From a virus, in the IMG/VR virus record IMGVR_UViG_3300009417_000002, positions 1 through 36,839 of that record: DNA of 36,839 bases. One strand, given 5' to 3'. A model generated the notes under the pieces. It made no database searches and was not told the DNA's origin. It worked only from the letters and a program-made list of their open reading frames with translations. The position numbers and the translations under genes were made by a program. Below, in pieces: positions 1-36,839 of this stretch (positions are counted from its first letter, which is position 1; each line of letters begins with the position of its first letter).

Positions 1-123
1 AAATGGTCTGGGCGGTGTTTTTGCTTTTCTAACTTTGATATATCTGAACCTTCTAGTTCCTTTCTTTAAAGATTTTTGTATTACTGAACTTCTTCTGAAA
101 CTGGTTAATGCTGTGTGCAAACT
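1..123. repeat. Terminal direct repeat, copy 1 (identical to 36717..36839); circular-assembly overlap
   Basis: Base-by-base comparison shows 1..123 equals 36717..36839. The repeat lies inside an open reading frame that continues across the junction. Confidence 0.97.
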
Positions 124-552
124 GGTTCTGATCTGATAAATTCTTGGTAAACCAATCTTATCAAATAAATCATTTACTTTTATATCTTTAATTCCAATAT
201 AAATCTGTCTAGCAACTTGGCTTGATACTGATATATTAATTCCTTGTAATACCCCAATAACTGTAGCAACTTCATTTACTATTAAATTATTAATCATAGC
301 AACTTCTGAACTTTCAAATTCAAAGTCGTGCTGTAACACTTCCAGTTCATATAGAAACATTTCAGTAACATTTTCAACCCTATCTGTTACTTCCGAAGGT
401 AAACCAGAACGCATTTCAGCCAGAAGGCTAAACTGTTCTTCTTCTGATCTGGCGTTAGTAATTAAGGTAATCTGTTCAGTTAAGTATAACCTATAATAAC
501 CTTCTAATTCAGCTATAAAGCTATTTACTAACCGTACCCGATTTTTGTACAC
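1..552 (-). CDS. Head morphogenesis protein (MuF / SPP1 gp7-like), N-terminal part; joins 36573..36839 across the circular junction
   Basis: The minus-strand frame is open from 594 down to the window edge. It is in phase with ORF 36573..36836 once the 123-bp overlap is collapsed. Candidate starts are GTG 550-552 or 571-573. The only ATG is at 412-414, but more than 100 nt upstream of it stay open in an AT-rich genome, so an upstream start is likely. The joined product is about 231 aa. The gene lies directly after the portal gene. Confidence 0.55.
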   Translation of the reverse strand, partial: MYKNRVRLVNSFIAELEGYYRLYLTEQITLITNARSEEEQFSLLAEMRSGLPSEVTDRVENVTEMFLYELEVLQHDFEFESSEVAMINNLIVNEVATVIGVLQGINISVSSQVARQIYIGIKDIKVNDLFDKIGLPRIYQIRTSLHTALTSFRRSSVIQKSLKKGTRRFRYIKVRKAKTPPRPF

Positions 553-2146
553 CGCTTCTGGATTTACTTTCACTTGTAGCCTTTTTATTACTATTTATTG
601 CTGATTCTATTTCCATTAACCTTGATTCTTCCTTTTCTTCATTTAATAAATCATCAGAAGTATTTTCTATTTCGTCTAATATCTCTGATTCTTCCGCAAA
701 TGATTGTGATTGAACTAACTTCTTATGAACCGCTTTAGTAAGTGTTGGATATCTAGCAATTACATCTGAAAGCCTAGTAACATAATTAATGAACTTATCA
801 ATATCATCTTCGTCAATGTCTTCCTTCCAAGCTAATTTCCCTTCAAAGTCAATACTGTTCTGGAACTGGGCAAAATGCTGAACCGAAGTATTTAGTACAT
901 CTAAAAATTCTTGTCTAATCATTTTAATATATGTAAACAAGTCTTCTTTTTGCTCTTTAAGTGTATCTGCTGATTCGCCAGTTCTTGAATTTTGGTTTAC
1001 TGTTCGCTTCTGCAAGAAGGCAATTCTGAAAAAGTCTTGAATATCATTTGATATTGATTCACTTAATGCAATTGGATTTGTCGGATCTAGTTTAATCACT
1101 TTATCGTCTTGGGCTAATTTAGTAATAGAACTTGCCCCCAGATAAACTTCTGTATCTTTATCTTTTCCAGTCGGTGCCTTTAGATCAGTCATTATAAAAA
1201 TTCTGTCGTAGGCTTGATAATAAAGAATATTGTCATAACTGGATTGTTTGTTATAGATCTTTAATGCTATTGGTATTAAATCCTTAATATAGCTTTCTGA
1301 CTGCCTAGAACTGGCAATTGGTATAAATGGTAATTCTAAATTACTAATCTCTTTATCCAGAACCCAATGTTCTGATAAGTTAGTATCTTTTCTAAGATTT
1401 GTATTCACATTTAATGATCTTACAGTTTCTTTAGTGATATTAGATTTATAAAACTGAATATTGTATTTATCATCTTTTAAATAATTCAGCCTACAATATA
1501 AAACTTCTTTAGGTTGTTGGGTTAAATCCCCGCCCCTAGCTTCTTCATTATAAAATTCATATCTACTTGCAATAAGTTCATACCCACGCATTGAATTTTC
1601 TTCTTTATACTGATATTCCCAATCTTTATGATCTAACGGGGCAATTCTAGTAAAGTATGGCAATAATCCCATTTCCTTTTCTTCTTTGATTGAATTAGGC
1701 TTTGTATCTGATTTATCTGTTAAGTTATAACAAATTCCATAAACTAAAATGTCTTCAACTAACTTTCTGGAATACTCATCAATTGTAGAATTGAAACCAT
1801 CTATATTATTTAATGCTTCGCCCATTATCTCATCTACTTCGTCTGTATCAAATCCACCTTTTAAAATTAAACTGACTAATCTGTTCACAATCATTTTAAT
1901 ATAATTTATATATTCGGTTCGTTCTTCTCGATTGTTTCTTATTCTGGTAGCAATTTCTTGAAGTCTGGAATCACAACCTTCTGCTAAATTTTCCATTTCG
2001 TGCAAATAAAGATACTTAGGCTGTGTCATAGTAGATTTTTTTCCTTCCAGAATATCCCTATATTTTTTCCAGTCTTCCAATAATTCGTTGTATTTTGGAT
2101 TGTTAAATAATTCAACGCCTTCTTTATTTCTATTCTTATCGTCCAT
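521..2146 (-). CDS. Portal protein (positional call)
   Basis: 541-aa ORF that overlaps the TerL gene end by 11 nt and is followed by the MuF-like gene. AGGAA lies 4 nt upstream of the ATG. Size and position are typical for a portal; no motif-level confirmation was possible by eye. Confidence 0.7.
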   Translation of the reverse strand: MDDKNRNKEGVELFNNPKYNELLEDWKKYRDILEGKKSTMTQPKYLYLHEMENLAEGCDSRLQEIATRIRNNREERTEYINYIKMIVNRLVSLILKGGFDTDEVDEIMGEALNNIDGFNSTIDEYSRKLVEDILVYGICYNLTDKSDTKPNSIKEEKEMGLLPYFTRIAPLDHKDWEYQYKEENSMRGYELIASRYEFYNEEARGGDLTQQPKEVLYCRLNYLKDDKYNIQFYKSNITKETVRSLNVNTNLRKDTNLSEHWVLDKEISNLELPFIPIASSRQSESYIKDLIPIALKIYNKQSSYDNILYYQAYDRIFIMTDLKAPTGKDKDTEVYLGASSITKLAQDDKVIKLDPTNPIALSESISNDIQDFFRIAFLQKRTVNQNSRTGESADTLKEQKEDLFTYIKMIRQEFLDVLNTSVQHFAQFQNSIDFEGKLAWKEDIDEDDIDKFINYVTRLSDVIARYPTLTKAVHKKLVQSQSFAEESEILDEIENTSDDLLNEEKEESRLMEIESAINSNKKATSESKSRSGVQKSGTVSK

Positions 2147-3536
2147 AATTTCCTATAAAATGGTTTTTATTGTCATATACCGCACAAACATAATATTTCA
2201 ATGAATCCATTGGGTGCGTCCAAGTATCATTGGAAGGTTTATCTAGCTTCTGCCGTTGCCCATTTTTCCATACCGTATTTGTTACCGATCTAATTACATT
2301 TGGGCAATTATCACAAATAAATAATTCGTCTTGAAAAAATAGCTTCTGGACTAAATCAACTGAGACCCTTTCAAGCGGATTTGATTTAATTGCCCGTAAA
2401 CTAATTTTATTGTACCCCGCTTCTTTTAATATACCTATAATATTATCGTAATCAGAAGCCCCATTTCCTTTATGACTTCTGGCACGCCCAGAAGAATCGC
2501 CATATATATATATTGGGGTGTCTTGGAAGTCTTTCAGCGGGAACTTAACTATAAATTCAACAACGGCGTCTTCTAAAGTTTCGCCATTGCTATTTGCTTC
2601 GTCAATTACATAATTAAATCTTTTTCTTTTTCCCGTATGCTCGTCGCTTTCATAATAAGTTTGAACCACTACCCATTGCGGGCAAATGTTAAAATCCCAA
2701 CTTAAATGAATATCAAAATATGGTTCAGCGGGCATTGGTTTCTTGATATGAATTCCATATTTGAAATTAGAATAAGCCATACCAGAAGTGAACGGTCTAA
2801 AAAAACCATATACATAAGAATCAACTTTATTTGCATTGTGCTGATAAGCCTTTAATAAACTTGGTATATAGGTCTGGGCTAAATTCTGTTTATTTGAAAA
2901 GGTTGTAGCTCTGAACCTTCTCTTTTTAATCTCTATCTGTTCGCCTTCCAGTTCTATCATATCAGTTTTAGTATGATCTTTATCTTCGGATTTATCCCAA
3001 CCAGATTGTGCATCTGAATCAGCTTCTTCACTGAACCAGTTTAAACCTTCTGGCGTTGAACTCATTAACATCTGGGGCTTTGTATTTGAACCAACAAATC
3101 TGCAACGGGCAACCGCATTATCATAAACTTGTCTAACCATTAACGCTGATTCGTCTAGCCACGCAAAAGCTACTCTGTTAAAACCAACAATCTTTTCTGG
3201 CTTTTCCCCAGTTAGGAAGTGAATTACATTACCATTGCCCAGATCTATTTTTAATTCTGATTTATTAATTGTATAATGTTTTCCTTCAATCCTTCCAAAT
3301 ATATTTAAAACATCTCTATATGTGGGAATCAGTACATCTTGGATCAAAGAATATTTAGGCATTATATTCAGAATTTCAGTATTAGGGTTTTTCTTAGCTC
3401 GGTCTAAACTCCATAATACACCAGAAAAGGTTTTCCCTATTCCATAACCACCAGTTACAAATAAATAATCAGATAAATAGTCTTCTATACACTCTGACGC
3501 CCACCATTGTAAATCTATGGTCTTTTTAACTGGCAT
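2136..3536 (-). CDS. terL: Terminase large subunit
   Basis: 466 aa with a Walker A-like VTGGYGIGKT and a Walker B-like AFAWLDES in the N-terminal half, plus a nuclease-sized C-terminal half. It sits immediately upstream of the portal gene. Confidence 0.85.
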   Translation of the reverse strand: MPVKKTIDLQWWASECIEDYLSDYLFVTGGYGIGKTFSGVLWSLDRAKKNPNTEILNIMPKYSLIQDVLIPTYRDVLNIFGRIEGKHYTINKSELKIDLGNGNVIHFLTGEKPEKIVGFNRVAFAWLDESALMVRQVYDNAVARCRFVGSNTKPQMLMSSTPEGLNWFSEEADSDAQSGWDKSEDKDHTKTDMIELEGEQIEIKKRRFRATTFSNKQNLAQTYIPSLLKAYQHNANKVDSYVYGFFRPFTSGMAYSNFKYGIHIKKPMPAEPYFDIHLSWDFNICPQWVVVQTYYESDEHTGKRKRFNYVIDEANSNGETLEDAVVEFIVKFPLKDFQDTPIYIYGDSSGRARSHKGNGASDYDNIIGILKEAGYNKISLRAIKSNPLERVSVDLVQKLFFQDELFICDNCPNVIRSVTNTVWKNGQRQKLDKPSNDTWTHPMDSLKYYVCAVYDNKNHFIGNYGR

Positions 3537-3685
3537 TAAATAAATACATTAATTTCTAATATAAATTCTATTACTTCCCACGCTAACCTACCTAAGAAAA
3601 CAAGCCAAACTGATTGAATTGCAATAGTAATTGAAGATATTAATGTAATTGCTAATATTTCCAAACACGCTTTTCTATTTATCAT
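3536..3685 (-). CDS. 49-aa hydrophobic (membrane-type) peptide, below the ORF-track cutoff
   Basis: Hand translation gives MINRKACLEILAITLISSITIAIQSVWLVFLGRLAWEVIEFILEINVFI. AGAAGG lies 8 nt upstream of the ATG. The start overlaps the upstream gene by 11 nt. The stop overlaps the TerL ATG (TAATG), which suggests translational coupling. Confidence 0.45.
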   Translation of the reverse strand: MINRKACLEILAITLISSITIAIQSVWLVFLGRLAWEVIEFILEINVFI

Positions 3686-4268
3686 TTTTAAAACCTTCTA
3701 ATAATTTATTTTCTTCAATCTCTTTTCTTGTTGGTATGATAGTTTTCCCGCCAACTTCTCGGTTACAAGGGCACATCTCATCTGTTAATAAGCCGTCTAA
3801 AACTCTTAATGTTTCGTGGGTGCTTCTGCCTACCCCCCAATCATTAAAGGTTCTATGTACAACTTTTCTGTCTGGGATTGAAATTATTAGCGTGGTTCTG
3901 GTCGGAACTATCTCATCAAATTGCGGATTGAAATCTATTGCCCCAAATGAATCGGAATATTCTAAAGTAGCATCTGGAATATAAGTATGTTGAGTTTTGT
4001 TTAATATACCTTCAAAATACTTTGATTCTCTGATCCAGTTGAACCAGTGTTTGTATTTAGATTTGGATATAAACATCAAGCCACCTTCTCGCATCTCTAC
4101 TTCTGGAAGTATTTTTAAATACTCTGCTACTTCCGTTGGGCAAACAAATGTTTCTGCCTTTGGTATAAATACTATTATTAAAAACTGCATATCTAAAGTT
4201 TCTAATTCGTTATCTACTCTATATGATTCTATTAAGTGATCTATTGCTAAATTTCTCTTTAATCCCAT
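3675..4268 (-). CDS. Hypothetical 197-aa protein between the TerS-like gene and TerL
   Basis: Long ORF tightly packed in the packaging operon (1-nt gap to the upstream gene). I recognised no motif. Confidence 0.6.
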   Translation of the reverse strand: MGLKRNLAIDHLIESYRVDNELETLDMQFLIIVFIPKAETFVCPTEVAEYLKILPEVEMREGGLMFISKSKYKHWFNWIRESKYFEGILNKTQHTYIPDATLEYSDSFGAIDFNPQFDEIVPTRTTLIISIPDRKVVHRTFNDWGVGRSTHETLRVLDGLLTDEMCPCNREVGGKTIIPTRKEIEENKLLEGFKNDK

Positions 4269-4269
4269 T

Positions 4270-4629
4270 TTATTTGTCTTCCGATTCTTTAGGTAATTTA
4301 TTTATTATTATATCTGGAAGTTCAGTTACTTCAATAGTATTTTTTTCACGCCAACCATATTGAGTTTTTAAAACAAAAAAGCACGCTGATAAATTACCAC
4401 CTAAAGCCTTGCCGTAAACTGTATCTGCCAACTTCTTTAGCATATCTGACTTCCCAAATTCTAATTCTTTTGGATAAAACTTATTTAATGTCGGAAGGCT
4501 GATTTGTAATACATTGGCAATCTGGTCGTTGGTCATACCGTATGACTTCATTGTTTTGATCAAATTCTTTTTTCTTCCAGTTACTCTATGAGTAGTTGAA
4601 ACGCCTTTATTAACTTTTGTATCGGTCAT
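4270..4629 (-). CDS. Small terminase-like HTH DNA-binding protein
   Basis: 119 aa with a helix-turn-helix (MTNDQIANVLQISLPTLNKF) and a C-terminal FFVLKTQYGWREK motif resembling those seen in small-terminase families. It sits near the head of the packaging genes. Confidence 0.5.
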   Translation of the reverse strand: MTDTKVNKGVSTTHRVTGRKKNLIKTMKSYGMTNDQIANVLQISLPTLNKFYPKELEFGKSDMLKKLADTVYGKALGGNLSACFFVLKTQYGWREKNTIEVTELPDIIINKLPKESEDK

Positions 4630-4662
4630 CTGTTTATAGCTTAAATTAAATTAACATTTGTA

Positions 4663-5100
4663 TCAATATTTATTATCAAAAATATAATCAACTGCATAAT
4701 CAATTATAAATTGCGGTCGGTCAAAAATTGCGTTGCAACACCAGATAAAATTGAAAGGTCTTTTTTCACAATCTGATTCTGGGTGTATGATCCAATCCCT
4801 TGCATCTCTGAATTTCAAATATAAAGTTCTTTCATACTTAGTTAGTTTAAATCCAAACTTTACTTTGTCTGCTGTATCTCTGATCGTTGTGCTTGAAGCT
4901 GTTGGTCTGTCTTGGTTTATTGAATTTTTAATTAATCCTACATCAAAAAAACCATAATAGACTGTTGCCATTATTAAATTTTCTTCTGGGCTTCCTTCTT
5001 CTTGGGCTAAATTGAAGCAATCGCTGGGTATAGAAAAATATTCCTTTGAATTGGAATTAACATTAAACAAACTTCTAGCGGTTCTTTTTTTTTGCCCCAA
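4663..5100 (-). CDS. Hypothetical protein, first gene of the late operon (start uncertain)
   Basis: The ORF-track start is TTG at 5098-5100, followed by an A9 run on the mRNA (T9 at 5085..5093 on the plus strand). The first ATG is at 4969-4971. Function unknown. Confidence 0.5.
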   Translation of the reverse strand: MGQKKRTARSLFNVNSNSKEYFSIPSDCFNLAQEEGSPEENLIMATVYYGFFDVGLIKNSINQDRPTASSTTIRDTADKVKFGFKLTKYERTLYLKFRDARDWIIHPESDCEKRPFNFIWCCNAIFDRPQFIIDYAVDYIFDNKY

Positions 5101-5114
5101 ATTGGTATCTTTTC

Positions 5115-5127
5115 TGTAATTTTTACA
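5115..5127. promoter_or_regulatory. Palindrome TGTAA-N3-TTACA (operator candidate) just downstream of the putative late -10
   Basis: TGTAAtttTTACA, read directly from the sequence. It is one of at least six copies of this 13-bp palindrome in the window. Confidence 0.5.
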
Positions 5128-5128
5128 A

Positions 5129-5157
5129 ATATTACCCTATTTTTTCTATTCTGTAAA
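5129..5157 (-). promoter_or_regulatory. Sigma70-like promoter candidate for the late/packaging operon
   Basis: The minus strand reads TTTACA (5157..5152), then 17 nt, then TAATAT (5134..5129). This lies about 30 nt upstream of the first late ORF. Confidence 0.45.
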
Positions 5158-5164
5158 TATTACA
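5152..5164. promoter_or_regulatory. Palindrome TGTAA-N3-TTACA overlapping the putative late -35
   Basis: TGTAAataTTACA. Its centre is 37 bp from the centre of the 5115..5127 copy. Confidence 0.5.
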
Positions 5165-5230
5165 AATTCAGTTGTTGATAAACTGTTAATAACTAGATTT
5201 TTTCTTATATCAATACACTATAGCAAACGC

Positions 5231-5284
5231 CACCAGTGTCGGGGGGGGTTGCCACCAGTGTCTGGGGGGGCTGACACCAGTGTC
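5231..5284. repeat. Three phased direct repeats CACCAGTGTC (22-bp period) with G8 and G7 runs; iteron or terminase-recognition candidate
   Basis: Copies lie at 5231..5240, 5253..5262 and 5275..5284. The first two are followed by GGGGGGGG and by T plus GGGGGGG. This is the only strongly GC-rich patch in the 286-bp intergenic region. Confidence 0.85.
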
Positions 5285-5319
5285 ATAATATATATAAACT
5301 TATATATAAATATATAATA
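5285..5319. other. Near-pure A/T tract with TATATATAAA x2 (possible DNA unwinding element)
   Basis: 35 nt containing a single C. TATATATAAA occurs at 5289..5298 and 5301..5310. The tract directly abuts the phased repeats. Confidence 0.4.
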
Positions 5320-5338
5320 CACAATGATTTTTTTAATA

Positions 5339-5367
5339 TTTACATTTGTATTTTTATAATATAAGAT
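5339..5367 (+). promoter_or_regulatory. TTTACATTTGTAT box and candidate promoter for the 5387 gene
   Basis: TTTACA (5339..5344), then 17 nt, then TAAGAT (5362..5367). A perfect TATAAT also lies at 5355..5360. The box sequence is shared with five other intergenic sites. Confidence 0.35.
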
Positions 5368-5386
5368 CTTAAAAAAATAAAACTTA

Positions 5387-6211
5387 GTGGGGGTTATGGA
5401 ATCAAATTATTATATTTATGTTCAGCAATGGCAATATTCAAAAATTACTACAGCTGAAACTTGTTTACTTGGTATAATTCAAGCGTTTTCAAGTAAATCT
5501 GGGGTATGCTTTGCGGGAAATCTTACTTTATCGAACGCTATGCCCTTAAATCAATCTGGATCAAACTATTCTACCCGTTCAATTCAGCGTATGTTGAAAA
5601 TGTTATCTGAAAAAGATTTAATAAATATTGATTTTAATGATAACAAAAGGCAAATTTTTATTAAAGCAATAGCTAGCCCAATGGGATCAGTTGCCCCAGT
5701 AAAATCAGATGATTACTTTGATCAAAATTTTAAAGACTTACTTCCAGAACTTGAAATTGAAAATTCTAAAGAACTATCTGAAATTATAAATCTGTACTGT
5801 AAAAAATTAAAAAGGCTTAAAAAATTAGATCTGGAATCAATGAAGTTAAGTTTTGAAAAATATAAAGGTAATTCAGCTTGGTTGATTGAAGACATTGAAG
5901 TTGCATATTTTGGTGGATATTCTACTTTTTATTATTCTGATAGGTTCGCCAGAAGGGAAAAAGGGGAATCTGCTCTGGATCGTAATCAAGAAAATGAAAA
6001 CACTTGGCAAAATCTTCTCAAATTTGCTTCTAAAGGATATAATTATGATATTCTATCCAATCGCATAGAAGTTTCAAAATCACTTCCAGAACCTATAAAA
6101 TTGAAACTTCTAGAAGGTATTAAATCAATAGGTTGGAATAATATTAGAAAAGCTGATCCGTACCACCAGAAGCAATATAAAAAAACATTATTCACTTATC
6201 TAAACAAATAA
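5387..6211 (+). CDS. Putative replication initiator / replisome-organizer-like winged-helix protein
   Basis: 274 aa. The track start is GTG 5387; ATG 5396 is an alternative, with GGGGG just upstream. The N-terminal region (STRSIQRMLKMLSEKDLINI) looks like a wHTH initiator N-domain. The gene is adjacent to the phased repeats and the AT tract. The function is an inference. Confidence 0.4.
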   Translation: MGVMESNYYIYVQQWQYSKITTAETCLLGIIQAFSSKSGVCFAGNLTLSNAMPLNQSGSNYSTRSIQRMLKMLSEKDLINIDFNDNKRQIFIKAIASPMGSVAPVKSDDYFDQNFKDLLPELEIENSKELSEIINLYCKKLKRLKKLDLESMKLSFEKYKGNSAWLIEDIEVAYFGGYSTFYYSDRFARREKGESALDRNQENENTWQNLLKFASKGYNYDILSNRIEVSKSLPEPIKLKLLEGIKSIGWNNIRKADPYHQKQYKKTLFTYLNK

Positions 6212-6287
6212 CTTGGTTTGCGTTACACTTTAAGGCTTAACCGTAACACAAATTAAATCCACGCCCACTGATTGGTTTTATTTTGGT

Positions 6288-6302
6288 CTGTAATATTTAC
6301 AG
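6288..6302. promoter_or_regulatory. Palindrome CTGTAA-tat-TTACAG between convergent genes (operator copy or weak bidirectional hairpin)
   Basis: Perfect 6-bp arms with a 3-nt loop. The core is the same as the sites at 5115 and 5152. Confidence 0.35.
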
Positions 6303-6316
6303 TAATTTAAGTTAGA

Positions 6317-6338
6317 ATCTGCTGACTATCTGCTGACT
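6317..6338. repeat. Perfect tandem 11-mer ATCTGCTGACT x2 spanning the VRR-NUC stop codon
   Basis: Copies at 6317..6327 and 6328..6338, read directly. Confidence 0.85.
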
Positions 6339-6703
6339 TTTTTATTTGGAAGGGCTAAATACTTTTTTAAATGGTCTATTGCTTCCAGTGAACTATAACA
6401 AACTGAACACGCATAACCAACGCCAGACGCATATTTCATAAACTCAATTTGTTTTTCAGAAGGTTTGTTTGGTCTGATTTTCATTTCAATATATAAACCA
6501 GAATATCGCCCTTTAGGGCAAGGCAAGAATAAATCAGATATTCCCGCCTTGACGCCTTCGGCTTTTAACTCTCTGGCAATCTTTGGGTGTCTTTTGCCAC
6601 CGTTCGGTATAGCGTGCAACCAGATTAAAGCGGGGTGTCTGGGGGACATTAACCTTGCCCAATCGATTACAGCAACTTGTTCTCTATGCTCTCTGTTGAA
6701 CAT
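6326..6703 (-). CDS. VRR-NUC domain nuclease (PD-(D/E)xK superfamily)
   Basis: 125 aa carrying GISDLFLPCP...GLYIEMKIRPNKPSEKQIEFM, the D...E-x-K arrangement typical of VRR-NUC proteins. Confidence 0.8.
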   Translation of the reverse strand: MFNREHREQVAVIDWARLMSPRHPALIWLHAIPNGGKRHPKIARELKAEGVKAGISDLFLPCPKGRYSGLYIEMKIRPNKPSEKQIEFMKYASGVGYACSVCYSSLEAIDHLKKYLALPNKKVSR

Positions 6704-6709
6704 ATTAAG

Positions 6710-6946
6710 TTACTCTTGCTGTTCCAAGTCGGTAGCTACTTTGTTTAATTTTAATGAAATAGCCCTAATTACATTTGATAACTTCTCATTGAAGTCATAA
6801 TCTGAATTAAGATTATCTAGAAGTTTACACCTAAAAGCATTTCTGGATAAACCCATACGCCTAGCCAATTCAGATGAATTTAAGCCTACTTCACTAAAAA
6901 TTTTATGATATTCTTTTAATCTACCTTTTCTGTCTATTTCTTCCAT
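6710..6946 (-). CDS. Cro/CI-type (XRE-like) HTH transcriptional regulator
   Basis: 78 aa with the HTH LNSSELARRMGLSRNAFRCKL. It is transcribed divergently from the early operon and away from the inverted-repeat operator at 6981..7026. Confidence 0.7.
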   Translation of the reverse strand: MEEIDRKGRLKEYHKIFSEVGLNSSELARRMGLSRNAFRCKLLDNLNSDYDFNEKLSNVIRAISLKLNKVATDLEQQE

Positions 6947-6980
6947 TTTTTACTTTTGTTAATTATTTTGAAACTTATTA

Positions 6981-7026
6981 TTTACATTTGTATCATAAGT
7001 ATATATTGTAATGATACAATTGTAAA
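6981..7026. promoter_or_regulatory. Inverted repeat of the TTTACA(T/A)TTGTATC box; overlapping divergent promoter pair / operator
   Basis: 14-bp arms at 6981..6994 and 7013..7026 match at 13 of 14 positions, with an 18-nt spacer. The plus strand reads TTTACA-N17-TATTGT toward 7045. The minus strand reads TTTACA-N17-TATACT toward 6946. Confidence 0.6.
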
Positions 7027-7044
7027 TAAAAAGGACATAAAATT

Positions 7045-7497
7045 ATGAACACAAAAAAAGAACTTAAATTAAACCTAAGCCATTTAAACAATGATGCTTT
7101 TAAAATTGTTGATGCTGAACTTAATTCTTTAAAAGAATTAGTTTTTGTATTTAGTGATAAAAGTTTAGATTGGAAGAACTGGCAAACTATAGCGGTTTAC
7201 AACTTAGCAAACTCTATATCGTTAAAAACTGAAAATACTAATAATGATTTTTATATTGATAAATTAGAATTAGAAGAATTTAGATTAAACTATACAGAAG
7301 AAGAAATTAGTTTTGCTGTATGGGATTTATACCAGAACTGGGCGTTAGATACTTTAAAAGAAAGTGCTAATGAATTAGATTTAGATTATCATTATGACGG
7401 TTCAGAATTACCTTCTGTATTAAAAGTTCTTAAATCACTTGACGGAAATGATGAGCAATATTTATTAAATACTTTAGATGGGGCTTTAAATGACTAA
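7045..7497 (+). CDS. Highly acidic 150-aa early protein (function unknown)
   Basis: First gene after the operator, with AAGGA upstream. By hand count it has 29 D+E against about 13 K+R. Confidence 0.7.
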   Translation: MNTKKELKLNLSHLNNDAFKIVDAELNSLKELVFVFSDKSLDWKNWQTIAVYNLANSISLKTENTNNDFYIDKLELEEFRLNYTEEEISFAVWDLYQNWALDTLKESANELDLDYHYDGSELPSVLKVLKSLDGNDEQYLLNTLDGALND

Positions 7498-7657
7498 TAG
7501 AATATTTACAGAAAAAGAAAGACTGGAAATAATTGCAAGGAATCGTTCGGTTCCTTCCAGAAGAATAGCAACTACATTTTTAATTAAAGATGTTAATAAG
7601 CTAATTCGCAAACAAAATCGAAGAAACTTAATTAAAAAATTAAAGTTTTGGAACTAA
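7490..7657 (+). CDS. 55-aa basic HTH-like protein, below the ORF-track cutoff
   Basis: Hand translation gives MTNRIFTEKERLEIIARNRSVPSRRIATTFLIKDVNKLIRKQNRRNLIKKLKFWN. The ATG overlaps the end of the upstream gene. The pattern resembles small transposase-type or Aca-type HTH proteins. Confidence 0.45.
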   Translation: MTNRIFTEKERLEIIARNRSVPSRRIATTFLIKDVNKLIRKQNRRNLIKKLKFWN

Positions 7658-7670
7658 ATAAAATTAAACT

Positions 7671-7729
7671 CTTTACATTTGTATCAATTAAAGATACAAA
7701 TGTATTTATAAATTATTAAGGACTATATT
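7671..7729 (+). promoter_or_regulatory. Promoter/operator/leader cassette, copy A
   Basis: CTTTACATTTGTATC, a 7-nt spacer, then GATACAAATGTA (12-bp perfect inverted repeat), followed by the leader TTTATAAATTATTAAGGACTATATT. The 40 nt up to and including the ATG are identical to 12557..12596. Confidence 0.6.
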
Positions 7730-8431
7730 ATGAAATTATATGAAATAACCCAAGAAATCTGGGAAATAACAAAAAACTACCAGTGGGACGAAAAGGGAAA
7801 CACTATTAACCCAGAAACTGGGGAAGTAGATATCAAGTTAAAAGATCAATTGTTTTCTGAACTATCTGAATTAAAGATTGATTTAGATGATAAAGTTGAA
7901 TCTATTTATAAATGGATTAGAAATCTGGAATCAGAAGCTAAAATGATTAAAGAAGAAAAAGATAGATTAGCAAAAGCTGAAAAGATTAGAAATAATAAAA
8001 TCCAATCAATGAAAAACTATCTGGCTATGAACATTAAAAAAGGTTGGAATATTTCAACTTCAATTGGAACTGTTTATACAAAAACAACTGAATCGGTTCA
8101 GCTGATAAATGAAGAAGCTATTCCAGAACAATTTGTTACTGTTAGAACTGAAAGAAAAATTAGCAAAAAGGATTTAAAGCCATATTTAAAATTAGCAATG
8201 TTAATTGAAAATAAAGAACATTTGGAAGGGGAACTGGAAGACTGGAAGCAAGGGGCTAAAGATTCAACTAATGAAATGATTGAAAAAACAATTAAGGATT
8301 TAGAAGCTGAACTGGAAGAAGTAAATAAATCTTATTTAACTTATTCAGAAGAAGAAGTTTTAATTGCTATCAATTTGCAAAGAACAAATTCAGCATATTT
8401 AAGATCAAACAGAAGCGTAAGCATTAAATAA
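7730..8431 (+). CDS. Siphovirus Gp157-like protein
   Basis: 233 aa. The N-terminus MKLYEITQEI and the coiled-coil core (NLESEAKMIKEEKDRLAKAEKIRNNKIQSMKNYL) fit the Gp157 family pattern. It sits next to DUF1351-like and RecT genes, as in many siphophage recombination modules. Confidence 0.55.
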   Translation: MKLYEITQEIWEITKNYQWDEKGNTINPETGEVDIKLKDQLFSELSELKIDLDDKVESIYKWIRNLESEAKMIKEEKDRLAKAEKIRNNKIQSMKNYLAMNIKKGWNISTSIGTVYTKTTESVQLINEEAIPEQFVTVRTERKISKKDLKPYLKLAMLIENKEHLEGELEDWKQGAKDSTNEMIEKTIKDLEAELEEVNKSYLTYSEEEVLIAINLQRTNSAYLRSNRSVSIK

Positions 8432-8440
8432 AGGTATATT

Positions 8441-9358
8441 ATGACAAAAGAAAATAAAGAAGTATTAGTAAAAAAAGATTCAACTTTTGAAGGTTTAATT
8501 ACCTTTGAAACTACACTAGAAAAAATCAACAAATTAAAAGAAGAAGGTTTGAGCATAGAAGTTTCTGATTTTAATGATATTGAAAACTATAAGAAAGCTA
8601 AAGATTTTAAAAAAGATTTAACTTCATTAAGGGTTTCAATAGAAAAAAGGCGTAAAGAATTAAAAAAAGACGCTTTGGAATATGGGCGTCTGGTTGATAA
8701 AAAAGCTAAAGGATTATCTAATCCAGTTGTAGAAGCTGAAAGGCATTTGGCTGAACAGATTTTAAAAGTAGATGCTGAAAAAACAAGAATTGAGCAAGAG
8801 AAGTTACGCCAGAAGCAAGAAGCTGAACAAAAAGCCCAACGCATTTATGCTGATAGAATTAAGGAATTAACTCAACTGGGTTATCAGTTTGACATTGTAG
8901 CCCTAAAAGAAGTTTCTGATGATGATTATACTGTAATGCTTTCAGAAGCTAAAGTTCAATTTGAAGAAGTTGAAAAACAGCGTAAAGAAGAAGCTAAACT
9001 AGAAGCCGAAGAAAAAGCTAAAAGAGAAGCTGAACTGGAAGAACAGCGTAAAATTAACGCTGAAAAGGAAGCTGAACTGGAAGAAACCAGAAAAAAGAAC
9101 GCTAAACTGGAATATGAAAAGCAAGTTAAACTGGAAGCTGAAAGAAAAGAAGCTGAATTAAAAGCTGAAAAAGATAGATTAGAAAAAGCTGAAAAAGAAA
9201 AGCAAGAAGCGGAAGCGTTGAAAAAAACCCGTTCTGCTACTTATAGAAAAAAAGTTTCAAAGTATATAAAAACTAGATTTGATACGCTTGAAAAAGCACA
9301 AGAAGAACTGGTTGATTTATATTTTGAAAATCAAATTAATGTTGAAGAATCATTTTAA
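8441..9358 (+). CDS. DUF1351-like coiled-coil protein
   Basis: 305 aa. It has an N-terminal segment with KKAKDFKKDLTSLRVSIEKRRKELKK and a long E/K-rich coiled coil. Its position after a Gp157-like gene supports the call. Confidence 0.45.
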   Translation: MTKENKEVLVKKDSTFEGLITFETTLEKINKLKEEGLSIEVSDFNDIENYKKAKDFKKDLTSLRVSIEKRRKELKKDALEYGRLVDKKAKGLSNPVVEAERHLAEQILKVDAEKTRIEQEKLRQKQEAEQKAQRIYADRIKELTQLGYQFDIVALKEVSDDDYTVMLSEAKVQFEEVEKQRKEEAKLEAEEKAKREAELEEQRKINAEKEAELEETRKKNAKLEYEKQVKLEAERKEAELKAEKDRLEKAEKEKQEAEALKKTRSATYRKKVSKYIKTRFDTLEKAQEELVDLYFENQINVEESF

Positions 9359-9372
9359 TTAAAAGGGAAATT

Positions 9373-9648
9373 ATGACAGAAGAAGTAAGAACAATGACAA
9401 TTAAAGAAGTAAAAACTTTAAGGGTTGCAATTAGTAAAATAGAACAAGAATTAATTTGTTCAAGTAGAGAAACAAGTCTTAGTAAGACTAAATTACAAGA
9501 AGCTAAAATGTGGTTAGGTATGGAATTATCTAGATTAGGGGCATTAAACCCATATCCAGAATCATACAATCCAGAAAATGATAAGGTTGAACCAACTGCT
9601 GATGTTTATAATCCAGAACCAGTTGAAACTAATAATTCTGAATTTTAA
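9373..9648 (+). CDS. Hypothetical early protein
   Basis: 91-aa ORF with AAGGGA upstream. No function recognised. Confidence 0.55.
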   Translation: MTEEVRTMTIKEVKTLRVAISKIEQELICSSRETSLSKTKLQEAKMWLGMELSRLGALNPYPESYNPENDKVEPTADVYNPEPVETNNSEF

Positions 9649-9650
9649 CT

Positions 9651-9884
9651 ATGAATAATCTAGATAAAAAAGTAATGCAAATTCTAGAAAAGAACGGTTT
9701 AACTATTGGTATTTCACTGATAGTTACCGTTTTTATACCTATATTGATATTTATGATCTTACAGTTAAATAAAGAACTTGGAAAACTGGATCAGATAAGG
9801 TTTCAAAAGTATCAAGAAATGATTAACACTTGTAATGCTGATCCAGAACTTTATCAATGCAAACTGTATTTTAAGAATAATTAA
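9651..9884 (+). CDS. Small single-pass membrane protein
   Basis: 77 aa with the hydrophobic stretch LTIGISLIVTVFIPILIFMILQL. Confidence 0.5.
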   Translation: MNNLDKKVMQILEKNGLTIGISLIVTVFIPILIFMILQLNKELGKLDQIRFQKYQEMINTCNADPELYQCKLYFKNN

Positions 9885-9897
9885 TAAAAAGGAAATT

Positions 9898-10161
9898 ATG
9901 TCAAGAGAAGATATTTACGATTCAATTCAAGAAGCAATTGTGGAAATGGTTAAAGATAGTTTATCAAGTCATTTTGATTTAAAGGAAGTTATAGAAAAAG
10001 AAGTAAGTAAGTTAGTTTCTAACTTAATTTCTGAATTTATTGCAACAGACGGATCAGTAAGGCTTAATATTCAACAAATAATAAAAGAAACATTTGATGA
10101 AAATGGTTTGGACGAACTAATCGCTGACACTGTTAATAATATGAAAGTTCGGGGTCTTTAA
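9898..10161 (+). CDS. Hypothetical acidic early protein (start moved to ATG 9898)
   Basis: The track ORF begins at 9835, but AAAGGAAATT-ATG at 9898 has an SD-like motif and avoids overlapping the upstream gene. Confidence 0.5.
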   Translation: MSREDIYDSIQEAIVEMVKDSLSSHFDLKEVIEKEVSKLVSNLISEFIATDGSVRLNIQQIIKETFDENGLDELIADTVNNMKVRGL

Positions 10162-10383
10162 ATGACAACGGATAAAAAGAAAATATTAAATTTACTATTG
10201 AGTTTAAAGGTTATAGATAAGAATTTGAAAATGGATTATAAATTTCCAAAAGATAGTTCTTTAACTAAAGCAAAAGTAATTGCTAATCTAAAAGAAGCCA
10301 GATTAAATGTTAAATCTAAATTAAAATATCTAAGAGTTTCAGAAGCGGATCAAGAAAAACAAATTAAAACACTAAAGGTTTAA
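10162..10383 (+). CDS. Hypothetical early protein
   Basis: 73 aa. There is a TAAATG junction with the upstream gene. Confidence 0.5.
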   Translation: MTTDKKKILNLLLSLKVIDKNLKMDYKFPKDSSLTKAKVIANLKEARLNVKSKLKYLRVSEADQEKQIKTLKV

Positions 10384-10384
10384 T

Positions 10385-10762
10385 ATGAAAAAACTAAATA
10401 AAAGATTAGCTGAATTAGTTTGTAAGATTCTATTAAAACACCCAGAAGCAAGGGATTCAGATCAAAAGTTATACGCTTATGTTTTAGCTTACAATCAAAG
10501 AATAGATCCAGAAGCAACATATACTGGGGCTGAAATATTAAAAGCGGTATCTAAAGAATTTGATAATTTTGAATCAATGCGTCGTTCTAGATGTAAAATG
10601 CAATCAGAAGGGTTTATATTATCTAAGCCTTTTAAACATAGTAGCGGGGTTGTTTATAAAGGTTTGATAGTTCCAAGTCTATTATGGGGCAACCGTAGAA
10701 GAAAACTAGAAGACGCTAAACAGTTTAAAGAAAATTTACTGGAAGGAAATCTTTATGAATAA
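10385..10762 (+). CDS. Hypothetical early protein
   Basis: 125 aa with AAGG upstream. No function recognised. Confidence 0.55.
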   Translation: MKKLNKRLAELVCKILLKHPEARDSDQKLYAYVLAYNQRIDPEATYTGAEILKAVSKEFDNFESMRRSRCKMQSEGFILSKPFKHSSGVVYKGLIVPSLLWGNRRRKLEDAKQFKENLLEGNLYE

Positions 10763-10973
10763 AAAAATAACAAACTTAACAGTTGAACAAGTTGATGTAA
10801 TAATTAACTGTTTAAACTTCGCAAAAGAAAATGGGGATAGTCTGGATAATTGTTTAAATGAAATAATCCAGATATTTAAAAATAATTTTTACGAACCTAA
10901 AAAAACTACTAAAGAATTATCAGATCAAGAATTAATACCTAAAGAAAAAAAATGTTTGGAAATGTTAGATTAA
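10755..10973 (+). CDS. Hypothetical early protein
   Basis: 72 aa with GGAAGGAA upstream. It overlaps the upstream gene by 8 nt. Confidence 0.5.
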   Translation: MNKKITNLTVEQVDVIINCLNFAKENGDSLDNCLNEIIQIFKNNFYEPKKTTKELSDQELIPKEKKCLEMLD

Positions 10974-10991
10974 ATCAGATAGTGTAAGAAT

Positions 10992-11300
10992 ATGAAAATA
11001 GAATTAAGAATAAACGGTAAAAAACACTTCCAAATGAAAAGTAAAGACGGATCGGTTCCCGATTTAATTAGGGTTCCAGTAGTTTATAAAGCGGGCAAAA
11101 GTGATTTTATATTTGCTTTTAACTCAACTTCCAGTACAAAAAAACTGGCGGTATATGATTTTTTTGATTTTGAAATTACTTCTGCTGACTTTTTCACTAG
11201 ATTACAACACTTTGCAAAAAATTCTAATAACTGGAAGATAATCAAACAATTGCATATTCAAGTTAAAAAATTAAAAAAAGAAAAATTATTAAATAAATAA
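10992..11300 (+). CDS. Hypothetical early protein
   Basis: 102-aa ORF. No function recognised. Confidence 0.5.
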   Translation: MKIELRINGKKHFQMKSKDGSVPDLIRVPVVYKAGKSDFIFAFNSTSSTKKLAVYDFFDFEITSADFFTRLQHFAKNSNNWKIIKQLHIQVKKLKKEKLLNK

Positions 11301-11380
11301 TCTTTTTTGAAACCTTAATAATTTACTGGCATCAAAGTAAGTAAATAAAGACAATGATGTCTATTTTATTAAGGTAAAAA

Positions 11381-11680
11381 ATGAAAACAACAATAATTAA
11401 ATTAACAACAATAGGATTAATCCTTTCACTTTCAGCTTGTACTTCACAAGTTGGTCAAGGTATGTTCAGCAAGGAAGCGGGAAGAATACAAATTTCTGCT
11501 GATGCACAAGGTATGGACGCATTTTGGGACGGTGTTCAAGGTGCAATTACTAATGGAAAAGCCAGTCCAGATATAGAAACAGATTGGTATAGTACCAGAA
11601 GAAGTAAAATACAAGCCAGATTTAGTAGGTTTGGGCAATCTGCCAGAAGTAAAGCACAACAACCGCAATCAAGAAAATAA
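11381..11680 (+). CDS. Lipoprotein
   Basis: 99 aa. It has a signal peptide with the canonical lipobox LSAC (MKTTIIKLTTIGLILSLSAC), and AAGG upstream. Confidence 0.65.
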   Translation: MKTTIIKLTTIGLILSLSACTSQVGQGMFSKEAGRIQISADAQGMDAFWDGVQGAITNGKASPDIETDWYSTRRSKIQARFSRFGQSARSKAQQPQSRK

Positions 11681-11745
11681 TTAACAAGAAGTTGGATCAA
11701 ATGAAGTGGGTTTGTTTGGTTCAGCTTCCTATTTAGGATAATAAA

Positions 11746-11859
11746 ATGAAATCAATATTTAATAAAATAACAACTTTTTTTGCCAGTATCGGGGTTTTCT
11801 TACTCGCTGATACAGTTGGCATAATTGAAACGCTTAGGTTTTTAGTAATGGGGGCTTAA
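11746..11859 (+). CDS. 37-aa hydrophobic micro-peptide (candidate)
   Basis: Sequence MKSIFNKITTFFASIGVFLLADTVGIIETLRFLVMGA. TAGGA lies 8 nt upstream. Confidence 0.35.
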   Translation: MKSIFNKITTFFASIGVFLLADTVGIIETLRFLVMGA

Positions 11860-11949
11860 ATGGAAATTGTAAATCTTACAAGTTTTGGATTGTATGAAAT
11901 TGGGGCTATGGTTTTGGGGGGTTGTCTGGTTCTATGTTCTCAATTATAA
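11860..11949 (+). CDS. 29-aa hydrophobic micro-peptide (candidate)
   Basis: Sequence MEIVNLTSFGLYEIGAMVLGGCLVLCSQL. There is a TAAATG junction with the previous ORF, and GGGGG lies 5 nt upstream. It contains a TGTAA-N3-TTACA palindrome at 11868..11880, so this stretch may instead be regulatory DNA. Confidence 0.3.
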   Translation: MEIVNLTSFGLYEIGAMVLGGCLVLCSQL

Positions 11950-11962
11950 TACAAATGTAAAG
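11949..11962 (-). promoter_or_regulatory. Reverse-oriented copy of the CTTTACATTTGTAT box
   Basis: The plus strand reads ATACAAATGTAAAG, the exact reverse complement of the 14-nt box. Confidence 0.4.
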
Positions 11963-11971
11963 AAAAAGGAT

Positions 11972-11998
11972 ACTGATAAGAAGTGGGTTCTTATCAGT
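11972..11998 (+). terminator. Stem-loop (11-bp perfect stem, 5-nt loop), candidate terminator
   Basis: ACTGATAAGAA-gtggg-TTCTTATCAGT, followed by only a short T run and then an A-rich tract. Confidence 0.45.
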
Positions 11999-12029
11999 TT
12001 AAAAATAAAAAAATAAAAAAAACAATAAT

Positions 12030-12530
12030 ATGAATAAAATAATAATAATAATAATCACATCAATATTTGCTTCTAATTTTAGCATAATGCACGCCCAGTC
12101 GCAATGGAATAAAAACTACTCTAAAGAATATATAGATAAATTAATATTCCAATTGTCGCCTAAATACGGAATACCTTCTGAAATATTTAGGGCTTTAGTT
12201 TTTACTGAATCCAGATATAAACCAGAAGCTGAAAGGTTTGAAGCTAAACTGTTTAAGAAAATGCAATTGAAAGCTAACTGGAAGGAAAAGAATTTAGCTA
12301 CTAGCTATGGATTAACGCAAGTAATTTATGGGTTTCATAAAGACAAGTGTAATTTAAAATCACATAGGCAATTATTAATTCCCAGAACCAGTATTAAATG
12401 CGGTTTGATAGTATTAAGAAATTGCTATGATAGATTTAAAACTTTAGATGGTGCATTGGGTTGCTACAACGGGGATCGCAAATTATATCCAAAAAGAGTT
12501 AAAGGAAATTTATATAGAAATATAAATTAA
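12030..12530 (+). CDS. Lytic transglycosylase (SLT domain) with N-terminal signal/anchor sequence
   Basis: 166 aa with a hydrophobic N-terminus (MNKIIIIIITSIFASNFSIMHA). It carries the catalytic TES motif (LVFTESRYKPEAERFE), then SYGLTQV and GCYNG, matching family-1 SLT signatures. Confidence 0.75.
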   Translation: MNKIIIIIITSIFASNFSIMHAQSQWNKNYSKEYIDKLIFQLSPKYGIPSEIFRALVFTESRYKPEAERFEAKLFKKMQLKANWKEKNLATSYGLTQVIYGFHKDKCNLKSHRQLLIPRTSIKCGLIVLRNCYDRFKTLDGALGCYNGDRKLYPKRVKGNLYRNIN

Positions 12531-12533
12531 GGT

Positions 12534-12593
12534 CTTTACATTTGTATTGCGTCTGTGATACAAATGTATTTATAAATTATTAAGGACTATATT
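12534..12593 (+). promoter_or_regulatory. Promoter/operator/leader cassette, copy B
   Basis: CTTTACATTTGTAT, a 9-nt spacer, then GATACAAATGTA plus the same leader as copy A. The stretch 12557..12596 is identical to 7693..7732. Confidence 0.6.
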
Positions 12594-13601
12594 ATGACAA
12601 ATGAAATAATGACAACTTCAACTGGTGGATTAGATTTTACCAGTAAAGATATGATTAAAACACTAAAGCAAACAGTTGCTGTTGGAACTAATGACGCTGA
12701 ATTTGCAATGTTCAGTGAAGTTTGCAAGGCTTCTGGATTAAATCCATTTTTGAAGCAAATCTGGTGTATCGTAACGGGAAAAGATAGCTATAGAAAAGTT
12801 CAAATTATGACTGGAATAGATGGTTTCTATGAAATAGCAAATCGCCACCCACAATATGACGGATCTGAAATTATACTATCAGAAGAAATAATTGAAATTC
12901 CTATTAAAATAACTAAATGGGAAAACGGATCATCAACTTATGTAGATCATATTGTTGAAGCCCCAGTTTCAGCAACTTGTAAAGTTTACAGAAAAGATAG
13001 AAAAATGCCTACTTCAATAACTGTATATTGGAAGGAATACGCCCAAGATTTAGTTTCTTCAAAAGGTAAACTTATGATTTGGGGGCGTATGCCTAGAGTA
13101 TTACTTTCAAAGTGTGCTGAATCAACTGCTTTAAGAAAAGCATTTCCACAACAAATGAGCGGTATTTATACACAAGAAGAAATGCCAGAAGGTTCAATTC
13201 GTAATGTAAAACAAAATGAGCCAGATATTGATGTTGAGCCTATTAATTATGATTTAACTGGTTGTGAAAACATAATGCCAGAAGAAGCATATTTGAATAT
13301 GAAAAAGTTTCTTGAAGAAAACCAATGTAGCTTGATTAGAAAAGGCGGAAAGCTGATAGCTTCTTGCCCAGTTCCGCTTTTAAAAATAGAATCAACTGTA
13401 AATAAGTATAACAAATTGCATCAAACTGCTTTAAAAAATGAAATGGAAGCGGAAGCTGAAATAGTTCCAGAAGCGGAAGCGGAAGCTGAAACACAAGGTA
13501 TTCCAAACCCAGAAGTTGAAGTTAAGCTAGAAACTGCTGATTCCCTAGAAGAAAAAAAACTAGAAGAAGAAGAATTAGTAGCTAAAGATTTTCAAGATTG
13601 A
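12594..13601 (+). CDS. recT: RecT/Redbeta-family single-strand annealing protein
   Basis: 335 aa carrying GLNPFLKQIWCI...VQIMTGIDGFYEIANRHPQYDGSEI, characteristic of RecT-type recombinases. The C-terminal tail is acidic. Confidence 0.8.
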   Translation: MTNEIMTTSTGGLDFTSKDMIKTLKQTVAVGTNDAEFAMFSEVCKASGLNPFLKQIWCIVTGKDSYRKVQIMTGIDGFYEIANRHPQYDGSEIILSEEIIEIPIKITKWENGSSTYVDHIVEAPVSATCKVYRKDRKMPTSITVYWKEYAQDLVSSKGKLMIWGRMPRVLLSKCAESTALRKAFPQQMSGIYTQEEMPEGSIRNVKQNEPDIDVEPINYDLTGCENIMPEEAYLNMKKFLEENQCSLIRKGGKLIASCPVPLLKIESTVNKYNKLHQTALKNEMEAEAEIVPEAEAEAETQGIPNPEVEVKLETADSLEEKKLEEEELVAKDFQD

Positions 13602-13676
13602 TATGTCCTTGATACTTGATTGTGTCGTTGCCAGTAAGACAAAAAATAACTGGCTAATTCAATAAAAGGTAAGTAA

Positions 13677-13913
13677 ATGATAAAAAAAGATAAGTTAAAA
13701 CTAAATTTAAAGGTATATTTAATTTATGCTAGAAAAATGCAAGTTGGTAAAATAGAAGAATTTTCACATAGACAATTCAAATCAAGAAACAAAATAGTTA
13801 AAAAGACTGAAATAAAATTAAAAAACTGTAATAAAACTTTTGACGGGGCTGAAATATTTTTAACCCAATCAGAACTTTTTGCTTATTTAAAAGAAAATGT
13901 AATAAATTTATAA
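13677..13913 (+). CDS. Hypothetical basic early protein
   Basis: 78-aa ORF with AAGG upstream. Confidence 0.5.
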   Translation: MIKKDKLKLNLKVYLIYARKMQVGKIEEFSHRQFKSRNKIVKKTEIKLKNCNKTFDGAEIFLTQSELFAYLKENVINL

Positions 13914-13922
13914 AGGTAAATT

Positions 13923-14072
13923 ATGAAAAAAATAATATTAAATACAATAATGGGCTTCTTGGTATTCTTACTAATGATTAGTTTGGTTCTTCTGGGCTTA
14001 TTTGTTAGAGTTCTTCCGTTAGTTATTGCTATAGTTGGGGCGGTCTGGATAATAAAGGCTTTTATAGTATGA
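13923..14072 (+). CDS. 49-aa two-segment hydrophobic membrane peptide, below the ORF-track cutoff
   Basis: Sequence MKKIILNTIMGFLVFLLMISLVLLGLFVRVLPLVIAIVGAVWIIKAFIV. AAGG lies upstream, and there is an ATGA overlap with the next gene. Confidence 0.45.
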   Translation: MKKIILNTIMGFLVFLLMISLVLLGLFVRVLPLVIAIVGAVWIIKAFIV

Positions 14073-14464
14073 GTTCACAAACTGAAAGTTTAACAAAATA
14101 CAAACCAGAAGGTTCAAAATCTAACAACCTTCCAGAAGAATATCTTCATAGTGCAATTCTGGAAACTATATTTATAGATTTGAAGTTTATGATTCCATTT
14201 GTTAAATGTAGCTTCTGGAAGGGAAAAACAGTAAAAATTGAGAAACTTTTAATCAATACTTCTACTTGTATATTCTGCTATAATAAAGGTTATAAAGTTG
14301 ATGAAATGAGAAACAGAAGAAATTCTTTAGTTTCTGATTTAGAAATAAAAAATCTTAATAGAATATGTAAATTTGCGGGTATTTCCACCAGTTGGTTTAT
14401 TAAGGTTTTAAGAAGTGATTTTCAAAATAAAACTGGATATGATTTATTTATTGAAGGTGTCTAA
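14069..14464 (+). CDS. Hypothetical protein, last early gene (possible C-terminal HTH)
   Basis: 131 aa. The C-terminal LNRICKFAGISTSWFIKVLR is HTH-like. The 3' end overlaps a convergent gene. Confidence 0.5.
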   Translation: MSSQTESLTKYKPEGSKSNNLPEEYLHSAILETIFIDLKFMIPFVKCSFWKGKTVKIEKLLINTSTCIFCYNKGYKVDEMRNRRNSLVSDLEIKNLNRICKFAGISTSWFIKVLRSDFQNKTGYDLFIEGV

Positions 14465-14813
14465 CCATAACTTGAAATTTAAAAAGTAGCGGACGCCCTT
14501 CTGTACACTCAACAAAAAGAATCCCTTTATATATTTTACTTTCAAAATATTCAGCATCAATTTTAAAATTAACTGTATAGTTAATAATATCAAAATCAAT
14601 TTTAAAATCATCAGTTACTAATCTGTTTCTATAAGTATCGTTCATTGTGAACTTTACATTTCCAGTTAGTTTTCTATTGCTTCTTTTATTAGATCTTATA
14701 AAATCAACTTGCCCTTCCAAGCCCGCATCTACTCGCAAATCAATGATTAATTTTTTTAGGTTACACTCGCAACCACCAACCATTTGTTTGAATTTTTTAT
14801 ATGATTTATTCAC
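14448..14813 (-). CDS. Hypothetical protein, last late gene (start uncertain: GTG 14813 or ATG 14783)
   Basis: 121-aa ORF rich in beta-strand-like sequence. Confidence 0.5.
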   Translation of the reverse strand: MNKSYKKFKQMVGGCECNLKKLIIDLRVDAGLEGQVDFIRSNKRSNRKLTGNVKFTMNDTYRNRLVTDDFKIDFDIINYTVNFKIDAEYFESKIYKGILFVECTEGRPLLFKFQVMVRHLQ

Positions 14814-15201
14814 ACTTCTTACTTATTTTGAAGTTTAAGCAAATTTTCAATTTAGTTGGTAAACCGTCGTCCCCAATTACCACTAATTCAATTTTATAAT
14901 TCTTATTTAAAACACCTTCATTTCCGCAAATTGGCAAATTAACAAGTAAATCGTCGCCATCTAAATTAGGCTGAATAGTTCCAACAACTGTTGTAAATAC
15001 AGTTGTTACATCAGTTCCTTCTAAAATATCAATTATTTTAATTGATCCAACTGAACTTAAAAATATACCTTCTGGAAGTTTTCCTTCAAAATCAACAACT
15101 ATATTAAAACACTCATCTGGATCTATCTCAAAATTAAAATCAGATCCACAAGAACAATCATCTGCCTTGAAATCAAAAACTATATGAGCTGTATCAATCA
15201 T
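14806..15201 (-). CDS. Hypothetical protein
   Basis: 131-aa ORF, acidic, beta-rich, containing several Cys. Confidence 0.5.
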   Translation of the reverse strand: MIDTAHIVFDFKADDCSCGSDFNFEIDPDECFNIVVDFEGKLPEGIFLSSVGSIKIIDILEGTDVTTVFTTVVGTIQPNLDGDDLLVNLPICGNEGVLNKNYKIELVVIGDDGLPTKLKICLNFKISKKCE

Positions 15202-15237
15202 AATATATTCCTTCTTCTGGTATTTTAGTTCTAATTA

Positions 15238-15462
15238 TTACTTTTTTGCGTTTTCTTCAACCACCACTTTTGGTTGTTTATCTACTTTTCCAACTATGTA
15301 TTGCACAAATGCCAATGCTACAATTACAATTCCTTGTATTGCGTCTTGCATTTCTATTGTTGAAATATATCCAGATAATGGGGCAAGAATTAATATTGCC
15401 ATTTTTTCAATAACACCTTTTCCAAATCCTAGTTTAATTAAAACTTTGTATATGTAATTCAT
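15238..15462 (-). CDS. Holin-like two-TM protein
   Basis: 74 aa with two hydrophobic segments (MAILILAPLSGYI and GIVIVALAFVQYIVG) and a charged C-terminus. It lies in the lysis cassette. Confidence 0.5.
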   Translation of the reverse strand: MNYIYKVLIKLGFGKGVIEKMAILILAPLSGYISTIEMQDAIQGIVIVALAFVQYIVGKVDKQPKVVVEENAKK

Positions 15463-15590
15463 TTTATATTCCTATTAAAATATTTATTATAAACACTTTT
15501 CACAATCCAAGTTAAATCTATATAAAATCTATCTTTATTTAATTGTAATATGCTTTTAATATTATTCCTAATTGCTTTTATTAAATTCAT
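15459..15590 (-). CDS. 43-aa basic protein, below the ORF-track cutoff
   Basis: Sequence MNLIKAIRNNIKSILQLNKDRFYIDLTWIVKSVYNKYFNRNIK. The start is coupled to the upstream stop (TAATG) and the stop to the downstream start (ATGA). This fills a 127-nt gap that would otherwise be empty. Confidence 0.45.
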   Translation of the reverse strand: MNLIKAIRNNIKSILQLNKDRFYIDLTWIVKSVYNKYFNRNIK

Positions 15591-15871
15591 TATTGTTGGT
15601 TTATTATACCACAATCTACAACTATTCCTTCTGGGCTTTCTATGGTTCTGGCTTTGAAGGTTCCATAGTTTGTAGTTGTAATAGTATAACCACTTTCAAT
15701 TAAAAAAACTTTAGTTACTTCATTTCCGCTGTCATCAACTGTTACAGTAGATTCACTTTCGTTTGTTTCAGTTACACTTGAATCACTTGAACAATCAACG
15801 CTTTGTGAAATCTTTCCAGATCCGCAACCAAAACTAAAAATTATCAATAATATTAAAAAACACTTCTTCAT
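15590..15871 (-). CDS. Lipoprotein (outer-membrane spanin-like candidate)
   Basis: 93 aa. The signal peptide ends FSFGC (non-canonical lipobox). The start is embedded 38 nt inside the endolysin gene in another frame. Confidence 0.5.
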   Translation of the reverse strand: MKKCFLILLIIFSFGCGSGKISQSVDCSSDSSVTETNESESTVTVDDSGNEVTKVFLIESGYTITTTNYGTFKARTIESPEGIVVDCGIINQQ

Positions 15872-16352
15872 ATTTTACCTTTTTATTGTTTAAAACTTTT
15901 GATGTATAATTAGGATCGCCCCCGCCGTTATATCTTAATATGCCCGCATATAAATCGCCTTTTTCTTGATTAATTTTAGATCTTAAACACTTTGCACCAT
16001 AATATAAATTAGTCTTAGGATCGTTCAATTCAGAACAGAAATCGCCCTTAAACCCAAGTTCCCTTGCTGTCTGCCCCATTATCTGACATAGCCCCCAACT
16101 CATTGATCTACTATGCTTTTCAGTTTTATATGAGCAAACACCCTTGCTGTGATGTCCAATTAATGGTCTTTGATTTCTAACATACCTAACATAAAAACCT
16201 TCTTCATATCTTATTGCGTCTGGATTACCTTTTGATTCAGTCCATACTATAGCTTTCAGTATCTCTGGATCTATATTAAATTCGGAACAAACTTTATTTA
16301 TGTAAAATTTAAGACTTGTTAATTTATAATAGTTTTGCAATTTATTTATCAT
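15834..16352 (-). CDS. Endolysin, lytic transglycosylase (SLT domain)
   Basis: 172 aa with no signal sequence. It carries AIVWTESKGNPDAIRYEE, SWGLCQIMG and RYNGGG motifs. Confidence 0.8.
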   Translation of the reverse strand: MINKLQNYYKLTSLKFYINKVCSEFNIDPEILKAIVWTESKGNPDAIRYEEGFYVRYVRNQRPLIGHHSKGVCSYKTEKHSRSMSWGLCQIMGQTARELGFKGDFCSELNDPKTNLYYGAKCLRSKINQEKGDLYAGILRYNGGGDPNYTSKVLNNKKVKYEEVFFNIIDNF

Positions 16353-16677
16353 TTTGGCACTTATTTAATTCAATTTTACAATTTTCAAGGTTTTCTTCCA
16401 ACTTTGTAATCCGACTATTTAAGTCAAGAATCTTACCGTCTTGAATATCCTTCTTAAATTGCATTGTTATTTCAAATTCCTTATGTCTATACTGCATTTC
16501 TTGACTTTGTCGATCGTGTGAATTTCTAACTAAGTCTTCTATCTCTGGCTTGATTATTAAATAAAAAGTTCCTAATGCACCAAAAAAAGCAATAACTAGA
16601 TAAGCCGTACTTGCTGACATTATTGAAACTTTTTCTTCTGGAACTGCTTTTAGCTTTTCTTCACTCTTATCAACCAT
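16342..16677 (-). CDS. N-terminal TM plus coiled-coil protein (inner-membrane spanin-like or holin)
   Basis: 111 aa. The TM segment is AYLVIAFFGALGTFYLII, followed by a helical, charged C-terminal region. It overlaps the endolysin start by 11 nt. Confidence 0.45.
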   Translation of the reverse strand: MVDKSEEKLKAVPEEKVSIMSASTAYLVIAFFGALGTFYLIIKPEIEDLVRNSHDRQSQEMQYRHKEFEITMQFKKDIQDGKILDLNSRITKLEENLENCKIELNKCQNDK

Positions 16678-16679
16678 TG

Positions 16680-17048
16680 TTACTTTTTATTTTTGTCTTT
16701 TTCTTTATTTTTTTTTCTTTCTTCCATTTCGACATACTTCTTTTCTTTGATGTCATCTGGTATTCCACCAGTTGCTAAGATTAAATCCCTTGAAGTAAAT
16801 TTACCACTATCAATAACTTTCATTGATTTAGCTTTTTCAGCTTCTACTTCTTCGATTATCTCGTTGTTTGTCGTATTCAATTCTTCGTCTGTTTCTGGAA
16901 TTGTATTATTTGTTAAAACTTCTTCTGCTTCTTTCTCGCTTAACTCTATATAGTCATCTAAGTTAATTCTAAGTTTTAACTGTTCTTCTGTAATTTCAGA
17001 ACTAAAAACCTTTAGTTCGCTACCTTCTTTACTTTTATAATATAACAT
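16680..17048 (-). CDS. Hypothetical acidic protein with K-rich tail
   Basis: 122-aa ORF lying between the tail genes and the lysis genes. Confidence 0.5.
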   Translation of the reverse strand: MLYYKSKEGSELKVFSSEITEEQLKLRINLDDYIELSEKEAEEVLTNNTIPETDEELNTTNNEIIEEVEAEKAKSMKVIDSGKFTSRDLILATGGIPDDIKEKKYVEMEERKKNKEKDKNKK

Positions 17049-17603
17049 TTAATTACTTTCCCTTAAAAAATATGTAAACAGATTAGCACCCCACGCCCCA
17101 GTATTGGCAGTAGTTCTCATACCATAAAAATTTGAACAGAACGCCCTTAAAACAACTGGTAAAGTTGCCCCCGCATTTAGTTGCCTAATATGAATCATAC
17201 GACTGTGAAGTTGAAGTTCTTGAACTAAATTTGAAACCCCCCCTTGATCGTGTCTTTCAGTTTTCAAATCAACACTTGGTTGAAGTCCATTATATCTCAA
17301 TGTTGAATAATTCCCGACGCCACCAGTATAGGTTCTTTGGGTAATATGAGCCACCATTAAAACATATACGGGGCAAGAATATGGATTTACTACTGTCTGG
17401 TCGCACATTACAACACTTAAACCAGCGGAAGGCGTAAAATTTCCACTGTCTGTTGTTAATTCATTAAAAGCTATATTATCCATTAAAGAAACTTCTGTAG
17501 CTAAATCTTGAATTGCTGTTTTTATATCTTCGCAAGAAGTACCCCCGCAAGAGTTACATAAATCATCAATACTTGTTGGTATTTGAAAACAGTTTAAAGT
17601 CAT
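17049..17603 (-). CDS. Distal tail / receptor-binding candidate (Cys-rich N-terminus)
   Basis: 184 aa, the last gene of the tail block. The N-terminus is MTLNCFQIPTSIDDLCNSCGGTSC. Confidence 0.45.
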   Translation of the reverse strand: MTLNCFQIPTSIDDLCNSCGGTSCEDIKTAIQDLATEVSLMDNIAFNELTTDSGNFTPSAGLSVVMCDQTVVNPYSCPVYVLMVAHITQRTYTGGVGNYSTLRYNGLQPSVDLKTERHDQGGVSNLVQELQLHSRMIHIRQLNAGATLPVVLRAFCSNFYGMRTTANTGAWGANLFTYFLRESN

Positions 17604-17613
17604 AGTTTCTTCC

Positions 17614-20088
17614 TTAAATTGGATCGTTTATATGTATTAGTAAACGCCCAGTTATTTTAATTGTTGGTAAGCCTTTAAAAGGCAAATCATATGTTAAATT
17701 GTTTATCTGCACCCGAACTTGTTGAGCTGAATAGTTTGTTAATCCGCTTACCGAATCACAATTATTTTCAATATCAACAAAATAATCTGGATTAGATCCC
17801 GAACAACTCGGTGTTAAAGTAGAATTTATTAATAAAACATCTAATGGTTTTAATGATAAAAACTTATGTAAAACAATTCTAAAAGTGATATATTCATTTG
17901 GTAGATCGTGCTGACTTAACATTAACCTAGCAACTGAATTTGCTGATATATCATCAGCTAACCACTTATATTTATCTTCCTTTAACTCTTTTGTTCCGAA
18001 TAGCTTATAGCTATCTAATGCTAAAGTTTGTCCTATTCCACTATCATTATAATTCATATTAAGGATTTTACCAAACCCCCTATATTCTTTTTGTTGCTCG
18101 TCTTCAAAGTCTTCAACAACATCATAACGCCGATCATAAGCCATAGAAACTTTGTTAATAATACTTTTCAAATCATTGATAGTAAACTTTTCAAAGGTTA
18201 CTAAATCGTCATCAGTTAAAGTAAATAAATCAGTTTCTGGAACTCCGTCTGCATAAAGTCCCAACTTCTGATTTCCAACCCCTACATATGCAAGCCTAGA
18301 ATAAGAATCTCTCGCTAATTGCTTTATCAATTCTGTATTAAATACCCTTCCTTCGGTTGAACCACTCGTAGTTCTTCCAAAAGCCCACCCACCACTTATA
18401 TTGTATTGGCTATGCGTATGTAAAAAACAATTCTTTTCAAAATAACCACCTTCCCAATTGTTAGTTAAGGGATTGAATCGGTGTAATAATGTATCAACTT
18501 GGTTATGCGTTTGATCTATTAATTGCCCAGTAGTTCCAGTAACAGAACCCGTTGAATCAATTAAACCGTCCACTTCTAATATTATATCTAAATTTGAATC
18601 TTCTGGTTGAGTTCCAGTTCCTAAAGCGTTATATCTCAATTGAAAAAGCCTAGCACCTAAACCGTCGGTATTAACTTGTTCAATGCCTAATTCGTCAAAA
18701 TAACAAGCGTAAAAACCAAAATGAGCTGATCTCTGCCCCCTTAATTTTAAATGGTCTGGGTGTGAATCTTCTGGATCTTCAACGGTTCTATATCTGTTTA
18801 AATGGGTTCCTTGCGTATTCCAAGTTGGCACCTTTATTCTGTTTGGGCTGTCTGGTTTCTGCCCAGTAGAAGTGAAGGATAAAAAATACCCCCTATGTTG
18901 CCCGTCATTAACTTCACGGCTATTTATTGGAACTAATCTATCAAAATAAAATTGAACTGGGTATTGTTGATCGCCCATAATCCAACTTGGGGCATATCCT
19001 TGCCCTAGATCAAATAATGGAACTTTTGCTTCTGCAATATGACTTGATTCCCAATCTGGGGAACCGTCGGCTTTCATTGGATAAACTCTAAATATTAATT
19101 CGTCGCCGTCATCAACTGCAACTTCGCCAGATCCATTTCCTTGAATTAAGAACTGCCCGCCGTAAATAACTTTAGGATTATCAATATTATTTGGATCAAA
19201 ATTAATTGGATAATACCAACGCTGATTGTTTCTTGATTGCGTTCCAACATTTGGAACTCTTGGAAATCCTAGAATTGTAGAATTACCATTTCCCATTATA
19301 TCGCCTTGCACAAAATTAACTGGCTGAACTTCTGATAAGGCTCTGGAAGTTACTTTGTAATATTTGCGTTCTTCGTCCGTTTCCCCTTCTAGTTGCCTAA
19401 CTAGAACTTCTTTAACACCGCCACCGTCGAACCAGTTAGCGTATGTATTATCGCCAAAAGTAGTCTGATATGCCCACTTCTGCCCATACTGAAAGGAATT
19501 ACCGTTAATGTTATCTTTATGAGTTTTAACAACAATTGGTTTCACTTGGCGGTCTGAACCTAATACTAATGGAACAAACTTACCTAAACTTGAATCTGGG
19601 GCGTCTGGATAAAGTTCAGTTGTTATTTCTTGTTCTGCAATGTATTTTTTATCTTCCCAGTCATACCGCATAGATATTTCAAAACTTTCAGAACTGGCAT
19701 TAAATGATACACTTTCAACTATTCCACCCCATAAATTATCAAACTGGGGTTCACAATCCGAATCTTCGCAAGTTTCTGTTTGTCCAAATGCTAAAGTAAT
19801 TGGTTGTGCTGAAATAGTGTATTCACATAATAAATCGCTAAATCTTTTATTATGAGCAAAAGAACTTATAGAATTATCAATACTGGCTTTAGCTGATATT
19901 TTACTTGGGAAGTAATCATTTAGTTTTAAACCAAATCCAGATATAGACTTTAAAAGCGGAATAAACTTACAATTTGGATCATTTTTAATTGGTCTGTTGG
20001 TCAAATGAATCTGCATAGTATTAGAAGGATCATACTTGCCCATTAAATTTAGGGTTAAACAGTAGTATAAATCGTTTCCGCAAGCCAT
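17614..20088 (-). CDS. Large distal tail protein (Tal/baseplate-like, positional)
   Basis: 824 aa, the second largest ORF, located downstream of the TMP and Dit-like genes. The N-terminus is MACGND. Confidence 0.6.
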   Translation of the reverse strand: MACGNDLYYCLTLNLMGKYDPSNTMQIHLTNRPIKNDPNCKFIPLLKSISGFGLKLNDYFPSKISAKASIDNSISSFAHNKRFSDLLCEYTISAQPITLAFGQTETCEDSDCEPQFDNLWGGIVESVSFNASSESFEISMRYDWEDKKYIAEQEITTELYPDAPDSSLGKFVPLVLGSDRQVKPIVVKTHKDNINGNSFQYGQKWAYQTTFGDNTYANWFDGGGVKEVLVRQLEGETDEERKYYKVTSRALSEVQPVNFVQGDIMGNGNSTILGFPRVPNVGTQSRNNQRWYYPINFDPNNIDNPKVIYGGQFLIQGNGSGEVAVDDGDELIFRVYPMKADGSPDWESSHIAEAKVPLFDLGQGYAPSWIMGDQQYPVQFYFDRLVPINSREVNDGQHRGYFLSFTSTGQKPDSPNRIKVPTWNTQGTHLNRYRTVEDPEDSHPDHLKLRGQRSAHFGFYACYFDELGIEQVNTDGLGARLFQLRYNALGTGTQPEDSNLDIILEVDGLIDSTGSVTGTTGQLIDQTHNQVDTLLHRFNPLTNNWEGGYFEKNCFLHTHSQYNISGGWAFGRTTSGSTEGRVFNTELIKQLARDSYSRLAYVGVGNQKLGLYADGVPETDLFTLTDDDLVTFEKFTINDLKSIINKVSMAYDRRYDVVEDFEDEQQKEYRGFGKILNMNYNDSGIGQTLALDSYKLFGTKELKEDKYKWLADDISANSVARLMLSQHDLPNEYITFRIVLHKFLSLKPLDVLLINSTLTPSCSGSNPDYFVDIENNCDSVSGLTNYSAQQVRVQINNLTYDLPFKGLPTIKITGRLLIHINDPI

Positions 20089-20897
20089 TAAATCAATTCT
20101 TCCAAGTTTAAAGTTAAATCATAAGTAGATGGTTTCTGGATATTGTATTTAAAAGAATAGTTTTTTATATCTACATAAACCACAAAATCGCCACAAAACG
20201 CATAATCTAACTTGTCTATTACAAATAAGTTTGTAATATCTCTATTCCTTCCAATTATACACTCAAACTTGGATTTTGTATCAGCATCAATATTTTTGTA
20301 TTGCAAATTAAAACTTCTTACATTTCTTGAAATTTGCGGTCTTTTTAAATCTGTAAAATTTACAGTCATTGGATAGATCGGGTTTCTGTGAAATAAACCT
20401 TCACTTAAACAAAATCTTTTAAATTTTAGAGTTGCGGGAACTGGAAGTATAATTTCTATATTGTAATATTGATAAGGATTAGAAAAAACTAATCCAGAAG
20501 CTATAGTTTGAAAGTTTACCCCAATTAAATCAGTTGCATCAAATGTAATTGTTTGTGATTCACTTGCAACGGCGGGCGTAGTTCCCGCATATATATTTAC
20601 AGTTACCGTTCCCAGTGAAGCAATTTCAGAAACACCATCTATTACAAAACAATCTACTTGTTGCCAACTATTAGGATCAGCACCAAAATCAAATGCAAAT
20701 TCAAAATCAGTTTGTTGAATTGTTGAAATATACCCCTTTGGATTAGATCCAGTTGCTAAATATGTTTCAGATCCGCTTATTCCTTGCACTATCTCGCAAC
20801 ACTCTGGGCATTTATTCGGAACACAACCAGTTACTTTAACGCAAGGGTTTGTGTAACATAGTTTAATATCTGGTGTGCAATCTTTGAAACAAGTCAT
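20088..20897 (-). CDS. Tail tip/baseplate protein with Cys-knot-like N-terminus
   Basis: 269 aa with 8 Cys in the first 34 residues. Start and stop overlap the flanking genes. Confidence 0.5.
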   Translation of the reverse strand: MTCFKDCTPDIKLCYTNPCVKVTGCVPNKCPECCEIVQGISGSETYLATGSNPKGYISTIQQTDFEFAFDFGADPNSWQQVDCFVIDGVSEIASLGTVTVNIYAGTTPAVASESQTITFDATDLIGVNFQTIASGLVFSNPYQYYNIEIILPVPATLKFKRFCLSEGLFHRNPIYPMTVNFTDLKRPQISRNVRSFNLQYKNIDADTKSKFECIIGRNRDITNLFVIDKLDYAFCGDFVVYVDIKNYSFKYNIQKPSTYDLTLNLEELI

Positions 20898-21676
20898 TAT
20901 TGTAAATCTTCCAAAATATCAAATGTTAAGTTGTAATAGTCTTCTGCTGTCTTAGTATATCGGAAGTTAGAAACCCGCCCATAAATTAATTCTTTTTCAT
21001 TTATAAAATGCGTTCTATTAGTATTCCAGACATAAGCCCATTGAGTTTGCCAATTTAGAAAAAAACGCCTTTTAAATTGCCTAATAGCTACATCATCAAG
21101 CCCGTTATAAGTGAATTTATATCTTAATAGCGGTAATCCCGTTCTAACTTTATATTTGTACCCAGAAGTTGCGTACCTACTGGCTTTTCTTTGATCTATA
21201 AATTCTTCTGTAAAATTAGTTAAGCTGTAAATAGGATCTAAGAAGTTACCAAAAAATATTTTTCCAAAATTAAAATCAGTATTAACAATTGAGTTAAAAC
21301 AAACACGCCAATATTGATGATTACCAGTGTCCGCAAAAGTTTCAAAATAAGTATCATTTCTATTTCCAGTAATTTGAAAAGGTGTATTTACCGTTGTTAC
21401 ATTTACCCAAGTGATATTATCATCTGAATATTCTAATGTTACCGAAGTTGCCCCAGACAATTTAAGTAAATCAGCCCTTCCAATTATAAAATATTCCGCT
21501 GACTTCCCAGTAATTCCACAATTATATGTAATACAATTAGTTGTTGAACTGGAATTAAATTTGGTTCTTAAATAGCCATTTCCAGTGATAGAATTACAAA
21601 CTGTTTCAGAATCAGCTTTAACAGTTGAATTAAACGGTATATCTGGAACTGCAAAAAGAAAACAAGAATCATACAT
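20897..21676 (-). CDS. Distal tail protein (Dit-like, positional)
   Basis: 259 aa, immediately downstream of the tape measure gene. Confidence 0.5.
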   Translation of the reverse strand: MYDSCFLFAVPDIPFNSTVKADSETVCNSITGNGYLRTKFNSSSTTNCITYNCGITGKSAEYFIIGRADLLKLSGATSVTLEYSDDNITWVNVTTVNTPFQITGNRNDTYFETFADTGNHQYWRVCFNSIVNTDFNFGKIFFGNFLDPIYSLTNFTEEFIDQRKASRYATSGYKYKVRTGLPLLRYKFTYNGLDDVAIRQFKRRFFLNWQTQWAYVWNTNRTHFINEKELIYGRVSNFRYTKTAEDYYNLTFDILEDLQ

Positions 21677-24600
21677 TTACCCGTTCCCTTCTGGTAGATC
21701 AACCCCACCGTCCAGTACATCTTGGGCGGTTGCATCTGTTACATTTGAACTAACATTGATTTGATAATCTGTTGAAATACTATCTGGTATTCCGTCAATA
21801 CTTTTTCTTAATAATTCAATTTTATCTTGCGTGGATAGTGTAGCGTCGCCAAACCCCGCCATTGAATCTTGTAATTTATCAAATTCAACTTCGCCTATTT
21901 GTAATAATTGCCCTTCTGTCAAAAGCCCTTGCCCTTGCATCTCTTGAAGTTTAAAAGTAAGTTCTTCTGAACTACCACCAGTAAAATCAATCATTGTTGC
22001 CAATTGGCTAAATGCTTCTGGCATCTGCTCGCCTACAACCCCGTTCAGTTCAACAAAACCTTGCGTTGCTTCAACGGTATCTAATTTCAAAGTATCAAAT
22101 ATTCCTAGTTTCTTTTGCAAGTCTTCTGGAATCATTGTTGCCAATTGTTGCTTCAATCCAGTTGATGCACTTGCTAAACCTTCAAAACTTGTTATTCCTT
22201 CTGCCCCTATAGAATTTAAGGCTTCACTTATAGCACCAATTCCGCCTTCGCCTAGATTTAATTCTTCTAAATTAACACCTTCAAAAATAGTTCCAAAAAC
22301 ACCAGATAAATCAGTTTCCGCTGATACTGATTCTAATTGAACTTTTAATTCTTCTACTGTAAGCCCAACTGCATTTGCTAAACCATCTAATTGAGTTGGA
22401 TCAAAATCTTGTAAATTAAACAACTGCCCAATACCAAAATCAACGCCTTGTTGCCCCAGTATTGATTGAACATCATCAATTGCTAAACCTAAAGAACTAG
22501 CTAGTCCGCCAACACTGGTTTCAACATCTAAGTTTTCAAAGTTTAAACCTTCGCCAATCGTTCCTTGTATTCGATTTATTGCTTCGCCAATTTCCCCTTC
22601 TGATAATCCAAGTTCAGCACCAATACTTCTAATTCCTTCAATTACTTTACTGGCATCTAGTCCAGAAAAATCAAATGATTCAAAATCATTTGCTTCGTCA
22701 AGGTTGGTAATAAATTGTAATATATCTGAATTAGTTTCAGCCAATCCCGCTATGTTAAAATCTTGTCCTTCAAATATTCCATTTAGATTTTGTTGTAGTG
22801 ATCCAATCTTAGTAAGTGTACCGTCTATAAATGTATCAACGCCATTTGTATTAATTAACTCATCTGCTTGAATATCTAAACCACCTAAAATAGAAGTATC
22901 AAAATCGCCAAATTGTTTTTTTAGTTCTTCAATTGTAGATAAGAATTCAAATGCTGTTGCGTCGCCCGATTCAAATTGTGTTGCCACGCTTTGAAGTAAT
23001 CCGTCAAACCCTAAGCCCGCACCTTCCATTAATTGTTTTAATTGCTCGGTATCGCCTTTTAAGTTTACAAATAAAGAATTAATTACATTACTAGCACCCG
23101 CTACATCATCTGGATCAAGAACTTTTGCAAATGTTTTTCCTAGTGTATCAAATGTTGAAAAACTTTCTTCCCCTAAGCCTCCTAATGAATTTTTAATTTT
23201 ATCAATCTCTGCTGTTATTCCACCAGTATTTGAAATGTCGCCGAACGCATCTTTGGTTAATTCAAAACTTCCTTTTAAGAAGTCAAGCGTTCCGTCGCCT
23301 TTGAAAGTATCTAAATCTAAACTTGCATCTTTAATAATTTGATTTAAACCTTTAGTAATTCCTTCCCTTGCTTGTCCACCAACATTTTTAGAACCAAAAG
23401 CATCATTAATAAATGTTGTTGCCAATCCCGCCAATGCACCGCCTAATGGTCCAAAAAACACCGAACCTAATGTTGATGCAATAGTTGTTACACTAGCACC
23501 AGTAGAAGCAAAAGAATCTTCTAAATCACCAGTAAGTGTATTAACTAAAATATCGCCCGCTGGGATAAACTGGCTTGCTAATTGTCCCGCACCCGCTACC
23601 GCTATATTCTTAATTGAACTACTACTAAAACCGTCGGTTATTAATTCCGCTGTTGCTTCCCCAACTTTACCAAATGAACTTCCCGCAACTTTTAATATTG
23701 AATCTGAATTGATACCGTCTTGTAATAAAGTTCCCACTGAATTGGCTATTGCGTTGCTAGTTCCACCGCTGAAATTAAAAGATTTTATTAAGTCTGGGGC
23801 AAATGTTTTTCCAATATCAGTTAAGCCACCTTTTAAATCGCCGTCTAAAATATTAACAATTCCTTTTACTGATCCTTTTAACTTACTTGAATCTAATGAT
23901 CCTAAATCTAAATTATCTAATAAACCATCTAAGCCTAATTTATCTGATAGGTTAAAATCAAATGAACTTTCAAGCGTACTATCTAATGAATTAAATGTAC
24001 TGGATAATTTATCTAAACTAAAATCATCAAATAAACCTTTAACATCACTAAAAGTTCCTAATATATTTTTTCCACCTTCTACAACTGAATCTAAATTTAT
24101 ATTTTCAAAAATCCCGCCCAGTAGATCGCCACCACCACCAGAAAAAGCATCTTTAATTCCACCAAATACATTTCCTAAATCAACATCTTTAAATATCTTT
24201 CCAATTCCACCAAAAGCACTTTCTAAATCGAACCCTTCGCCTACAACTGATTTTAAAATACTTCCTAAATCGCCAACTGAACTTCCTACATCTGAAAAAT
24301 CTTTATCTGCAACGCAACTTAACTTCTCGCATAAGTTACCCATATCAATTGAACCACCTTTGGTTTTAGCAAATAGTGAACTTAATGATCCAGTTAGATT
24401 TGATACTGAACTTGATGCTGAACTTGTATCAGCTGTAATATTTCCAGTATTAGCAACACCACCAGTTGATATTGCACCAGAACTTGCACCAACTGAACTA
24501 ATACTTTGTTGTGTTTGTTGTAATTGCTGATTTAAACTTTGTACTGCTTTTTGTGTCGAACTTATAGCTGATTTACTTTGCTCTTGCCCAGTAGCTATGG

Positions 24601-26188
24601 CGTCGCCTACATTTAAACCTTCTGTTTTTAACTTCTCTAATTCTGCCAGTCCTTTTTGCGTAACATCTGGCAACCTTTCCAATTGCTTAACCGCATCATC
24701 TGTATTAACTGAAACATCAATTTCTGGTATTTTTATTCCGTCTGAAATGATTCCCGCAACTCTGTTATATTGCCTAATAATAAAATTTAATGCTTCACTT
24801 AAACTTTGCTTTAATGAAGTAAAAACTTGTATTATTGCGGATCTTAAACCTATATATGCTGACTTAATTAAATCAGCACTTTTTATAATATATTTATTTA
24901 TAAAATCTGATACTGCCACAACTACATTTCTAATTGTTTCAGTTACGCTTCTTATTACGGTTAGAATCCCGCCAGTTGTATCAGTAGTTGTAGATAAAGC
25001 ACCACCTAATAAAGCGTTAAATATTGTAAAAAATGGCTTAACAACTGCAATTGCTATATCAAAAACATCTTTAAATATTCCCGCTATTGGGCTGATTGCT
25101 GTACCGATTGAACTTGAAAGGAAGTTAAAACCATCTATCATTATAGATACTGCATTTATTGCATATCCACTTATAGTTGCTAAAGCTGAAATGAATCCAG
25201 ATACATCAAAGTTGCCTAATGATTCAGCTAAATTTCCAACTGCTTCACTTAATACATCATTGTCATTTATAACTTGTCCAATGCTTATTTTTATTGATTC
25301 AAATGTATTTCCTAGAACTTGAAAACCTTGAGCAACATTATTTGTTATGTCTGGTAATCTACTGGCTTTTTCTGATATCTGGGCAAATGCTTCGGCTTGA
25401 AATGCCAGTTTCTTTTCTGAATCAGTTAAGGTTCTTCCAACTATATTATTAGCTTCTGCAAAATTTTCATAGGCTGTTTTTGCATCAACAATTACCCCCA
25501 AGTTATCAAGTACCAGTTTTGACTGCCTACCAATACCAATAACTAATGAATCAACCGCATCTTTTGCCGTGATTCCCATAGCTCGCCCAAGCCTAATTGC
25601 ATCTTCTGATAATTGGTTCATTTTTCCAGAACCGTCATCAACGCCCAATAATAACGCTTGGTTTGAACTTCTTAATAAGTCCATATCAGAAATTAAACCT
25701 TTAGTTGCTGACTTTAAGCTATTAAAAGCTGTAGCACCGTCTTCGCCTACGGAAGCCTTTAAACCTTCAAATGCACTGTTTAATCCTTCAAATTCATTTG
25801 CTAAATTCGCCAATCCAATACCACCAGATACAATTGAACCAACTGAACCTACTAATTTATTAAATAATTCTAAACCTTGATTTGCTACTATTAAAGGAAG
25901 TCCAATTTTACCAAATGCACCACCTAGTTTTGATATTACGCCCGCTGATTTATTACTAGCTTCTGATAGTTTTTGAACTTTTGTTGATGCTTTATCAAAG
26001 TTAGCTGAAACATTTTTAGTTGAATTGGATATTGTATCTGACGCTTTTTTAAAATTTGCGGAAGCATTGTTTGAAACTTTACCGATTCCGTCCAGTTTAT
26101 CAGCTACTGCATTAAGTTTCTTTATGGCTTCTTGGGAATTAACATCAATAAGAATATCAACTTTGTTATCTCTTGCGTCAAATACCAT
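21677..26188 (-). CDS. Tail tape measure protein
   Basis: 1503 aa and the largest ORF, directly after the G/GT chaperone pair. It has a helical N-terminal part followed by long G/S/L/D-rich segments. If a lambda-type ruler (~0.15 nm per residue) applies, the tail would be on the order of 220 nm. Confidence 0.85.
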   Translation of the reverse strand: MVFDARDNKVDILIDVNSQEAIKKLNAVADKLDGIGKVSNNASANFKKASDTISNSTKNVSANFDKASTKVQKLSEASNKSAGVISKLGGAFGKIGLPLIVANQGLELFNKLVGSVGSIVSGGIGLANLANEFEGLNSAFEGLKASVGEDGATAFNSLKSATKGLISDMDLLRSSNQALLLGVDDGSGKMNQLSEDAIRLGRAMGITAKDAVDSLVIGIGRQSKLVLDNLGVIVDAKTAYENFAEANNIVGRTLTDSEKKLAFQAEAFAQISEKASRLPDITNNVAQGFQVLGNTFESIKISIGQVINDNDVLSEAVGNLAESLGNFDVSGFISALATISGYAINAVSIMIDGFNFLSSSIGTAISPIAGIFKDVFDIAIAVVKPFFTIFNALLGGALSTTTDTTGGILTVIRSVTETIRNVVVAVSDFINKYIIKSADLIKSAYIGLRSAIIQVFTSLKQSLSEALNFIIRQYNRVAGIISDGIKIPEIDVSVNTDDAVKQLERLPDVTQKGLAELEKLKTEGLNVGDAIATGQEQSKSAISSTQKAVQSLNQQLQQTQQSISSVGASSGAISTGGVANTGNITADTSSASSSVSNLTGSLSSLFAKTKGGSIDMGNLCEKLSCVADKDFSDVGSSVGDLGSILKSVVGEGFDLESAFGGIGKIFKDVDLGNVFGGIKDAFSGGGGDLLGGIFENINLDSVVEGGKNILGTFSDVKGLFDDFSLDKLSSTFNSLDSTLESSFDFNLSDKLGLDGLLDNLDLGSLDSSKLKGSVKGIVNILDGDLKGGLTDIGKTFAPDLIKSFNFSGGTSNAIANSVGTLLQDGINSDSILKVAGSSFGKVGEATAELITDGFSSSSIKNIAVAGAGQLASQFIPAGDILVNTLTGDLEDSFASTGASVTTIASTLGSVFFGPLGGALAGLATTFINDAFGSKNVGGQAREGITKGLNQIIKDASLDLDTFKGDGTLDFLKGSFELTKDAFGDISNTGGITAEIDKIKNSLGGLGEESFSTFDTLGKTFAKVLDPDDVAGASNVINSLFVNLKGDTEQLKQLMEGAGLGFDGLLQSVATQFESGDATAFEFLSTIEELKKQFGDFDTSILGGLDIQADELINTNGVDTFIDGTLTKIGSLQQNLNGIFEGQDFNIAGLAETNSDILQFITNLDEANDFESFDFSGLDASKVIEGIRSIGAELGLSEGEIGEAINRIQGTIGEGLNFENLDVETSVGGLASSLGLAIDDVQSILGQQGVDFGIGQLFNLQDFDPTQLDGLANAVGLTVEELKVQLESVSAETDLSGVFGTIFEGVNLEELNLGEGGIGAISEALNSIGAEGITSFEGLASASTGLKQQLATMIPEDLQKKLGIFDTLKLDTVEATQGFVELNGVVGEQMPEAFSQLATMIDFTGGSSEELTFKLQEMQGQGLLTEGQLLQIGEVEFDKLQDSMAGFGDATLSTQDKIELLRKSIDGIPDSISTDYQINVSSNVTDATAQDVLDGGVDLPEGNG

Positions 26189-26190
26189 AA

Positions 26191-26900
26191 TTAGTTCTTA
26201 TATTTTTTAGCCTTTTTTTTCATTTCGTCTTGCCACTTCTTCTGTTCGGCTTTAGCGTCTTCTTCGGCTTTTTTCTTAGCCCTAAGTTCCGCAACTACTT
26301 CTTCCAGTCCAAGAATTAAATCATAACCCAATCTAGACGCCCCAGAATCGTCTAAGATTTGATTAATCAACCTATCTGGCACACCCAAATTCATTGCCTT
26401 CTTGTAGTTTAAAAACCCGTTGATTACTTTCGTAATCTCTGAATTAGTAGCTAATTCTTCTATAGGGCACCCAGAAGCTGTTAAACATCTGGGCTTGATG
26501 CCCTTTTCTAAATATTTATTCTGACAACTGCCACACTCTAAGTCTGGATCAATTATCAATAAATACTTAAACCTTTTCTTAACTCTTTGGACTATTGCTT
26601 TTTTGCTGTTTTCTCATTTGATATATTTGAATTGTTTATACCTTCAATAAACGCTTCTGATATAAATTGAAAAATTTCCAAGCTATAATCTTTTAAGTTG
26701 TTAATCTTAACCTTCTTACCATCTACCGTTAAACCGTCTGCTTTAACTAGATTTTCAGCATAAAAATCACATTGAGCATCTAATCCCAATTTGCTTGCTT
26801 CTTGTAGTTGCATTGTAGTTTTTGGTGTTACTGGTTTAAACTCAAAGTTTACCCCTTTGTGCTTAATTTTGATGTTTTTTGTTTTAAAGTCCATAGCCAT
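26191..26900 (-). CDS. Tail assembly chaperone GT fusion made by -1 programmed frameshift
   Basis: The downstream frame is open from 26613 and is in the -1 frame relative to G. Slipping at A_AAA_AAG gives ...TAKK/AIVQRVKKRFKYLLIIDPDLE..., a fusion of about 236 aa. The track-listed TTG start at 26559 is probably not used. Confidence 0.7.
26592..26900 (-). CDS. Tail assembly chaperone G
   Basis: 102 aa, lying between the major tail protein and tape measure genes. It ends 4 nt after the slippery heptamer. Confidence 0.7.
   Translation of the reverse strand: MAMDFKTKNIKIKHKGVNFEFKPVTPKTTMQLQEASKLGLDAQCDFYAENLVKADGLTVDGKKVKINNLKDYSLEIFQFISEAFIEGINNSNISNEKTAKKQ
26598..26604 (-). promoter_or_regulatory. 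Slippery heptamer A_AAA_AAG (-1 frameshift site)
   Basis: The mRNA reads GCA AAA AAG CAA TAG in the zero frame. This is the same heptamer as the E. coli dnaX site. Confidence 0.75.
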
Positions 26901-26918
26901 ATATCCTATAAAGTTAAT

Positions 26919-26945
26919 AAGTAGGAAACAAAATATTTCCTACTT
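26919..26945 (-). terminator. 10-bp perfect stem-loop right after the major tail protein gene (attenuator / mRNA stabiliser candidate)
   Basis: AAGTAGGAAA-caaaata-TTTCCTACTT. It lies 36 nt downstream of the stop at 26981. Confidence 0.5.
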
Positions 26946-26980
26946 ACATATTATTACAAGAATTAGGTTATACCTATTAC

Positions 26981-28117
26981 CTAAACTAAATAATCTGTTG
27001 ATCTCTGGTTACAGATCACAATTTCAAACCCATTTGAAGTGAAGTTTGGTATTGTATTATTAGAATCAAGAACTTTAAAAGCTACTTGATAAGAGTTTAA
27101 TCCCGCATCAGCTAAACCGTAAGTTGGTGTTTCAACCATACATAACTTCGGAAATCTAATTCTAATTTCTTTATTAACACCACCGTTTATCTGCTCGCCT
27201 AATATTACTAATTCAGCTTGATAAGTGATATTATCTTTCCAATCACAAAATGATAAGAAACTATTTGAAACTAATTCTTTAATTCCAATTGTAAATGTAC
27301 CACTTGGTTTTCCCGCTTGGGAAGGCTCGTTACATACATCACCAGTCATTTCAGCAATAACTTCGTGCGGTTTTTCAACTGACAATTCAAAGTTTGTAAT
27401 TGCAAACTTATCTAATAATGGATCTAATGCTGTATCAGTACCGTCATCAAGAACTGGCTTAATTAAAAAGTATGATTCACATCTAGCAATTACTGATTCG
27501 TCATCTGTAAATGCTAAAGCATCTAAATCTGTTAGATCATTTGTTTCTGTCCCGTCGCAAACCATATCATTTGCAACCATTTTTGCGTTCCAAGTAATAT
27601 AACTATCTAATGAATCCATTGATATTGAGAAACTTTCAACAAATGTTGAAGGTAATTCAATAATATCATTTTTAGTTATTTGAAATGAAAGGGTTCCAAA
27701 GTGTCTGTCCCAATCGCCGTTCCAACTAAATATATGGCAAAAGTCCCCTTGTCCCGCTGTTACTTCCCCAGAATTAACTACTGTTCCCATTGCTTGGGCT
27801 AAAATTCTATCAAATCCAGTTTGAAAACCTAAGTCCCCAGTTAAATTTACTCTATATTCTCTTTTACCCGCATCACATTTTGTACCAAAACCAGTAGTTC
27901 CACCACAACCAATAGTTCTTCCTTCGATTTCTTCCGAACTGAACTCTGGTGTAATTTCACAACAAATTTTTGCTTCTGTGAATACATTAAAATCAACCGC
28001 CGTTCCGTAAACATCTGGTGTTAAACCACCGTTTGTTACATCACAACTGGAATTTTCAAATCCCATTAAGGCTTGGTCGCCCCTAATTGCACTACTATCA
28101 TTATTTCCACAAGTCAT
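26981..28117 (-). CDS. Major tail (tube) protein (positional)
   Basis: 378 aa, immediately upstream of G/GT and the TMP. It has a very strong leader (ATTTAGGGGGATATTATG) and a hairpin after its stop. Confidence 0.7.
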   Translation of the reverse strand: MTCGNNDSSAIRGDQALMGFENSSCDVTNGGLTPDVYGTAVDFNVFTEAKICCEITPEFSSEEIEGRTIGCGGTTGFGTKCDAGKREYRVNLTGDLGFQTGFDRILAQAMGTVVNSGEVTAGQGDFCHIFSWNGDWDRHFGTLSFQITKNDIIELPSTFVESFSISMDSLDSYITWNAKMVANDMVCDGTETNDLTDLDALAFTDDESVIARCESYFLIKPVLDDGTDTALDPLLDKFAITNFELSVEKPHEVIAEMTGDVCNEPSQAGKPSGTFTIGIKELVSNSFLSFCDWKDNITYQAELVILGEQINGGVNKEIRIRFPKLCMVETPTYGLADAGLNSYQVAFKVLDSNNTIPNFTSNGFEIVICNQRSTDYLV

Positions 28118-28131
28118 AATATCCCCCTAAA

Positions 28132-28623
28132 TTAACATTGTTTATTTAATATTGCGTAATATGAAGTCTGTCCAATATAAATTGGCTGTCCTTCATTTAT
28201 CGGCTGTCCTTGAACTATACTTGGATATTCTCTATTCGGTAGCGTATGAGTTACCGAAGAATCCCAGTTACTTTTCATAGGTTCGTCTTCCATTAAGCAA
28301 TTTAAAATATCGAAGAACCTTTGAAGTTTTCTTTGGTTCTTACAAGTATCTTCTAATATGTATTCTATCAGAATTCTGAATTCGTACCTATAGCAACAAC
28401 CCATATCAGCGGGTATTGATCTTCTTTGTATGAAGTATTGAATAAAATTGATTTCGCCTTTACAAGTTACCTTCTTCATATCGCAAGAAGTATCTAATGT
28501 ATTTAGAACATTGCACCCGTGAATAAGGCTAGTAAACTCACGCATACATTTATGATTAAAAAGTTTTTCAAATACTGGATAGATATTATCGGAAGTACAG
28601 CAATTTTGAAGGCAATCACTCAT
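28132..28623 (-). CDS. Head-tail joining / tail terminator-sized protein (positional)
   Basis: 163 aa with N-terminus MSDCLQNCCTSD. Function unverified. Confidence 0.45.
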   Translation of the reverse strand: MSDCLQNCCTSDNIYPVFEKLFNHKCMREFTSLIHGCNVLNTLDTSCDMKKVTCKGEINFIQYFIQRRSIPADMGCCYRYEFRILIEYILEDTCKNQRKLQRFFDILNCLMEDEPMKSNWDSSVTHTLPNREYPSIVQGQPINEGQPIYIGQTSYYAILNKQC

Positions 28624-28741
28624 ACCCGAACCACCATACGCCTACTGTCAAAACCTATTGAAGTTTCTGGAACTCCGTCTGAATCGTTATCAAATTTAAC
28701 ATATAAGTTCTTTAATAGTTTAATTGCTTGATCTTCGTATC

Positions 28742-29386
28742 TCATACCCAGAACCCAATATTATCGTCTGGAACTCTGCTATGGTGTAAATAAACTTCTG
28801 CTAGTGTCTTTCTAATCACTACTTCTTTTAATGCTTTAGAATCCCAAATTCTGCAAGATTTATTGCAACAAGAAGAAATTTCAGCTTTTAAACTACTAAT
28901 TGATCTTTTTATAAATGGTTCTATATCGCCAACGCACGCACAAATTTCATTTTCTAAAGTAGGATCATAATCAATAACATCTGAAACATTAATATTGTCC
29001 AAAATACTATGGTGTCCATATAGTCTAGTTAATGTAATTTCCCTAATTATTATATGCTCGTCTGTTGAACCAGTTAGTAAACATTTAATTGCTAAATAGT
29101 ATTTTTTATCTATATTATGATCGCTTGAAGGATCTGGATCTGATATTGCGGGAACATCAAAACATTTACCTTTAAAATCATTTGTATCAACCCAAGTAGT
29201 TATTGCGGTTGGTAATATGAAATTGTTATTAGTCCCAGATACTGAATTAATAATATCATCACGGTTTGGATAACTTTCATAGATTTGAATCCATAACGGG
29301 GTAATTTCCAATTGTTCATAATCACAACAATCTGCCGTTACTGGATAGAAGTAATATTTAAACGGTTTCCCAAAATTCTTAATCAT
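28742..29386 (-). CDS. Head-tail connector-region protein (positional)
   Basis: 214-aa ORF, followed by a 118-nt noncoding gap. Confidence 0.45.
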   Translation of the reverse strand: MIKNFGKPFKYYFYPVTADCCDYEQLEITPLWIQIYESYPNRDDIINSVSGTNNNFILPTAITTWVDTNDFKGKCFDVPAISDPDPSSDHNIDKKYYLAIKCLLTGSTDEHIIIREITLTRLYGHHSILDNINVSDVIDYDPTLENEICACVGDIEPFIKRSISSLKAEISSCCNKSCRIWDSKALKEVVIRKTLAEVYLHHSRVPDDNIGFWV

Positions 29387-29852
29387 TTAATTTTTTATAT
29401 ATAATCGTTACTAAATCTTTTTCAGTTATAGACTTCTTAAAACTAATTCCTAATGAACTGGCAAATGCCATATTCTCTGCCTTAGTGAAGTTTTTTCTTA
29501 TCTCTTTAATTGATAATCCTTTTAGCTTTTCTTCTACTGAAACTATCTTTTTAACCTTTTTAGGCACTTCTACTGGGGTTTCTTCTTCTTCTTTATTCTC
29601 GCTGTCCGCAAGTTCGCCCATTTTTTTATCTAATTCTTCAAGTTCTAAATTTTTCTTTTCTTGGAACTTTTCTAACTTTTCAAGTAGCTTGTCGTTCTTC
29701 TTGTCGATTTTTTCCAGTTCTTTTATATCAGATATTACATTTCCCTTTTTGTCTAAAGGTAGTTTTGAAACTTCTTCAATTACTCGCTGTTCTTCTTTTA
29801 TAAGTTCGTCCAGAACTTGGTTCATTTGTTCAGTTACTTTTTCTATTGTCAT
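29379..29852 (-). CDS. E/K-rich coiled-coil protein with C-terminal HeH/SAP-like motif
   Basis: 157 aa. The C-terminal LSIKEIRKNFTKAENMAFASSLGISFKKSITEKDLVTIIYKKL resembles Rho-N/SAP-type helix-extension-helix motifs. Confidence 0.45.
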   Translation of the reverse strand: MTIEKVTEQMNQVLDELIKEEQRVIEEVSKLPLDKKGNVISDIKELEKIDKKNDKLLEKLEKFQEKKNLELEELDKKMGELADSENKEEEETPVEVPKKVKKIVSVEEKLKGLSIKEIRKNFTKAENMAFASSLGISFKKSITEKDLVTIIYKKLND

Positions 29853-31348
29853 TATATATTCCTAAATGCTGTTCCAGTTAAATTTGCTGAAAGTGTTGGT
29901 TGATAAGTTTGTCTGCCGTATGCCATAACGCCTTGTACTGTAGAAGTTCCCGCAAATACGATAAATAAATAAAAATATGCTGATATTTGGCTTCTATAAA
30001 CCCTTCCAACGGCTGTGCTATTTCTTACATAAAGAAGCCCGTAAGAATTACAATTATTCCAATAAGCCCTAACATCAGATCCACCGTTATTATAATAATA
30101 AATCCTTCCGCCAGAACTAACTGTATTGTAATAAAAATAATTAGCCGAAGTATTATTTGCACACCATAAATAACCATTATCAGAAATAGAATTTTGATAT
30201 GCTCTAATATTTGTAGAATTTTGGAATCTTACATATCCATTGGTCATTACATTACCATAGTAAAAATATGGATTAGTATTTGTACCTAAGAAGTAAAGTA
30301 AGCCCCTACTTTGATTATTTGAATAATAAACCCTAGCCCCAGTAGTTCCATTTTGGAATAAAGTTCTACTGTTTGAACTTAGCGTTGATTGTGAAACTAT
30401 GTTTGTTAAACTTGTAGATTGTTGCTGTAAGTAAGCATTTGTTTGAATAGTAGAATAACTAATTCTTAATCTACCTTGCGTTACTTGAACATACCCCCTA
30501 CTTTGAACAGTTGAATATGAACAGTTAATTCTAGCACCACTAGATACAACTATATATCCTTGACTTATAATTGAACTTCTATAAAAATTAACTTCCGTTG
30601 CACCGTTCGCAATAATATAAGCAAATGCGTGAAAATTAGTGTCTTGAATTGCAACGCCAGTTGCCCCAGTTAAAGCAATTGATGCCCTTTTAAATGAACT
30701 TCTATAAACCAACCCTACTGCATCAGTTCCATTAAAACTTGTCTGATTTTCAAAACTACAAGCTATAATAGTTAAGTTGCCATTGATAACTGTATTGTTA
30801 TCTAAAACCCTACTTTGGTTAATCGTTCCCGTTCCTTGTTGAGTATATGCTGATTCTTGGCTAAAAGTATTTTCAGTATTAGATCCACCAATAATTGTAA
30901 CACTAGCTTGCGTATCAATTACATTTCTAATAAAACTACCACCACTATAAATTAACCTTCCGCCTTGCTTTACAATATTTTCATTTACTGTAGATACCCC
31001 AAAAGGAAAATTCGCTGTTGATATAGCACTTGATACTTCATTATTATTTACTGAATCAAAGACATATTCAATTGCCCCGTTGTCCCAGTCCATAACTGCG
31101 TGCCACCCTTCATTTGGGTTTAATACTGGGGAAGTGTAAATCCCAGAATCAGATAAAGAACCACTAGCTGTAGCATAAGCACCAAATTCAGCCGTTCCAC
31201 CCGCTAAAATATGAGTAACATCAATTGCAATATATAAACAACCTTCTGTTAAACCACCAGAATTTCTTAATGCTAAAATATTAGCCCTAGTATCTCTATG
31301 GACGCAAGGCTTACTGTCTGATTGAACTGTTCCCCTAGTAATCGCCAT
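29852..31348 (-). CDS. Tyr-rich parallel beta-helix (beta-solenoid) repeat protein; fibre/spike candidate
   Basis: The track start is TTG 31372. ATG 31348 (MAITRG...) has AAGGAAG 7 nt upstream and abuts the upstream stop, giving about 498 aa. The C-terminal ~260 aa (roughly 29933..30712) form about 12 tandem 20-23-aa units, for example VYYSNNQSRGLLYFLGTNTNPY, FYYGNVMTNGYVRFQNSTNIR and AYWNNCNSYGLLYVRNSTAVGR. Confidence 0.6.
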   Translation of the reverse strand: MAITRGTVQSDSKPCVHRDTRANILALRNSGGLTEGCLYIAIDVTHILAGGTAEFGAYATASGSLSDSGIYTSPVLNPNEGWHAVMDWDNGAIEYVFDSVNNNEVSSAISTANFPFGVSTVNENIVKQGGRLIYSGGSFIRNVIDTQASVTIIGGSNTENTFSQESAYTQQGTGTINQSRVLDNNTVINGNLTIIACSFENQTSFNGTDAVGLVYRSSFKRASIALTGATGVAIQDTNFHAFAYIIANGATEVNFYRSSIISQGYIVVSSGARINCSYSTVQSRGYVQVTQGRLRISYSTIQTNAYLQQQSTSLTNIVSQSTLSSNSRTLFQNGTTGARVYYSNNQSRGLLYFLGTNTNPYFYYGNVMTNGYVRFQNSTNIRAYQNSISDNGYLWCANNTSANYFYYNTVSSGGRIYYYNNGGSDVRAYWNNCNSYGLLYVRNSTAVGRVYRSQISAYFYLFIVFAGTSTVQGVMAYGRQTYQPTLSANLTGTAFRNI

Positions 31349-31349
31349 T

Positions 31350-32333
31350 TTAAACTTCCTTGTAATAATCAACTTCTAAAATAAAAGTATCAGTTCCATT
31401 TGCTATTGCTTGAAAGTTAGCCAATTCTTGGGCTATTCCGTTATGGTCTTCTGGGTTACAACCTAATAAGATTTGAAAATAATCATCAGATTTTCTTCCA
31501 ATTAAACCAGTTGGAACGCTTCCGTTAGCGTACCACCTTAAAGGATCACTTCCAGAAACTCTTTGAACTTGAATTATAGAACCTACTGCCCCTACTGGAA
31601 CTGTTAATAATTGAACTGTTGCACCTACTGTAATTCTTTCAGAAGCACCTTCTATTAAATCAAGTTTAGTATCTGCTGTTGGTATTAAATTTTCCCAATC
31701 CATACTAAAATCATATTTAGGCTTATTACCACATTTACATTTTAAAGTTCCAACTGGCGTATATGGGGCATCTGTTACTGGATCAAAGGCACCTATTAAA
31801 ACACCGTCTTCATATTTATTAACTGCACAACCTACGCAAACTTCATAATCCCAATCTAAAGGATTAGAATTAACTGCTGTTACTGTCGTTCCGTCCCAGT
31901 CAATTTTTACACCTACACCAATTACCGCCCCTTGATTAGTTTCAATAACTAAATAAACATAATATGTATTAGCGGGTAATCCAGTAAAGTCATAAGTTTC
32001 AGATCCGCCTAATGGAATAAATCTTTTAGCTGTAAATTGCGGAACTAATTGTGCTATTGTATATGAATCATTTGCACTTGGTGTTGAAACATCTGTAATT
32101 GTTACTTCTGTTGGGCTTGTAATTACTACCGTTGCTTCTGTTGTGAAAGTTTCCAGTACGCAATCACATAATTTACTTGAACCGCCACCATTTTCATAAT
32201 CAATTGGTGGTGTAGGTGGTGTTGAACCCGCTGTGATTGTAGTTACTGCGTTGTTATACCAAGTAAGCCAATACGCATCATCTATTGCGTGATTTGCTTG
32301 CTCTAATGCAATTATTGTTGCTTGATCTGTCAT
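31350..32333 (-). CDS. Hypothetical 327-aa structural-module protein, partner of the beta-solenoid gene
   Basis: The leader is GGGGGATTTAATG. The protein is T/V/G-rich and beta-type, with a PPTPP linker and Cys pairs (CDC, CVGC, CKC). Confidence 0.55.
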   Translation of the reverse strand: MTDQATIIALEQANHAIDDAYWLTWYNNAVTTITAGSTPPTPPIDYENGGGSSKLCDCVLETFTTEATVVITSPTEVTITDVSTPSANDSYTIAQLVPQFTAKRFIPLGGSETYDFTGLPANTYYVYLVIETNQGAVIGVGVKIDWDGTTVTAVNSNPLDWDYEVCVGCAVNKYEDGVLIGAFDPVTDAPYTPVGTLKCKCGNKPKYDFSMDWENLIPTADTKLDLIEGASERITVGATVQLLTVPVGAVGSIIQVQRVSGSDPLRWYANGSVPTGLIGRKSDDYFQILLGCNPEDHNGIAQELANFQAIANGTDTFILEVDYYKEV

Positions 32334-32353
32334 TAAATCCCCCGATTATATAA

Positions 32354-32641
32354 TTATCTGCTAAACTTTCTATCTCTATATTCAGCAACCTTTTTTGCCA
32401 TATCAACTGCTTGGTCGTTGGTCAATTTAGGATTTTCTTTTTTATAGTGACCCGCTGTAATATCTAGCGTTCTTCTATCTCTTTCAGATTGCGGAAGTGA
32501 TGCCCACTTTTGCTCTGCACCAGTTTTTGTATCTGAAACTTCAATAGAACTTAAATCACGGTCGCCTAATTTATTAACCAGATCCCTTTCAGCTTTGTTA
32601 AGCCTTGAATTTCTTGGTTTCATATCAAAATATTTGCCCAT
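32354..32641 (-). CDS. Hypothetical charged 95-aa protein
   Basis: ORF in the structural operon. Confidence 0.5.
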   Translation of the reverse strand: MGKYFDMKPRNSRLNKAERDLVNKLGDRDLSSIEVSDTKTGAEQKWASLPQSERDRRTLDITAGHYKKENPKLTNDQAVDMAKKVAEYRDRKFSR

Positions 32642-32661
32642 AATCTAAGTCCTATAATTAA

Positions 32662-32862
32662 TTAAGAAACTGCTTCTTCGTCCCTTAATGCTTCAATATC
32701 AGCTTTTCTTGTATCTTTCCAAGTTCTATGAGCTGTTACCCCCGCTGTATTAATAGCGTAATCTGCCTTGATTCTGTCATAAGAACCAATCGGTTTTGAT
32801 GTTAAAGTGTCAATCGCACTGTTTTGCCAGTTTAAAAAACCCGCATAATTTGTAAATCCCAT
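32662..32862 (-). CDS. Small abundant-looking virion-module protein, paralog 1
   Basis: 66 aa. Its 18-nt leader plus ATG is identical to that of the major tail protein gene. It shares HR(T/A)WKD(T/A)R and a C-terminal EE(A/T)VS with the ORF at 32887..33036. Confidence 0.55.
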   Translation of the reverse strand: MGFTNYAGFLNWQNSAIDTLTSKPIGSYDRIKADYAINTAGVTAHRTWKDTRKADIEALRDEEAVS

Positions 32863-32886
32863 AATATCCCCCTAAATGGTTAAAAT

Positions 32887-33036
32887 TTAACTAACTGTTT
32901 CTTCTTGCATTTGTCCGTATAAAACAATCTGCCTTGCGTCTTTCCAAGCCCTATGGTTGGTAATCGCTGTAACATTACTGTTGCAAGTTTCCCCGCCCCA
33001 TACTGAATAAGCTATTGCACAATATTGAATAAACAT
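32887..33036 (-). CDS. Small protein, paralog 2, below the ORF-track cutoff
   Basis: Hand translation gives MFIQYCAIAYSVWGGETCNSNVTAITNHRAWKDARQIVLYGQMQEETVS. The leader is AAAGGGGGAACTTATG. Confidence 0.45.
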   Translation of the reverse strand: MFIQYCAIAYSVWGGETCNSNVTAITNHRAWKDARQIVLYGQMQEETVS

Positions 33037-33063
33037 AAGTTCCCCCTTTTTTTATATTATAGC

Positions 33064-33378
33064 TTACTTCTTCACTTTTTCCTTGTCTGTATTTTCAGAA
33101 GTATCTATTTTTGTTTCACTTTCAACTTCTAGCTTAGAATCCTTTGAAGTGTCATCTTTTGATTCATTATCTGAACCCGTTGCTTCGTCTTTTGATTCAT
33201 TAAGAAATTCTCGCTTCTTAACTAATCCGCCAGTTGCTGAAATGTTTTTACCTTTTGCTGTTACAAACTCGGAAGGTTTATTGTAGTTTTTTCTAGTAGC
33301 TTCAAGAACTTCATTTTGCTTTTCAAGTCCCTTTTTCTTATTAGCTTCAATTTCTTTTATGGTTTTTTCAATTGTCAT
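33064..33378 (-). CDS. Hypothetical K/E/S-rich low-complexity protein
   Basis: 104-aa ORF in the structural operon. Confidence 0.45.
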   Translation of the reverse strand: MTIEKTIKEIEANKKKGLEKQNEVLEATRKNYNKPSEFVTAKGKNISATGGLVKKREFLNESKDEATGSDNESKDDTSKDSKLEVESETKIDTSENTDKEKVKK

Positions 33379-33388
33379 AATTTCCTAT

Positions 33389-34108
33389 TTAGTTATTTTT
33401 AGGGTTTTCCTTCTCTGGCTTTTCTGGTGTTACTACATCACTTTTAGGTTTACCGTCTTTAATTTGTTTTTGCATTTGCTTAACTCTAGCTTCAAGGTTC
33501 GTAATCTTAGCATCTTTTTCTTTAAGCATATCTGTATTATTCCACATATTGTGCAACTTATCTTTTTGCCCTTGAAGGTAAGATCCAAGTTCCGTATAAG
33601 CTGAAATACCGTTTTTCATAATATTAGTTAAACCGCCAGATAAAACTGCTCGTTCACTCTTTTTCAGTGTATCAATATCAGCCATTACTTCTTGATGACT
33701 TGGTAAGTAAAAATCATATACTAACCACTTACGCCTAATTATATTTTCTATTGATGACATTTTAATATGCCCCCCAGATAACCTTAAATGCTTTGCAACT
33801 GGTATTGTTTTTCTTTTTCCGTGCCTTTTAGCATCTTTATTATATTTTGGATTTCTAACTGGAAAACCAGTTTCAGTCATTAAAAATTCGCCAGTCTTTG
33901 GATCTCTCGCAAATTCTTCTTCTGGAAGTAATACTTCTGTTACATCATTAAATTTAACTAATATTACATAAGCATTTAATGAGTTACTTTTATTAAAGCG
34001 TCCGTTCTTGATTTGATTTAAAATCTTTTCGCCTTCCGCTTCTACTAAAGTTCTAAATTCTTCAAATGAGTAGTTGAAGTTTTCGTCTTTTTTAAGTTTA
34101 TTCGTCAT
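33389..34108 (-). CDS. Hypothetical 239-aa protein downstream of the capsid gene
   Basis: ORF with a basic, coiled-coil C-terminus. Function unknown. Confidence 0.5.
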   Translation of the reverse strand: MTNKLKKDENFNYSFEEFRTLVEAEGEKILNQIKNGRFNKSNSLNAYVILVKFNDVTEVLLPEEEFARDPKTGEFLMTETGFPVRNPKYNKDAKRHGKRKTIPVAKHLRLSGGHIKMSSIENIIRRKWLVYDFYLPSHQEVMADIDTLKKSERAVLSGGLTNIMKNGISAYTELGSYLQGQKDKLHNMWNNTDMLKEKDAKITNLEARVKQMQKQIKDGKPKSDVVTPEKPEKENPKNN

Positions 34109-34167
34109 AGTTTTTTACCTTTCCAATACAATTTTACATACAATACATTATTATTTTTTTTTATAAT

Positions 34168-34190
34168 GGAAGGTGTAATAAACACCTTCC
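34168..34190 (-). terminator. 9-bp GC-containing stem-loop right after the major capsid gene (attenuator / stabiliser candidate)
   Basis: GGAAGGTGT-aataa-ACACCTTCC. On the minus-strand transcript it is followed by an A-rich rather than U-rich tract, so it is not a canonical intrinsic terminator. Confidence 0.45.
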
Positions 34191-34208
34191 AGTAAACAAC
34201 AATTCCTA

Positions 34209-35111
34209 TTAAAGAATTGGTGATTCTAATCTACAAATTGCTTCATCTCTGTGTAAAGCAAAATCAGAAAAATGACAAGAAGCTACTAACTCTCTAAAGT
34301 ATTCGACATCTGCATCACTTATTTTTGTTTTGATTGATTGGTCATAACAACCAACAAATGCCCTAGCGGGATCAAATACTGCGTTCATAAAGTTAGCACC
34401 GTCATCATCAACAACTGTAGTAACATAAATATCAAGCCCACCGTGTGTAGCGTAATATCCATTTGATCTTTGGCTTGAAGCGTGTTCAATCAGATCAGTA
34501 TATGAAGTATTATTATTTCCATAAATCGCTGGCAATACCCCAGTCGCTGGGTTTAAAACATCTACCACACCAATTTCAAATGCTGTCTTTTCGTGAAGTA
34601 CAGAAACTAATCTGCTATCTGTAACACTGTGTCCATTTGTTGATGCTCTAATGTTAAAAGCACACGCTTGTAAATCAAGCTGTGAAGCTGATACACCCGC
34701 TGTGTTTAAAACAGAAGTAGAAGTTGAAACAAGTGTAGAAATATCTTCTTCCATACCTAAAACAAATGCTTTAGCTTGTTCTTCCCCAATCTTAGTGTAA
34801 GGATCTCTATATCCGAATCTGTCCGCTTCTTCTGTAATTCTTGAAATTACTGTAGATTTAATCGGATTTAACAATGTAAATGTTTCAATGTATTCTGAAT
34901 ATAATCCAAATGTATATTGAACATTTTCTGGTAAAACTAATCTTCTTAGTTCCCCGTCTTTTGTTATTTTTTTTGTCTGTGTGCCTACTGGCATACCAAC
35001 ATCATTGATTAAGTTCAACCAAACTGCTCTTGGTGTCAAGTTAGCACTGGCTGACATCTGTACAATATCTGTTGGATTGTTTAAGTTTCCATAAGTTGTT
35101 GTAAATGGCAT
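34209..35111 (-). CDS. Major capsid protein (positional)
   Basis: 300 aa, directly after the scaffold-like gene. It has a strong leader (AAGGGGGAATTATG) and a hairpin after its stop. Confidence 0.65.
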   Translation of the reverse strand: MPFTTTYGNLNNPTDIVQMSASANLTPRAVWLNLINDVGMPVGTQTKKITKDGELRRLVLPENVQYTFGLYSEYIETFTLLNPIKSTVISRITEEADRFGYRDPYTKIGEEQAKAFVLGMEEDISTLVSTSTSVLNTAGVSASQLDLQACAFNIRASTNGHSVTDSRLVSVLHEKTAFEIGVVDVLNPATGVLPAIYGNNNTSYTDLIEHASSQRSNGYYATHGGLDIYVTTVVDDDGANFMNAVFDPARAFVGCYDQSIKTKISDADVEYFRELVASCHFSDFALHRDEAICRLESPIL

Positions 35112-35127
35112 AATTCCCCCTTAGTTA

Positions 35128-35874
35128 TTAAAGCCCTAATTGTTTCGCTTTAGCATATTGTATCTTAGGATCTAAACTTCTCCTATAGTTATCATCTTCA
35201 ACAAATCTTTTATTATCTATTGAATCTAAAGCCGACGATCCACCATTTCCACCAGTAGTTCTATTTTGGTTCGGTTGCCCCGCACCACTTTTTCCTTCTG
35301 GTCTAAAATATGACGGTCTAGCTGTTTTTAATTCAGATATATACTCATCTAAAGACATATTGCTTTTCGGGTTGGCTCTCGACAACCGAATATTACCTTC
35401 TGAATCTTTAACAACTAAATTTCCTTCCACCATATCAACATCACGGCGTATTATGTTTTTGATGTCTTCCGCAACATCTTCATTAATCATTGTTGAAACT
35501 TTCCCGAAGGCTCGATCTACAACTTTTAATTCTTTAAGTTCTTGATTCCTAGCCCCTAGCCTTTCTTCTAGATCAGTTATTTTGCTTCCATAATCTGATT
35601 TGAACCGTTCTTTTTCTTGATTAACTCGTTCTTCAACCATTTGATTTATTTGTTCTGGATTACCGCCCGCTGATTGGGTTTGTAAATCTCTTAGCTTCTG
35701 GCGGTCTTCTTCAATTTTAGTTAAATCAACACCTTTATAAATGCCTAGCTGTTCGCTTAGTTCTGAATTTTTATTTGTTAATTCAGTCATTTTACTTGTT
35801 GCTTCTGCTAACTGGGTTTGCACTTCTGCAAACTGTTCTGCTGAAACCGTATTTTCTTCATTTTCTTTAGTCAT
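35128..35874 (-). CDS. Scaffolding protein (positional / compositional)
   Basis: 248 aa with an E/Q/K-rich coiled-coil N-terminal half. It lies immediately upstream of the capsid gene. Confidence 0.55.
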   Translation of the reverse strand: MTKENEENTVSAEQFAEVQTQLAEATSKMTELTNKNSELSEQLGIYKGVDLTKIEEDRQKLRDLQTQSAGGNPEQINQMVEERVNQEKERFKSDYGSKITDLEERLGARNQELKELKVVDRAFGKVSTMINEDVAEDIKNIIRRDVDMVEGNLVVKDSEGNIRLSRANPKSNMSLDEYISELKTARPSYFRPEGKSGAGQPNQNRTTGGNGGSSALDSIDNKRFVEDDNYRRSLDPKIQYAKAKQLGL

Positions 35875-35882
35875 AGCCGTTA

Positions 35883-36311
35883 TTACCTAAATATATAATT
35901 AATTAATCGTTTCACTTGTTCTTCTGACATAGCCATAAACCGTCTAAATGGAACTCTGGAACTATCGCCTTGATTCCACCTAGCCTTCTGTCTATTAAAT
36001 TCGCCAGTTACTGATATTTTACCAGATATTCCCTTCTTACCTATACCAACTTTAGTTTGAATAGAATTGAGCATATTCCCAGTTAGTTTTAAATCTGGCG
36101 GACTGGATTGTAAACCACGCTTCCTTTTATAATCTGCATAGCTTTTAGAATATGGTTTAAAAGTTGATCCTTCTGGGCTTTGCCCCTTTTTAGTTCTGGT
36201 TATGATTTCAGTTCTTATATTTGGCAAGGCACTATCTAATCTGGCTTTCACATTTGGGTTTATTCGGGTTATTGCGTCCCTAAAGTTTCCAGATTGTTTA
36301 TATTTTATCAA
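35883..36311 (-). CDS. Hypothetical basic 142-aa head-module protein
   Basis: ORF carrying PDLKLTGNMLNSI, loosely reminiscent of virion-morphogenesis families. Not verifiable by eye. Confidence 0.45.
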   Translation of the reverse strand: MIKYKQSGNFRDAITRINPNVKARLDSALPNIRTEIITRTKKGQSPEGSTFKPYSKSYADYKRKRGLQSSPPDLKLTGNMLNSIQTKVGIGKKGISGKISVTGEFNRQKARWNQGDSSRVPFRRFMAMSEEQVKRLINYIFR

Positions 36312-36586
36312 TGGTATCTCCGATTGGTTTCTTCTATTGTATCACTTAATTCAGTATCGTCTTCGTCTTCAAGTTCATAATCTACTAATATATTATGAAA
36401 ACTTATTGCTATTTTCTGAACTAAATCTATTTTATCGCCGTCTAAATGGCTTGCAATCTCATCTAAAAAGTCATAAAAATCATCTTTAATTCTATTAAAA
36501 TCATTTAAAGTTATTGTATATTCTTCAACTTCTTCTTCTTCTTCTAAATATGTAATTCTATAAATCTGTGCTTTATTCTTCTTCAT
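36308..36586 (-). CDS. Very acidic 92-aa head-module protein
   Basis: Contains runs EEEEEVEE and ELEDEDDTELSD. It overlaps both neighbouring genes. Confidence 0.5.
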   Translation of the reverse strand: MKKNKAQIYRITYLEEEEEVEEYTITLNDFNRIKDDFYDFLDEIASHLDGDKIDLVQKIAISFHNILVDYELEDEDDTELSDTIEETNRRYH

Positions 36587-36839
36587 TTGCTACTGGTTCC
36601 CAATCGTGGGTGCAATTATAACCACCCCCATAAATAAATACTGGCGTTAAACCTTGCCCGTTATCCATTTGTTGAATTTCTTCATAAGTGAATATCTTAC
36701 CTTGCCTTTCAGCACAAAATGGTCTGGGCGGTGTTTTTGCTTTTCTAACTTTGATATATCTGAACCTTCTAGTTCCTTTCTTTAAAGATTTTTGTATTAC
36801 TGAACTTCTTCTGAAACTGGTTAATGCTGTGTGCAAACT
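36573..36839 (-). CDS. Head morphogenesis protein (MuF / SPP1 gp7-like), C-terminal part of the gene split by the window edge
   Basis: The C-terminal PPRPFCAERQGKIF...GGGYNCTHDWEPV resembles the conserved Cys/His-containing end of MuF/gp7 family proteins. The track-listed M is merely the window edge. Confidence 0.6.
   Translation of the reverse strand, partial: SLHTALTSFRRSSVIQKSLKKGTRRFRYIKVRKAKTPPRPFCAERQGKIFTYEEIQQMDNGQGLTPVFIYGGGYNCTHDWEPVANEEE
36717..36839. repeat. Terminal direct repeat, copy 2 (identical to 1..123)
   Basis: Direct comparison with 1..123. Confidence 0.97.

Follow-up and report, generated by a model that had tools for sequence, protein, structure and literature searches.

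A candidate theta-type replication origin with palindromic iterons and G-run spacers upstream of a winged-helix gene in an AT-rich phage genome

Introduction

The origin of phage lambda comprises four iterons and an AT tract in the middle of gene O, of which two iterons and the AT tract suffice for unwinding; the O protein makes contact with G-tracks in every iteron, and the origin is activated by transcription (PMC7466680). At SPP1 oriL, the G38P protein binds AB boxes beside an AT-rich unwinding element inside gene 38, and the helicase is brought in via a loader (PMC5737612). Iteron plasmids such as R6K, F, P1, pPS10 and RK2 (described in part in PMC7157519) use 17-22-bp iterons with ~22-bp spacing, an AT-rich region, a winged-helix Rep protein and autoregulation. 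Origins have been mapped in very few phages, and in almost none from AT-rich uncultured hosts.

Here, we analyze a 36,839-nt stretch of viral DNA (IMG/VR record IMGVR_UViG_3300009417_000002, hereafter the window) and describe a locus at 5229-5385 that, judged by sequence comparison and duplex stability, is most probably a phage origin of theta-type replication built like those of lambda and SPP1. The locus offers a precise candidate, with 58 bp of iterons, a 100-bp unwinding element and a named candidate initiator, a 271-aa winged-helix protein.

With the lambda origin, the locus shares tandem palindromic iterons, a phage initiator, a one-sided AT-rich unwinding tract and linkage to the initiator gene. 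It differs from lambda in having three iterons located upstream of the gene, in carrying G runs between the palindromes and not inside them, and in a candidate initiator of the HTH_36 / PHROG 270 type, distinct from the lambda O family. The likeness to SPP1 lies in organizer-bound repeats beside an AT-rich unwinding element; however, oriL lies inside gene 38, and SPP1 has helicase and loader genes of its own, neither of which is recognizable in the window phage. An origin embedded in the initiator gene characterizes lambda and SPP1, but the mechanism does not depend on it, and in the window the array is intergenic and upstream. The iteron plasmids resemble the locus in the features listed for them above, but their repeats are mostly direct and non-palindromic, their Rep proteins act as monomers, and copy number is controlled by handcuffing, a control that nothing suggests here. 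The kind of element is classical, and since the mechanism is that of lambda and SPP1, the finding extends known biology rather than changing it; the family-wide rule described below may be the new part.

Results

Genome organization around the divergent intergenic region

The window is a complete, circularly assembled phage genome of ~36.7 kb and 32% GC, with an exact 123-bp terminal direct repeat (1-123 and 36717-36839) and a minus-strand ORF spanning the junction. Because the assembly is circular with a 123-bp terminal overlap, it holds no information on termini. Leftward from position 5100 run a 145-aa ORF, a TerS-like 119-aa gene, an AhpC-like gene, TerL, portal and structural genes. Rightward from 5396 runs the gene for the 271-aa protein, followed by an early region with Gam-like and RecT genes and, on the opposite strand, a VRR-NUC gene. 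No helicase, primase or polymerase gene is recognizable in the phage, nor is any other replication gene in the early operon. The detrended cumulative GC skew has its minimum at 4467 and its maximum at 14495; the turn near the array is not independent evidence for an origin because it coincides with gene-strand switches.

Cultured relatives are distant. At the DNA level, none of the GenBank phages resembles the region 3500-7000. The identity of TerL to its counterparts in cultured phages does not exceed 27%, and IMG/VR yielded no relative of the 271-aa protein and a single distant relative of TerL. A second assembly (Logan contig, SRR5754712) is identical across the intergenic region, G-run lengths included, although it may not represent an independent sample and is uninformative on G-run variability.

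Three further features of this genome deserve mention. A 197-aa AhpC/TSA-like gene (peroxiredoxin/thioredoxin fold; 3675-4268, minus strand) sits between the TerS-like gene and TerL, an unusual cargo for a packaging operon. A 91-aa ORF at 9373-9648 weakly matches the Acb2/Tad1 hairpin domain, below threshold (E = 2.9e-4; 21 bits, where the cut-off is 27), and may encode an anti-defence nucleotide sponge. A second, short divergent intergenic region at 6947-7044, located between a 78-aa minus-strand ORF and a 150-aa plus-strand ORF that both lack family matches, could be a regulatory switch of the phage.

Three palindromic iterons and two G runs

The elements of the locus are the following.

5229-5240, no strand: iteron 1, GCCACCAGTGTC, an imperfect palindrome with left arm GCCAC and right arm GTGTC
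5241-5248, no strand: G8 homopolymer spacer, from the sequence read and run count
5251-5262, no strand: iteron 2, GCCACCAGTGTC, 22 bp past iteron 1
5264-5270, no strand: G7 homopolymer spacer, from the sequence read and run count
5272-5285, no strand: iteron 3, TGACACCAGTGTCA (TGACAC-CA-GTGTCA), with perfect 6-bp inverted arms around a central CA, 22 bp past iteron 2
5285-5385, no strand: putative AT-rich DNA unwinding element, the least stable duplex of the whole genome
5289-5298 and 5301-5310, no strand: two copies of TATATATAAA, 12 bp apart, within the putative unwinding element
5341-5348, plus strand: TACATTTG, a match to the -7 box TAnnTTTG, a candidate early promoter in the AT tract, 48 nt before the ATG
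5396-6211, plus strand: gene for the 271-aa initiator candidate, with an N-terminal winged helix-turn-helix and a C-terminal helical part

A preliminary description of this DNA had reported three copies of a 10-mer, two of them followed by G runs, as a GC-rich island between the divergent operons, and each of these points holds. Both the sequence read and a repeat finder place the shared 10-mer CACCAGTGTC at 5231, 5253 and 5275 with a spacing of exactly 22 bp, so tandem repeats at about two helical turns, as found in iteron-type phage origins, are present in three copies. The G8 and G7 runs that follow the first two copies are the two longest of the three G runs of six or more in the window. 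The array measures 70% GC, compared with 18% in the remainder of the intergenic region (5101-5395). There is no fourth exact copy of CACCAGTGTC in the window and only one site with a single mismatch, at 21322; shuffled sequences contain on average 0.63 sites with at most one mismatch to the 10-mer. The earlier description did not include the inverted-repeat form of the third copy. The core of iteron 3, GACACCAGTGTC at 5273-5284, is a 5+2+5 inverted repeat (GACAC-CA-GTGTC), and iterons 1 and 2 are one base off this palindrome.

An easily melted tract between the array and the early gene

The AT-rich, easily melted tract that accompanies the repeats of iteron-type origins is present on the gene-ward side of the array. 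Specifically, the segment 5285-5385 ranks first of all windows of the genome by nearest-neighbour free energy at 40, 60 and 100 bp, and GC content in gene direction is 10% after the array versus 23% before it. The 35-nt tract 5285-5319 had been described as abutting the array and containing only A and T; it does abut the array, but it contains a single C at 5299. The two TATATATAAA copies noted within it are indeed found, beginning at 5289 and 5301. The distance from the array to the early gene, given previously as 100-160 bp, is ~110-165 bp when measured to the ATG at 5396 (a GTG at 5387 is in frame).

The AT tract also contains a candidate early promoter. The box TACATTTG fits TAnnTTTG, the Bacteroidota-type -7 promoter consensus, and similar boxes precede other plus-strand genes, for example at 6951/6983, 7674 and 12537. 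Together with a Cellulophaga phage relative of the protein P0002 (see below), these boxes hint at a Bacteroidota host. A sigma-70 promoter scan gave weak matches only, from a model unsuited to a probable Bacteroidota-type host. The search for DnaA boxes returned one site with one mismatch, at 5173, which is not meaningful because the whole window contains 12 such sites. At the opposite end of the intergenic region, two 23-nt direct repeats TCTnTTCTGTAAnTnTTACAAAT at 5108-5130 and 5145-5167, 37 bp apart, each enclose a TGTAA...TTACA inverted repeat. The pair lies immediately upstream of the first ORF of the late operon (minus strand, start 5100) and may be a late promoter or operator.

A winged-helix initiator candidate

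A tightly linked gene for an initiator candidate with a DNA-binding domain, as in iteron-type origins, starts 111 bp past the array. The 271-aa protein has a winged helix at approximately residues 17-90 with the recognition helix STRSIQR. Its direct matches are weak, both to Pfam HTH_36 (18 bits, where the cut-off is 25) and to the 'replication initiation protein' family PHROG 270 (E = 3e-4). A word-index search returned the protein itself and nothing else, and an exhaustive HMMER search detected one relative, again as a weak match: P0002, an HTH_36 / PHROG 270 protein that is 40% identical over residues 5-104. We detected no relatives of the C-terminal two thirds of the protein, a PDB sequence search gave no match, and a single-sequence AlphaFold model had a mean pLDDT of 36 and was unusable.

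A profile built from the array-linked initiators of other genomes (described below), with the window sequence excluded, matched one of the 169 window ORFs, namely the 271-aa protein, with E = 1.3e-7, a value that, like all E-values from this profile, refers to a small search space. The same profile aligns STRSIQR to the family consensus SsRtVqR, and it does not match the TerS-like protein.

Arrays of the same kind are linked to initiator genes in other genomes

With no close relative of the phage in the collections, the comparison was made through the array as a DNA pattern. Three unrelated high-GC viral contigs contain the exact repeat pair, each time inside or just past a winged-helix ORF. 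The degenerate pattern GACACNNGTGTC-N10-GACACNNGTGTC adds seven further loci (eight counting L001 again), all in or beside winged-helix ORFs except L007, where the nearest such ORF lies 1.2 kb upstream. A metagenome scan yielded at least 119 loci and a genome scan with one genome per species yielded 94, giving 213 loci, of which 197 have a phased array. The scan pattern was a fixed 10-mer, and therefore only its association with initiators counts as an independent result.

That association is pronounced. By a winged-helix profile, and with ORF calling that is noisy in high-GC loci, a winged-helix ORF lies at most 500 bp from the array in 39 of the 197 loci, compared with only two loci in control DNA more than 1.5 kb away and 3.8 times larger. 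Among arrays with at least two perfect copies of GACACCAGTGTC, 29 of 43 fall within 500 bp of such an ORF. The other 158 loci showed no winged-helix ORF; most of these 10-mer pairs are protein-coding repeats of DTGD type, unrelated to the array, and were rejected. Fourteen palindromic arrays among these loci are not explained in this way. Overall, GACACnnGTGTC arrays with copies 21-24 bp apart are found inside or beside HTH_36 / PHROG 270 initiator genes in metagenomes and genomes of many phyla, across 28-70% GC.

The array-linked proteins match Pfam HTH_36 and PHROG 270 with E-values down to 1e-35, and relatives of the 271-aa protein have additional matches to 'DnaD-like helicase loader' PHROGs. 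The annotated downstream neighbours are replication genes: IstB/DnaC-like (4), DnaB (3), Toprim (1) and RuvC (1).

These linkages bear on the second function that the preliminary description had considered, a pac or cosB-like terminase recognition site at which the TerS-like 119-aa protein (4270-4629) would bind the phased repeats to start packaging. Lambda cosB also has three R sites, the window array heads the operon containing the TerS-like gene, TerL and portal, and the array-bearing gene of locus L001 has a terminase gene ~1 kb further downstream. However, the terminase linkage is not conserved: one terminase is present among 49 neighbour ORFs, which include several DnaB or DnaC-like genes, and across genomes the array is tied to the initiator gene, inside which it lies in 36 of 39 loci. 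In addition, the array-linked DNA-binding profile fails to match the TerS-like protein, whose gene starts ~600 bp from the array with the 145-aa ORF in between. Because the array travels with initiators and not with terminases, we consider a packaging site very unlikely. The description's first reading, iterons and a DNA unwinding element serving the adjacent winged-helix initiator, is strongly supported by the comparative data and by duplex stability.

Shared architecture of the initiator-linked arrays

In the 36 loci with the array inside the initiator gene, it lies 20-360 nt past the DNA-binding domain, the arrangement known from lambda O and SPP1 gene 38 (PMC7466680, PMC5737612); upstream arrays also occur (L154, L015 and L078). 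All three reading frames and both orientations of the 10-mer are used, with two or more frames within one gene in 30 of 36 loci, and so the motif is conserved as DNA and not as peptide. The 60 nt that follow the array in gene direction average 45% GC against 56% for the locus; this enrichment in AT holds for 31 of 38 loci (p = 2e-9), and the 60 nt before the array do not show it. Short direct repeats spaced by 9-16 bp are found after the array in 16 of 38 relatives and before it in three of 39.

The window array has the features of this class: the GACAC-nn-GTGTC core, the 22-bp spacing, an adjacent winged-helix homologue, G spacers and AT-richer DNA on the gene-ward side, so that its order of iterons and then AT-rich DNA in gene direction reproduces the polarity of the family. 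It is unusual in lying upstream of the initiator gene and not inside it, and in keeping its G runs free of coding constraint.

These features also weigh on a purely regulatory role, in which the array would be a set of operators between divergent early and late promoters, bound by the first early protein as a repressor or switch, with no origin function. The position of the window array suits such a role, as it occupies the only divergent intergenic region other than the short one at 6947-7044 and lies 55-110 bp upstream of the promoter-like -7 box at 5341, and three phased sites recall lambda OR. In the relatives, however, the arrays are within coding sequence, past the DNA-binding domain and far from promoters, and are followed by AT-rich DNA and by helicase or loader genes, and the protein family is annotated as a replication initiator. 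We regard operators devoid of origin function as improbable; autoregulation through the iterons is compatible with the origin model and is not a true alternative to it.

Homopolymer spacers of G or C are present in about a third of the members. G or C runs of at least five occupy 17 of 55 spacers, compared with ~1% of control 12-mers, and homopolymer spacers of the G8/G7 type are a recurrent DNA-level feature of this origin family. The preliminary description had asked whether repeat phasing and G-run length are conserved or variable among relatives. Start-to-start spacing is kept, with 185 locus counts at 21-24 bp versus 24 at 19, 20 or 25 bp. On the sense strand, G runs and C runs are about equally common, and some arrays contain just one run, of 6. 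Between related contigs run length is either kept or altered by substitution, so that spacing stays at 21-24 bp. In the window, coding does not explain the G runs, as the array is intergenic.

These data speak against the view that the G8 and G7 runs are themselves the functional core, as a G-quadruplex or a slippage-prone, phase-variable switch, with the flanking repeats incidental. The two runs, the longest in a 32% GC genome, could yield four G3 tracts, as had been suggested. Taking four tracts of at least three G with loops of 1-7 nt as the definition, they do not form a canonical quadruplex because the central loop would be 15 nt; no canonical motif exists anywhere in the window, folding with quadruplexes allowed does not choose one, and the runs of the relatives show no strand preference. 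Against slippage stand the spacing maintained in relatives and run lengths that are the same in the two assemblies. A G-run core is almost certainly not what this locus represents.

Proposed mechanism of origin opening

In the origin model, the N-terminal winged helix of the 271-aa protein, which probably acts as a dimer, would bind to the three palindromic iterons (GACAC-nn-GTGTC core). The 22-bp spacing, equal to two helical turns, would place the bound proteins on one face of the DNA and allow them to form a single nucleoprotein complex, and strain from this complex would open the AT tract next to it (5285-5385). The host helicase and replisome may then be recruited by the initiator through its C-terminal part. 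The G/C-run spacers could act as stiff, hard-to-melt segments or could provide extra contacts for the initiator.

The likely early promoter overlaps the AT tract, and array and tract together separate the divergent early and late operons; initiator binding would therefore probably also feed back on early transcription, and transcription may in turn help open the origin. With the array upstream and the TAnnTTTG box (5341-5348) 48 nt before the start codon, both autoregulation and transcriptional activation are plausible.

It is possible, if somewhat doubtful, that the GACAC-palindrome, G/C-run, ~22-bp array is the signature of one phylum-spanning class of PHROG 270 / HTH_36 origins. The recognition code, pairing the helix S-x-R-T-V-Q-R with the GACAC arms, would then be conserved across 28-70% GC. 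The homopolymer spacer would itself have a function as DNA, for instance by restricting melting to the AT tract as a stiff, hard-to-melt clamp, or by offering the initiator a second point of contact. The window is informative here, since G8 and G7 persist in its non-coding array although the genome has 32% GC. If this reading is true, it would provide a simple sequence rule for predicting phage origins in metagenomes. The pairing of this palindromic iteron, often with G or C runs as spacers, with one initiator family in many phyla could guide origin annotation in phage and prophage genomes by the thousand, and replicons could be built from it for hosts that are difficult to work with. Literature searches with the iteron sequence returned primer matches only, with no relevant context, and in our incomplete coverage of the literature on HTH_36 origins and RepA-like initiators we found no description of the iteron family or of G/C-run spacers, which may nonetheless have been described.

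Individual relatives

The P0002 gene, the closest link to the window protein, is located on an AT-rich contig (L014) and carries, right past the winged helix, two 22-bp units (TGACAnnnnTGTCA plus a C7 run) and then an AT tract. The GCCACCAGTGTC variant of the window iterons is also found in the initiator-linked arrays L052 and L128, and in L010 genes for a DnaC-like loader and a DnaB helicase lie directly downstream.

Among cultured phages, Cellulophaga phage phi39:1 offers a counterpart. Its gp41 is an HTH_36 initiator whose winged helix shares 48% identity with that of P0002. Within the gene CCCACGACAAAATTGTC occurs three times at 22-23 bp together with an AT tract, and a DnaB-like helicase gene follows. 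The likeness to the window extends to the three 12-bp palindromes GACAAAATTGTC with CCC(C) spacers. It differs from the window in having the array inside the gene, arms of GACAA in place of GACAC, and short C runs. We found no study of an origin in the gp41 region of phi39:1 in the literature searched.

In Arthrobacter phage Lilmac1015, gp46 ('RepA-like replication initiator'; L229, 2755-2830) has runs of C8, C8 and C10 ~32 bp apart after the winged helix, followed by an AT-rich stretch, and so long G/C runs mark candidate origins even where the palindrome differs.

Two loci depart from the common layout. One Bacteroidota MAG contains the same four-iteron array, TGACACCAGTGTCA at 19 bp with flanking AT-rich repeats, on two contigs (L210, 607-673, and L154, 130-196). 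The L154 array lies directly upstream of a PHROG 270 initiator gene, and L210 has no such gene within 7.6 kb; by analogy, the L210 array may recall oriR, the second origin of SPP1, or may be a second element. In Cobetia amphilecti (L155, 1128-1161), the arrangement GCGACACCAGTGTC-G11-TGACACCAGTGTC contains the longest run seen and lies at an unusual distance, 2.4 kb, from the nearest winged-helix initiator ORF.

What the first reader, a model, noticed from the sequence alone, without database searches (positions are those of the whole stretch)
29852..32333. Tyr-rich beta-solenoid protein and 327-aa partner inserted between capsid and connector genes
Siphovirus-type modules usually have only small head-completion genes between the major capsid and tail-tube genes. 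Here a 327-aa beta-rich protein with a strong GGGGG RBS and a ~498-aa protein sit in that slot.

The C-terminal ~260 residues of the larger protein are about 12 tandem 20-23-aa units. The consensus is roughly aromatic-Y-x-(S/N)-x4-5-G-(Y/L)-hydrophobic...R. That periodicity is typical of right-handed parallel beta-helices, as in tailspikes and depolymerases. The unusual Tyr density is something I cannot match to a known family.

The location suggests a head fibre, or a neck/collar fibre, rather than a distal tail spike.
Basis: partly seen in the sequence, partly recalled or inferred. Interest (0 to 1): 0.65.

Follow-up and report, generated by a model that had tools for sequence, protein, structure and literature searches.

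The report
Portable tyrosine-rich beta-helix fibre cassette
A complete, very novel 36.7-kb phage genome carries, in the middle of its head-to-tail genes, a tyrosine-rich beta-helix protein from a widespread but unnamed family that travels between unrelated phages together with a small acidic partner protein and most likely acts as an add-on sticking fibre rather than a routine assembly part.

Summary
On the minus strand, a 327-aa gene (31350-32333, GGGGGA ribosome-binding site) is followed by a 498-aa gene (29852-31348). The last ~250 residues of the 498-aa protein are 10-11 coils of 21-23 aa, with 10.8% Tyr and stacked Tyr/Arg ladders. AlphaFold models a three-stranded solenoid from about residue 120 to 455.

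No Pfam, PHROG, NCBIfam, PDB or cultured-phage match exists for the Tyr-rich part. An exhaustive profile search still finds 193 related protein clusters, so this is an unnamed family, not an orphan.

The helix has no conserved acidic residue, which argues for a binding solenoid rather than a depolymerase.

The 327-aa "partner" is an orphan and is not conserved. The recurring partner is the gene immediately downstream (157 aa here). It is small and helical in all 14 loci (acidic in 13). It carries a signal peptide exactly when the helix protein does (4/4 against 0/10).

In other phages, upstream genes are fused to the helix protein's N-terminus.

The cassette sits after the capsid gene, between terminase and portal, or in tail-fibre slots, depending on the phage. 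In Streptomyces phage Xkcd426 a related cassette is a known 6-kb insertion.

Whether it mounts on the head, neck or tail in this phage remains unresolved.

The parts
31350..32333 (-). p327: a 327-aa orphan protein upstream of the helix gene. Predicted N-terminal helix, Pro/Thr linker, then beta-rich domains. Proposed lineage-specific adaptor or shaft.
   Evidence: ORF. The only match in 5.8 billion proteins is itself. No PHROG, Pfam, NCBIfam or PDB hit. The AlphaFold single-sequence model has pLDDT 42, with only weak FN3/Ig-like matches at E>0.03. The adaptor role is inferred from gene fusions in relatives, not from homology.
32338..32343 (-). GGGGGA ribosome-binding site of p327.
   Evidence: All five minus-strand GGGGGA copies in the genome lie 4-5 nt upstream of a start codon: putative capsid gene 35111, 49-aa gene 33036, 66-aa gene 32862, p327 32333 and putative tube gene 28117.
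29852..31348 (-). p498: a 498-aa Tyr-rich beta-helix protein and the core of the cassette.
   Evidence: 193 related clusters found by exhaustive profile search. AlphaFold solenoid.
30974..31312 (-). Conserved N-terminal domain of p498 (residues ~13-125). Motifs: C..TRA.L.ALRN...L..C.Y..D ... W.G.YD.D ... D..NN.V ... FP(F/W)G..V..N.V.
   Evidence: It holds the only conserved acidic residues, D43, D87, D89 and D98. It is shared with Streptomyces phage Xkcd426 gp20 (hhalign probability 99.2%, E 1e-19; tblastn). Of the 153 proteins on file, 143 match it. The AlphaFold model is poor here (pLDDT 38-52).
30593..30973 (-). Irregular beta-helix coils of p498 (residues ~126-252).
   Evidence: DSSP shows three strands per 17-21 residues at pLDDT 60-84. 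No significant sequence period.
29933..30592 (-). Ten regular 21-24-aa coils of p498 (residues 253-472). Position 1 alternates Arg and Tyr. Positions 3 and 4 carry Tyr ladders.
   Evidence: Autocorrelation z 5.5 and 5.1 at lags 22 and 21, and 4.8 at lag 11. Register. R339, R382, R427 and Y341/342, Y384, Y406/407, Y429, Y451 are conserved across the family.
29852..29932 (-). C-terminal tail of p498 (residues 473-498 plus stop): G.GR....T.....GTA..N-[I/F].
   Evidence: G478, R479, G492 and N497 are 84-100% conserved, and the last residue is hydrophobic or aromatic in 76%. The AlphaFold model is disordered here.
29379..29852 (-). p157: a 157-aa Lys/Glu-rich helical protein with a C-terminal helix-hairpin motif (LSIKEIRKNFTKAENMAFASSLGISF..KDLVTIIYKKL). 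The conserved downstream partner; proposed assembly chaperone or scaffold.
   Evidence: Its start overlaps the p498 stop. It is homologous to the gene downstream of the helix gene in L010 (BLASTP E 3e-10, phmmer 8e-8). A small helical protein (acidic in 13 of 14) sits in the same position in all 14 loci. Signal peptides co-vary with the helix protein.

Best explanation
What it is. p498 is a late-expressed member of an unnamed, widespread family of phage beta-helix proteins. It has a conserved ~110-aa N-terminal domain, about six irregular coils, and ten very regular 21-24-aa coils. The side chains of those regular coils stack into Tyr, Arg/Tyr, Asn and Ser/Thr ladders. Acidic residues are almost absent from the helix and none is conserved there. 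The helix is therefore most likely a rigid binding (adhesin) surface for a polysaccharide-type ligand, not a glycan-cleaving enzyme (inferred).

The cassette. p498 is the core of a portable three-part unit.
1. An upstream, lineage-specific protein (p327 here). In other phages the equivalent is fused to the N-terminus of the helix protein, so it is read as the adaptor or shaft that plugs the fibre into a particular virion (inferred by analogy; p327 itself has no homologue).
2. The helix protein.
3. A small helical, usually acidic, protein immediately downstream (p157 here). It always shares the helix protein's compartment: a signal peptide on both or on neither. It is most simply a dedicated folding, trimerisation or scaffold partner, in the manner of the small assembly genes that follow tail-fibre genes (inferred).

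Mobility and mounting. The cassette sits at different places in the structural modules of unrelated sipho-, myo- and podo-like phages. In a cultured Streptomyces phage a related cassette is an insertion that sister phages lack. It is therefore an accessory adhesion module, not an essential connector. In this phage it lies among the head-completion genes, and p327 has the same strong ribosome-binding site as the putative capsid and tube genes. I therefore favour display on the head or neck via an abundant p327. Tail mounting is not excluded.
For: Fold and repeat.

Family size and absence from curated libraries: 193 clusters at E<1e-3 and 63 at E<1e-30; no Pfam, PHROG, NCBIfam or PDB hits. No cultured phage carries the Tyr-rich part.

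No catalytic signature: in a 33-sequence alignment the only columns with at least 60% D/E are 43, 87, 89 and 98, all in the N-terminal domain. D+E is 1.5% of the C-terminal 277 residues.

Fusion and fission: the L001 upstream 276-aa protein matches the N-terminal extensions of P0051, P0018 and P0045 (E 1e-14 to 1e-6). The L009 upstream 349-aa protein matches those of P0062, P0018 and P0070 (E 7e-15 to 8e-5).

Downstream partner:
- A small helical protein sits directly downstream in all 14 loci; 13 are acidic (pI 4.4-5.4) and L019's has a basic tail (pI 9.4).
- Searching 932 ORFs from all loci, each partner hits only ORFs in that same position.
- p157 against the L010 partner gives E 3e-10.
- A signal peptide is present on both proteins in L005, L008, L022 and L023, and on neither in 10 other loci. 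There are no discordant cases; my own Fisher calculation from these counts gives about 0.001.

Variable position.

Accessory nature: Xkcd426 gp20 shares the N-terminal domain. It lies in the >6-kb insertion (about 17800-24000) that the four sister cluster-BG phages lack (PMC5511901).

Late-operon integration and RBS class.
Against: - There is no experimental or proteomic evidence that any family member is in a virion.
- 12 of 153 relatives carry Sec signal peptides, and tailed-phage virions assemble in the cytoplasm. At least some members therefore probably act outside the cytoplasm, which fits poorly with a purely virion-bound fibre.
- p327 has no detectable relation to the upstream or fused domains of relatives, so its adaptor role is positional analogy only.
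- The downstream partners fall into three sequence groups that profile comparison does not link, so a single partner family is not shown.
- The AlphaFold model rests on only two sequences. Mean pLDDT is 65, and the N-terminal domain and C-terminal tail are unmodelled.
- The oligomeric state is unknown.
- Absence of conserved acidic residues does not exclude an unusual catalytic mechanism.
Confidence: 0.5

Rival explanations
1. It is an ordinary distal tail fibre or receptor-binding protein whose gene is displaced into the head-completion region. The protein attaches to the tail tip or baseplate and is the main, or a secondary, host-recognition device.
For: In several relatives the gene is in a classical tail-fibre slot. 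In L009 it follows the baseplate hub and wedge. In L010 it follows tape measure-Dit-383-409. In L011, L006 and L007 it is the last structural gene before the holin or amidase. The pairing of a fibre gene with a small downstream gene is the usual layout of tail fibres and their assembly proteins (textbook examples: lambda stf-tfa, T4 37-38, P2 H-G). Foldseek matches include tailspikes and tail fibres.
Against: In the window, in L004 and in the Xkcd426 cassette the gene lies between the capsid and tail-tube or sheath genes. In L005 it lies between terminase and portal. The window already has three genes after the tape measure (259, 269 and 824 aa) that could form the tail tip. Conservation runs opposite to the usual receptor-binding pattern: the C-terminal helix is the conserved part and the N-terminal part is variable.
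Confidence: 0.25
2. It is not a virion component. The helix protein and its acidic partner are a late-expressed accessory pair. They act at the host envelope when they carry signal peptides, or are released at lysis when they do not. Possible roles are a surface or aggregation adhesin, a receptor mask or a decoy.
For: 12 of 153 family members have typical Sec signal peptides. In all four loci examined the partner has one too, and these lie in bona fide phage contigs: L022 has ClpP protease, RecT, YqaJ and NinG; L005 has TerS, TerL, portal and capsid genes. The best PDB fold matches are the self-associating autotransporter passengers Ag43 and TibA. The cassette behaves like an insertion in L005 and Xkcd426.
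Against: p498, p157 and p327 have no signal peptide. The genes are translationally coupled inside the structural operon. Most relatives sit in fibre slots. Fused N-terminal extensions with repeated domains look like fibre shafts.
Confidence: 0.17
3. It is an enzymatically active tailspike or depolymerase that cleaves a capsule or exopolysaccharide.
For: It has a right-handed beta-helix fold. Foldseek lists AlgG epimerase, alginate and pectate lyases, P22 and CBA120 tailspikes and Klebsiella depolymerases.
Against: All those matches are weak (TM 0.15-0.34, identity 8-14%). No D, E or H column in the helix reaches 60% (D/E) or 50% (H) conservation in the family alignment. D+E is 1.5% in the repeat region. 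There are no Pfam Beta_helix, Pectate_lyase or Peptidase_S74 hits.
Confidence: 0.05
4. The two genes are routine head-completion or connector proteins of an unusually divergent phage.
For: They lie between the capsid and tube genes. Almost nothing in this phage matches known families, so a missing match is weak evidence.
Against: Adaptor, head-closure and tail-completion proteins are typically about 100-200 aa and are not solenoids. The same protein occurs in sipho-, myo- and podo-like phages at non-connector positions. The related Xkcd426 cassette is absent from sister phages.
Confidence: 0.03

Closest known systems
Right-handed parallel beta-helix phage tailspikes and appendages (P22 gp9, CBA120 TSP3, phi29 gp12 pre-neck appendage)
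   Same: A three-stranded solenoid with about 22 residues per coil, encoded in a late structural operon. The fold-level matches are to these proteins.
   Different: No sequence relationship. No conserved catalytic acidic residues. Extreme Tyr content with Arg/Tyr ladders. No recognisable N-terminal virion-binding domain. TM-scores are only 0.15-0.34. No C-terminal intramolecular chaperone domain.
Self-associating autotransporter passengers (Ag43, TibA, AIDA-I type)
   Same: These are the best PDB fold matches (E 2e-4 to 9e-4, Foldseek probability 1.0). They are non-enzymatic adhesive beta-helices built from short regular repeats. Some relatives carry signal peptides.
   Different: No C-terminal beta-barrel translocator. 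p498 has no signal peptide. The repeat is 21-24 aa rather than about 19 aa. The genes lie in phage structural modules.
Tail-fibre plus downstream assembly-protein gene pairs (lambda stf-tfa, T4 gp37-gp38, and the small acidic helical T4 gp57A); from general knowledge
   Same: A fibre gene is followed directly by a small partner gene. The partner here is small, helical and usually acidic, like gp57A. Co-variation of signal peptides shows the two act in the same compartment.
   Different: No sequence similarity to Tfa, gp38 or gp57A families was found. The partners here often end in a Rho_N/SAP-like helix-hairpin (L014 E 1.3e-5, L009 E 0.006). Chaperone activity is untested.
Head fibres and decoration proteins encoded next to the capsid gene (phi29 gp8.5, T4 Hoc, T5 pb10); from general knowledge and review PMC7602432 (listed, not read)
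   Same: The cassette lies downstream of the putative capsid gene. p327 has a capsid-class ribosome-binding site and weak FN3/Ig-like fold hints.
   Different: No homology. Five small genes separate the capsid gene from p327. The family also occurs in tail-fibre slots. Capsid binding is untested.
Streptomyces phage Xkcd426 gp17-gp21 insertion (cluster BG, Woodruffvirus)
   Same: gp20 shares the ~130-aa N-terminal domain and first coils (hhalign 99.2%). It also lies between the capsid and major tail genes, among large genes of unknown function. gp18 belongs to PHROG 18824, as does a gene just upstream of the helix gene in L006.
   Different: The helix of gp20 is Gly/Thr/Val-rich, not Tyr-rich. 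No acidic helical partner follows it (gp21 is a beta-type 179-aa protein). Its function is equally unknown.

Membership tests
Right-handed parallel beta-helix (pectin-lyase-like fold) | Tandem coils of about 18-25 residues, each with three short beta-strands | tested here: met
   Period 21/22 with z above 5. DSSP on the AlphaFold model shows three strands per coil across residues ~120-455.
Right-handed parallel beta-helix (pectin-lyase-like fold) | Structural superposition on solved members | tested here: inconclusive
   All top Foldseek hits are right-handed beta-helices with probability up to 1.0. But TM is only 0.24-0.44 and rmsd 9-13 A, from a model with mean pLDDT 65.
Right-handed parallel beta-helix (pectin-lyase-like fold) | Match to the Pfam beta-helix, PbH1 or pectate-lyase models | tested here: not met
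   No Pfam family at E<=0.01 for p498 or for eight relatives.
Phage depolymerase tailspikes | Conserved acidic (or Lys/Arg plus Ca) catalytic residues on the helix | tested here: not met
   No column beyond residue 98 has at least 60% D/E or at least 50% His. The conserved Arg residues form a stacking ladder at one repeat position.
Phage depolymerase tailspikes | Recognisable N-terminal particle-binding domain, or C-terminal chaperone or autoprotease domain | tested here: not met
   No PHROG, Pfam or NCBIfam hit. The protein ends 26 residues after the last coil.
Phage depolymerase tailspikes | Homotrimer | not testable with these tools
   No multimer prediction or experiment was available.
Autotransporter adhesins (Ag43/TibA type) | N-terminal signal peptide and C-terminal beta-barrel translocator | tested here: not met
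   p498 starts MAITRGTVQSD with no hydrophobic segment. There is no room for a barrel after the helix. Twelve of 153 relatives do have signal peptides, but they also lack a barrel.
Head fibre or capsid decoration proteins (phi29 gp8.5, Hoc, pb10) | Sequence or fold relationship to a known decoration protein | tested here: not met
   No hits for p327 or p498. The p327 model is too poor to use (pLDDT 42; FN3-like hits at E>0.03).
Head fibre or capsid decoration proteins (phi29 gp8.5, Hoc, pb10) | Physical presence on the capsid | not testable with these tools
   Needs virion proteomics or cryo-EM.
Head-tail connector proteins (adaptor, head closure, tail completion) | Small ring-forming proteins conserved in position between the capsid and tube genes | tested here: not met
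   The proteins are 327 and 498 aa. The position of the family varies between phages. No connector PHROG hit.
HeH / Rho_N / SAP helix-hairpin motif (for p157) | Match to PF07498, PF02037 or PF12949 | tested here: inconclusive
   p157 itself has no hit. The positional equivalents score Rho_N E 1.3e-5 in L014 and SAP E 0.006 in L009; the SAP score (16.6 bits) is below its gathering cut-off of 23.9, and the Rho_N bit score was not returned. The C-terminal motif of p157 aligns with that of L010.

The most novel reading that the evidence does not exclude
The cassette is a self-contained, horizontally mobile display kit made of a lineage-specific adaptor, a Tyr/Arg-ladder beta-helix adhesin and a dedicated acidic helical partner. 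It can be plugged into the head, neck or tail of unrelated phages. In signal-peptide-bearing versions it is exported to act at the host envelope. That would make it a new class of phage accessory adhesion module, built on a structurally new type of aromatic-ladder solenoid and with a chaperone or scaffold family not described before.
Probability: 0.25. Interest if true: 0.7.

Novelty: new variant of a known kind. Interest (0 to 1): 0.5.

Why it matters
Beta-helix fibres and spikes decide what a phage sticks to. This family is common in environmental sequence data: 193 clusters at 50% identity. Its members come from contigs of 32-54% G+C, including two binned with a Planktomarina and a Saprospiraceae genome and two phages that read TGA as a sense codon. 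Yet no database names it, and no cultured phage is known to carry the Tyr-rich helix.

Four features are unusual:
- The conserved end is the C-terminal helix and the variable end is the N-terminus, the reverse of the usual receptor-binding pattern.
- It travels with its own small helical, usually acidic, partner.
- It is found at head, packaging and tail positions.
- Some versions are secreted together with the partner.

If it is an accessory adhesin, it is a candidate for how environmental phages bind particles, mucus or host surfaces independently of the injection machinery. It would also be a ready-made scaffold, a flat Tyr/Arg face, for engineered binders. Giving the family, its N-terminal domain and its partner proteins a name would improve annotation of many metagenomic phages.

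Tried and rejected
1. The word-indexed protein search found only one relative of p498 and none of p327. Repeating it with a 33-sequence profile was swamped by low-complexity words and added only one weak hit. Only the exhaustive search revealed the family.

2. tblastn of p498, p327, the capsid, portal and 824-aa tail proteins against 50,697 cultured phages gave no match.

3. The locus search with the broad alignment failed for lack of a conserved peptide. With a tighter alignment it gave one IMG/VR locus, two loci on MAG contigs and two short metagenome fragments. No relatives of the window phage itself were found through its capsid or tube proteins, so I could not test whether sister phages lack the cassette.

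4. I thought p327 contained a copy of the Cys-flanked '...YTPxGTV..C' repeat of PHROG 18824 (Xkcd426 gp18, L006 143-aa). An HMM built from seven such units does not hit p327. Rejected.

5. p327 shows no similarity to the upstream proteins of other loci or to the N-terminal extensions of 153 relatives.

6. The p327 structure prediction was too poor to use (pLDDT 42). Its FN3-like Foldseek hits are not significant.

7. I tried to unite the downstream partners into one family. jackhmmer stops at L010, and hhalign between the three groups gives probabilities below 3%.

8. The family profile against PDB sequences hits only antibody VH framework 3, which is compositional chance.

9. The promoter and terminator scan shows nothing above shuffled expectation.

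10. Literature searches for Tyr-rich solenoids in phages, and for signal peptides on flavobacterial phage fibres, found nothing relevant.

Full report
**1. Setting**

The window is a complete phage genome.
- Its first 123 bases repeat at its end.
- The same sequence occurs as a 36,856-bp ENA contig and a 14-kb JGI contig.
- G+C is about 32%.

The structural genes run on the minus strand.
- Across the window junction lie TerL (2136-3536) and portal (521-2146).
- The order then continues from the high end of the window: a MuF-like fragment, a 142-aa protein, scaffold (35128-35874, PHROG 206), a 300-aa putative capsid protein (34209-35111) and five small genes (239, 104, 49, 66 and 95 aa).
- Next come p327 (31350-32333), p498 (29852-31348) and p157 (29379-29852).
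- They are followed by a 255-aa gene, a 163-aa gene, a 378-aa putative tube protein, two chaperone-sized genes, a 1503-aa tape measure (PHROG 3779/1272), genes of 259, 269 and 824 aa, and a lysozyme-like gene.

Most of these proteins match nothing in PHROGs, Pfam or NCBIfam. The putative capsid, portal and 824-aa tail proteins also have no relatives among 50,697 cultured phages. Capsid, tube and connector assignments therefore rest on order and size.

**2.

The 498-aa reading (ATG 31348, AAGGAAG box) is the one chosen by the public gene calls. p327 has GGGGGA 5 nt before its ATG.

Residues 221-498 of p498 have a strong 21/22-residue period, with an 11-residue sub-period and 44/66 harmonics. 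The z-scores are 5.5, 5.1 and 4.8 against 500 shuffles. The N-terminal 220 residues have no such period.

In register there are ten coils of 21-24 residues (253-472) and a 26-residue tail.
- Position 1 runs R339, Y361, R382, Y404, R427, R449. Arg and Tyr alternate over the first five coils.
- Position 3 is Tyr in Y341, Y363, Y384, Y406, Y429 and Y451.
- Position 4 is mostly aromatic.
- A Gly followed by an aromatic or Leu opens the longest strand.
- An Asn follows it.

Tyr makes up 10.8% of the last 277 residues, and D+E only 1.5%.

AlphaFold2, run on an alignment of only two sequences, gives mean pLDDT 65, but 70-86 across residues ~130-420. It shows three short strands per coil from about 120 to 455. 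That makes about 16 coils in total, of which only the last ten are regular in sequence.

**3. Fold class, but no known family**

Foldseek against the PDB returns only right-handed beta-helices.
- The top hits are Ag43 (E 2e-4), TibA and AlgG.
- Alginate and pectate lyases and the P22 and CBA120 tailspikes follow.
- TM-scores are 0.24-0.44 and sequence identities 9-13%.

Against predicted viral structures the picture is the same: tailspikes, depolymerases, pre-neck appendages and giant-virus beta-helix proteins, with TM no higher than 0.34.

Sequence searches find nothing.
- No Pfam, PHROG or NCBIfam match.
- No real PDB match. A family profile hits only antibody VH framework 3, a compositional accident.

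**4. It is a large, unnamed family**

The word-indexed search found a single relative: P0002, 32% identity, on a 3.4-kb contig. A profile of the two sequences, run exhaustively against 1.84 billion representatives, found 193 proteins at E<1e-3, 108 at E<1e-10 and 63 at E<1e-30.

Among the 153 sequences on file:
- 143 match the N-terminal domain.
- 117 match the Tyr-rich part.
- Tyr averages 7.9% of the last 250 residues in the Tyr-rich matches, against 2.4% in the proteins that have only the N-terminal domain.

Nearly the whole of p498 (residues ~13-498) is the conserved unit. Longer members, up to 1568 aa, carry extra and very diverse N-terminal extensions.

In a 33-sequence alignment:
- The only columns with at least 60% acidic residues are D43, D87, D89 and D98, all in the N-terminal domain.
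- No His column reaches 50%.
- In the helix the conserved positions are the Tyr and Arg ladder residues, turn Gly and Asn residues, and a C-terminal G.GR...G...N-[F/I] motif.

This is why I rate an enzymatic depolymerase as unlikely and a binding solenoid as likely. That step is inference.

**5. What travels with it**

I collected 14 loci with usable neighbours.

| Locus | Type | Layout around the helix gene |
|---|---|---|
| Window | Siphovirus-like | See section 1 |
| L001 | Unknown (3.4-kb contig) | 112 - 276 - [helix 575] - acidic partner (cut by the contig end) |
| L004 | Myovirus | TerL - portal - protease - 132 - 363 - 64 - 255 - [helix 651] - 59-aa acidic - four small genes - sheath |
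| L005 | Unknown | TerS - TerL - 113 - 145 - 142 - [helix 681] - acidic - 305 - portal - MuF - protease - capsid |
| L006 | Podovirus-like | T7-type portal ... 224 - 143 - 131 - [helix 594] - 85-aa acidic - 105 - 92 - amidase |
| L008 | Unknown | Portal-like 502 - 199 - 280 - 154 - [helix 912] - 182 - 926 ... |
| L009 | Myovirus | Tape measure - baseplate hub - wedge ... 349 - [helix 528] - 127 |
| L010 | Siphovirus-like | Tape measure - Dit - 383 - 409 - 94 - 56 - [helix 1351] - 118 |
| L011 | Unknown | 362 - 270 - [helix 548] - 114 - holin |
| L014 | Unknown | Amidase - 143 - 214 - [helix 555] - 128 (Rho_N) |
| L016 | Unknown | Capsid ... 1755 - [helix 577] - 150 |
| L019 | Unknown | SLT - 356 - [helix 521] - 143 - 263 - TerL |
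| L022 | Unknown | ClpP protease - 421 ... 300 - [helix 862] - 158 ... RecT, YqaJ, NinG |
| L023 | Unknown | 527 - 328 - [helix 819] - 180 |

By BLASTP, the helix protein is the only clearly shared gene among the loci compared. The only other hits were weak ones (E 1e-4 to 6e-4) between the small downstream ORFs of L004, L005 and L006. Three regularities emerge.

(a) A small helical protein lies immediately downstream in all 14 loci.
- It is acidic (pI 4.4-5.4) in 13 of them; the L019 protein has a basic tail (pI 9.4).
- When each partner is searched against 932 ORFs from all loci, the hits at E<0.01 are exclusively ORFs in that same position.
- These hits form three groups: L001/L008/L014/L016/L019, window/L010 (with L011 marginal), and L004/L005/L006.
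- p157 aligns with the L010 partner over a C-terminal motif, LS.KE..KNFTK..N...A.SLG...K.KE....IY, at E 3e-10.
- The equivalent region scores as Rho_N in L014 (E 1.3e-5) and as SAP in L009 (E 0.006). Both are weak matches; the SAP score is below its curated cut-off.
- Profile comparison does not link the three groups. A single homologous family is therefore not shown; the partners share only position and helical, mostly acidic, character.

(b) Signal peptides co-vary perfectly.
- Twelve of 153 helix proteins have classical Sec signal peptides.
- In the four such loci I could inspect (L005, L008, L022, L023), the downstream partner also has one.
- In the ten loci where the helix protein has none, neither does the partner.
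- With no discordant case, my own Fisher calculation from these counts gives about 0.001.

This is the strongest evidence that the two proteins work together in one compartment. It is also the main difficulty for a purely virion-bound role.

(c) Upstream genes differ from locus to locus, but in two cases they equal the N-terminal extensions of longer members.
- The L001 276-aa protein matches P0051, P0018 and P0045 (E 1e-14 to 1e-6).
- The L009 349-aa protein matches P0062, P0018 and P0070 (E 7e-15 to 8e-5).

This fusion and fission implies that the upstream protein and the helix protein form one assembly. p327 occupies that position, but it is an orphan with no similarity to any of them. Its adaptor role is positional analogy.

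**6. A cultured relative and mobility**

Central family members match one protein in Streptomyces phages Xkcd426 and Mischief19. Xkcd426 gp20 (411 aa) shares the N-terminal domain and first coils (hhalign probability 99.2%, E 1e-19). It continues as a different, Gly/Thr/Val-rich helix.

It lies between the capsid gene (gp14) and the major tail gene (gp22), among large genes of unknown function. One of these, gp18, belongs to PHROG 18824. So does the 143-aa gene just upstream of the helix gene in L006.

[quoted passage not shown] It makes Xkcd426 over 7 kb larger than its four sister phages (PMC5511901). The cassette type is therefore dispensable and mobile in at least one cultured lineage.

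**7. What this means for the window**

The cassette is translationally coupled within the late operon. It has no signal peptides. It sits among what are probably the head-completion genes.

GGGGGA occurs five times on the coding strand, each time 4-5 nt before a start codon. The five genes are the putative capsid gene, a 49-aa gene, a 66-aa gene, p327 and the putative tube gene. This suggests, but does not prove, that p327 is made in large amounts like the major structural proteins. That would fit a capsid- or tube-decorating adaptor.

The low-confidence p327 model resembles FN3/Ig-like sandwiches only at non-significant levels.

I therefore favour an accessory fibre displayed on the head or neck via p327, with p157 as assembly partner. 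I assign this about 0.5 overall. The specific mounting site is no better than even odds within that.

**8. Rivals**

- A displaced but ordinary tail fibre (0.25) is supported by the tail-slot positions of L006, L009, L010 and L011.
- A non-virion envelope or lysis-released pair (0.17) is supported by the signal-peptide versions and the Ag43-like fold matches.
- A depolymerase (0.05) fails the catalytic-residue test.
- A routine connector (0.03) fails the size and synteny tests.

**9. Verdict**

The feature is real and the solenoid call is right. The family is undescribed but not rare.
- The head/neck placement is not established.
- The named partner, p327, is not the conserved one.
- The conserved downstream partner, the fusion and fission of upstream genes, the variable position and the co-varying signal peptides are new.

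This is a new variant of a known kind (a phage beta-helix fibre). Interest is moderate, about 0.5. It would be higher if the portable display-kit reading or the exported versions are confirmed.

Noticed in passing
window 1-123 and 36717-36839: The first 123 bases are repeated exactly at the end of the window. This is an assembly overlap indicating a circular, complete genome of about 36.7 kb.
   Followed up: partly
window ~28761 (gene 28619-29386, minus strand): Compared with the two public copies (L002, L003), the window lacks one A in an A-run. This truncates the 255-aa gene two genes downstream of p498 to 214 aa. It could be a sequencing error, a population variant or a slippery site.
   Followed up: partly
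window 35115-35120, 33041-33046, 32867-32872, 32338-32343, 28122-28127 (minus strand): All five minus-strand GGGGGA hexamers sit 4-5 nt upstream of start codons: putative capsid, 49-aa, 66-aa, p327 and putative tube genes. The total count is not above chance, but the placement is striking and suggests a class of highly translated structural genes. Frequent AGGA/AAGG boxes elsewhere suggest a host that uses Shine-Dalgarno sites.
   Followed up: partly
L005 3576-5946; L008 5648-8936; L022 10001-13069; L023 2808-5811: In these phage contigs both the helix protein and its downstream acidic partner start with classical Sec signal peptides (for example MKNIITLIFLCISLACFG|Q and MKHLIVILLFLTGSLFA|Q). 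Twelve of 153 family members have one. Exported proteins encoded inside phage structural modules are unexplained.
   Followed up: partly
L011 1385-5865, L012; protein P0024: These contigs have many in-frame TGA codons: 28 in the helix gene of L011. The gene caller read them as Trp. In the family alignment those positions are mostly Gly (18 of 30 for P0048, 14 of 38 for P0024), and these proteins are Gly-poor. TGA is therefore probably read as Gly, as in genetic code 25 of Gracilibacteria and Absconditabacteria. These are likely phages of such bacteria.
   Followed up: partly
L013 (Streptomyces phage Xkcd426, record 17777-24261): The >6-kb orphan insertion noted in the genome paper consists of gp17-gp21. 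gp20 has the family's N-terminal domain. gp18 is a three-repeat member of PHROG 18824. By eye, gp19 resembles a lectin-type (PA14-like) beta-sandwich.
   Followed up: partly
L006 8879-9793 and L001 97-1267: Genes just upstream of the helix gene come in paralogous pairs with shared ends. In L006 the 143- and 131-aa proteins share Cys-flanked repeats, and the 224- and 143-aa proteins both end ...ITDL(S/T)LL. In L001 the 112- and 276-aa proteins both end ...VQDCAG.P... These could be shared attachment motifs.
   Followed up: no
L009 8946-9995; P0018 residues ~612-771; P0062; P0070; P0005: Some upstream proteins and N-terminal extensions share a ~180-aa domain that by eye resembles a PA14/lectin-like sandwich. 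It has no Pfam hit.
   Followed up: no
family profile A2, positions ~417-476: The Tyr-rich coils score weakly (E about 0.01) against antibody VH framework 3 (YYADSVKGRFTISRDN...AVYYCA). This is a compositional coincidence.
   Followed up: yes
window 35883-36311 (minus strand): A 142-aa protein with a weak tail-completion/Neck1 match (PHROG 26, E 9e-6; Pfam Phage_tail_S, weak) is encoded upstream of the scaffold gene, an unusual place for such a protein.
   Followed up: no
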